Assembly: GCA_023818895.1 (NCBI GenBank)
Contig: JAMWCX010000001.1
Span: forward strand, 269,789-301,788
DNA from: Candidatus Omnitrophota bacterium
Lineage (GTDB): Bacteria; Omnitrophota; Gorgyraeia; 2-01-FULL-45-10
Direction of reading: 5' to 3'
Length of the DNA stretch: 32,000 nucleotides
Below, piece after piece: positions 1 through 32,000 of the stretch (positions are counted from its first letter, which is position 1; every line of letters starts with the position of its first letter). The position numbers were made by a program, and so were the translations under genes. The notes below the pieces were generated by a model. The model did no database searches. It saw nothing but the letters and a program-made list of their open reading frames with translations, and was not told the DNA's origin.

Positions 1-105
1 TTTAAGGGGATTCGGCTCGGCATGAAAGTACCCTTTTTCTTCCCAAACCTTGTAGATGGCGTCCTCTACCTGATGAGGATCATATGTTTTGGCCAGCTCG
101 ATCAT
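1..105 (-). CDS. valS: valine--tRNA ligase, first 35 codons only (gene continues past the left edge)
   Basis: This ORF is too short for the ORF track. A reverse-strand ATG at 105..103 opens MIELAKTYDPHQVEDAIYKVWEEKGYFHAEPNPLK and the frame stays open to position 1. It matches the conserved ValS N-terminus as I remember it for E. coli (KTYNPQDIE...YEHWEKQGYF). The ATG overlaps the TGA of the upstream cupin gene (ATGA). Confidence 0.75.
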   Translation of the reverse strand, partial: MIELAKTYDPHQVEDAIYKVWEEKGYFHAEPNPLK

Positions 106-371
106 TTGAAATTATAGTGTTTTTTTACCGGCTCCTTTACATCCCAGGTGCAGGCAAGGCCTTTCGGGAATGTCACGAAATCGCCTTTGCCAAAAGTGAC
201 GGATCTTCCGTCCCTGGTCTCGACAGTAACTTTGCCATTAAGAAAATAACACTGTTCCTGCGAATCGTACTGCCAGTCGAAACGAGATACCTCTTTTTCC
301 CAAATGGGCCATGAGAATACGCCCATCTTTTTTAGCTCCGCGTCGCTAAGTCTCTCTATCTTAATATCCAT
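102..371 (-). CDS. small single-domain cupin protein (DUF861/EutQ-like type)
   Basis: 89-aa ORF with a beta-barrel-type sequence (FLNGKVTVETRDGRSVTFGKGDFVTFPKGLACTWDV). It lies 11 nt after the ACT gene, and its stop overlaps the valS start. Confidence 0.7.
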   Translation of the reverse strand: MDIKIERLSDAELKKMGVFSWPIWEKEVSRFDWQYDSQEQCYFLNGKVTVETRDGRSVTFGKGDFVTFPKGLACTWDVKEPVKKHYNFK

Positions 372-382
372 AGCACCCTCCC

Positions 383-808
383 CTACTGTGCCGACATGGC
401 GTATTTCGCAAGAAGCGCCATCGCCTTTTCATTATCGCTTGTCTGCAACACCATACGTCCGCCGCCGACCCCAGATGGCGAAGTGATATAAAAGTATCTT
501 ATATCTATACGCGCTTTCTTAAGTTCAGTTGTAACGACTTTAAGCGCGCCGGGCTTGTTCTCAAGCTCAACCATCACAACCTCGGTTTCCTTAACTGACT
601 TATATCCCTTTTTCTTGAGCTCGCTTACGATCGCCAGGTTGGCGTTCGTTACCAGCATGAGCTTCGCAGTATTACCTGCTTCATAACCCAGCGCCGATTC
701 TATGTTCACCCCGCGGTTTGCCAGCATTCCCGCTATATCTGCCATAAGCCCTATCTTGTTCTTTGCCGCGATAACTATCTCTTCGCCCAGAGCAACACCC
801 TTTATCAT
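383..808 (-). CDS. stand-alone tandem ACT-domain protein (probable amino-acid-binding regulator)
   Basis: 141 aa made of two ~65-aa ACT-like repeats ([26 protein letters not shown]... and [27 protein letters not shown]...). Its start overlaps the cimA stop by 4 nt. Confidence 0.75.
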
Positions 809-2391
809 AAGCGTCTTGCCTCCTGATTTTTGGAATCTTTCAAGAGCTTATACTCCACCGAATCGACCAGAGCCTGCCACGAGGCGTCTATGATGTTCTC
901 TGAAACACCCATCGTCCACCACGAATCGTCTTTGTCCTGCGACTGTATGAGGACTCTCACGCGCGCAGCGGTGCCTTCCTTTTCGTCAAGCACACGCACC
1001 TTGTAATCAGTAAGATGCATCTCGTCCAGAGTCGGGTAGAATTTCTTCAGCGCCTTGCGAAGGGCGCTGTCCAGCGCATTAACAGGGCCATCGCCTAAAG
1101 AAGCGGTATGCTCAAGCTCCTTACCAACCTTTAGCTTGATTGTCGCTTCAGATGAGGTCTTGCCGCCCTTGCGTTTCTCGATAATAACCCTAAAGTCCTC
1201 GAGCTCAAAAAAGTCGGTGAATTTCTTCATCATCCGCTTTATAAGTAGCTCAAGAGACGCCTCGGCAGACTCAAAATGATATCCCTTGTGTTCCATCTCC
1301 TGCAGGGCCTTGAGTATCTTTGTGGATTTCCCCTTGTCCTTGCCCAGATCGATATCTATCTCCTCGGCCTTTTTAAGTATCGTTGACCTTCCGGAAAGCT
1401 CTGAGATAAGAAGCCTTCTTTTGTTCCCAACGGCGTGAGGGTCGGTATGTTCGTACGTCTTCGGATTTTTTAGAATGGCGTTCACATGCACGCCGGCCTT
1501 GTGAGCAAAAGCGCTGTTTCCAACGAAAGGCTGGTGGTCGTCGAGCCGCATATTGCATATTTCTGCTACGTAGCGCGCGGCCTCCGAAAGCGTCTTGAGC
1601 TGCAGATCAGATATGCAGTCAAGCCCCATCTTGAGTTTAAGATTGGCTATGATGGATACCAAATTGGCATTGCCGCACCGCTCGCCATAACCATTCATGG
1701 TTCCCTGGACATGCACACAACCGGCTTGGACCGCGGCGATAGAATTAGCGACCGCCATCTCGCAATCATTATGGGCATGTATGCCGAGCGGCGTCTTGAC
1801 GGTTGTCCGTAATTCCTCGATGATCTCAAAGACCTGCGATGTCATGGTGCCGCCGTTGGTATCGCACAAGACTATTCTTTCGGCGCCAGCGGATTCAGCG
1901 GCCTTTATGCATCTTATGGCATAATCCTTATTGCCTTTGTAGCCGTCAAAGAAGTGCTCGGCATCGAAAAATACGACCTTCCCTCTCGATCGAAGAAATC
2001 CGACGGAATCACTTATCATCCGCAGGTTCTCATCCAGATCGCATTTGAGGACTTCGCGGACATGGAGGTCCCAGCTCTTCCCGAATATTGTGACTACGGC
2101 GGTATCCGCCTCGAGAAGGCCTTTAAGGATCTTGTCCGAGGCGGCTCTGCCGCCGGCATGGCGGGTGCTCCCAAACGCGACCAGTTTCGAATTCTCAAGA
2201 CGCAAGTTCTTCGCTTTTCTGAAAAACTCCATGTCTTTAGGATTGGCACCCGGCCAGCCTCCTTCGATAAAATGTATTCCAAGACTGTCGAGTTTTCCAC
2301 ATATCTTTAGCTTATCGCTTACTGAAAAGGAGATGCCCTCGGATTGCGCACCGTCGCGCAGCGTAGTATCGTAGAGCTCTGGCTTCATCAT
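805..2391 (-). CDS. cimA: (R)-citramalate synthase (LeuA/CimA family, isoleucine route from pyruvate)
   Basis: 528 aa. The N-terminus [24 protein letters not shown]...[16 protein letters not shown] is the CimA-type HMGL-like TIM barrel signature. A C-terminal LeuA-dimer/regulatory region is present. ATGATGA overlap with the lysC stop. Confidence 0.88.
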
Positions 2392-3620
2392 GAGTTCCTC
2401 TTTTTGCCGAGCCCGAACTTGGCGTGGATGGCCCGGACCGCGTCTTCACCGTATTTTTTGCCTACCACACACGATATCTTTATCTCACTTGTTGATATCA
2501 TTTCTATGTTTATACCTTTTTCCGCTAGAGCTTCGAACATCTTTGCCGCGACTCCTGAATGGCTCCTCATGCCTATGCCAACTATCGACACCTTGGCTAT
2601 ATCCTTATCGAAGATGACGCCACCTGCTCGTATTTTTGCGGATATGTCCTTGGCAACCTTTATGGTCTTGTTAAGATCATTTTCAGGTACTGTAAATGAC
2701 ATGTCGGTCGCCCCTGTCCTGGAGACATTCTGGACTATCATATCAACATTTATGTCCTGTTTGGCTATCTCCCTGAAGATCTTTGCCGCTATACCTGGCC
2801 TGTCCGGCACATCGCAGATCGTCACCTTGGCTTCGTTCTTGGTTAATGCGACACCGGAAACTACTATATCTTCCATAGCTCTTACCTCCCTGGAAATTAT
2901 CGTACCTGTTCTTTCCGAAAAGCTGGATCTTACATGTATAGGGACTCCGAACTTCATCGCGAACTCTATAGAGCGCGGCTGTAAAACCTGCGCGCCGAGC
3001 GACGCAAGCTCAAACATCTCTTCATAGCTTATCCTGTCTATCTTCCGCGCGTCCCTAACTATTCTGGGATCGGCGGTGAATACCCCCTCAACATCGGTGT
3101 TCATCTCGCATGAATAAGCCTTAAGGACCTTAGCCAAAGCGACGGCGGTGAGATTTGATCCGCCTCTTCCCAGCGTGGTTATATCCTGGTTTAAGTTAAC
3201 TCCTTGGAAGCCTGCGACTATAACGATACGCTTTTTCTTAAGCTCATCCACTATGCGCCTTGCGTTTATGTCGATTATACGGGCTTTTGTAAAAGAGTTG
3301 TCTGTTATTATACCAACCTGCGCGCCGGTAAACGATATCGCGCTTTCCCCTAGCTCATGAATAGCCATCGCCAATAGCGCACAAGAAACCTGCTCACCCG
3401 TCGACACGAGCATATCGAGCTCTCTTTCCGGCGGATTATTGGTAACCTGAAGCGCCAGTCCTATCAATTCATCGGTAGTGTCGCCGAGCGCGGAGACAAC
3501 CACTACTACATCATTGCCGGCCTTCTTCGTCTTCACAACTCTCTTTGCGACATTCTTTATCCTGTCAACATCGGCAACGCTCGTGCCGCCATACTTTTGT
3601 ACAATTATCCTTTTGCTCAT
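2388..3620 (-). CDS. lysC: aspartate kinase
   Basis: 410 aa. [15 protein letters not shown] amino-acid-kinase N-terminus followed by two C-terminal ACT repeats. Located in the thr operon. Confidence 0.95.
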
Positions 3621-3624
3621 ATGT

Positions 3625-4830
3625 CTATCCTTTTATAAGCCTTTCGGTCAATGACGACCCACTCTTGAACTTAAGCTTTGCCGCCATCGCGTTTGCCTCA
3701 CTAAAGACGTCAAAGCCGTTATGATCGATGCCGGTGCCCGCCACTTCAAATGGCGCGGGGTCATCTACGTGAGTCTTGACAGAAACAGGCGTTGCGTGGT
3801 CAGAGAGGACCATTATGCGATATTCTCCCACGGTGCGAAGGTATTGCCAAACCTGGCCAACCACAAACTTGTCAAAATTCTCGATAGCCCTTATCTTCTC
3901 CCGGACATCGCCGTTATGCCCTGCCTCATCCGGAGCCTCTACATGCACAAATATGTAATCTTTCTTTTTAAGGTACTGGACCGCATATTCACCCTTTCCC
4001 TGATAGTTCGTATCGTAATATCCGGTAGCGCCGGGAACTTTTATAACCTCAAGGCCTATGAGCTTTCCTATGCCATTTATGAGGTCTACAGCTGATATCA
4101 CTGCCCCCTCTATGCCGAAAAGACCTTTGAACGTGGGCATATTGGGATTGATACCCTGGCCCCACAACCATATCATGTTCGCCGGGTTTTCACCGAGGTC
4201 AACACGCACTTTATTTATCTCGTGCTTTTCGAGAAGAAGCCGCGATTCTTGCATAAGCTTTATGAGAACCTCGGAGAGCCTGCCCTTGGGCAGATGCTTG
4301 GATATGGATCTTCCGCTTATGTCATGAGGCGGCGTGCAATCACACTTTCTTAGGCCGTCCAGCTCGTCTTCGGATTTCGCTTTTATAACCAGCAAGTTCC
4401 GGTAACTTTTGCCATGGTAAAACTTAAACTTTTCCGACCCGAGCTTTTCGTCAAGGAACTCCATGATGGTCTTAGACTCTCTATCCGATATATGGCCGGC
4501 ACTATAATCGGCGAGGATGTCGTTATTGGCGGTTATAAGGTTGCAACGGAACGCTATCTCATTCGCCGAAAGCTCCACGCCGATGTTCGCGGCCTCAAGC
4601 GGCCCTCTTCCGGTGTAATAAACCTTGGGGTCATAGCCCATTATCGCGAGATTGGCTATATCGCTCGCCGGCTTCATTCCCGCCGGCACGGTTTTTACCG
4701 TGCCTATCATGCCGTTCTTCGCGATGTCGTTCATGTTCGGAATCTTAGCCACCTCAAGCGGTGTCCTGCCGCCGAGCTCAGGCACCGGATAGTCACTCAT
4801 GCCATCACCGACAAGTATGGCATACTTCAT
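3625..4830 (-). CDS. archaeal-type cofactor-independent phosphoglycerate mutase (ApgM) homologue; by context a proposed non-orthologous homoserine kinase
   Basis: 401 aa. [40 protein letters not shown]... is the ApgM-family metalloenzyme N-terminus, and [13 protein letters not shown] is the metal-site motif. AAGGAG lies 8 nt before the ATG. The gene sits between thrC and lysC. Confidence 0.85.
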
Positions 4831-4882
4831 TATTGGGCTCCTTTTGATCGCTCAGGATGAATCCTGGGTCCGCTGAAACAGA

Positions 4883-5938
4883 TCATAATCCTATTTCCTC
4901 TAAAATGGCGTCTGTCTTCGGTTCCAGGCTGACGGGTTTTGATATGCTGGCAATGGCCCTTTCGGGATCCTTTAGTCCATGCCCGGTAAGAACGCACACG
5001 ATCCTGCCTTTTACGTTCTTGAAGAAGCCTTTCTTAGCCAGTTTCAATATTCCCGCGACGCTTGTGGCGCTCGCGGGCTCAACGAAAACCCCTTCCTTAG
5101 AGGCCAAAATCTTATAAGCGGCCAGAATCTCGTCATCTGAGACCATGTCTATAAGCCCGTTCGACTCGTCACGCGCACCCTCCGCCTGCTTCCAGCTCGC
5201 CGGATTGCCGATCTTTATTGCTGTGGCGATAGTCTTCGGTTCTTTTACTGGATGGCCCAGCACTATCGGAGCCGCTCCTTCGGCCTGGAAGCCGAGCATC
5301 CTGGGTAATTTCCGGCTGATCCCAGCCGCTTTATACTCTTTGTAGCCCTTCCAATAGGCGGTTATGTTGCCGGCATTGCCTACCGGGATGGCGTGAAATT
5401 CCGGCGCGTCACCTAGGACATCGCATATCTCGAAACTACCCGTTTTCTGGCCTTCGATGCGGTATGGATTGAGCGAGTTTACCAGTGTTATCGGATATTT
5501 TTTTGTTATCTCCTTCACAAGCTCAAGAGCATCGTCAAAATTGCCTTTTATAGCGATGACCTTTGAGCCATGTATCAGGGCCTGCGAAAGCTTCCCCAAA
5601 GCGATATTGCCTTCAGGTATCAGCACAACGCATTTGAGGCCTGCTTTGGCCGAATAAGCGGCAGCCGATGCCGAGGTGTTGCCGGTCGAGGCGCACATCA
5701 CCACTTTCGAGCCTTCCTCGAGGGCCTTGGAAATAGCCATCGTCATGCCCCTGTCTTTGAAGGAGCCGCTGGGATTGAGCCCTTCGTATTTCAAATACAC
5801 CTCTATGTCGTCACCAATAAGGCTTGATATATGACATGCGAATATTAAAGGTGTGTTCCCTTCCTTTAAAGTGACCGCCGGCGTCTTGTCGCTTACCGGC
5901 AGAAACTTCCTGTACTCTTCTATTACACCCTTCCACAT
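4883..5938 (-). CDS. thrC: threonine synthase
   Basis: 351 aa. PLP-lysine motif [10 protein letters not shown], with the rest of the sequence threonine synthase-like. Confidence 0.95.
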
Positions 5939-5940
5939 GC

Positions 5941-7233
5941 TTATGCCTCCACCCTGATACGTACGAGTCGTCCCTTTACGACCTTGAGGGCCGCTATCTC
6001 TTTCAGGGCCTTCGCCATGGCCTTCTCAACGGCTTCGTGCGTCATCATAACTATTGGAACGATACTGCCGGCGCGCCTTTCCTTCTGAGTCACGCTGGCT
6101 ATGCTGATACCATACTTCGCCAGAACACCGGATATCTTTGCCAGCACGCCGGGCTTGTCAATGGCAAGGAATTTTATATAGTGTCGGGTTACTATCCTAT
6201 CGATACTTTCAATCGCTTTTACGTCTTTTCTAATACCTACATATTGCTCAATTTTTGACGAAGCGCCACAGGCGCATCTGGCTATCGCCACTATATCGCT
6301 TAAAACAGCGCTTGATGTCGGAGACGGACCGGCGCCTTGTCCGTAAAAAAGGTTTTCCCCCACCAGGTCGCCCCTGACGAAGATCGCGTTATACGCGCCG
6401 CCCACATTTGCCAAAAGATGTGATTTCGAAATCAGTGTAGGATGAACACGCAGTTCTAATAACTGGCCGGCCCTTTTGGCGATAGCGAGGAGCTTTATGG
6501 CATATCCCATCTCTGACGCATAACGGATATCGTCCTGCTCTATGCCCAATATGCCTTCCGTATATATATCCGATGCTTTCGCGACGGCTCCGAATCCTAA
6601 CAGCGCGAGCACCGATAGCTTATGCGCCGAATCGCCGCCGCTTATGTCAAGATAAGGGTCTCTCTCGGCATAGCCTTTGGCCTGCGCCATAGAAAGGGCT
6701 TCCTTAAATCCGAGGCCATTGTCACTCATCATAGATAAGATGAAGTTACTGGTTCCATTGATTATTCCATATATGAGATCTATCCTGTCGGCGACAAATC
6801 CTTCTTTCAGGGCCCTAATGATAGGTATGCCACCGCCGACAGATGCCTCAAAACCGACACATAGCCCTAATTCATTTGCGAGCGAGAAGATGCGGTCTCC
6901 GGAATCGGAAAGAAGCGCTTTATTCGCCGTGACAACATGTTTCCCCTGCCTCAACGATTCTAATATTATATCTCTGGCGGGCCTGATGCCGCCGATAAGC
7001 TCAACGACAACGTCTATGTTGGGATCATAGATCACCTTGCCGATCGACCTGGTAAGAAGCTGGGCGGGAACGCTGACAGGCCTCTTCGTCTTGAGGTCCT
7101 TGTCGCATATACGCGCGATATTTATGTCAACGCCATTCTTTTCCTTCAAGAATAAGCGCCGATTTTTTAGCGCCCTTACTACCCCCGCGCCTATGGTCCC
7201 GAAACCGATTATTCCGACATTGATTTTTTTCAT
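5941..7233 (-). CDS. hom: homoserine dehydrogenase
   Basis: 430 aa. N-terminal Rossmann motif [12 protein letters not shown], a catalytic domain, and a C-terminal ACT domain ([26 protein letters not shown]). Confidence 0.95.
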
Positions 7234-7310
7234 ATGGATTAGTAACCCCCAGGCTTAATAAAAATTATCCTGCGAAGATTCTCCCGTCTGCCTTTTAAAG
7301 CAAAGTAGGA

Positions 7311-7388
7311 TGGTCGGGGGGACGAGATTTGAACTCGCGACCCCTTGCACCCCAAGCAAGTGCGCTAGCCGGGCTGCGCTACCCCCCG
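7311..7388 (-). tRNA. tRNA-Pro (anticodon GGG), CCA encoded
   Basis: The reverse complement reads CGGGGGG-TA-GCGC-AGCCCGGCTA-GCGC-A-CTTGC-TTGGGGT-GCAAG-GGGTC-GCGAG-TTCAAAT-CTCGT-CCCCCCG-A-CCA. This gives a perfect 7-bp acceptor stem, 4-bp D stem, 5-bp anticodon stem and 5-bp T stem with a TTCAAAT loop. The anticodon loop TTGGGGT places GGG at positions 34-36. Confidence 0.92.
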
Positions 7389-7422
7389 AATATATATCCT
7401 AATATTAATATATCAGGCGTGT

Positions 7423-7451
7423 ATTATATCAAATTATGATAAGTTCCGAAA
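7423..7451 (-). promoter_or_regulatory. possible extended -10 promoter for tRNA-Pro (and perhaps the downstream hom operon)
   Basis: The minus strand reads TTTGATATAAT (TGaTATAAT, with the -10 at 7428..7423) about 35 nt upstream of the tRNA 5' end. The -35 at 17-nt spacing is weak (TTTCGG). The same TTGATATAAT string forms the -10 of the XRE promoter at 21540-21549. Confidence 0.35.
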
Positions 7452-7498
7452 CAAAAAAATAGCGTTTATTACGGCGTCTGGGAAGGAAAGGGTCGTCG

Positions 7499-8506
7499 CT
7501 AAGGTTCAGACTCGATTTTGGATGGTCGTGTCATGAGGTCGTGAACTGCCTTTTTTGGATTCTTGCCTTCGTAGAGGACTTTATACACCTCCTCGGTAAT
7601 AGGCATCTCAACACCATACTTTCTGGAAAGCTCGTAGGCGGACTTTGTTGTGGCGGCGCCCTCTATAACCATGTCAGTCTGTTTAAGTATATCCGCCATC
7701 TTGAGCCCGCGGCCTATCTCCTCTCCGAACCACCTGTTCCTTGAGTATTGACTTATGCATGTCGTCGTCAGGTCGCCAAGACCGCTTAAGCCATAGAAGG
7801 TCTCGCGCCTTGCCCCCATAGCTACGCCCATGCGCACTATTTCTACCAGTCCGCGTGTAAGAAGCGCTGCTTTGGCATTTGTCCCGTATCCCATGGCATC
7901 CAAGGCGCCTGCGGCTATCGCGATTATGTTCTTTAGAGAACCTCCCAACTCGACACCGGTGATGTCATCGGAAGCATATATCCTGAAGTGCTCAGTCATA
8001 AATATCTCCTGAAGCTGCCGCGCAAGACCCATATCCTCACAAGCGATAACGGCGGTCGTCGGAGCGCCATTGGCCACCTCTAACGCAATGGTCGGCCCTG
8101 AGAGCACAGCGAGGTGAATATCTCCAAGCATCTCGCCAATCACCTCGGACATGCGTTTAAGGCTCGATGTCTCGATGCCTTTAGTCACGCTTACGAATAC
8201 CTTGCCGCTAAGGTCATGCAGCTTGAGCATCTCAAGCACACTCCTCATATGCTGCGATGGGACAGCCAGTATAATAAGATCCTTGCCGCGCAGGGCCTCT
8301 TCAAGGTCTGAGGTTATCTTGACATCATTCGGAATTTTGACCGCCGGCAGAAACTTAATATTCTCCCGGGTTTTTCTAAGTATTTCCACATAATCAGGGA
8401 ACGCCCCCCAAATGGTTGTGTTAAACCCTTTTCTTGCAAGAAGAATTGCGAGGGTCGTGCCCCACCCGCCGTCTCCTATCACGCAGATATTTTTTATGTT
8501 TCCCAT
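7499..8506 (-). CDS. gpsA: NAD(P)H-dependent glycerol-3-phosphate dehydrogenase
   Basis: 335 aa. Dinucleotide-binding motif VIGDGGWGTTLA, with the rest of the sequence GpsA-like. Confidence 0.95.
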   Translation of the reverse strand: MGNIKNICVIGDGGWGTTLAILLARKGFNTTIWGAFPDYVEILRKTRENIKFLPAVKIPNDVKITSDLEEALRGKDLIILAVPSQHMRSVLEMLKLHDLSGKVFVSVTKGIETSSLKRMSEVIGEMLGDIHLAVLSGPTIALEVANGAPTTAVIACEDMGLARQLQEIFMTEHFRIYASDDITGVELGGSLKNIIAIAAGALDAMGYGTNAKAALLTRGLVEIVRMGVAMGARRETFYGLSGLGDLTTTCISQYSRNRWFGEEIGRGLKMADILKQTDMVIEGAATTKSAYELSRKYGVEMPITEEVYKVLYEGKNPKKAVHDLMTRPSKIESEP

Positions 8507-8512
8507 ACTGGC

Positions 8513-9091
8513 TTAATCTATCACGCGCTCTATCGGAATGTCAATTTTTCTTTTATAACGGCCTGTCAATTTTCCTGATCCCAGAATATGTCCATTAATC
8601 GCCGACAAGAGGTCCTGTTTTGTTGAACCGGCCTCCAGATCAAGGGTAGTGTCAATAGCATACACCGCGAAGACATATCTATGAACACCGTACGGCGGAT
8701 AAGGGCCATCATAACCTATTTTTTTAAAATCGTTTATCCCTTGGATCGCGCCATTATCAAGAATCTCTGTTTGTGGGACGCCTTCAGGTAGTCCGCCATC
8801 GGCTGGCGGTATGTTGAAGATTACCCAATGAACCCATGTACCGGAAGGGGCATCCGGGTCATCACAAATGAGCGCGACGCTCTTTGTGCCGGAAGGTAAG
8901 TCAGACCATTCTATCGGCGGCGAGAGGTTTTCCTTGTCGTAGGCGTACCTTTCCGGCATCATCTGGCCATCCTTGAATGACGCGCTTGTCACTTTTATTC
9001 TCTCAACAGCCATCAAGCTTGGGGTAATATAAAAGCAAAGGGCCGTTATCATGAGTAACGTTAAAGAAATCCGAATCTTTTTTCCACTCAT
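8513..9091 (-). CDS. secreted YbhB/YbcL-family PEBP (Raf-kinase-inhibitor-like) protein
   Basis: 192 aa. N-terminal signal-like segment (KKIRISLTLLMITALCFYITPSLMA). PEBP core motifs CDDPDAP...WVHW and GYDGPYPP...HRYVF. GGAGGA lies 3 nt before the ATG. Confidence 0.85.
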   Translation of the reverse strand: MSGKKIRISLTLLMITALCFYITPSLMAVERIKVTSASFKDGQMMPERYAYDKENLSPPIEWSDLPSGTKSVALICDDPDAPSGTWVHWVIFNIPPADGGLPEGVPQTEILDNGAIQGINDFKKIGYDGPYPPYGVHRYVFAVYAIDTTLDLEAGSTKQDLLSAINGHILGSGKLTGRYKRKIDIPIERVID

Positions 9092-9100
9092 AGATCCTCC

Positions 9101-10738
9101 CTATTTTTCGATCTCAATCTGATATAAATCCGAATAGGTGCCCGTAAGCCACATGTATTTACCATCCCAGGCTATTCCGGTAGTCATGTCGGCCGGCGAA
9201 TCAAAATACCCGGTTATCGCGCGTTTCTCCATATTTATCCTGTATACGCGTCGGCTGTACCAGCTCGACACCCAGAGATATTTACCGTCCCATGCCAGCT
9301 GATCCGGCTCGTGTATGCCCCTGAATGGCATGGTGGACACTATATTCAAGTCAGCGTCAAGTTCCACCAGGTCGAATTTCGTGCCGAGACCCCTCCTCCA
9401 GGTTACGACATAAAATCGCCTTCCGTCCCACGCCAGGCCGGCCGGATGCGCCGGCTCGAACGACGTTTCGGCTTCAGACGCAAGTCTGTCACCCTCCAGC
9501 CTTACCCTGTATATCTTTTTTGAGTACCATTCTGTGGTAAAAAGGGCTCCGTCCTCACGCCGTATCAGAGCTTCAGGAAAATCGGCGACTGGCTCAATCT
9601 CTCGTAAAACCTTCCCTGAAGATACATCAAGCACCCATATCTTTCCTTTTTCTCCGTTCGCAAGCCAAAGGTTTTCACCATCATAAAATAGCCCTTCGTG
9701 ATACCAGCGAGGTATTTCGATCTTACGCACAACCCTGGCGCTTATCTTTTTGCAATCGGCGGAAGGGCTAATATGTCTTGCCTCCGCGCCGGAAAAGAGC
9801 GCGAAAAAAAGAAGGATCGCGGCCAGACATCGCCAGAGGATTTTTCGCGGCACCCTTCCTAAGAGGTAATCACAAAAATAACAGTGGTCGGACGTCCTGC
9901 CGGGGAATCGCACCCCCGAGGATTCGAGTTTTTTGCGCACGCTGCTCAGGCCGTCGCAGAACACTGCCCGCACAAACCGGTTATTATGCGCCTTATTCAT
10001 TATATCTTTGGCGGTATCGCGTTTTATGTTGCCTATTGTCAGCTCGTCGCGCTCATTCGCATAACCGCAGCATGGTTTCACGTCTCCGTTTGGCATTATA
10101 AAAAAGACATTGCCGGGGCCTTTGCAAAAGTCTTCCTTAAACCATCTCCCATCCCATGGATCGCGCAGACGAAGCGCTTTTCCTACAGACGAAAAGTTGA
10201 CTTTTAGCTTTCTTATGAATATATCGCTTCGGCGCATGATTCTGTCAAGCGCCTTCAGTTTTTTCGCCGTAGCGGCATCGCGAACACCTGTTACATACGC
10301 GATTGAAACGATATCCGGCCTCCTCCACACAGCGACGGCTCTCTTTATGAAATACGCAAGTTTCTTTACGCTCTGATTGTGAAAAGCGTCCACACTGACG
10401 CAAATAGAACCGTCATATCCGGCGTCGCGCAGCTTGCAAAGCGCAATCTCGAGAGTGCGCCTGCTCCGCCACCATACGCCGTTAGTCATTACCCTGCCGA
10501 AGAGCAGTCCCTGCCTTACCGCCTCCTCTGTCACGGCGCACATGAAATCAATTTCAAGAAACGGCTCTCCGCCGGTAAAACCGACCCGCCTTACACCTAT
10601 CCTCCTGCAGCCGGAAAGAAATCCGGCTGCGAGGGAAGCTGCAAGCCGCTTCCCGGAGCGCCGGACGTCACAGTGCCCGCAGGCGAGGTTGCACCTGGCC
10701 GAAGGTGAAAAAAGGACTTCTGTCGGTCTGAAACGCAC
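9101..10738 (-). CDS. fusion protein: radical SAM enzyme with Cys-rich SPASM/twitch-like region, then a TM/signal-like helix, then a glutamine-cyclotransferase-like beta-propeller
   Basis: - The radical SAM part carries CNLACGHC (CxxxCxxC), FTGGEPF, and later Cys clusters PCCGY / FCDG / HCYFCDY.
- A hydrophobic stretch follows: RKILWRCLAAILLFFALFSGAEA.
- About 230 aa then carry four repeats of a G[LI]xxDGxxxW motif (EGLFYDGENLW, AGLAWDGRRFY, DQLAWDGKYLW, TGIAWDGKYMW).
- I place the start at GTG 10738, preceded by GAAGGATCC and 7 nt after the rubrerythrin stop.
- The ORF-track ATG at 10834 would overlap rubrerythrin by 89 nt. Confidence 0.8.
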   Translation of the reverse strand: MRFRPTEVLFSPSARCNLACGHCDVRRSGKRLAASLAAGFLSGCRRIGVRRVGFTGGEPFLEIDFMCAVTEEAVRQGLLFGRVMTNGVWWRSRRTLEIALCKLRDAGYDGSICVSVDAFHNQSVKKLAYFIKRAVAVWRRPDIVSIAYVTGVRDAATAKKLKALDRIMRRSDIFIRKLKVNFSSVGKALRLRDPWDGRWFKEDFCKGPGNVFFIMPNGDVKPCCGYANERDELTIGNIKRDTAKDIMNKAHNNRFVRAVFCDGLSSVRKKLESSGVRFPGRTSDHCYFCDYLLGRVPRKILWRCLAAILLFFALFSGAEARHISPSADCKKISARVVRKIEIPRWYHEGLFYDGENLWLANGEKGKIWVLDVSSGKVLREIEPVADFPEALIRREDGALFTTEWYSKKIYRVRLEGDRLASEAETSFEPAHPAGLAWDGRRFYVVTWRRGLGTKFDLVELDADLNIVSTMPFRGIHEPDQLAWDGKYLWVSSWYSRRVYRINMEKRAITGYFDSPADMTTGIAWDGKYMWLTGTYSDLYQIEIEK

Positions 10739-10745
10739 GGATCCT

Positions 10746-11324
10746 TCAGAAATTCTCCGCCAGCAGCTCGTAATAGCTCTGAGGATGCTTGCACGCAGGG
10801 CACTCTGCGGGCGCCTCTTTTCCCTCTGTGACATACCCGCAGTTTAGGCAATGCCATTTAACAGGTGATTTGCGCTTGAAGACCTCTTTTTTGGCGATAT
10901 TGTCGATGAGCCTTCTGTATCTCGACTCGTGGAACTTCTCGACCTTGCCTATCTGGTCAAAGGATCTGGCGATATCATCAAACCCCTCTTCTTTAGCGAC
11001 CTTGGCGAAGTCCGCATAGATAACCGTCCATTCCGTCTTTTCGCCTTCGGCGGCCGCCTCAAGGTTCGCCTTCGTATCTTTTATCGATCCGGCGGGATAA
11101 CCGGCGGTTATCGTAACTTCCCCTCCCTCAAGATATTTGAAGAAAACCTTCGCGTGTTCTTTTTCGTTCTCGGCGGTCTCTGTAAAGATATTCGCGATCT
11201 GCTCATACCCTTCTTTACGCGCGGCGCTTGCAAAGTACGTGTAACGATTCCGCGCCTGCGACTCGCCGGCAAAGGCGGTCAAGAGGTTCTTTTCTGTTTT
11301 AGTCCCTTTCAATGATTTCCCCAT
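10746..11324 (-). CDS. rbr: rubrerythrin
   Basis: Ferritin-like diiron domain (LLTAFAGESQARNRY...EKEHAK...) plus a C-terminal rubredoxin-like CLNCGY...CPACKHP. I place the start at ATG 11324 (MGKSLKG...) because AAGGAGGGTG lies 9 nt upstream. The ORF-track start at 11333 is a GTG. Confidence 0.95.
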   Translation of the reverse strand: MGKSLKGTKTEKNLLTAFAGESQARNRYTYFASAARKEGYEQIANIFTETAENEKEHAKVFFKYLEGGEVTITAGYPAGSIKDTKANLEAAAEGEKTEWTVIYADFAKVAKEEGFDDIARSFDQIGKVEKFHESRYRRLIDNIAKKEVFKRKSPVKWHCLNCGYVTEGKEAPAECPACKHPQSYYELLAENF

Positions 11325-11329
11325 GCTTC

Positions 11330-12763
11330 TCACCCTCCTTTTTTAAGATACTTATTTTCGACGAACGCGCCCCACCTGCGCTCAAACTCTTTTTCCGACA
11401 TCAGGAAGGCGTCGTCTATAGCGTTGACGGCGTGCTGCCCGCCGGCTATTTTTGAAAGAATATCCCGCAGCCCCGGCAGCCCCCATTCATCAACTATATA
11501 CTCGACCAGCGTATACGCCAGAACATAGTATAGCGCGATATCAGGTTTTGCGGCAGCGTCATCCCTAAAAGCGTTTTCCAGCAACCTCACGGATATGTCG
11601 CGTCCGCCCAGAACTTTTTCCGTGAGGTTAATAACCATCCCTGGCCTGGTCCATTTAATCTCTTCCCAAACCGCGATACCCTCTCCCAACCAGGCGGGAC
11701 AATTATTTTTCGTCTTCGCCGAAAGGACAGCATGTGTATACTCGTGGTAAAGGAAGCTGGCGAGTTCGTTTTTATCTGATGAGCCGTCAGGCAACGGTAT
11801 GCGCATATTCCCATCGTAAAAAGCCCTTACAATATTGGGCATTTTAAATATATTCTTGAAATTCTGTGTCGAATAAAAAAATACCGCTGTCTTTTGGTCA
11901 GGATAATAATCCAGGTCGCCGCCGATGTCAAGGTAGGCTCTTTCGAGAACGCTGCCGATAAAGCCTATATCTGCTGGAACATCTTTCTCAAGCCTTATAT
12001 CGAAGTGCGGAAGCCTATGCAACTGCTTGGATTTCGAAAGCGCTTCCTCATCTCTTACTTTCCGAAGCCTCTCGGCTATTTCCTTGTTTGCGGCGTCAAG
12101 TCGAAACGCTTTGCTGAAATAAAATTCAGCGGATGCCAGATCATTCCTTTTGTAGTACACATCACCGAGAAGCGAGTATACGCGGCTGTCTTCATGAGCG
12201 AGTGCCGCCTGCTTAAGAAGCAGTATGGCGGAGGTGTCTCTGCCGGCCTTATACTCTTCCAAGGCGTCATTATGAAGCGCTACGCTTAAGGCCTTGCTCG
12301 CCTTATCCGAACCTTCCGCCACCATCCGCGCCTTAACGAGGCTGTCCGTCGCGCCGAACCAATCCCGTCTACCTATGTCCGAAAGCGCTTTTTTGGCGTA
12401 TGTCAGGGCTAGATTCTGTGTGGTGTAGGTGTTATACGCTATCTGCTGGGCCTTCTCCATAAACCTTATCGCCTCATCGTACTTTTCGGCGCCGGCAAGA
12501 GTCTGGGCGTATCTTGAATATGCGTAGATTAGGCTGTCGCGTATATATTTATTTTCGGGGGAAGAGCGGTAAGCTTTCTCAAAATAATCTATGGCTTGCG
12601 CATACATACCCTTGTCAAGAAATCCTTCAGCCCTTCTCGCATACTCGAATGAGCCGGGTATCCGTTTTTCCGCGATACCGCCGTTCTTCAAAAAAACAAA
12701 AAATGTGACGATCATTACGCCAAGCGCGGACAGGAGGAATATCTTGAAACGGGCGCCAGTCAT
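11330..12763 (-). CDS. membrane-anchored TPR-repeat protein with C-terminal peptidase-MA-like (HExxH) domain
   Basis: 477 aa. N-terminal TM segment (FKIFLLSALGVMIVTFFVFL), several TPR-like repeats (YAQAIDYFEKAYRSSPEN..., YDEAIRFMEKAQ...), then LYHEYTHAVL...WLGEGIAVWEE, which is typical of the Peptidase_MA_2-type fold. Confidence 0.72.
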   Translation of the reverse strand: MTGARFKIFLLSALGVMIVTFFVFLKNGGIAEKRIPGSFEYARRAEGFLDKGMYAQAIDYFEKAYRSSPENKYIRDSLIYAYSRYAQTLAGAEKYDEAIRFMEKAQQIAYNTYTTQNLALTYAKKALSDIGRRDWFGATDSLVKARMVAEGSDKASKALSVALHNDALEEYKAGRDTSAILLLKQAALAHEDSRVYSLLGDVYYKRNDLASAEFYFSKAFRLDAANKEIAERLRKVRDEEALSKSKQLHRLPHFDIRLEKDVPADIGFIGSVLERAYLDIGGDLDYYPDQKTAVFFYSTQNFKNIFKMPNIVRAFYDGNMRIPLPDGSSDKNELASFLYHEYTHAVLSAKTKNNCPAWLGEGIAVWEEIKWTRPGMVINLTEKVLGGRDISVRLLENAFRDDAAAKPDIALYYVLAYTLVEYIVDEWGLPGLRDILSKIAGGQHAVNAIDDAFLMSEKEFERRWGAFVENKYLKKGG

Positions 12764-12778
12764 GACATGGAGATGCTT

Positions 12779-13708
12779 TTAGGAGGCCGTCACCAGGGCC
12801 TGAATGTCGGAAGAAGCCCCTATGTTCTTCACCTCAAGTTTCGGATCTATCTTCTTCGCAAGGCCCTTGAGGACCTGGCCGGGCCCTATCTCTAAAAGCG
12901 TATTGACTCCGCTGCGGGCCACCAGCCTTATCGATTCTTCCCATAGGGTTCTCGAATTGACCTGGGTTATTAGGTTTTCCTTTATCCTGGCCGGATCGGT
13001 CTGAGGCTTTGCGTCGACATTGCTTATGAACGCTATCTTCGGGGGGAGTATCTGTACCTTTTCTATGTACTCCTTAAGCTTGTCGCGCGCGCTCGTCATC
13101 AGCGAAGAGTGAAACGGGCCGCTTACATCAAGAATCAGAACACGTTTTGCTCCTTTGTCCTTGGCAAGGCTCGCGAAAAGTTCTATATTATTGGTCTTGC
13201 CTGAAACGACTATCTGGCCTGGGCAATTAAGGTTTGCTATTTCGCAGCCGAGCCCCTTGCAGAGATCCTCGACCGCTTTAAGATCCATCCCTACGACGCA
13301 AGCCATCTTCCCCGGATTCTTCCGTGAGGCTTCTTCCATGTACTCCCCGCGTTTTCTTACAAGCACGATAGCATCCTCAAATGACAGGCATCCGGCGGCC
13401 ACAAGCGCTGTGTATTCACCCAGGCTTAGGCCCAGACTGAATCTTGGCGTAAACTGCTGGTAGAGGCTGGAAGATTCAAAAGCTCGCAATGCCGCGACGC
13501 TAACCGTAAGAATGGCGGGCTGGCTGTTGCTGGTAGTCGAAAGTTCTTCCTGGGGCCCTTCGAAACATATCTTTTTAAGAGGAAACTTAAGTATCGATTC
13601 CGCCTTTTCAAACACCTCCTTCGCCTGTGGGGAATTTTCATAAAGGTCTTTACCCATACCCACGAACTGGGCGCCCTGTCCCGGAAATATGAATGCGGCA
13701 TCTACCAT
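12779..13708 (-). CDS. fabD: malonyl-CoA:ACP transacylase
   Basis: Motifs FIFPGQGAQ and the nucleophile elbow GLSLGEYTA. I place the start at ATG 13708 (MVDAAFIFPGQG). The ORF-track start at 13729 is a TTG that adds 7 atypical residues. The ATG overlaps the fabH stop (ATGGTAG). Confidence 0.95.
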   Translation of the reverse strand: MVDAAFIFPGQGAQFVGMGKDLYENSPQAKEVFEKAESILKFPLKKICFEGPQEELSTTSNSQPAILTVSVAALRAFESSSLYQQFTPRFSLGLSLGEYTALVAAGCLSFEDAIVLVRKRGEYMEEASRKNPGKMACVVGMDLKAVEDLCKGLGCEIANLNCPGQIVVSGKTNNIELFASLAKDKGAKRVLILDVSGPFHSSLMTSARDKLKEYIEKVQILPPKIAFISNVDAKPQTDPARIKENLITQVNSRTLWEESIRLVARSGVNTLLEIGPGQVLKGLAKKIDPKLEVKNIGASSDIQALVTAS

Positions 13709-14688
13709 TCTATGACTATCGCCCCCCAAGTTAACCCGCCTCCAAAAGCGTCCAAAAGTATCTTATCGCCCTTCCGTATCCTGCCCTCTTCGACGGCCTC
13801 AACCAGAGCGACTGCGCTTGACGCGGCCGACATATTGCCGTATTTTTCCAAGTTAAGATAGATTTTGTCTTCCGAAAGACCGATTCTTTTTGCCGCGGCA
13901 TTTAGTATCCTGACGTTCGCCTGATGGGGAATAACAAGATGTACATCCTCCGCCTTAAGGCCGAGAGGCCGTGTGGCCTCAAGCGCAGCATCCGCCATAA
14001 TGCGAACCGCGTGCTTGAACAGCTCGGATCCGTTCATCTTTATGAAATGAAGTTTTCCCTCAATGCTTTTAGCCGTAGCCGGTATCCTGGAGCCTCCTGC
14101 CGGCAGTTTTATGAGATCGCCCTGCTTGCCGTCGGCACCGAGGTATATCGAAAGGATGCCGCCCCGTTCAACCGGACCCAATACAGCAGCGCCGGCGCCG
14201 TCGCCGAAAAGCACGCACGTTGACCTGTCGCTCCAGTCAGTTATAGAAGAGAGCTTCTCCGCGGCTATCACAAGGGCGCGCTTGTAAACCCCGGAACTTA
14301 TAAACTGTTTTGCTATCGCCAAACCATATATGAAACCTGAGCAGGCGACGCTGATATCGAAGGCGGGGATTTGCCTTGCGCCTATTTTTTCCTGCACAAG
14401 GCAGGCCGTTGCCGGAAAGAACATGTCAGGCGTAATAGTCGCGACTATTATAAGGTCTATGTCTTCTGGTTTCAGCTTTGCGTCCGCCAGAGCCTTTTTG
14501 GCTGCCTCAGCAGCCATGTCGCTTGTCGCCTCGTCCTCGCGGGCTATCCGCCTCTGTCTTATTCCGGTCCTGGTGACTATCCACTCGTCAGTCGTATCGA
14601 CTATTTTCTCGAGGTCCTTATTTGTAAGGATCTTTTTAGGTAGATATTTACCAAGGCCGATTATTCCGACTTTCGCTGTCTCACACAT
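13702..14688 (-). CDS. fabH: 3-oxoacyl-ACP synthase III
   Basis: 328 aa. Active-site Cys in FDISVACSGFIYGL, plus the IPHQAN and GGGLTWGA motifs. Confidence 0.95.
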   Translation of the reverse strand: MCETAKVGIIGLGKYLPKKILTNKDLEKIVDTTDEWIVTRTGIRQRRIAREDEATSDMAAEAAKKALADAKLKPEDIDLIIVATITPDMFFPATACLVQEKIGARQIPAFDISVACSGFIYGLAIAKQFISSGVYKRALVIAAEKLSSITDWSDRSTCVLFGDGAGAAVLGPVERGGILSIYLGADGKQGDLIKLPAGGSRIPATAKSIEGKLHFIKMNGSELFKHAVRIMADAALEATRPLGLKAEDVHLVIPHQANVRILNAAAKRIGLSEDKIYLNLEKYGNMSAASSAVALVEAVEEGRIRKGDKILLDAFGGGLTWGAIVIEW

Positions 14689-14689
14689 A

Positions 14690-15679
14690 TCAGTATGTTT
14701 CCAACTCCTCCAAGATATGTTTATTAACGCTGTTGGTCTTGAACTCGCCCGCCACCCTTATGGCGTTCTTTATAGCCTTTGGATTCGAGGAACCGTGGCT
14801 GATGATACACCTTCCGTCCACCCCGAGAAGCGGCGCTCCTCCGTATTCGGCGTAGTCCATCTTTTTCTTAAGTGCGTTGAATGCTGACGAGGCGAGCGCG
14901 GCGCCTAAAGTGGCAATGAGGTTGGATTTTATTTCATTTTTAAGCGCCTTGACCAGCGTATCGATAATGCTTTCAGAAACCTTTAGTATCACGTTTCCGA
15001 CAAATCCGTCGCATAAAATTATATCGACATTCCCAGTGTATATATCGCGGCCCTCGATATTGCCGACAAAGTTGAGTTTGGATTCGCTCAGAAGGGTATG
15101 GGCCTCTTTAACAAATTCGGTACCCTTGGTCTCCTCCTCGCCCACGTTCAATAGTCCTACCTTAGGATTTTCTTTATGAAGGATATACTTACAGTACGCG
15201 TCTGCCATGATACCGTATTGAAAAAGATGCAGCGGTTTTGGATTTATATTGGCTCCCACGTCCATTATCACTGAAGTACCGAGTAGCGTCGGTATCACTA
15301 TGGCTATTCCGGGACGCTCTATCCCCGGCAGCATCCGCAATGAGAGCGTGGCCGCGCAGACTACCGCTCCCGTATTGCCCGCGCTGACAAAACCATCGGC
15401 CTCTTCACGCTTAACGATATCAAGACCTACAACTATAGACGACTTGCGTTTGCGGCGGACGGAAAGGGCGGCCGGCTCATCCATCTCGATCCGTTCCGGC
15501 GCGTGCAGTATTGATATCTTATTACTAACAGCTGTGTGTTTTTCGAGCTCTTTCTTTATCGCCGTCTCATCGCCTACAAGCAGCACTTCGCTACCGTATT
15601 CTTGAGCCGCCTGTAAAGCTCCCTCGACCTCAACGGCCGGCGCCTGATCGCTGCCCATCGCATCAACTACTATCCTCAT
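14690..15679 (-). CDS. plsX: phosphate acyltransferase PlsX
   Basis: 329 aa. MRIVVDAMGSDQAP N-terminus and PlsX-typical motifs (GNTGA, CDGFVGN). Classic rpmF-plsX-fabH context. Confidence 0.95.
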   Translation of the reverse strand: MRIVVDAMGSDQAPAVEVEGALQAAQEYGSEVLLVGDETAIKKELEKHTAVSNKISILHAPERIEMDEPAALSVRRKRKSSIVVGLDIVKREEADGFVSAGNTGAVVCAATLSLRMLPGIERPGIAIVIPTLLGTSVIMDVGANINPKPLHLFQYGIMADAYCKYILHKENPKVGLLNVGEEETKGTEFVKEAHTLLSESKLNFVGNIEGRDIYTGNVDIILCDGFVGNVILKVSESIIDTLVKALKNEIKSNLIATLGAALASSAFNALKKKMDYAEYGGAPLLGVDGRCIISHGSSNPKAIKNAIRVAGEFKTNSVNKHILEELETY

Positions 15680-15876
15680 TTCTTCTTCTCCTCGGCGGCC
15701 TCAATAGCGATAACAGGCTTGCCGTTATAATAACCGCAATGCGGACATATCTTGTGTGGCATCCTCGGCTTTTTGCATTGCGGGCAGATAGATAGACTGG
15801 AAACGCACAGCTTTGAGTTTGAGCTTCTTCTTTTGTCACGTCTTGCTTTTGAGTGCTTCCGTTTCGGATTCGGCAT
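15676..15876 (-). CDS. rpmF: 50S ribosomal protein L32
   Basis: 66 aa. MPNPKRKHSKARRDKRRS with a zinc ribbon CPQC...CPHCG. Confidence 0.95.
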   Translation of the reverse strand: MPNPKRKHSKARRDKRRSSNSKLCVSSLSICPQCKKPRMPHKICPHCGYYNGKPVIAIEAAEEKKK

Positions 15877-15877
15877 T

Positions 15878-17026
15878 TTATTTTACTCCTTTTATTATGT
15901 TGTATGTATCCCGAGCTATCAAGAGCTCTTCGTTGGTGGGGATCACCATGAACTTAGCTCGGGGCGGCACCACCTTTCTAAGGTCTTGGCTTATACGCTT
16001 TATTAGCCACGGATTATTCTCTCCTATGCCGGCTGTGAATATTATGGCATCTACTCCTCCCATCGCCGCATGATAGGCGCCTATACATTTCTCTATCCTG
16101 TAAATAAACATTTCTAAGGCGTGTTTTGCCCGCTTCGCCCGCTCTCCTTTTCCAGCCGCGGCGGCTCGTATATCACGCATGTCATTGCTTACGCCTGATA
16201 CACCCAGAAGCCCGCTCTGCTTGTTAAGGACATCGCTTATTTGCTCTGCGGAGAGATTCTCTTTCTCCATCATGTAAAACACCACCGCGGGATCGAGGTC
16301 GCCGGATCGTGTTCCCATCAGAAGCCCTTCGAGAGGCGTAAAACCCATAGTGGTATCGACGGATCGCCCGCTATCAACCGCCGCCATGCTGCAACCATTA
16401 CCCAGATGGCATGTTATAAGCTTTAAATCCCTCAATGGGCGCTTCAGAAGCCTTGAGGCCTCTTCAGCGACAAACCTGTGGCTTGTGCCGTGAAAACCGT
16501 ATTTACGTATGCCGTAAAGCTTATAGTATTTAAATGGCAAGCCGTACAAGAAAGCCTTTGCCGGCATCGTCTGATGAAACGAGGTATCAAAGACCGCCAC
16601 CTGGCTTACGCCTTTCAGTATCTTAGCGCAGGCGCGTATCCCGAGAAGCGCCGGCGGATTATGCAGAGGGGCAAGCTCGCTGTACTTTTCAATAGATCTT
16701 ATTACGCGCGGCGTAACAAGCGTCGAGGTCTTGAATTCCTCCCCGCCGTGGACAACGCGATGGCCGATGCCGCTTATCTGGTCCCGTGTCTTTATGGCGC
16801 CGTGTCGCCGGTCGGTCAGCGCGGTAACTATGATGTTTATAGCGACGTAATGATCGGAGCATAATATCTTTCGCCTTATAACATCTTCGCCGCGTTGATG
16901 TTTCAATTGTGAACCCGCCTGTCCTATGCGCTCAACAACGCCGCGGGCCAGCACGCGATGGTCAGAGACGTCAAAGAGCTGGTACTTCGCCGAAGAGCTT
17001 CCGCAATTTATGACTAATATTATCAT
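15878..17026 (-). CDS. ackA: acetate kinase
   Basis: 382 aa. ILVINCGSSSAKYQLF, GHRVVHGG and YGFHGTSH motifs. ATGA overlap with pta. Confidence 0.93.
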   Translation of the reverse strand: MIILVINCGSSSAKYQLFDVSDHRVLARGVVERIGQAGSQLKHQRGEDVIRRKILCSDHYVAINIIVTALTDRRHGAIKTRDQISGIGHRVVHGGEEFKTSTLVTPRVIRSIEKYSELAPLHNPPALLGIRACAKILKGVSQVAVFDTSFHQTMPAKAFLYGLPFKYYKLYGIRKYGFHGTSHRFVAEEASRLLKRPLRDLKLITCHLGNGCSMAAVDSGRSVDTTMGFTPLEGLLMGTRSGDLDPAVVFYMMEKENLSAEQISDVLNKQSGLLGVSGVSNDMRDIRAAAAGKGERAKRAKHALEMFIYRIEKCIGAYHAAMGGVDAIIFTAGIGENNPWLIKRISQDLRKVVPPRAKFMVIPTNEELLIARDTYNIIKGVK

Positions 17027-18009
17027 CGAGCCCTTACCGACGTTATGGCGACAGCGTCTATTATGTCATCAACGCTGCAACCTCTTGAAAGGTCACTACA
17101 AGGCTCCGTAAAGCCCATTAGGAGCGGGCCGACCGCCCTGGCATTGGCCAGCCTCTGGGTCAGCTTATAAGAAATATTTCCGGAGTTTAGGTCGGGGAAT
17201 ATAAGAACGTTAGCCCTGCCCGCAACATCATTTCCCGGACATTTTATACGCGCGACCTCCGGAACGATAGCGCTATCCACCTGAAATTCACCGTCTATTG
17301 ATATATCCGGCATCATTCCCTTAGCGCGCGAGACGGCCTCTCTTATCTTATCGACAAGGGGCCCTTCGGCGCTCCCCTTTGAGGAATAACTCAAGAACGC
17401 GACGTGAGGCGTTTTACCGACAAGTTGCTGAAAAAGCTTCGCCGACAGCACGCCTATTCCGGCCAGCTGTCTTGCATTTGGCTCGGGATTAACGCCGCAA
17501 TCGGCGAATATGAAGACGCCGTTTTCACCGTAAGGCGAGTTCGGTATTTCCATCAAGAACGATCCGGCCACCACACCGATTTCCCTGTCTATTTTCATAC
17601 ACCTCAAGGCCGCCCGCACCGTCGCCGCCGTGGTATGGCTAGCGCCTGCGACAAACCCCGCCGCGGCACCTCTTCTCACAAGCATGGCGCCAAAACTTAA
17701 CCAATCTTCTCTTATAACTTTTCGAGCCTCATCGAGCGTCGTGCCTTTTGTCTTACGAAGTTCATAGTACTCGCTTATGAGGCTTTCTGTATCCTTATAT
17801 GTCATCGGATCTATGATCTCGAGGTCCGCTTGGTTTTTCGACTTTACAGACGATCGCAAAGTCTCTTTTCCGATAAGAATGACCTTAGCTATCTTGTTAT
17901 CCAGAATGTACTCAAGGGCCTCCATTGTCCTTGAATCCTCGCTCTCGGGAAGAACTATCTTCTTTAGGTTCGCGGATGCCCTATTCCTCAAACTTTCTAT
18001 TATGCTCAA
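17023..18009 (-). CDS. pta: phosphate acetyltransferase (short PTA_PTB form)
   Basis: 328 aa. The sequence is PTA_PTB-like (…KIVLPESEDSRTMEA…, …NVLIFPDLNSGNISYKL…) and the gene is coupled to ackA. Confidence 0.9.
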   Translation of the reverse strand: MSIIESLRNRASANLKKIVLPESEDSRTMEALEYILDNKIAKVILIGKETLRSSVKSKNQADLEIIDPMTYKDTESLISEYYELRKTKGTTLDEARKVIREDWLSFGAMLVRRGAAAGFVAGASHTTAATVRAALRCMKIDREIGVVAGSFLMEIPNSPYGENGVFIFADCGVNPEPNARQLAGIGVLSAKLFQQLVGKTPHVAFLSYSSKGSAEGPLVDKIREAVSRAKGMMPDISIDGEFQVDSAIVPEVARIKCPGNDVAGRANVLIFPDLNSGNISYKLTQRLANARAVGPLLMGFTEPCSDLSRGCSVDDIIDAVAITSVRAR

Positions 18010-18500
18010 GCGCCCCCCCTCATCTTTTTAATCAAAGCGCAAGCCACTTTCTCGGGTACAAAATTTTTCAGATCCGCTCCGAGCGAGGCGGCCTCCTTCA
18101 AAAGCCGGCTTGACACATATGAATAATCCTCGTGCGGCATCATAAATATCGTCTCTATATCATCCGCAAGTTTCCTGTTTGTAAGCGCCATCTGGAATTC
18201 GTACTCAAAATCAGAAAGCATCCTTAGGCCCCGTATCATAACATGCGACCCCTGGCTCTTAACGTAGTCAACTACCAAACCGTCAAAATCGTCTACCGTA
18301 ACGTTTTTAATCCCCTTGACAGCGTCTTTAAGCATTGACACGCGCTCCTCAACGCTGAAAAGCACGCCCTTTTGCGCGTTGTGCGCTACAGCGACTATGA
18401 CTTTACCGAATATCCTGGAGGCTCGTTTTATGAGGTCTATATGGCCGTAAGTTACGGGGTCAAAGGTGCCGGGGTAAACGGCTGTCTTTCCTGTGGTCAT
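18006..18500 (-). CDS. coaD: pantetheine-phosphate adenylyltransferase
   Basis: 164 aa. AVYPGTFDPVTYGHIDL (the T/HxGH nucleotidyltransferase motif). Confidence 0.95.
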   Translation of the reverse strand: MTTGKTAVYPGTFDPVTYGHIDLIKRASRIFGKVIVAVAHNAQKGVLFSVEERVSMLKDAVKGIKNVTVDDFDGLVVDYVKSQGSHVMIRGLRMLSDFEYEFQMALTNRKLADDIETIFMMPHEDYSYVSSRLLKEAASLGADLKNFVPEKVACALIKKMRGGA

Positions 18501-19051
18501 GCTGCTTTCCTATATATCGAAACAACGGTATCCCCGTATCTTCTGTCTTGATCAAAGACAAGATTGTTGAGATCCGCTGTAAGGATATCTTTCTTAAAAT
18601 GCTCAATGAGTATTACGCCAGTGGGCGCTACTATATCATAGGAATCCAGATTTATCAAGCACTTTTTGGCATATCCCTCATGGTAAGGCGGGTCCGAAAA
18701 TACTATGTCAAACTTATCCTTCGATTTCGAAAGCCTTACCAACACACTGATGGCATTTGCCCTAATAATATCATATAGCGAATCGGATATTCCCAGAGAA
18801 TCTAGGTTGGCTTTGATCGCCTCGGCGCACCTGAAATTATTATCGACAAAAGTAACGTGAGAAACTCCTCTGGAAAGCGCCTCTATGCCAAAAGCGCCGC
18901 TTCCCGCGAAAAGCTCCAGAACCTTTTTACCGCTGATGTCACCCAAAAAGTTAAAGATGGCCTCTCTCACCTTGTCCTGGGTCGGCCTGATACGCACGCC
19001 TCTGGGCATAGATATGATTCTGGATTTATATAACCCGCCGATTATACGCAT
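18497..19051 (-). CDS. rsmD: 16S rRNA (guanine966-N2)-methyltransferase
   Basis: 184 aa. RPTQDKVREAIFN, LELFAGSGAFGIEALSRG and the DPPY motif. Classic rsmD-coaD pairing. Confidence 0.9.
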   Translation of the reverse strand: MRIIGGLYKSRIISMPRGVRIRPTQDKVREAIFNFLGDISGKKVLELFAGSGAFGIEALSRGVSHVTFVDNNFRCAEAIKANLDSLGISDSLYDIIRANAISVLVRLSKSKDKFDIVFSDPPYHEGYAKKCLINLDSYDIVAPTGVILIEHFKKDILTADLNNLVFDQDRRYGDTVVSIYRKAA

Positions 19052-19054
19052 GTG

Positions 19055-21142
19055 TTATGCCACATTCATAAAACCCGTTCTTCCCTTAAACCTGAACGCC
19101 AAAGCCTCTCTAATAAGGCGATGGCGCTCATCCTGCAACTTTGGATCAGCGGCGACAATAGCAAACGCCTCGCGTCTTGCCCTTTCCATTATGTCAGCGT
19201 CTTTCAATATATTGCCGAATCTTATCTCAGGAAGGCCATGCTGCCTGGTCCCGAAGAATTCGCCCGGCCCTCTGATATGCAAATCAGTCTCCGCTATCTC
19301 AAAACCATCGAGGGTGCCTTCTATCGCCTTAAGCCTCTGGGCCGACTCTTCCGTTTTCGGATCGGCAAGCAATATACAATAAGATTCGTGCTCGCCGCGG
19401 CCGATCCTGCCGCGTAGCTGATGGAGCTGCGCTAATCCGAAATAATCCGCTCCCTCTACCAGCATCACTGTGGCGTTCGGCACATCAACACCGACCTCAA
19501 TTACAACTGTGGAAACCAGGACGTCGATGACACCTTTTTTGAAATCCTTCATGGTTTTATCCTTCTCCTTCGATGTCATTTTCCCGTGAAGCAGTCCCAC
19601 ATTGTAATCGGAGAATATTTCATCTCTCAACTTCTCGAAAACCGTCTCCGCGTCTTGCGTCTTGCGTCTTGTTTCTTGAGAGCTGCTTTTTATCAGGGGA
19701 CACACCACATAGGCCTGCCGTCCCTTCTGAAGCTCTTCCCTGATGAATCCGTAAACCTTGTCACGGCTTTTTTCGTCCACCCAATATGTCACTATCGGTT
19801 TGCGTCCTTTCGGCAGCTCCTTTATCACCGAAATATCGAGATCGCCGTAAACTGTCAGCGCAAGGGTCCGCGGAATAGGCGTCGCCGTCATGAGGAGTAT
19901 ATGTGGGTTGTAGCCCTTATCCTTTAAAATAGCTCTCTGCATGACTCCAAATTTATGCTGCTCGTCTATTACGGCAAGCCCCAGCCTTCTAAACTCAACG
20001 GCTTCTTGGATGACGGCGTGAGTCCCCACAACTATATCCGCTTTCCCTTCCCTTATATCCGAACAAACCTTATTTTTTGCCTTCGCCTCCATACCGCCTA
20101 CGAGCAGGCCGACGTTAACTCCAAGGGGCATTAAAAGCTCGCTCAATCCTATAAAATGCTGTCGCGCTAGCACCTCTGTTGGAGCCATCATGACGCCCTG
20201 AAACCCGTTTCCTACCGTCAGTGCAAGAGCATATGCCGCGACCACCGTCTTACCGCTTCCGACATCCCCCTCAAGCAGTCTGTTCATGGGACGGCCGGAT
20301 GCCATATCCCTTTCTATCTCGGCCATCGCTTTTTTCTGGCCATCGGTCAATTGGAATGGCAGAGACCTCTTAAATGAATCCGTAAGTTCGCCGCCGCCTA
20401 TATGGCGTATGCCGAGCTGTTCCGATTTTAAATTCTTCCTTTTCATCGCCAGCGCGAGCTGCAGGATGAAAAACTCCTCGAAAACTATCCGTTTATACGC
20501 CTTTTCCAGATTGGCAAAATTAGTTGGAAAATGAATATTCTGTATCGCGAACCTGATATCCACCAGTTTCTGGCGCGCGATTATATATGCGGGAAGTCTT
20601 TCTGTCAGGGATCGCGCGTATTTTGATATCGCAAGGTAGCTAAGGCTTCGCAGATATTTTTGAGTAAGCTGGCCACTTGACGGATACACAGGAACTATCC
20701 GCCCCATATTAATGGACAGGCCTCCGTCTTCCTTCAGTATTTCATAGTCAGGATTCACGAACTGCAGCCTATCGTATCTGTCTACCCTGCCGTATAGAAC
20801 GACTTTCTGGCCGCACCTGAAATAGCCCTTCAGATACGGCTGATTAAACCATACCGCATGCACAAAACCCGTGCCATCTGTTATCGCGATCTGAAATATC
20901 GCAAGGCCGCTTTTGGTCCGACGCGACGCGGCCGTGAACACCTGTGCCTGGACCATTTGCGGTTCGCCGGCCTTGAGATCTTTTATTCTCGTGAAACTCG
21001 ACCGGTCTTCATACCGGAACGGCAAATAGTAAAGGATATCCTCAACGGTATGTATTCCCAGTCGCGCAAGATCCTCGCCCCTCTTAGGCCCAACGCCTTT
21101 AAAGTAACGTACCGGTGTCTGTAAAATATTTTTCTGTTGCAT
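19055..21142 (-). CDS. recG: ATP-dependent DNA helicase RecG
   Basis: Wedge domain followed by the helicase core. Walker A GDVGSGKT and the DEQH box VIDEQHKFG are present. I place the start at ATG 21142 (MQQKNILQTPVRYFKGVGPKR). The ORF-track start at 21175 is a TTG with no RBS. Confidence 0.95.
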   Translation of the reverse strand: MQQKNILQTPVRYFKGVGPKRGEDLARLGIHTVEDILYYLPFRYEDRSSFTRIKDLKAGEPQMVQAQVFTAASRRTKSGLAIFQIAITDGTGFVHAVWFNQPYLKGYFRCGQKVVLYGRVDRYDRLQFVNPDYEILKEDGGLSINMGRIVPVYPSSGQLTQKYLRSLSYLAISKYARSLTERLPAYIIARQKLVDIRFAIQNIHFPTNFANLEKAYKRIVFEEFFILQLALAMKRKNLKSEQLGIRHIGGGELTDSFKRSLPFQLTDGQKKAMAEIERDMASGRPMNRLLEGDVGSGKTVVAAYALALTVGNGFQGVMMAPTEVLARQHFIGLSELLMPLGVNVGLLVGGMEAKAKNKVCSDIREGKADIVVGTHAVIQEAVEFRRLGLAVIDEQHKFGVMQRAILKDKGYNPHILLMTATPIPRTLALTVYGDLDISVIKELPKGRKPIVTYWVDEKSRDKVYGFIREELQKGRQAYVVCPLIKSSSQETRRKTQDAETVFEKLRDEIFSDYNVGLLHGKMTSKEKDKTMKDFKKGVIDVLVSTVVIEVGVDVPNATVMLVEGADYFGLAQLHQLRGRIGRGEHESYCILLADPKTEESAQRLKAIEGTLDGFEIAETDLHIRGPGEFFGTRQHGLPEIRFGNILKDADIMERARREAFAIVAADPKLQDERHRLIREALAFRFKGRTGFMNVA
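19650..19677. repeat. heptanucleotide tandem repeat (GCGTCTT x3 perfect plus a degenerate 4th copy GTTTCTT) inside recG
   Basis: Read directly from the sequence: gcgtctt gcgtctt gcgtctt gtttctt. On the coding strand it encodes ...QETRRKTQDAE.... Confidence 0.9.
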
Positions 21143-21165
21143 CCTCACTAAACCTGTGTTAATAT
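21137..21165 (+). promoter_or_regulatory. candidate rpmB promoter (TTGCAT-17 nt-TGtTAATAT)
   Basis: -35 TTGCAT at 21137-21142, a 17-nt spacer, and an extended -10 TGtTAATAT at 21157-21165. GGAG at 21181-21184 lies 7 nt before the rpmB ATG. The -35 hexamer contains the complement of the recG ATG. Confidence 0.4.
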
Positions 21166-21191
21166 AGCCCTCCAAAACGCGGAGCAGTCAA

Positions 21192-21422
21192 ATGTCTAAA
21201 ATATGCGAAATATGTGGTAAAAAACCGGTGGCCGGACGGACTATAGTACGCCGCGGCTTGGCGAAGAAAAAAGGCGGCGTTGGCCAAAAGATAACCGGCA
21301 TCTCACCGCGCCGTTTTCTTCCAAATCTCAAGACTATCCGGGCGTTGATTAATAACGTTCCAACCAGAATTACGGTTTGTGTAAAGTGCCTTAAAGCCGG
21401 CAAGGTCGTAAAAGCCGCTTAA
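21192..21422 (+). CDS. rpmB: 50S ribosomal protein L28
   Basis: 76 aa. MSKICEICGKKPVAGRTIVRRG... with a second Cys pair CVKCLK (zinc-binding L28 form). Confidence 0.95.
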   Translation: MSKICEICGKKPVAGRTIVRRGLAKKKGGVGQKITGISPRRFLPNLKTIRALINNVPTRITVCVKCLKAGKVVKAA

Positions 21423-21503
21423 TTTTAGCATACCGGCCGTAACTTTTCAAAAAAATTAGGGGCGCTCTTTTAGGAACGATCTTTTGGCTTTATGTGTTTT
21501 TTC

Positions 21504-21513
21504 TGATATATCA
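21504..21513. promoter_or_regulatory. perfect 10-bp palindrome TGATATATCA, candidate operator just upstream of the XRE promoter
   Basis: TGATATATCA is its own reverse complement. It ends 7 nt before the -35 hexamer. The half-site TGATATA recurs at 21541-21547, overlapping the -10. Confidence 0.4.
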
Positions 21514-21520
21514 ACATTAA

Positions 21521-21549
21521 TTGACAATACGCGAAATAATTGATATAAT
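21521..21549 (+). promoter_or_regulatory. consensus sigma70 promoter (TTGACA-17 nt-TGaTATAAT) for the XRE-cupin gene
   Basis: TTGACA at 21521-21526, exactly 17 nt of spacer, TATAAT at 21544-21549 preceded by TGa (extended -10). The ATG at 21568 is only about 12 nt from the expected transcription start. Confidence 0.72.
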
Positions 21550-21567
21550 CTACCGCAAAAGGCCGCT

Positions 21568-22119
21568 ATGAACGTAGGTGCGATCATACACAAGCTGCGC
21601 AAAGACAAGAAGATGACCCTCCTGGAATTATCCAATAAATCGGGTGTCGCCCTTGCCACATTAAGCAGAATAGAAAACGGAAAGATGACCGGCACGCTCG
21701 AATCACACATGCGCATATGCCAGGCCCTTGAGATATCCCTTCCCGATCTCTACCGAGATATGGTCGCCTCGACTCGCAAATTAGAAGTCCAGACTCAAAA
21801 GAACCGAACCGACGTTTTCATCCACGACAGGAAGGCGGCTTCTGAAATACTTGCCCCTGGCATCCTTAATAAAAAGATGATGCCTACTCTTATCAGGATC
21901 GCGAGCGGCGGGAATACCCCCAAGGAAGAGACCAAAACAGGGGTGGAGAAATTTCTCTACATTCTCGATGGAAAAGTAGAAGCCGTGATTGGCAGCGAAA
22001 AGTATCCTCTTTCGAAAGGTGACACATTATATTTTGAATCATCTGTCCCGCACTATTTCAGAAATACAGGCAAGGGCGACGCCCGATTAATCTCCGTAGT
22101 CTGCCCACCTACATTATAA
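21568..22119 (+). CDS. XRE-family HTH transcriptional regulator with C-terminal cupin domain
   Basis: 183 aa. HTH_3-type N-terminus (IHKLRKDKKMTLLELSNKSGVALATLSRIENGK) and a cupin_2-type C-terminus (EKFLYILDGKVEAVIG...GDTLYFESSVPHYFRNTG). Confidence 0.9.
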   Translation: MNVGAIIHKLRKDKKMTLLELSNKSGVALATLSRIENGKMTGTLESHMRICQALEISLPDLYRDMVASTRKLEVQTQKNRTDVFIHDRKAASEILAPGILNKKMMPTLIRIASGGNTPKEETKTGVEKFLYILDGKVEAVIGSEKYPLSKGDTLYFESSVPHYFRNTGKGDARLISVVCPPTL

Positions 22120-22144
22120 GGAGAGAAAAACGGAAAAATCCACA

Positions 22145-22378
22145 TTGATATGCGATGACGAGGAAGGCGTGCGGGAATCCTTACGGCTGATATTGGCGAA
22201 AAACTATAACCTATCATTTGCCTCAAACGGCAATAAAGTCATCGATCTGATGAGCAAGAGCGGTGCTGATATAGTCATCAGGGATATAAAAATGCCGCGG
22301 ATGGACGGCGTAGAGACGATGCGCCGATTGCGGCAGATAAGCCCTCGTGTTAAAATTCTTTCTCCATCCTTGTCATAA
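22145..22378 (+). pseudogene. remnant of a response-regulator receiver domain (about the first 65% only)
   Basis: The only start is TTG. The product (M)ICDDEEGVRESLRLIL...DIVIRDIKMPRMDGVETMRRLRQISPR carries the acidic pocket and the phospho-Asp (DIKMP). It then ends in non-receiver sequence (VKILSPSLS*) exactly where the opposite-strand kinase remnant begins. The conserved T/S and K regions are missing. Confidence 0.6.
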
Positions 22379-23384
22379 GTTGCTTGATAATATAAAGACC
22401 CAGCCCCACACCTGAGTGGCCATTCTTTGTCGTAAAAAACGGTTCGAAAGCATGATTCATATTTTCATCCGAAATCCCGCAACCCGTATCTCTTGCCGTT
22501 AACTCAATATAAAAACCCGCATCTTTTGCCGAGATCTTTATCCTGCCCTTTCTTCCTATGGCATGTATCGTGTTTTGAACCAGGTTAAAAAGTATCTTCT
22601 CGATATATTTTTTATTCCAGCGCACCTTAGGAGCGCCGCCAGTCGCGTCATCAACTAATATATCGTTGAGGGCCATCTCGGCTCCGGCGATATCCAAAAC
22701 GCTCTTAATGGGATCCTTAAGATCCACCGCCTCCATTAATTTGTAATCCGTGGCCTTTGAAAATTCTAAAAGATGAGTGCTAATATCGTTTATCTTATCC
22801 ACCTCTTTAGGTACGAGTTCTTGAAATTTTTCTATAAAGGAGGGGGTCGTCTTTTCTTTCTACGAGATATTCCGAAAATATCTTTATGGTCGTTATCGGA
22901 TTACGTATTTCGTGAGCCATCCCCGCGGCCAGAGTGCCGATGAGGGCCATCTTCTCTTTTTTGCGCGGCTTCGGCCTGCAATTAATTTCTTATCTTCTCG
23001 ACGGAGTCTTGAGGCGGGAAGGTAGCGAATTTCACATTGTGAGACGAAGCGACATAAAAAACATTTTTTATCTTTATCGAACAGCGAGACGGCGCACGAT
23101 GACACGCACAACATACTAATCAATTTAACGACGGTTAACTCCACCGACCTTGAAAGATCCGGGACGGCTAGAACCTCTCCGGTAAACATCTTCATCAAAT
23201 ATTTATAATTATATTTTTTCTGTAACAGATATCTGTCCGTTACACCTATTAGGAAATTTTCCAAAGGTGAAATATCAATATGACAATAATCACGCAGGGC
23301 ATTACGGCAAACCAGCAATTTTGATTTGCAAATGATAATAAATGTAATCGCCAAAGAATACGAAAATAGCATAAAGGCATACAA
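22350..23384 (-). pseudogene. decayed paralogue of the 25697-27850 sensor histidine kinase (truncated at both ends, at least 2 frameshifts)
   Basis: - The kinase is split over three frames.
- ORF 22893-23384 aligns with the last TM segment and linker of the intact kinase: PLENFLIGVTDRYLLQKKYNYKYLMKMFTGEVLAV versus PLESFLINITNKYLFQKKYDYKDLLKTFTSEVLTV.
- A second frame reads KKEKMALIGTLAAGMAHEIRNPITTI, which is the H-box.
- ORF 22350-22802 carries the N, G1 and G2 boxes (LFNLVQN, RDTGCGI, GVGLGL) but lacks the C-terminal strands.
- The frame changes map to an A6 run (22957-22962; the intact paralogue has A5 at the same codons) and a C5 run (22842-22846). Confidence 0.75.
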
Positions 23385-23415
23385 AAAGGCTGTCGAAAAC
23401 GATTATTTTTTGGTG

Positions 23416-23504
23416 AATATAGGCGGTGGGAGGAGATTCAGTGTCTTGAAGTTTATCATAATTTAGGGAATGTGGCTATAACGGATCTAAATATAGTGGG
23501 AGGA
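23416..23504. repeat. pair of direct repeats AATATA(GGCG)GTGGGAGGA in the HD-GYP/pseudogene spacer
   Basis: Copy 1 is 23416-23434 (AATATAGGCGGTGGGAGGA). Copy 2 is 23490-23504 (AATATAGTGGGAGGA). Read from the sequence. Confidence 0.8.
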
Positions 23505-23550
23505 AGTGGAAAGAGAAGCATCTATGAGATAAACTCAATCACATAACAAT

Positions 23551-24942
23551 CTAGGAATCGACGTAATTGCTGTTATACCAGTAGCCACTCTTGCCATTAC
23601 TTAGTATATTCCCCTTCTCATATGCCAGTAAGAAGGCGCTTACAATCACCGGGTCGAACTGAGAACCAGAGCACCGCTTCAGCTCCTGCAAGGCCTCTTC
23701 GGCGGCCCTGCCCTTCCTGTAGGCCCTATTTGTAGTCATAGCGTCAAACGCGTCCGCAACAGCGATTATTCGCGCGATCAAAGGTATTCCGTTCCCTTTC
23801 AGCCCATCTGGATAACCCGAGCCGTCGTAACATTCCTGATGATGGCGCACTTCGCGGGCAACATCGCTAAGCTCCTTGATAGGGTTTAGTATGGTAGCGC
23901 CGATAATTGAATGCTTCTTGATCTCCTCGTATTCTTCAGGTGTAAGACGGGATTGCTTGTTGAGGATATGATCAGGTATACCGATCTTTCCTATATCGTG
24001 AAGCAGGGCCGCTATCTGCAAAGTCTCTCTGAAGTTCTTGTAATTCGCTATTTCCGGCAGCCCATCAAGCTCCTTGGCTATAGCAAGGCAATAGTTAGTC
24101 ACCCGCTCTGTATGTCCGTGCGTATACGGATCTCGCGCGTCTATGGCGGCGGCAAGGGCTATCGAAGTATGGATAAATATCCTGTGCTCCCTCAGATAAA
24201 GGCCCTTGATCTCCTCCACCTTCTGGTGCAGATTATCTATGAGCTGGGCGTTCGCGATGGCCATGGCGGCATCATTTGCCAGAGTAACGAAGAAACCCAT
24301 TTCTTCTCGCGTGAAAGGATCTCCGGATATCTTCTCTCCCAGCACAAGTATTCCCAGAAGATCTTTCTTAAAGTAGCATGGAACGCACAAAGAGGCTTTT
24401 ATGAGGTCCATCTGCCTTTTTAAAAGCAAAAGCTTATCATAAAGATCGGGCTGTTTTTCAAGTATATCCCTGTTCCTCAAAGCGTTAATGAGATCCTCAT
24501 ATCTAAGGATGCCTGTTTCGGATATAAGATAGCTTTGTTTTTCGCAGAATACGCTTATGAGGGGGTTGTCGATAGGAAGCCTGATAAAGCCCACTGGTAT
24601 CTTAAGGCCTTCGGCGCCTTTTGAATCTATAAGTATATAGGATTTTTTTTCTTCCTTGTAGAGAAGAACCGCTGTATGGGTAACCTTCAGTTGCTCATCT
24701 ATCGTCTTCACTATCATCTTGATAAGGTGTTCGGGTTTCTTGAACCTTATCATGGTCCTGGAAGCATTCTCCAAGAAGATCTGATAGTCGGCCTTAGGAA
24801 CGCTTGGCTCTATAAAAACAGAGCTGTTCAAGCCGCCATTACCGTTCGCGAGGGACTGAATGCTGTTGTCATGAGCAGCCAATTTTTCCACGAACCAGTC
24901 GTGAAGCTTTTCCCAACTGGGCGCTTTTTTGTTTGGTGTCAT
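23551..24942 (-). CDS. GAF-domain HD-GYP protein (probable c-di-GMP phosphodiesterase), no receiver domain
   Basis: 463 aa. The central region is GAF-like. The C-terminal region carries HDIGKIGIP...H...HHQECYDGSGYPDGLKG (HD and GYP signatures). ATGA overlap with the upstream receiver gene. Confidence 0.9.
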   Translation of the reverse strand: MTPNKKAPSWEKLHDWFVEKLAAHDNSIQSLANGNGGLNSSVFIEPSVPKADYQIFLENASRTMIRFKKPEHLIKMIVKTIDEQLKVTHTAVLLYKEEKKSYILIDSKGAEGLKIPVGFIRLPIDNPLISVFCEKQSYLISETGILRYEDLINALRNRDILEKQPDLYDKLLLLKRQMDLIKASLCVPCYFKKDLLGILVLGEKISGDPFTREEMGFFVTLANDAAMAIANAQLIDNLHQKVEEIKGLYLREHRIFIHTSIALAAAIDARDPYTHGHTERVTNYCLAIAKELDGLPEIANYKNFRETLQIAALLHDIGKIGIPDHILNKQSRLTPEEYEEIKKHSIIGATILNPIKELSDVAREVRHHQECYDGSGYPDGLKGNGIPLIARIIAVADAFDAMTTNRAYRKGRAAEEALQELKRCSGSQFDPVIVSAFLLAYEKGNILSNGKSGYWYNSNYVDS

Positions 24943-25325
24943 AAATGCGCTCGCATATTTCGCTCAACAGTGCACTCGAGGTGATCGAGCATGAGCGGTT
25001 TAGTTATATAATCGCAGGCTCCCAGCCTTACGGCCTCATCCATCTTGTCCTGGTCATCAAGGGCGGTTACCATGATAACTTTCTGACCCCTGTTTACCTC
25101 TTTAATGTGTTTTAAAGCCGCTATGCCATCCATACCCCGCAGCTTTATATCCAGCAATATAAGATGGGGCCTTTCGCGCTTTACTAAATCAATAGCCTCT
25201 TCGCCGGTGAGGGCGGTCAGGACCTTATAACCTCTCTCCTGAAAAAAATTTTTCACAAAATCGCAGATATCGCTCTCATCGTCTACTACTAGCATCTTGT
25301 ATGCTTCTTTGTCTCCTGCTATCAT
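24939..25325 (-). CDS. single-domain CheY-like response regulator
   Basis: 128 aa. MLVVDDESD...LILLDIKLRGMDG...VIMVTA...DYITKP. ATGA overlaps at both ends. Confidence 0.9.
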   Translation of the reverse strand: MIAGDKEAYKMLVVDDESDICDFVKNFFQERGYKVLTALTGEEAIDLVKRERPHLILLDIKLRGMDGIAALKHIKEVNRGQKVIMVTALDDQDKMDEAVRLGACDYITKPLMLDHLECTVERNMRAHL

Positions 25326-25693
25326 CTTTTCGACGCCTCATTGATAGTTTCTTCCAAAACCTTTAGGGAAGCTATGGGTTTATCAAAATACGCATAGGCT
25401 CCCATCTGTAAAAGACGCGCACGCGTCTTGCCTCCGTCATCATAGGCAGTCACGAATATCACCTTCGGTGAAGGCTGCATCGATTTTAAAAGCTTAAGCA
25501 CTTCATCACCGTCGATGCCTGGCATCTTGAGATCCATAAGCACAACATCGGGTTTTTTCTCTTTTATGGTCTCGATCCCCTTCGCGCCGCGTATCGCAAC
25601 GCTGATATCATATCCACGTGGTAAAAAATAATTCTGCAACATGTCAATAAACTCGGCTTCATCATCTATGGCCACTATAACCGGTTTTGTCAT
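25322..25693 (-). CDS. single-domain CheY-like response regulator
   Basis: 123 aa. VIVAIDDEAE...VVLMDLKMPGIDG...VIFVTAY...AYFDKP. It starts 3 nt after the kinase stop. Confidence 0.9.
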   Translation of the reverse strand: MTKPVIVAIDDEAEFIDMLQNYFLPRGYDISVAIRGAKGIETIKEKKPDVVLMDLKMPGIDGDEVLKLLKSMQPSPKVIFVTAYDDGGKTRARLLQMGAYAYFDKPIASLKVLEETINEASKR

Positions 25694-25696
25694 ATA

Positions 25697-27850
25697 TCAT
25701 ACTTTCGCCGGCTGTTTATCAGGCATCGGCATAGCGGGAAACTCAAGCGTAAAAGTGGTCCCCACGCCGACTTTCGTATTCTTCAGGAATATCCTGCCGC
25801 CGTTTTTCTCAACTACCTGTCGAACTATGAAAAGCCCGAGTCCAGTCCCTTTACCGGGCTCCTTTGTGGTAAAAAACGGGTTGAAAAGCTCTTTGATCTT
25901 GTCCTCCGCAATACCGGAACCGCTATCCTGGATATCTATGACAACCTTCGCGTCTTCACGTTTAGCGCTTATCGTTATACTGCCCTTTTCGCCTATCGCC
26001 TGCCCGGCGTTCCTTATAAGATTGAAAAGAACTTCCTGAAATTGCTTCCTGTCGACAAATATTTTAGGAAGCCCATCTTCTATCTTCTTGTCAAATTCTA
26101 TCTTTTCAAGCCTAAGCTCGTAGCCGACCAGGCCGAATACCTCATCAATCTCCTTGCCAATATCAACTATTTCCGCTTCGCCCTTTGCTGGTTTCGCGAA
26201 GCCGGAAAGTTTTTTCGTTATGGCAGTGGCTCTATCGGTCTCCTTTATGACTTTGCCCATTATCTCTTCGGCTTTTTTCAAAAGTTCCTCAGGGCTCTTG
26301 TTTTTATATAATCCATCTTTCATATTAAGAAGGAAGGCCTCGCATTGCCCCCTCGCAATACCGAGAGGATTACATATCTCATGATTTATGCCAGCAGAAA
26401 GAGTGCCTATAACCGCCATCTTCTCTTTTTGGGCTGCCTCAGCTTGCGTTTTGCCCAGTTCCTCAAAGAGCTCGGCATTAGACACTGCTATGGCAAGGGT
26501 TCTTGCAAGCGGCAAAAGTATATCAAGATCATCCTGGGTGTAGTCTTCATCGGATTTCTTTTTCCCTAAAGACAATATTCCTATCACTTTATCGTGCAAG
26601 ACCATTGGAATAATTAATTCTGCGCTCAATCTATCCATAACAGATAAAATAGAGGCAGGAACGGTAACATTTTTTTCATAAAATTCGGTACGCAAAAGAT
26701 AGCGATGCGTTTGTTCAAAGTATTTAACAGCGACATTTATTCTATCTAAAGTTATTAGCGGATCCTTAAGATTTTTCGAGGCCTTAACTATATAAAGACA
26801 CTTTTCATTATCAAAAAGTAATATCGAGCAGGATGCCAACTTTATTATGTCATCGAGCTTATTTATCGTAAGATTTACAAGCCTATCCAGGTCTAGAACG
26901 GTTAGCACTTCAGAGGTGAATGTCTTTAGTAGGTCCTTATAGTCATATTTTTTTTGAAAAAGATATTTATTGGTAATGTTTATTAAGAAGCTTTCCAAAG
27001 GACGGAACATAAATGTTACTATTACTATGCTTGGAATTATTGAAAGCCAACGATTTGAGAATACGTATTTTTCGAAAAATACTTGTCCTAAAAAGGCAAA
27101 GATAGCAAAAACAGCATATACGCTTCCAAAAAGACCCGCAAAGACAAGAGTCTTTTTGACTAATATCTCAATATCGAGAAACTTATGTTTAACTATAGCA
27201 TAGGCTGTCATGATGACATAAACCGCTACCAAGCAATTCAGAAAAGGCGGCACTGGCACTCCGAACCATGGTAGATAATTAGTAGATCCGCCGACAAAGC
27301 CAATAAGCGTTCCTATGCCGACAAGAAAAATCTGCGCTTTTTTTTGGTGGTCTGCGCTGCCGTAGCTGGAAAATAGCAAATATATAGATTTACCAGTGTA
27401 CCAAAAAAATGTTAAAAGAAACGGCACATATAACACCCCAGGCACACCATAATATGGCATACCGCCTATCGGCTTCATGTCAGGGATATAGTATCTACTA
27501 AATGAAAATGCCAAAAAGAAAAGTGCTAACAAATATCCGGCGAGCAGCTCTCTCCGGTTCCTTCTATTGATGAATGCTGTAACAAAATGATAAAAGCCTA
27601 TAGGTATTAATATTGCTCCGATGTGAAGGATCCTAAACCAAAAAAGACATGCCTCCTTGCTATCAGCCAAGGGCCAGAAGATGTATGGATAACTCCAGGC
27701 CGCCACATAAAGAGCAAATAACGCAAAGGTTTTATTAACTATACTACGCCTGTTATTAAAGTAAACAAATATGGTTAAAAGGCTTGAGGTTATGGCATTT
27801 ATGAAGCCGGAAATAGATATAAATATCAGAAACGGATCCATCTTGCTCAT
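25697..27850 (-). CDS. sensor histidine kinase: multi-pass membrane N-terminal domain, GAF, HisKA, HATPase_c
   Basis: 717 aa. The first ~290 aa hold about 8-9 hydrophobic segments with short loops (my reading by eye), resembling 7TM-type kinase N-terminal sensor domains. A GAF-like region follows. H-box GINHEICNPLG. N/G1/G2 boxes LFNLIRNAGQA, QDSGSGI and GTGLGL. ATGA overlap with the ketosynthase stop. Confidence 0.9.
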   Translation of the reverse strand: MSKMDPFLIFISISGFINAITSSLLTIFVYFNNRRSIVNKTFALFALYVAAWSYPYIFWPLADSKEACLFWFRILHIGAILIPIGFYHFVTAFINRRNRRELLAGYLLALFFLAFSFSRYYIPDMKPIGGMPYYGVPGVLYVPFLLTFFWYTGKSIYLLFSSYGSADHQKKAQIFLVGIGTLIGFVGGSTNYLPWFGVPVPPFLNCLVAVYVIMTAYAIVKHKFLDIEILVKKTLVFAGLFGSVYAVFAIFAFLGQVFFEKYVFSNRWLSIIPSIVIVTFMFRPLESFLINITNKYLFQKKYDYKDLLKTFTSEVLTVLDLDRLVNLTINKLDDIIKLASCSILLFDNEKCLYIVKASKNLKDPLITLDRINVAVKYFEQTHRYLLRTEFYEKNVTVPASILSVMDRLSAELIIPMVLHDKVIGILSLGKKKSDEDYTQDDLDILLPLARTLAIAVSNAELFEELGKTQAEAAQKEKMAVIGTLSAGINHEICNPLGIARGQCEAFLLNMKDGLYKNKSPEELLKKAEEIMGKVIKETDRATAITKKLSGFAKPAKGEAEIVDIGKEIDEVFGLVGYELRLEKIEFDKKIEDGLPKIFVDRKQFQEVLFNLIRNAGQAIGEKGSITISAKREDAKVVIDIQDSGSGIAEDKIKELFNPFFTTKEPGKGTGLGLFIVRQVVEKNGGRIFLKNTKVGVGTTFTLEFPAMPMPDKQPAKV

Positions 27851-29070
27851 TCTTCGTATTTTTTAAGAACACAGGCGGCGCACTTTCCGCCAAACGCATA
27901 GCTGTTAATCAATGCGGCTTTTATATTTTTTCTTAGCGGTTTTTCAACTATCAGATTTAAGTTTGAATTCTTAAACAAATTTTTTGTATTTAGTGTATGG
28001 GGCGCGATCCCCTCTTTTATGGCCAATGCGGTTGTGGCAATTTGTAATGCGCTTGCGGCGGCAAGAGGGTGCCCTATGAGAGGCTTAATTGATGTTACGG
28101 GAATTTCCGCCAACGATTTCCCAAAACAAGCCTTAAGCACAACCGATTCAAATAGGTCAAAATGACCAACCCCCATGCCATGCGCATTTATAAAGTCTAC
28201 TTGTTCTTTTTTTATACCAGCATACTGAATAGCACCGTCTATGGTTTTAACGGCTACTTCGCCATGATGCTCGCGCTTAAAATGATTAAAACCTTCACAT
28301 AAGACGTTTACACCCCCTATCTCACAATAAATATTGGCGTTTCTCTTAATTGCATGGCCGAGGTCTTCGATGATAAACATAGCGGCTCCCTCTCCAAGAA
28401 CAGTGCCATCAGCATTTTCGTCGAACGGCCGTATCCTATCGTTTGTAAGCGCCTTAATGATATTTAGCCCCGCGTATGGCAACGGTGCAAAAGCCGATTC
28501 CGAACCACCCACAACCATAGCGTCGTAATTTTCATATTTGATCTTCTTCACAGCTATATCCAAGGCAGAAACCGATGAAATACACGCGGACGAAACAGCT
28601 TCCGAGCAACCTCTTATCCCAAGCTCAACCGATATATCAGATGGAATGCAATTATGTAGCGCCATATGGCCCAAACACTTATGGACATGTTCATAGGTAC
28701 TATTCTCTAGGACTCTCTGTTGGTGAAGAATAAAAGATATTGTGCCAAGAGTTGTCCCAACTATGACGCCAATACGATCCCTGTTTATTTCACTAATATT
28801 AAGACCCGCATCCTTAACAGCCATAACCGAAGAAGCCACGCCGAGTTTGGATGTTATATCCATAGCAGTTGCGTCATTCTTTCTTATGTATTCCAAAGGA
28901 TCGAAATCAACAACCTCTGCCCCAAGAGATGTTGGGAATTTGCTGGTATCAAATCTGCTCAATTTTCTTATTCCGGAAATTCCATTAAGAGCATTATTCC
29001 AGAAAATATTTTTACCGGAACCTATGGGCGTAATAACCCCGATGCCAGTAATTACCACTCTCTTGGGCAT
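27847..29070 (-). CDS. beta-ketoacyl synthase of the KAS I/II (FabB/FabF) type, divergent
   Basis: MPKRVVITGIGVITPIGSG N-terminus. The catalytic Cys sits in VSSACISSVSALD, with His in FINAHGMG, Lys and His in SIKPLIGHPLAAAS, and a C-terminal NSYAFGGK. I prefer ATG 29070, which gives TAGtATG with the upstream stop. The ORF-track start at 29100 adds 10 residues and a 29-nt overlap. Confidence 0.85.
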   Translation of the reverse strand: MPKRVVITGIGVITPIGSGKNIFWNNALNGISGIRKLSRFDTSKFPTSLGAEVVDFDPLEYIRKNDATAMDITSKLGVASSVMAVKDAGLNISEINRDRIGVIVGTTLGTISFILHQQRVLENSTYEHVHKCLGHMALHNCIPSDISVELGIRGCSEAVSSACISSVSALDIAVKKIKYENYDAMVVGGSESAFAPLPYAGLNIIKALTNDRIRPFDENADGTVLGEGAAMFIIEDLGHAIKRNANIYCEIGGVNVLCEGFNHFKREHHGEVAVKTIDGAIQYAGIKKEQVDFINAHGMGVGHFDLFESVVLKACFGKSLAEIPVTSIKPLIGHPLAAASALQIATTALAIKEGIAPHTLNTKNLFKNSNLNLIVEKPLRKNIKAALINSYAFGGKCAACVLKKYEE

Positions 29071-29071
29071 A

Positions 29072-29884
29072 CTAGATTTTTCTACCCGTGCAGTATTCAT
29101 ACATACCCATATTATCGAGGCTTATTATGACGTCTCTAAAACCGGCTTCAAGAAGCCACTGTCTATATTGCCTGGGCGACCTCAAGAACATAGTCCATTT
29201 TTTCCCATTCATTGTTAACCCTATATCTTTCATCAAATCTGCGTTTGAATTGCTCGCCTGAGCTGTAAATAGTACAAGACCGCCGCAGGAAAGGTGCTTA
29301 TATATTTCAGCAAGAAAACTTTTAACTACTTCATCGCTTTGCATTTCAAAAAAGCCCGTTGTCATTATAATGTCCGGTATCCAGTTCACTTTTTTTGAAA
29401 AATTTTTCAAATGGCCGAGCGAAAAAAGATTGGCCCTTGCATATCGAATCGGTTTATTCCCAGCCAGGATCTTGCCGAAATTAACAGATCTTTTATCAAT
29501 ATCAAGACATAAGGCTTCGACATGGTTTTTGCTATGCTCATCCACTAAGTCAACCAAGTACCGTGCCGGGCCAGATGCAAGATCGAGTATCCGCGTCTTT
29601 TTTCCAAAAAAAATATTATTTTCGATTTCATTCAAAATTATCTTTATTATAATATCCTTTTTACGCCTGGTTGCCTTGACGGTTGGCAGGTTTAAAAGAA
29701 CGGAATCGACAAACTTTCCAACAGGCGTTATACCTTTCGGGTGTTTTCTATATATATGGTCAATATTAAGCCCGGAATCAGCCGATCCGCCTATGATATT
29801 CCGACCTAGTTTGCTAATTGAAAATATCGGTCTAAGTATCCTTTTATTAAAGAGTTGCTGTATTGTTTTTATAAACCCATCCAT
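29072..29884 (-). CDS. class I SAM-dependent methyltransferase with ~95-aa N-terminal extension
   Basis: 270 aa. Motif I RILDLASGPARYL, an acidic post-I residue in ALCLDID, and later GGLVLFT. The subfamily and substrate cannot be recognised by eye. Confidence 0.78.
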   Translation of the reverse strand: MDGFIKTIQQLFNKRILRPIFSISKLGRNIIGGSADSGLNIDHIYRKHPKGITPVGKFVDSVLLNLPTVKATRRKKDIIIKIILNEIENNIFFGKKTRILDLASGPARYLVDLVDEHSKNHVEALCLDIDKRSVNFGKILAGNKPIRYARANLFSLGHLKNFSKKVNWIPDIIMTTGFFEMQSDEVVKSFLAEIYKHLSCGGLVLFTAQASNSNADLMKDIGLTMNGKKWTMFLRSPRQYRQWLLEAGFRDVIISLDNMGMYEYCTGRKI

Positions 29885-29886
29885 TG

Positions 29887-29903
29887 AATAAAGGTACTTT
29901 ATT
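29887..29903. promoter_or_regulatory. 7-3-7 palindrome AATAAAG-gta-CTTTATT abutting the methyltransferase start codon
   Basis: Read from the sequence. It lies 2 nt upstream of the ATG (29884..29882) on the transcribed strand, where an RBS would be expected. No SD-like motif is visible there. Confidence 0.45.
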
Positions 29904-29954
29904 ATTAGCTTTGGTTTTTATTAATAAACCTGCCGTTATAGTCTATATTACCCA

Positions 29955-30137
29955 CTACTTCTCGTGCTCTTCCTGCTCGGCAATCCAGCGGTCGATGGTT
30001 GATTTCTTGAAGCGCCAATTTGCGCCCACCTTAAAACACGGAAGTTTGCCTGCTTTGGCATGTTTGTATATAGTAACAGGCTTCATCCGGAGATAAGCGG
30101 CAAGCTCCTGAACAGTAAATACTATGTCTTCTGCCAT
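29955..30137 (-). CDS. small excisionase/MerR-type (HTH_17-like) DNA-binding protein
   Basis: The 60-aa version is MAEDIVFTVQELAAYLRMKPVTIYKHAKAGKLPCFKVGANWRFKKSTIDRWI.... The ATG at 30137 is preceded by AAGAGGGGGAGGT. The 76-aa ORF-track version adds 16 residues (MLLMTSRSESLGRGGG) with no resemblance to this family. Confidence 0.8.
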   Translation of the reverse strand: MAEDIVFTVQELAAYLRMKPVTIYKHAKAGKLPCFKVGANWRFKKSTIDRWIAEQEEHEK

Positions 30138-30167
30138 ACCTCCCCCTCTTCCTAATGATTCGGATCT

Positions 30168-30187
30168 GCTTGTCATAAGTAACAAGC
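30168..30187. promoter_or_regulatory. inverted repeat GCTTGT-n8-ACAAGC upstream of the HTH gene
   Basis: 6-bp arms (30168-30173 and 30182-30187) with an 8-nt spacer, 31-50 nt upstream of the preferred ATG. Confidence 0.4.
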
Positions 30188-30262
30188 TATATTTTGTTTA
30201 AAAAACAGTCATCTCTAATTAATGGCTTGTATTGTTTTATACGCTTTAGCATAGACTAATAC

Positions 30263-30317
30263 GCCCTTACACAACTTTGTATAAGGGCACATAGGTTAGC
30301 TTAGGGTGCTACAAAGT
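30263..30317. other. nested inverted repeats in the 270-bp spacer (hairpin GCCCTTA-n12-TAAGGGC whose loop pairs with a downstream 8-mer)
   Basis: GCCCTTA (30263-30269) and TAAGGGC (30282-30288) are complementary. The loop 8-mer ACTTTGTA (30274-30281) is exactly complementary to TACAAAGT (30310-30317). Confidence 0.6.
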
Positions 30318-30455
30318 ATACACCATAATCTTTAAATGTCAAGCGTTAGGAACTGATTATTTTAAAATAAATTTAATAAGATACTGATAATAAAGAGGTT
30401 AGAAAAAATAATTTTTTGTATTTTGATTTGAAAATCGGTGGGTTTTTATAAAATA

Positions 30456-31058
30456 CTATACTTTATACCAATCCAGTTCGTGCGCTAGGTCCTTAATCTC
30501 TTTTTGCAAACGGTCAATATTGTTATCGAACTGACTGATATCTGCGGGCTTCGAATCAGCAAGTTTTTTTAGGTTTTCCAGCTCAATAAGGACTTTGGTA
30601 AGGCTTGCCTTTTGGCGTCCTATCGTTTGCTTCATACTATCAGACAAAAGATTAATTTTATCAGCGATTGAACCTAATTCATCGCCTTTTCTAAGGCTAA
30701 GGCGCGAGGTAAGGTTGCCGCCTGCCATATCCTCCAAAAATCTCTCCATCCTATATATAGGACCAGCTATCTTATGTGATAGGTATATACCTATATACGC
30801 GACAAAAGGCATAAGGAGTACAATGCTCAACAAAACCCTGAAATTAACCGTTTTTATTATTGCTATCAGCCTACCTTGTGGATAAACATTCGCGAGCTTT
30901 TCTGCAAGAAGTATCATGCTTGAATAATATACAACATACGAGCACACAATAGCGGTTATAAACATCAAAAGCAAGATTAACCCTACATATTTGAGTTGAA
31001 ATTTCGCCGAGACAAATAGTTGCTTTCTTTTGAATCTGGTCTTGTTATTAGCTATCAT
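30456..31058 (-). CDS. two-TM HAMP-domain protein with C-terminal coiled coil and no recognisable output domain
   Basis: 200 aa. The N-terminal motif RKQLFVSAKFQLKY is followed by two hydrophobic helices, a HAMP domain (IAGPIYRMERFLEDMAGGNLTSRLSLRKGDELGSIADKINLLSDSM) and heptad-like sequence. ATGA overlap with the upstream gene. Confidence 0.8.
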   Translation of the reverse strand: MIANNKTRFKRKQLFVSAKFQLKYVGLILLLMFITAIVCSYVVYYSSMILLAEKLANVYPQGRLIAIIKTVNFRVLLSIVLLMPFVAYIGIYLSHKIAGPIYRMERFLEDMAGGNLTSRLSLRKGDELGSIADKINLLSDSMKQTIGRQKASLTKVLIELENLKKLADSKPADISQFDNNIDRLQKEIKDLAHELDWYKV

Positions 31059-32000
31059 ATTTCGCTTAACCTCCAGATAATTACGCTTCGACGCAATGTT
31101 AGCTTAATGCTGCCAAATTTCGAATTAGATATAAGCTCTACCGCTTTTTTAAGCGGCATATACCTCGTCTGCTCGCCACCAATAGCAGTAATAAGATCTC
31201 CCTCTTCCAATCCCTTCGCTGGTTCTCTCACGGACCCAACCGTAAGACCATCGAGCTCCATGGTTAAACTTGCCCCTATCGCAGCCTCAGTACCGCCGCC
31301 TATCAGCCGGCCAGTGTTTAGCGGAACGTCGATCGTGCGCTCTATCGTGCACCTAATCTCCAAAGCGGATTTTTTCAATAACGCATCCAATATCTCGTTA
31401 AGCGACATATACCCTGTAAGCCTGCCCCAGATAGCGACAATGAAATCTCCTTTTCTCACACCGGCATCGTATGCCGGCGATCCTATCTTTACGCTTGTGA
31501 CCTGAGGGAAGTTATCGGTTACGGCTATAGTCATGCCGGTGGTCTTTTCAAGAATAGCCTGCTGGTCTTCGGATCCCTTAGCCTTCGAAATAGCGCTGCC
31601 GTAACGCTCCAGATCCGCCTGCTTTCTTATATCCTCCTCTTTTTTCATCTCTTGTTGACGCAAAATGTAACTTTGAAGATATGCCATTCCGTTCTTCGCC
31701 GCTTTGGATTCAGGGTTAATCTTGAGTGCCCTTTCGTAATAGGACAGGGCTCTGGCATAGTCACGCCGGTCCATAGCCTGGTCTCCGAGCCTTATAAGGT
31801 TTTCCTCCTCGCTGTCAAAGCTCAGTTCCCTTATATCCGACTTGAACACCGTGATCTCGCCGTCAGCGGTTGACAGGACAAGCCTGTCCTTATATTCCTC
31901 GACGACAATGCCTTTTATCTCTCTTCCGTCATTGGTATAGATGATATCGGCCGGGGAGCGTGTTATGAAGAATGCGCCGATTAATATTACGCCGACCGCA
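31055..32000 (-). CDS. membrane-anchored TPR plus tandem PDZ-like domain protein (5' end beyond the right edge)
   Basis: The ORF track starts at GTG 31849. The same frame stays open to position 32000 and reads ...AVGVILIGAFFITRSPADIIYTNDGREIKGIVVEEYKDRLVLSTADGEITVFKSDIREL, a hydrophobic anchor followed by a soluble domain. Downstream there is a TPR-like repeat (YARALSYYERALKINPES) and two PDZ-like segments (VTSVKIGSPAYDAGVRKGDFIVAI; VGSVREPAKGLEEGDLITAIGG). Confidence 0.8.
   Translation of the reverse strand, partial: AVGVILIGAFFITRSPADIIYTNDGREIKGIVVEEYKDRLVLSTADGEITVFKSDIRELSFDSEEENLIRLGDQAMDRRDYARALSYYERALKINPESKAAKNGMAYLQSYILRQQEMKKEEDIRKQADLERYGSAISKAKGSEDQQAILEKTTGMTIAVTDNFPQVTSVKIGSPAYDAGVRKGDFIVAIWGRLTGYMSLNEILDALLKKSALEIRCTIERTIDVPLNTGRLIGGGTEAAIGASLTMELDGLTVGSVREPAKGLEEGDLITAIGGEQTRYMPLKKAVELISNSKFGSIKLTLRRSVIIWRLSEI

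Follow-up and report, generated by a model that had tools for sequence, protein, structure and literature searches.

The protein encoded by a single gene of this Omnitrophota bacterium consists of a radical-SAM enzyme related to EpeE (YydG) and a propeller of the type I glutaminyl-cyclase fold, connected by a segment resembling the signal peptide of a secreted protein. The fusion is genuine and conserved, and it joins two once-separate neighbouring genes of the Omnitrophota. The reading that we tentatively prefer is that the two fusion-linked halves form a two-compartment maturation module for exported proteins.

So far, the radical-SAM peptide epimerases and the glutaminyl cyclases have both been known as soluble, solitary enzymes. 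Their combination is an uncharacterised architecture, and a search of the literature on glutaminyl cyclase with radical SAM, or on Omnitrophota with radical SAM, found nothing relevant. The bacteria of the host phylum are very small and uncultured, and almost nothing is known of their envelope biology.

The fused gene and its two halves

The features found in the analysed stretch of 32,000 nucleotides (the "window") are collected in Table 1. The single uninterrupted frame through all parts, described in a previous sequence-only reading, was found again; it lies on the minus strand (10738 to 9101), which refines that description. The longest possible frame begins with an ATG at 10834, but runs into the rubrerythrin gene. 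The GTG start at 10738 gives MRFRPTEVLF..., in agreement with the N-termini of the homologues and with the 545-aa NCBI protein MCM8761192.1, to which the product is identical. The rubrerythrin gene ends 7 nt before the fused gene and the PEBP gene starts 9 nt after it. Both flanking genes had been named earlier from the letters of the DNA, and the Pfam and NCBIfam profiles agree with these names; the PEBP scores 145.2 bits with PF01161 (cut-off 24) and 157.5 bits with TIGR00481 (cut-off 57.75). The locus as a whole is a housekeeping block with spacers of 4-10 nt.

Table 1. Features of the fused gene and its neighbours, in positions of the window
Feature	Position	Strand	Basis
Whole fused gene	9101..10738	minus	uninterrupted ORF, GTG start, 545 codons + stop
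EpeE/YydG-like twitch-type radical-SAM enzyme, residues 1-295, predicted cytoplasmic	9854..10738	minus	Pfam, PDB profile, fold match
Radical-SAM cluster motif CNLACGHC (CX3CX2C)	10670..10693	minus	read from sequence; invariant in 62 homologues
Twitch-type auxiliary-cluster domain, C205-x12-G218-x4-C223-C224 ... C286-x2-C289	9872..10126	minus	five invariant Cys
Cys223-Cys224 pair, aligned with EpeE Cys222-Cys223	10067..10072	minus	HMMER alignment to 8AI6
Predicted internal signal peptide, residues 296-320, VPRKILWRCLAAILLFFALFSGAEA	9779..9853	minus	positive n-region, ~12-residue hydrophobic core, AEA site
Five-bladed propeller, type I glutaminyl-cyclase fold, residues 323-545, predicted exported	9104..9772	minus	AlphaFold2 + Foldseek
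Secreted PEBP (YbhB/YbcL family)	8513..9091	minus	Pfam PBP + TIGR00481
Rubrerythrin	10746..11333	minus	NCBIfam rubrerythrin, 301 bits
Membrane-anchored TPR + HExxH metallopeptidase (Peptidase_MA_2)	11330..12763	minus	Pfam

The same 545-aa protein is present in two MAG records. About 60 full-length fused homologues, with 46-66% identity, were found in assemblies from NCBI, ENA, JGI and Logan, which are independent sources, so that the fusion is not peculiar to one assembly. All of those carrying a taxonomic name belong to the Omnitrophota. The junction is identical in every fused homologue: the tail of the radical-SAM half leads straight on to the hydrophobic core, and neither the start nor the n-region of a separate propeller is present. 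An assembly or gene-calling artefact, with two genes in the real genome, is hardly credible in view of the two records, the four data sources and the uniform junction, even though split versions are common and frameshift errors do occur in metagenome assemblies.

The radical-SAM half matches Pfam Radical_SAM (PF04055) with 32.0 bits (cut-off 29.5). The cluster motif C16-x3-C20-x2-C23 and FTGGEPF are invariant among 62 homologues, placing the protein in the radical SAM superfamily. The motifs CNLACGHC, GGEPF, PCCGY, FCDG and HCYFC are all present in the window protein; the Cys of FCDG is not conserved, and the invariant Cys residues of the 62 homologues are C16, C20, C23, C205, C223, C224, C286 and C289. 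Pfam SPASM scores 36.8 bits (cut-off 21.5) over residues 205-256, which cover only profile positions 1-52 of 67. The CX5CX3C part of the full seven-Cys SPASM motif (CX9-15GX4C, CX2CX5CX3C, C) is absent from the window protein. The five invariant Cys residues beyond the core instead have the arrangement of a twitch domain, in which the first half of SPASM and further Cys residues hold one [4Fe-4S] cluster. The core with additional Fe-S sites proposed earlier is therefore retained, while the full SPASM domain is replaced by a predicted one-cluster twitch domain.

In a profile search of the PDB, the best match to this half was YydG (8AI6), with E=3.5e-16 and an alignment running from end to end. 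The relationship was further supported by the AlphaFold2 model of residues 1-300 (pLDDT 91). Its nine best Foldseek matches are all EpeE, with TM scores of 0.72-0.77, followed by SkfB at 0.62; anSME (4K39) is also among the fold matches. Profile and structure searches, proposed earlier as a check on the domain assignment, thus agree for this half. The C223-C224 pair aligns with Cys222-Cys223 of EpeE (the 8AI6 chain numbering is offset by 25 in the HMMER alignment), suggesting that a free Cys lies beside a cluster ligand in the position of EpeE Cys223. The latter is the hydrogen-atom donor in epimerisation (PMC13012085, PMC8326336). YydG is the best NCBIfam match of all the nearest relatives outside the family, and most of these keep the G-x4-C-C pattern. 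The score with TIGR04078 (YydG/EpeE) is 47.6 bits, below the equivalog cut-off of 300. Judged by its sequence, this half is a distant relative of YydG/EpeE and not an equivalog.

Like this half, EpeE of Bacillus subtilis (PDB 8AI1-8AI6) is about 300 residues long, has the CX3CX2C motif and the C-terminal CxxC, carries one auxiliary [4Fe-4S] cluster in its extended twitch domain, as is predicted here too, and contains the Cys-Cys pair, the second member of which is its hydrogen donor. The identity, however, is only about 18%. Nothing like the EpeX precursor, the EpeP protease or the EpeAB transporter (epeXEPAB) is encoded in the window, where the TPR metallopeptidase lies upstream instead; sister loci have an unrelated small secreted protein. 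Unlike EpeE, the radical-SAM enzyme described here is fused to an exported domain and is restricted to Omnitrophota.

The propeller was modelled with a pLDDT of 97.4 and a pTM of 0.93, and has 21 strands. Its six best Foldseek matches in the PDB are all glutaminyl cyclases (2FAW, 2IWA, 3NOL, 3MBR, 3NOK), with TM scores of 0.72-0.78. Other propellers mostly score 0.45-0.65, the exception being E. coli YjiK (3QQZ) at 0.72. The model supports the cyclase-like propeller that had been recognised from repeats in the sequence, with five blades rather than the four counted there. The window protein scores 20.2 bits with Pfam Glu_cyclase_2 (PF05096), just under the cut-off of 22.3, and many homologues carry the match.

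Six of nine pocket residues of papaya glutaminyl cyclase (F22, Q24, F67, E69, W83, W110, N155, W169, K225) are kept or conservatively replaced. F22, Q24, F67, E69, W83 and W169 correspond to Y24, E26, F65, E67, W82 and W171, and all six, including the equivalent of the catalytic E69, vary little or not at all among 119 sequences. At the other three positions, A or T stands in place of W110, variable residues in place of N155 and an invariant T in place of K225. The family has invariant residues of its own, namely H25, N39, W125, T131, E155-P156, D162, W167 and W208. The pocket residues are identical whether or not a radical-SAM gene is adjacent. The type I cyclases of papaya (CpQC, 2FAW/2IWA), Zymomonas (ZmQC, 3NOL) and Xanthomonas (XcQC, 3MBR) have the same five-bladed propeller, are of the same size and, as predicted for the present domain, are located outside the cytoplasm. 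They differ from it by having only 14-21% identity and by the residues at W110, N155 and K225.

The internal signal peptide and the history of the fusion

Residues 296-320 look like a signal peptide rather than a stable membrane helix. The split homologues have an ordinary N-terminal signal peptide at the corresponding position. The small residues at -1 and -3 and the length of the uncharged run are kept equally well in 61 fused and 131 split proteins; A, S or G occupies position -1 in all 61 fused proteins, and the median uncharged run is 18 residues in both groups. These features, like the topology, were judged by a simple home-made rule and not by a trained predictor, and the internal position is unusual for a signal peptide. 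Of the two possibilities offered by the sequence-only reading, a signal peptide or a transmembrane helix, the features of the 61 fused proteins favour a hydrophobic export segment of the former kind. The segment appears to have served as signal peptide of the secreted propeller when this was still a separate protein, and to have been retained in the fusion. As a site of the signal-peptidase type has been kept, the halves are probably separated after export, with signal peptidase I probably cutting after AEA-320.

Other routes were considered for this segment. An in-frame GTG coincides with the first signal-peptide residue in the window and AGGAAGG lies just upstream of it, but an internal translation start is not a conserved feature, since other fused proteins often have Ile, Leu or Ala at the homologous residue. 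Export by the Tat pathway was rejected on the absence of the twin-arginine consensus, and lipoprotein sorting on the absence of a conserved lipobox Cys.

The survey of homologues, aimed at whether the halves occur as one gene or as adjacent genes, found both states, with recurring neighbours. Three types of fusion were observed: radical SAM to propeller, propeller to PEBP, and all three together. Split versions, in which the radical-SAM enzyme, the secreted propeller and the secreted PEBP are separate genes, are common. In every bootstrap replicate, the fused state changes at least three times for the radical-SAM-propeller fusion and at least six times for the propeller-PEBP fusion. Fusion and fission have occurred several times. 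Where the PEBP is joined to the C-terminus of the propeller in other genomes, its own signal peptide is missing.

Gene neighbourhood and a candidate client

The order radical SAM, propeller, PEBP is the same in many genomes, with the three genes adjacent to one another. Adjacency of radical SAM and propeller seems to have a single origin and to be confined to one clade. No radical-SAM gene is present within 5 kb at about 39 of 60 propeller loci, where the propeller often lies between leuS and comEA-comEC; stand-alone radical-SAM genes likewise occur in unrelated contexts. In nearly all linked loci the module is flanked by genes of phospholipid synthesis, plsX-fabH-fabD on one side and gpsA on the other. 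The gene order and the fusions suggest that the PEBP is the functional partner of the propeller. Rubrerythrin, a cytoplasmic peroxide defence, is encoded upstream in many related loci and not in all, and its tie to the module is uncertain. The TPR metallopeptidase adjoins the module in several loci (L004, L007-L010, L014 and the P0025 locus), and is also found near propellers without a radical-SAM gene (L035, L046). It is a possible processing protease.

In all the close loci examined from a sister lineage, the radical-SAM and propeller genes have between them a gene for a secreted protein of 124 residues. The N-terminus predicted for the mature protein is Gln in about 36 of 48 clusters and Glu in about 10 of 48; an example begins with QYTN. 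Since this N-terminus is almost always Gln or Glu, the small protein is a plausible cyclase client in that lineage. It contains a coiled coil and is not a short peptide of the RiPP type. It has no Pfam family, a search giving coiled-coil noise only, and is unrelated to the propeller in a profile comparison. The distant homologues P0425 and P0432 are located in unrelated contexts, and hence only the close small-protein family belongs to the module. In one locus (L069) the radical-SAM enzyme is fused to the small secreted protein, a single case that may be an indel error.

A six-frame search of the window found no gene for the small protein. No precursor-peptide ORF or classical RiPP cluster was found in the 32,000 nt either, as had been remarked earlier for the flanks; the candidate client of the sister loci now refines that view. 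Beside the stand-alone radical-SAM genes (L003, L062, L063), the search for a precursor turned up a methyltransferase-like gene, some regulators and a spurious ORF of 69 residues, which overlaps a mis-called start, and nothing else. A crude and noisy signal-peptide scan of 472 genes, taken from the window and from related loci, predicted 112 sites, with Gln at +1 in 11 and Glu in 10, so a general Gln rule is not seen in the scanned genes.

Proposed function and competing explanations

The mechanism that we prefer, with due reserve, has two stages. With one cluster for SAM cleavage, an auxiliary cluster and a free Cys next to the latter, the radical-SAM half would take a hydrogen atom, most likely the one at C-alpha, from its peptide or protein substrate. 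A hydrogen returned from the Cys would leave the residue epimerised before the substrate is exported. The internal signal peptide would keep the enzyme on the cytoplasmic face while sending the remainder through Sec, and the predicted cleavage would then release the propeller from it. The exported propeller, acting together with the PEBP, might bind the N-termini of exported clients and convert Gln or Glu to pyroglutamate, or carry out a closely related reaction. A two-compartment function of this kind had been thought conceivable in the sequence-only reading. On this reading both halves would act on a shared substrate. The proposal has since gained support from the recurrent fusions and from the small protein as a candidate client. 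Against it count the scores below cut-off with the YydG model (47.6 against 300 bits) and the Pfam cyclase family (20.2 against 22.3 bits), the three replaced pocket residues of nine, the many propeller loci lacking a nearby radical-SAM gene, the stand-alone radical-SAM genes, the single origin of the adjacency, the absence of the client gene from the window and the lack of a general preference for Gln at +1.

If this maturation module exists, a conserved trans-membrane link, made by a retained signal peptide and involving the PEBP, would point to a pathway for hardening exported proteins, in which the chain is protected by D-residues and its N-terminus capped by pyroglutamate. The bacterial PEBPs, whose function is largely unknown, would gain a concrete partner.

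A close parallel to the second stage is the "Q-rule" system of Bacteroidetes, in which a periplasmic cyclase is associated with the inner membrane and Gln is exposed by signal peptidase I (PMC10653852). The cyclase of Porphyromonas gingivalis, PgQC, is a type II (alpha/beta) lipoprotein, and Gln starts 77% of the signal-peptidase-I substrates of that organism (PMC10653852). A cyclase held on the periplasmic side of that membrane would be common to both systems, and the small protein family fits such exposure of Gln by cleavage of the client's signal peptide. The crude scan, however, gave about 10% Gln at +1 as opposed to 77%, and a radical-SAM partner is not known in the Q-rule system.

It is less likely, but a serious contender, that the halves have unrelated jobs. 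The radical-SAM enzyme would then be a cytoplasmic housekeeping enzyme and the propeller an independent periplasmic one, their fusion by loss of a stop codon being a tolerated by-product of tight operon packing, with signal peptidase restoring two proteins. The kept cleavage site would leave the fusion nearly neutral, the housekeeping block has short spacers, and the seemingly single origin of the adjacency agrees with this explanation, as do the separate occurrence of both genes in unrelated contexts in many Omnitrophota genomes and a propeller pocket that is the same with or without an adjacent radical-SAM gene. However, the fused state changes repeatedly and the fused lineages are old (46-66% identity). 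Each PEBP fusion requires the deletion of a whole signal peptide, and the recurrence of such fusions points to selection. The insertion, precisely between the radical-SAM and propeller genes, of one for a small secreted protein whose N-terminus is Gln fits a shared pathway. Even if the halves prove unrelated, the case still records how a cytoplasmic Fe-S enzyme was joined more than once to a secreted protein, such fusions being rescued by a signal peptide inside the chain.

A more elaborate form of the maturation reading is speculative and, taken whole, doubtful. An epimerase-type radical-SAM enzyme, held at the membrane beside Sec by its partner's signal peptide, would put D-residues or another radical modification into secretory proteins before they cross, and a complex of the PEBP with the propeller, a remodelled cyclase fold, would then cap the new N-termini once the signal peptides have been cut off. 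The fused gene would encode a self-splitting two-compartment polyprotein having the small protein with N-terminal Gln as its dedicated client.

The exported proteins encoded downstream (propeller, PEBP and small secreted protein) might themselves be the substrates of the radical-SAM enzyme, a dedicated maturase acting before Sec export, so that the fusion joins an enzyme to its client. The radical-SAM gene is always immediately upstream of a secreted protein and is fused to the next one in about 60 cases for the propeller and in L069 for the small protein. The fold family (EpeE, SkfB, anSME, SuiB) works on polypeptides, and the three replaced pocket residues could mean that the propeller needs an unusual modified site. 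Cytoplasmic radical-SAM maturases encoded next to a secreted protein and modifying it before export are represented by anSME for sulfatases and QhpD for QhpC. These, however, have a full SPASM domain with two auxiliary clusters, target Cys or Ser or form thioethers, and are not fused to their clients. We consider this explanation improbable: neither the propeller nor the PEBP has a conserved Cys or Ser such as known maturases use, many genomes have the radical-SAM and propeller genes unlinked, the fusion in L069 is a possibly erroneous single case, and co-translational export of the C-terminal half leaves little time for modification in cis.

The location of the module among phospholipid synthesis genes in nearly all linked loci raises the question whether the radical-SAM enzyme has a membrane-bound substrate that is not a peptide, for instance a lipid or a sugar linked to a lipid, with the propeller and the phosphate- or lipid-binding PEBP handling the flipped product. 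Tethering of the enzyme to the membrane would be tolerated, and a weak sequence match of this half to the tetraether synthase structure 7TOL was found in the PDB profile search. PEBP is a phospholipid- or anion-binding fold, and twitch-type radical-SAM sugar epimerases such as NeoN exist. This is very doubtful, since the best sequence and fold matches are, by a wide margin, peptide-modifying enzymes, the propeller best matches cyclases of peptide N-termini, and the small secreted protein with its N-terminal Gln points to a protein client. The synteny may reflect only the conserved gene order of one phylum.

The downstream PEBP is a clear member of the YbhB/YbcL family and has a signal peptide, as does E. 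coli YbcL. To our knowledge, no partnership between a PEBP and a propeller is known among bacterial PEBPs, whereas in Omnitrophota the PEBP has repeatedly been fused to the propeller C-terminus.

The fused gene and its predicted internal signal peptide

The fused gene, proposed in the sequence-only reading to be a single frame, is confirmed as an uninterrupted minus-strand ORF by ORF analysis of the window and by a matching 545-residue NCBI protein. The spacers described there, 7 nt from rubrerythrin to the fused gene and 9 nt from the fused gene to the PEBP gene, are also correct. The longest possible ORF starts at ATG 10834 but overlaps the rubrerythrin gene. A start at GTG 10738 gives MRFRPTEVLF..., in agreement with the N-termini of stand-alone radical-SAM (rSAM) homologues. 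The product is MCM8761192.1 / MCM8790360.1, from Candidatus Omnitrophota MAGs, annotated at NCBI as "SPASM domain-containing protein". Its Pfam scores exceed the cut-offs for Radical_SAM (32.0 against 29.5 bits) and SPASM (36.8 against 21.5 bits) and fall slightly short of that for Glu_cyclase_2 (20.2 against 22.3 bits).

Stand-alone rSAM proteins end in ...VPR(E/K)IL.RCL(D/K). In the fused proteins this tail leads directly into a hydrophobic stretch and then a small-x-small motif, with the conserved YHEG of the propeller ~25 residues further on. Where the genes are split, the propeller has a normal Sec signal peptide at its start, as in L004 (MITQIKNRLHRLNPVIIICVFCVLSVFGNAYA|EIDT). In the window this stretch reads VPRKILWRCLAAILLFFALFSGAEA, and its hydrophobic core is ~12 residues long, as is typical of signal peptides; for a stable membrane helix that is short. 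A simple rule places A, S or G at position -1 in 61/61 fused proteins and A, V or S at position -3 in 56/61; the uncharged run has a median of 18 residues, the same as in 131 split proteins. We infer from these sequence features that the internal segment exports the C-terminal half (N-in/C-out) and that signal peptidase I probably still cleaves it.

An in-frame GTG, with AGGAAGG directly upstream, encodes residue 1 of the predicted internal signal peptide. Judging from the sequence, this codon could act as an internal start for a separate secreted propeller beginning MPRKILWRCLAA...; other fused proteins often have no start codon at the equivalent residue.

Coordinates of the fused gene, its surroundings and features of related loci
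Feature	Sequence	Position	Strand	Remarks
rSAM-propeller fused ORF	window	10738-9101	minus
In-frame GTG	window	9853-9851	minus
In-frame GTG together with AGGAAGG upstream	window	9851-9860	minus
Rubrerythrin	window	10746-11333		neighbour of fused gene; family-profile match
PEBP, YbhB/YbcL family	window			neighbour of fused gene; family-profile match
Membrane-anchored TPR + HExxH metallopeptidase (Peptidase_MA_2)	window	11330-12763	minus	family-profile match
TPR + HExxH gene	L035; L046	1590-3437; 474-1907
Housekeeping block	window	1-21175
Beta-ketoacyl synthase and Methyltransf_20-family genes	window	27847-29884	minus	29-nt overlap
YgiQ-like radical-SAM and PAS/GAF genes	L033; L046	1895-4869; 1852-4887		fabD-propeller interval
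Small secreted protein gene	L001 (L001/L002); L017; L018	6994-7368; 297-668; 1009-1416
Small secreted protein gene	L020; L025; L026	4544-4915; 285-659; 4550-4921
rSAM + small secreted protein, one frame	L069	2999-4372

Structure of the two halves

Profile and structure searches on the separate halves upheld the proposed pairing: the rSAM half is EpeE-like and the propeller is glutaminyl-cyclase-like by predicted fold. The AlphaFold2 model of residues 323-545 (pLDDT 97.4, pTM 0.93) has 21 strands. Its six top PDB fold matches are type I glutaminyl cyclases only (TM 0.72-0.78): papaya 2FAW and 2IWA, Zymomonas 3NOL, Xanthomonas 3MBR and two chains of Myxococcus 3NOK. Other propellers mostly score ~0.45-0.65, the exception being E. 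coli YjiK (3QQZ) at 0.72. By sequence profile alone the similarity is weak and not cyclase-specific.

The nine papaya active-site residues (F22, Q24, F67, E69, W83, W110, N155, W169 and K225; PMC9436314) were mapped by HMMER alignments to 3NOL and 2FAW, with residues counted over 119 family members. F67, the catalytic E69, W83 and W169 are invariant (family positions 65, 67, 82 and 171). F22 is Y in 115/119 (position 24), and Q24 is E in 119/119 (position 26), as it is in the Zymomonas and Xanthomonas cyclases. W110 is replaced by A or T (position 111), N155 by variable residues (position 157) and K225 by an invariant T (position 212). Invariant residues peculiar to the family are H25, N39, W125, T131, E155-P156, D162, W167 and W208. 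The pocket is therefore cyclase-related but remodelled. Cyclase activity is plausible, with slightly less than an even chance. The pocket residues are identical across three genomic-context groups, showing that the propellers form one orthologous family.

Eight cysteines (C16, C20, C23, C205, C223, C224, C286 and C289) are invariant among 62 aligned rSAM homologues, the first three forming the radical-SAM motif. C205-x12-G218-x4-C223 is the first half of the SPASM motif and is followed by C286-x2-C289. The CX5CX3C portion of the full SPASM is absent from the alignment, which makes this a twitch domain holding one cluster, with one cysteine left over. Among PDB sequences, a profile search has YydG/EpeE, the Bacillus peptide epimerase (8AI6), as top match (E=3.5e-16, residues 8-309), with both the PCC motif and the C-terminal CxxC aligned. 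The nine top PDB fold matches of the AlphaFold2 model of residues 1-300 (pLDDT 91.1) are EpeE (TM 0.72-0.77), followed by SkfB (0.62). EpeE has a single auxiliary cluster within an extended twitch domain; its Cys223, the second of a Cys-Cys pair, gives a hydrogen to the C-alpha radical on the face opposite SAM, and the residue is thereby inverted (PMC13012085, PMC8326336).

A full-library profile search returned 73 clusters at E<=1e-30, and G-x4-C-C is kept by most relatives that the library search retrieved. YydG was the best NCBIfam match in 10/10 more distant relatives scanned. The window protein scores 47.6 bits against the YydG model (cut-off 300). The rSAM half is EpeE-type by every sequence and model feature tested, yet lies outside the YydG equivalog family. 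Five distant out-of-family YydG-like proteins (P0351, P0317, P0324, P0343, P0377) carry N-terminal extensions of 200-330 residues; that of P0351 includes a PLAT/LH2 domain, which radical-SAM enzymes do not usually have as a partner.

Distribution, gene order and a candidate client

A search of 5.8 billion proteins gave ~58 full-length fused homologues (46-66% identity) and many stand-alone rSAM proteins of ~320 residues; all named matches are Omnitrophota. Five proteins additionally have a C-terminal PEBP, joined by a short linker in place of the PEBP signal peptide, so that PEBP and propeller lie on the same membrane side. A propeller-only search added at least 159 clusters, mostly of ~250-residue proteins. 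As to whether the halves occur as one gene or as adjacent genes, fused, adjacent-split and unlinked forms were all found.

The order pta-ackA-plsX-fabH-fabD-[TPR peptidase]-[rubrerythrin]-rSAM-propeller-[PEBP]-gpsA-hom-thrC is conserved, the window included. The fused gene lies within a block of core housekeeping genes in the window, which comprises genes for a LeuA/CimA-like synthase, aspartate kinase and phosphoglycerate mutase, with thrC, hom, gpsA, fabD, fabH, plsX, ackA, pta, coaD, rsmD and recG. Related loci have this block around the module too, so the region is no mobile or secondary-metabolite island. The TPR + HExxH gene accompanies the propeller even where rSAM is missing (L035, L046), and might encode a protease that carries out processing in this pathway. 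In L033 and L046 a YgiQ-like radical-SAM gene (~600 residues, read from translation) and a membrane PAS/GAF gene stand in place of the EpeE-like rSAM; in L033 a secreted cyclophilin gene immediately follows the propeller.

A scan of species-representative genomes yielded 55 propeller loci, labelled Omnitrophota or "uncultured Planctomycetia" MAGs and including Candidatus Omnitrophus magneticus. In a census of 60 propeller loci, with rSAM sought within 5 kb, the two are fused in nine and adjacent as separate genes in eight; rSAM adjoins a propeller-PEBP fusion in four, and ~39 have no rSAM in that interval. The order leuS-propeller-comEA-comEC occurs in 16-17 of the rSAM-less loci. Loci with this order (L016, L021-L024, L028-L032, L034-L035, L037-L045 and others) have agmatinase-like and S-adenosylmethionine-decarboxylase-like genes further upstream, named from translation only. 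Where rSAM genes stand alone, their surroundings are unrelated. Unlinked forms are basal in the propeller-domain tree, and one large clade takes in every linked or fused form; within it the rSAM-propeller fused state changed at least three times in 60/60 bootstrap replicates (mode 6) and the PEBP-fused state at least six times.

One sub-lineage has, between rSAM and propeller, a gene encoding a small secreted protein of ~124 residues. A metagenome profile scan added seven close loci (L064-L070), 7/7 with the order rSAM, small protein, propeller (+/- PEBP). The family has 48 clusters, whose named members are all Omnitrophota "hypothetical proteins", and no Pfam match; the gene was not found in the window, and distant homologues have unrelated contexts. 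After the small-x-small end of the signal peptides comes Q-Y-T-(N/D); Gln is predicted as the mature N-terminus in ~36/48 clusters and Glu in ~10/48. A conserved N-terminal Gln is a requirement of glutaminyl cyclase. The conserved core, PGME-RKVNNDVSVLVPKG (PGME-RKVNNDV(S/T)VL-PKG ... DEYAARKF), precedes a C-terminal coiled coil. The gene's position between peptide-type radical-SAM and cyclase-fold enzymes fits a shared client. In L069 the small protein, retaining its own Met and signal peptide, is in one frame with rSAM. This single case may be a second kind of rSAM-secreted-protein fusion or, because the sister locus L070 is split, an indel error.

Proposed two-compartment module

The best reading is a two-compartment module. 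At the membrane's cytoplasmic face the rSAM half would modify a polypeptide, abstracting a hydrogen that Cys224 would return, most likely in an epimerisation. The internal signal peptide would export the propeller, probably to be released by signal peptidase, and the propeller, together with PEBP, would act on the N-termini of exported clients. The architecture and export are very probable, and cleavage, as read from the sequence, is fairly likely; epimerase-type chemistry is an evenly balanced proposition.

That both halves serve one pathway could equally be true or false. The main rival, supported by the many genomes in which they are unlinked, holds that they are unrelated and were fused by an accident of tight gene packing that has been tolerated. 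By analogy with sulfatase maturases, the rSAM enzyme may have the secreted proteins encoded downstream as its clients. The plsX-fabHD...gpsA context and PEBP hint at a further possibility, a lipid or lipid-linked sugar as substrate. In practice, an artefact of assembly can be dismissed.

The fold families of all parts of the module are known already. Literature searches turned up no link between a radical-SAM enzyme and either glutaminyl cyclase or PEBP, nor any work on this Omnitrophota family, whose proteins are publicly annotated as "SPASM domain-containing protein" or "glutaminyl-peptide cyclotransferase". The domain combination, internal signal peptide, recurrent PEBP fusion and candidate client are new; the functional roles are predicted.

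Elsewhere in the window, the overlapping beta-ketoacyl synthase and Methyltransf_20-family genes have a 7TM-GAF histidine kinase, two receiver proteins and an HD-GYP-like GAF protein encoded upstream, and together these may form a regulated lipid-modification unit.

Follow-up and report, generated by a model that had tools for sequence, protein, structure and literature searches.

A hypervariable acyl-enzyme cassette and membrane sensor on a conserved kinase, receiver, and HD-GYP backbone in an Omnitrophota bacterium: a candidate lipid-product circuit

The 32,000-nucleotide stretch of Omnitrophota DNA analyzed in this work (the window) carries on its minus strand a compact gene unit which, according to Pfam, has the order HTH_17 protein, PF12147 methyltransferase (MT), FabF-like beta-ketoacyl synthase (KAS), 7TM-GAF histidine kinase (HK), two receivers (RR1 and RR2), and GAF/HD-GYP protein (Table 1). 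A first-pass annotation had placed six of these genes, and an HTH gene upstream of them, at these positions, and all of the open reading frames were recovered. The spacing read directly from the sequence likewise agrees, with +70 nt between HTH_17 and MT, +1 nt (TAGtATG) between MT and KAS, -4 nt (ATGA) between KAS and HK, +3 nt between HK and RR1, and -4 nt at both the RR1-RR2 and RR2-HD-GYP junctions. The housekeeping cluster reported about 13 kb away comprises plsX (14690-15679), fabH (13702-14688), and fabD (12779-13729), and fabF is absent from this cluster.

Table 1. Features of the locus and its flanks (positions within the window)
Feature	Position	Strand	Support
HTH_3 + Cupin_2 regulator, conserved right-hand flank	21568..22119	+	Pfam
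Truncated receiver-domain fragment, strand opposite to the operon	22127..22360	+	tblastn, ~31% identity to RR1 residues 2-79
Decayed kinase paralog	22368..23267	-	tblastn; fragments of residues 284-356, 474-496, 516-682
GAF + predicted HD-GYP cyclic-dinucleotide phosphodiesterase	23551..24942	-	HD_5 141 bits + GAF
Single-domain CheY-like receiver RR2	24939..25325	-	PF00072, 97 bits
Single-domain CheY-like receiver RR1	25322..25693	-	PF00072, 83 bits
Conserved kinase part: TM8-9, linker, GAF, DHp H-box (His490), HATPase_c	25697..27205	-	Pfam + motif
Stretch replaced between related genomes: enzyme cassette + sensor-coding 5' part of kinase gene	26640..29958	.	blastn
Hypervariable sensor: first seven TM helices of kinase (residues 1-215, HisKA_7TM)	27206..27850	-	HisKA_7TM, 57 bits
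Cluster-specific FabF-derived beta-ketoacyl synthase, variable cassette	27847..29070	-	PF00109 + PF02801
Class I SAM-dependent MT, YnbC family (PF12147 Methyltransf_20), variable cassette	29072..29884	-	Pfam, 89.5 bits
HTH_17 (excisionase/MerR-like) small DNA-binding protein	29955..30137	-	PF12728, 60 bits
Leader hairpin/inverted repeat GCCCTTATAC..GTGTAAGGGC	30263..30288	-	11-bp stem, predicted -15.9 kcal/mol
Sigma-70-type promoter-like site TTGACA-16 nt-TATACT	30315..30342	-	11/12 matches; best score in promoter scan
200-aa membrane protein with HAMP, conserved left-hand flank	30456..31058	-	HAMP, 25 bits

The 270 bp 5' of the HTH gene, described earlier as AT rich, correspond to positions 30186-30455 and have a GC content of 27%. 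The near-consensus promoter-like site stands 5' of the HTH_17 gene. The block around it (30245-30363) has 76% DNA identity in the relative loci L046 and L049 (L numbers are labels for relative loci in genomes or metagenome contigs), and in L002 and L003 the same hexamers align with it. The leader hairpin is kept in both the window and L002; it matched no family in an Rfam search and may serve as an operator or act at the RNA level. The HTH_17 protein has 60 amino acids counted from the ATG at 30137, which is preceded by GGAGG. Its gene opens the unit and is the conserved boundary of the variable region on the left; the protein is 86-94% identical in L002, L046, L053, L082, and L093, regardless of the cassette downstream. 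Homologs of the HAMP protein (52-58% identity) are found immediately 5' of HTH_17 in L053, L062, L071, L082, and L093, and this protein is considered only a candidate member of the system. At the other flank, the HTH_3 + Cupin_2 gene is identically placed in L002, L046, L048, L049, and many other loci. The fragments of the decayed kinase paralog lie in different frames and do not include the 7TM part; at this position, L054, L061, L065, L085, and L092 carry additional kinases that are intact. Intact receivers on the opposite strand are found at the position of the receiver fragment in L054, L061, L065, and L085.

RR1 possesses the DD, D54-equivalent, T, and K residues and is 85% identical to its L046 counterpart, RR2 is 74% identical to its own, and the two receivers share only 37% identity; they are assigned to separate orthologous groups. 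As initially noted, the HD-GYP protein has no receiver domain in Pfam, and the two stand-alone receivers precede it. Its HD (residue 315), HH (367), and GYP (376) motifs are present, it is 76-81% identical in relatives, and it is the predicted conserved output of the operon. In one relative, HD-GYP is fused straight onto the 7TM-GAF sensor. Among solved structures, its nearest relatives are V-cGAP3 (130 bits), PmGH (116 bits), and PA4781; the closest by sequence is a cGAMP phosphodiesterase, which counts against c-di-GMP as the substrate.

Dozens of genomes and metagenome contigs, independent of one another, show the same arrangement, which is more than chance would produce, and the order MT-KAS-HK-RR-RR was confirmed in L043 and L044. 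The co-occurrence of homologs, proposed in the first-pass annotation as a check, was borne out: the MT is linked to a HisKA_7TM-GAF sensor in 25 of the 26 evaluable Omnitrophota-type loci, either directly adjacent or with only acyl enzymes in between, and the chance adjacency that had been considered the main alternative is thereby excluded.

The two enzymes had been read as serving lipid or acyl chemistry, and this assignment held, with the MT falling in the YnbC family and the KAS in a cluster-specific FabF-derived clade. The SAM motif DLASGPARY and D128 of the MT are invariant in 28 homologs, and the fold neighbors of its AF2 model (pLDDT 91) are small-molecule O- and C-methyltransferases, CheR not being among the top 50. 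The MT shares 25% identity with the MT domain of Escherichia coli YnbC. Elsewhere, PF12147 domains keep company with lipase-type hydrolases and phospholipid genes, either as fusions or as neighbors, as in ynbABCD of E. coli and other loci with CdsA-like, PlsC, PAP2, and Hydrolase_4 genes. These data bear on the idea of an adaptation system resembling CheR/CheB, in which the MT would methylate a protein, be it the kinase or some other, and an esterase would remove the methyl groups. Variants B and C of the locus do pair the MT with an esterase (a GDSL enzyme or an alpha/beta hydrolase), the hydrolase is fused to a receiver domain as in CheB, and CheY-like receivers follow. However, this idea appears very unlikely, because the esterase is absent from the window and the other variant-A loci, the hydrolases are lipase-type rather than CheB-type, the MT comes from a family that accompanies lipid genes and has the fold neighbors given above, and the KAS, alpha-oxoamine synthase (AOS), FabK-like, ACP, ECH, KR, and DH proteins would be pointless for protein methylation.

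The KAS retains the catalytic Cys, His, His, and Lys residues, as the first reading had it, and is about 40% identical to FabF (264 bits against Bacillus subtilis FabF). It scored 350 bits against TIGR03150, without reaching the FabF equivalog cutoff of 494; AHGMGV replaces the FabF motif AHGTST, both Thr residues of HGTxT being lost, and AFGGKC is found in place of GFGGHN. Every KAS homolog at 43-67% identity belongs to an MT/7TM-HK cluster, all homologs at 43% identity or more are on contigs that also carry MT homologs, and the window-type clade was found only in such clusters. The genomes of variants B, C, and D-F have no window-type KAS and must own another FabF. Were the genes unrelated neighbors, the KAS would be the housekeeping FabF, the MT would have a separate role, and both would adjoin a two-component operon merely through genome compactness. 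Such a scenario is very unlikely indeed: the catalytic residues, the identity to FabF, and the lack of fabF after fabD in the plsX-fabH-fabD cluster of the window speak for it, but it is opposed by the restriction of the clade to these clusters, the score under the cutoff, the lost Thr pair, the MT-sensor adjacency in 25/26 loci, and the co-variation of the enzymes with the 7TM region described below.

Residues 1-290 of the kinase form about nine hydrophobic helices with short loops, in agreement with the initial description, and its H-box reads INHEICNPL, with the His at residue 490. Among 118 homologs, column entropy amounts to 2.35-2.68 bits over residues 1-215 and mostly 0.4-1.9 bits over the rest of the protein. 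The 7TM sensor was modeled by AF2 with a pLDDT of 91. Over residues 81-200, an identity of 63-66% was observed only in kinases beside the same MT+KAS cassette, whereas kinases beside other cassettes are 15-38% identical, despite cores that are 78-84% identical. The GAF domain is 57-72% and the kinase core 69-82% identical to those of L002, L003, and L045-L047.

By sequence comparison, the operon is composed of two evolutionary modules, namely, a backbone of HTH_17, then GAF, kinase core, both receivers, and HD-GYP, and a hypervariable module of enzyme cassette and 7TM sensor. Blastn against L046, L048, and L049 aligned both flanks at 69-79% but gave no match from the end of HTH_17 to the interior of the HK gene. 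L049 is syntenic out to recG-pta-ackA-rpmF-plsX; its DNA similarity stops at the HTH_17 stop codon and restarts within the HK gene, where similarity to relatives resumes at ~26640-26990. In relatives with other cassettes, backbone identity is 88% for HTH_17, 85% for RR1, 74% for RR2, 76% for HD-GYP, and 77-82% for the kinase core, whereas identity falls to 32-46% in the 7TM region and the cassettes encode unrelated enzymes. The GC content is lower in the replaced stretch (0.406 for positions 27206-29884) than in the backbone (0.439) and the remainder of the window (0.499). Identity correlations (8 and 9 loci) were 0.67-0.89 in two runs within the set of MT, KAS, and 7TM, 0.77 within the set of GAF and core, and 0.16-0.43 between the two blocks. 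The 7TM identity follows that of the KAS (Mantel r = 0.89, p = 1.5e-4), of which linkage alone would give a part since the KAS gene physically adjoins the 7TM-coding region, and does not track that of the kinase core (r = 0.34). A double dissociation was seen, identities between the window and L002 being 82 for the core, 41 for KAS, and 39 for 7TM, and those between c11119 and L002 being 32, 65, and 79, respectively. One case is discordant: L046 and L002 share 61% identity in the 7TM region although their cassettes differ (cassette D and MT+AOS+KAS, respectively).

At least eight different fatty-acid/polyketide types of cassette were found at this site among related genomes, and a cassette of this kind lies between HTH_17 and the kinase in all five close kinases sampled and in 13 more metagenome loci, which are those with enough upstream flank. 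The gene pool includes KS, CLF-like, KR, DH, ACP, FAD oxidase, LuxD-like thioesterase-MT fusion, AOS, FabK-like, and GDSL proteins. The window cassette contains neither an ACP nor a thioesterase/hydrolase that would release the acid to be O-methylated. The gene for FadL, through which hydrophobic compounds cross the outer membrane, lies at the cluster in L009 and L046/L059. The MT and KAS do not make up a fixed system and are one allele of the hypervariable cassette; some alleles have no methyltransferase at all, so that methylation is not essential in the general system. Hypervariability could also stem from a conflict or defense island, that is, an anti-phage or interbacterial locus such as a MADS-like methylation system, and AbiEii, Fic, RHS, and giant secreted-protein genes are located near several loci. 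PADLOC weakly matched the HTH protein with mad1 (24.5 bits) and the MT with mad2 (34.5 bits), and NCBIfam MAD1 reached 65.7 bits against a cutoff of 80. However, these sub-cutoff matches cover generic HTH_17 and Rossmann regions, the MT fits PF12147 far better (89.5 bits), other MADS components were not found at the locus, and the variable genes consistently encode fatty-acid/polyketide enzymes in one operon with kinase, receivers, and HD-GYP. This is the least probable of the explanations considered.

We favor a reading, with about an even chance of being correct, in which the operon encodes a self-contained circuit of lipid product and sensor with a cyclic-dinucleotide output. A strain-specific lipid signal with its own receptor would be expected to produce just such a pairing of cassette and 7TM on a conserved backbone. 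The YnbC-family MT and the dedicated FabF-derived KAS would divert an acyl-ACP intermediate to a small methylated acyl product, most likely a methyl ester or else a beta-keto or beta-hydroxy acyl compound with a methyl branch. This hydrophobic product would enter the membrane, where the kinase encoded next to the cassette would recognize it through its matched, hypervariable 7TM bundle and relay the signal through its conserved GAF-kinase core to the two single-domain receivers. These receivers would contact the GAF/HD-GYP phosphodiesterase by protein-protein interaction, and probably the cassette enzymes too, which would alter c-di-GMP levels and close a feedback loop on synthesis. From comparative genomics of uncultivated organisms, we infer the product, its role as ligand, sensing between cells (quorum or kin) or within the cell, the phosphotransfer route, and the nucleotide hydrolyzed. 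The circuit is supported by the MT-sensor synteny, the two-module structure, the hypervariable sensor and its co-variation with the enzymes, the range of cassettes, the fusions in relatives, FadL, the lipid setting of the MT family, and the Ralstonia precedent (see below). Against it stand the physical linkage of KAS and 7TM, the discordant L046 case, the ACP and thioesterase/hydrolase missing from the window cassette, the MT-free alleles, an HD-GYP protein that lacks a receiver domain and has a cGAMP-degrading nearest solved relative, and fusions that directly show action of the relay and c-di-GMP on the enzymes only. The earlier proposal that the kinase senses the enzyme product is consistent with a 7TM region that co-varies with the enzymes and not with its own core. 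Of the interpretation as a whole, which is supported in part, the single conserved functional unit and the lipid/acyl enzymes stood, the 7TM co-variation adds to it, and the fixed MT-KAS pair was given up.

The fusions found in relatives (PilZ-MT, alpha/beta-hydrolase-REC, REC-ACP, and 7TM-GAF-HD-GYP) tie the enzymes to the relay. The first three, in which signaling inputs are fused onto the MT, the hydrolase, and the ACP, point most directly to the relay or c-di-GMP acting on the enzymes, not the reverse, and they favor lipid remodeling as an output only. In that case, the 7TM region would sense some cue such as the physical state of the membrane, a lipid from a host or from prey, or a hydrophobic compound in the environment, and the relay or c-di-GMP would toggle the enzymes post-translationally and alter the membrane or surface lipids of the cell itself, the product not being the ligand. 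Kinases with only TM helices as sensor, such as DesK, sense the state of the membrane, which supports this explanation, as do the occurrence of the wider PF12147/YnbC family in phospholipid-biosynthesis operons without signaling genes and the PgpA and CDP-alcohol phosphatidyltransferase genes shortly 5' in L039, L040, and L044. We regard it as a serious but unlikely alternative, which leaves unexplained the restriction of hypervariability to the 7TM region and its exchange together with the enzymes, even onto an unrelated core (c11119 versus L002). A generic-membrane sensor is expected to be conserved, and the presence of at least eight cassettes of different chemistry on a single backbone fits diversification of a recognized molecule better than homeostasis.

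The favored circuit of lipid product and sensor would be analogous to the Phc, Cqs, Rpf, and agr systems, and the resemblance to Phc and Rpf is one of logic only. In phcBSRQ of Ralstonia solanacearum, the signals of which are methyl 3-hydroxymyristate or methyl 3-hydroxypalmitate, a SAM-dependent MT gene is also found directly 5' of the kinase gene, followed by two receivers without DNA-binding domains. The window differs in the KAS between MT and kinase, in the HisKA_7TM-GAF kinase as sensor, and in its GAF/HD-GYP output, whereas that of Phc is the LysR regulator PhcA; furthermore, the Omnitrophota cassette is swapped wholesale among relatives, some alleles being MT free. Ralstonia PhcB and PhcS group by signal type, independent of phylotype (PMC11960443, PMC6989110), a precedent for the joint variation of enzymes and sensor seen here. 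The rpfF/rpfC/rpfG (DSF) system of Xanthomonas shares a fatty-acid-derived signal (putative here), a membrane-embedded kinase, and an HD-GYP phosphodiesterase output. According to work cited in PMC6989110, the REC domain of RpfC binds RpfF and controls this synthase post-translationally; the Omnitrophota counterpart of such control by a receiver domain would be the fusions in relatives. Unlike Rpf, the window encodes no RpfF-type crotonase (an ECH gene is present only in L012), its kinase lacks the REC and HPt domains of a hybrid kinase, and its HD-GYP protein carries GAF instead of REC, the receivers being separate proteins.

Vibrio CqsA/CqsS and Legionella LqsA/LqsS/LqsR (alpha-hydroxyketone) combine an acyl-derived signal made by an alpha-oxoamine synthase with a kinase sensor of TM helices only, and the sister alleles L002, L003, and L007 have an AOS in the cassette. 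This enzyme is absent from the window allele, the sensor family and output differ, and the AOS found in relatives resembles BioF (342 bits) and scores only 197 bits against the CqsA-type family (cutoff 428). In Photorhabdus PpyS/PluR and DarABC/PauR, a small, lipid-like signal is likewise the product of a dedicated enzyme of the ketosynthase family, but these ketosynthases are KAS III-like and the receptors are cytoplasmic LuxR-type proteins, not membrane kinases. E. coli YnbC, which scores 502 bits against PF12147, belongs to the same Pfam family as the MT, and this family pairs with a lipase-type Hydrolase_4 domain there and in Omnitrophota variant C; the literature searched contained no description of the YnbC substrate. 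YnbC joins a hydrolase and an MT in one protein, and its operon encodes phospholipid-type enzymes and has no signaling genes, whereas the MT of the window is free-standing and partnered by a KAS. In Staphylococcus agr and Streptococcus com, the hypervariable region takes in the genes that produce the signal as well as the TM sensor at the N terminus of the kinase, with the conserved kinase core and regulators flanking it, and signal and receptor diversify jointly. These signals are ribosomal peptides and the output is a DNA-binding regulator, whereas fatty-acid/polyketide-type enzymes vary here and the predicted output is a cyclic-dinucleotide phosphodiesterase.

The six consecutive minus-strand reading frames and the small upstream HTH gene described in the first-pass annotation were all recovered in the ORF listing, and they are collected in the table below with the other features of the window and of its relatives. 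The junctions, read directly from the sequence, are +1 (TAGtATG), -4 (ATGA), +3, -4 and -4 nt, with a gap of +70 nt between the HTH gene and the methyltransferase gene, exactly as had been claimed, and the spacer upstream of the HTH gene, reported to be AT-rich, has a GC content of 27%. The same agreement was obtained for the individual proteins: alignment to B. subtilis FabF confirmed the catalytic residues of the ketosynthase (KAS), the sensor region of the histidine kinase (HK) is hydrophobic, with about nine helices across the first 290 residues, and domain searches identified a GAF domain and no REC domain in the HD-GYP protein, the two receivers (RR1 and RR2) being encoded by genes of their own.

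Features of the signalling locus in the window and of related loci (L, related loci or metagenome contigs; positions without prefix are those of the window)
Feature	Location	Strand	Description
HTH_17 small protein	29955-30137	-	GGAGG ribosome-binding site ahead of gene
Methyltransferase (MT)	29072-29884	-	PF12147 Methyltransf_20, 89.5 bits
Ketosynthase (KAS)	27847-29070	-	both KAS I/II domains; Cys, His, His, Lys kept
Kinase (HK)	25697-27850	-	HisKA_7TM, GAF, HATPase_c; H-box INHEICNPL
Receiver RR1	25322-25693	-	Response_reg only
Receiver RR2	24939-25325	-	Response_reg only
GAF + HD_5 protein	23551-24942	-	HD, HH and GYP motifs intact
Promoter-like site	30342-30315	-	TTGACA-16-TATACT
Promoter block	30245-30363		upstream of HTH_17
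Hairpin/inverted repeat	30263-30288		11-bp stem, just downstream of the -10
Membrane protein	30456-31058		200 aa; HAMP + coiled coil only
Decayed second kinase and receiver fragment	22127-23384 (region)		directly downstream of HD-GYP gene
Receiver + phosphopantetheine-binding (ACP) fusion	L001:5589-6398		
HisKA_7TM + GAF + HD-GYP single protein	L009:12497-14542		
Hydrolase_4 + C-terminal receiver	L011:204-1505		
Tandem HisKA_7TM kinases	L012:4506-9490; L018:2346-7676		no GAF; about 460-560 aa
CDP-alcohol phosphatidyltransferase + PgpA	L039:6431-7491		just upstream of HTH_17
PgpA alone	L044:476-925		just upstream of HTH_17
HTH_17 followed by kinase ORF	L093:4700-5244		HTH_17 94% identical
Conflict-type neighbours	L002:17845-18807; L048:14621-20142; L041:3009-6977; L046:12405-13454		

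The adjacency of enzyme and signalling genes is not due to chance, which had been put forward as the main alternative and is now ruled out. The co-occurrence of homologues that the first-pass annotation had proposed to tabulate was surveyed in 34 loci, taken from GTDB species representatives and supplemented by loci reached via identical proteins, and the PF12147 methyltransferase (MT) adjoins a HisKA_7TM-GAF sensor in 25 of the 26 evaluable Omnitrophota-type loci; the KAS belongs to a clade whose members are all found on contigs with MT homologs. Three locus types differ in the genes that join MT and HK. Variant A, to which the window belongs, has the order HTH17, MT, KAS, HK, RR, RR, HD-GYP, and some of its members additionally carry a BioF-like alpha-oxoamine synthase (AOS). 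Variant B is composed of MT, a FabK-like reductase, a GDSL hydrolase and HK, and variant C of an alpha/beta-hydrolase-receiver fusion, MT and HK.

The main new finding is that the locus is made up of two evolutionary modules, namely, a conserved backbone (HTH_17, the GAF/kinase core, RR1, RR2 and HD-GYP) and a variable block formed by the enzyme cassette and the sensor half of the kinase. A search with this sensor half retrieved more than 100 Omnitrophota kinases with cores 78-84% identical to that of the window, in which sensor residues 81-200 share only 15-38% identity with HK. The four exceptions (P0207, P0209, P0210 and P0211) reach 63-66% over these residues, and the contigs of the first three, whose neighbourhoods were checked, also bear a window-type KAS. 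Column entropy in 118 kinases is 2.35-2.68 bits at residues 1-215, corresponding to the seven helices of HisKA_7TM, and mostly 0.4-1.9 bits elsewhere. All five sampled close kinases from contigs without a PF12147 gene occupy the same chromosomal site next to wholly different enzyme sets. The cassette of L045-L047 encodes KS + CLF-like pairs, KR, ACP, a LuxD-like acyltransferase-class I methyltransferase fusion, nitroreductase and FAD oxidases; that of L048 an ApeI-like dehydratase, KS, NAD reductase, KR, ACP, KS and FAD oxidases; and that of L049 KR, KS, DH, KS, ACP and KS, with no methyltransferase. Synteny between L049 and the window extends to recG, pta, ackA, rpmF and plsX, and their blastn similarity breaks off where HTH_17 ends (29958) and restarts at about 26640, within the HK gene. 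A comparison with L046 gave 88% identity for HTH17, 85% for RR1, 74% for RR2, 76% for HD-GYP and 78% for the kinase core, as against 39% for the 7TM part and unrelated enzymes. Scanning metagenomes with the kinase core yielded 13 more loci whose upstream flank was long enough, and each of them carries a cassette between HTH_17 and the kinase; together with the earlier loci, these bring the number of cassette types to at least eight. The GC content is 0.41 in the variable block, 0.44 in the backbone and 0.50 in the remainder of the window.

Along the sequence, GC is 0.37-0.44 over 26000-31000, compared with 0.49-0.52 across the first 21 kb, and it is lowest in MT (0.384) and the spacer (0.27-0.30); this drop fits an exchanged cassette. 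In L093, HTH_17 is apparently followed directly by a kinase ORF that begins within or after the GAF region, so that cassette and 7TM part are absent; either the entire variable module has been deleted in nature, or it has been collapsed in the assembly. The 7TM model is a seven-helix bundle with a short beta-hairpin loop, for which Foldseek returned only a weak likeness to eukaryotic GPCR bundles (E >= 2e-3, TM <= 0.54).

Clear differences emerge when the sensor is compared with the enzymes and with the remainder of the kinase. Among nine loci with a cluster-type KAS, pairwise 7TM identity follows KAS identity (r = 0.89, Mantel p = 1.5e-4), a correlation to which linkage contributes because the KAS gene physically borders the 7TM-coding region, whereas that with the kinase core is weak (r = 0.34). 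When MT was added, leaving eight loci, the correlation matrix separated into two blocks, {MT, KAS, 7TM} at 0.67-0.85 and {GAF, core} at 0.77, with cross-block values of 0.16-0.43. Two pairs form a double dissociation: the window and L002 share 82% identity in the kinase core, 41% in KAS and 39% in 7TM, and L002 and a further locus, c11119, share 32%, 65% and 79%, respectively. The sensor helices thus move together with the enzymes, even when the kinase that receives them is unrelated. A discordant case is L046, in which a 7TM part similar to that of L002 is combined with a different cassette.

The MT matches PF12147 well above the cutoff of 21 bits, its residues 35-263 aligning with positions 73-303 of the 309 in the model; E. 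coli YnbC scores 502 bits. The SAM-binding residues D101, S104 and G105 (motif I, DLASGPARY) and D128 are invariant across 28 homologs. The AF2 model has a Rossmann fold (pLDDT 91); its likeness is to O- and C-methyltransferases that act on small molecules, among them AprA MT2 and the polyketide C-methyltransferase CurJ, and the fold search found no rRNA-, tRNA- or CheR-type likeness. The rRNA or tRNA family that the first-pass annotation had set against its own reading is thus not where MT falls, either by HMM (PF12147) or by fold. PF12147 corresponds essentially to the C-terminal domain of YnbC, an alpha/beta-hydrolase-methyltransferase fusion. The ynbABCD operon, to which it belongs, also encodes a CdsA paralog, a PAP2 phosphatase and a CDP-alcohol phosphatidyltransferase. 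In other phyla, distant PF12147 loci contain Hydrolase_4, CdsA-like, PlsC-type and PAP2 genes and lack signalling genes. This gene context and the small-molecule methyltransferase fold suggest that the substrates of the family are lipids or acyl compounds. The literature search retrieved no paper describing a substrate for any PF12147 member, and the MT profile gave only marginal generic matches to PDB sequences (CFA synthase, E = 0.012), with no functional assignment. ORF and domain searches revealed no partner hydrolase (Hydrolase_4, fused or adjacent) in the window cluster; in variant C relatives, a Hydrolase_4-REC gene lies immediately upstream of MT.

Two other roles for the methyltransferase were considered. 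A CheR/CheB-like adaptation system is highly improbable and was rejected: there is no CheR among the top 50 fold matches to MT, esterases are absent from the window, and those of the relatives are of the GDSL or Hydrolase_4 type and not of the CheB type. A biotin-like scheme on the BioC/BioH/BioF model, in which malonyl-ACP would be O-methylated, elongated and de-esterified before an AOS step, is favoured by the BioF-like AOS of the relatives (342 bits) and by the pairing of MT with esterases. Against it are the BioC score of 16 bits (cutoff 185) and the lack of an esterase in the window, and no bioA, bioB or bioD was found in any locus examined; only a possible chemical analogy is kept.

The segments SSACISS, AHG and SIKPLIGH of KAS line up with the active-site positions of B. 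subtilis FabF. The protein scores 350.2 bits on the FabF equivalog model TIGR03150 (cutoff 493.75), and its motifs AHGMGV and AFGGKC depart from the canonical HGT(S/G)T and GFGG(H/T)N. These changes characterize its small clade (43-67% identity), in which AHG(M/L/I)G(V/L/I) and AFGGKC replace the AHGTST and GFGGHN kept in all sampled canonical FabF sequences. The two loci of this clade that were inspected, L043 and L044, have the same cluster as the window, and the next-best matches beyond it are ordinary Clostridia FabF at 38% identity. The description of KAS as divergent and separate from plsX/fabH/fabD some 13 kb away is borne out; the gene survey of the window found no fabF beside these three genes. 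That KAS is the housekeeping FabF is very unlikely, since its cluster-bound clade, derived motifs and sub-cutoff score argue against such a role, in so far as the window can show whether KAS has a fabF beside it in the genome.

Information on the output comes from fusions in related loci. PilZ is fused to MT in P0065, P0066 and P0073 (L001, L010 and L038), an alpha/beta hydrolase is fused to a receiver in eight variant-C loci, a receiver is fused to an acyl-carrier domain in L001, and in L009 the 7TM-GAF sensor and HD-GYP form one direct fusion, from which kinase and receivers are missing. These four fusions show that the relay and c-di-GMP probably act post-translationally on the enzymes and that HD-GYP is the predicted output of this 7TM-GAF sensor family. 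The HD_5 domain of the window protein scores 140.7 bits, with HD at residue 315, HH at 367 and GYP at 376, and the protein aligns to V-cGAP3, PmGH and PA4781. Its nearest solved relatives are V-cGAP3, a 3'3'-cGAMP-specific phosphodiesterase (130 bits), and PmGH, a c-di-GMP enzyme (116 bits); for c-di-GMP as the predicted substrate, the sole argument is the PilZ-MT fusions in related clusters, which point to it indirectly. A FadL-type outer-membrane channel, a type for hydrophobic compounds, is encoded at the cluster in L009 and L046/L059. The HisKA_7TM sensor family is strongly expanded in Omnitrophota, and tandem kinases of this type occur near clusters.

The signalling domains on enzymes also fit the main rival explanation, according to which the enzymes serve purely as outputs and the sensor responds to a cue other than their product. 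This explanation leaves open why the sensor, and the sensor alone, swaps along with the enzymes, and it is considered rather unlikely. The reading we prefer, to which we give an even chance, is that the cassette product is sensed by the matched 7TM part. The cassette would make an acyl product that is small and hydrophobic; in the window, this would be the methylated product of a dedicated condensation step. The matched 7TM bundle would recognize the product within the membrane, and the conserved GAF-kinase core would then signal via the two CheY-like receivers, whose targets would be the GAF/HD-GYP enzyme and, in a return loop, the cassette enzymes. The sequence allows sensing between cells as well as within one cell and cannot decide between them.

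Several observations concern the flanks. The best promoter-like site of the region lies in the 27%-GC spacer. The promoter block has 76% DNA identity in L046 and L049, and the hairpin, which could be an HTH_17 operator or a leader RNA element, is kept between the window and L002; an Rfam search of leader and spacer gave chance-level matches only and no c-di-GMP riboswitch. The decayed second kinase is of the HK family, and its fragments correspond to residues 284-356, 474-496 and 516-682 in differing frames, without the 7TM part; a truncated receiver fragment lies beside it on the opposite strand. At this position, additional "orphan" kinases that are intact, together with a receiver on the opposite strand, are found in L054, L061, L065, L085 and L092. 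The membrane protein is a conserved left neighbour, 52-58% identical in L053, L062, L071, L082 and L093, and could be either part of the system or a bystander. The phospholipid genes upstream of HTH_17 in L039, L040 (the same pair) and L044 may be a coincidence or a further lipid link. Giant secreted proteins (Laminin_G_3, Peptidase_C39; about 3900-4300 aa) and genes for RHS-repeat toxins, Fic and AbiEii neighbour several loci, whose surroundings may be a hotspot for genes of a variable or conflict type. That the locus itself is a defence island is most improbable: PADLOC reported only weak matches, mad1 for HTH_17 (24.5 bits) and mad2 for MT (34.5 bits), and the MADS-like assignment was rejected as generic HTH/Rossmann similarity.

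A broader and more tentative possibility is that of Omnitrophota-wide "lipid pherotypes," in which one chromosomal site would hold swappable small-lipid cassettes, a fitting 7TM receptor module being inherited along with each of them on a common kinase-CheY-CheY-HD-GYP backbone, and orphan 7TM kinases with near-identical cores would hear the lipids of other strains. If true, these would represent a new family of cell-to-cell (kin/strain recognition) signals and receptors in a phylum of uncultivated, nano-sized, possibly host-dependent bacteria, with an output exerted wholly post-translationally via a cyclic dinucleotide. No signalling system for Omnitrophota has been described in the literature searched, and the locus is a first concrete candidate for chemical communication or self-sensing in this phylum. 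It provides functional leads for three orphan families, namely, YnbC-type PF12147, the HisKA_7TM domain and the FabF-derived KAS clade with an altered active site. The cassettes and matched sensors on one backbone are a natural experiment on receptor specificity, and heterologous expression of cassettes could yield new small lipids and map the ligand specificity of a bacterial 7TM receptor. The wiring is unusual in placing PilZ and receiver domains on lipid enzymes and in having an HD-GYP output without a DNA-binding regulator.

The combination of Phc and Rpf logic proposed in the first-pass annotation stands as a likeness in logic, membership in either system being unsupported. Like the Phc system of Ralstonia, the window locus combines methyltransferase and kinase with two receivers that lack DNA-binding domains; PhcB is described as a "SAM-dependent methyltransferase domain" protein (PMC11960443, PMC6989110), and PhcB and PhcS are reported to group by signal type (PMC11960443). 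Save for the inserted KAS, the window has the Phc gene order, and variant C relatives have it directly as MT-HK-RR, order alone being no proof of homology in either case. The Phc output is the LysR regulator PhcA, whereas domain searches found no LysR gene in the window cluster or its conserved flanks, where the output gene encodes GAF/HD-GYP. The Rpf likeness is that of a membrane kinase feeding an HD-GYP enzyme; RpfF is a crotonase, whereas the domain search found no ECH domain in the window cluster, and RpfG combines REC with HD-GYP, whereas here the HD-GYP protein has GAF in place of REC. Cqs/Lqs systems similarly pair an AOS with a kinase whose sensor consists of TM helices only, but a CqsA-type AOS is absent from the window, and the AOS of L002 and L003 score 195-197 bits against a CqsA cutoff of 428 and are nearer to BioF. 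Breakpoints placed at a domain boundary, with working chimeras retained, are also seen at the agr/com loci, and they agree with the signal-type grouping reported for PhcB and PhcS. The window locus resembles agr/com in its hypervariable block spanning synthase and sensor between conserved flanks, as judged from blastn breakpoints, domain identities and entropy, and in a sensor that tracks the synthase rather than the kinase core, here with physically linked genes. Membership in the Phc, Rpf, Cqs/Lqs or agr/com families is not supported. The first-pass annotation knew of no described system with this gene combination, and literature searches on PF12147, HisKA_7TM, YnbC, Omnitrophota kinases and methyl-ester signals with HD-GYP likewise found no account of one. 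We rate the system as a known kind of logic built from uncharacterised families.
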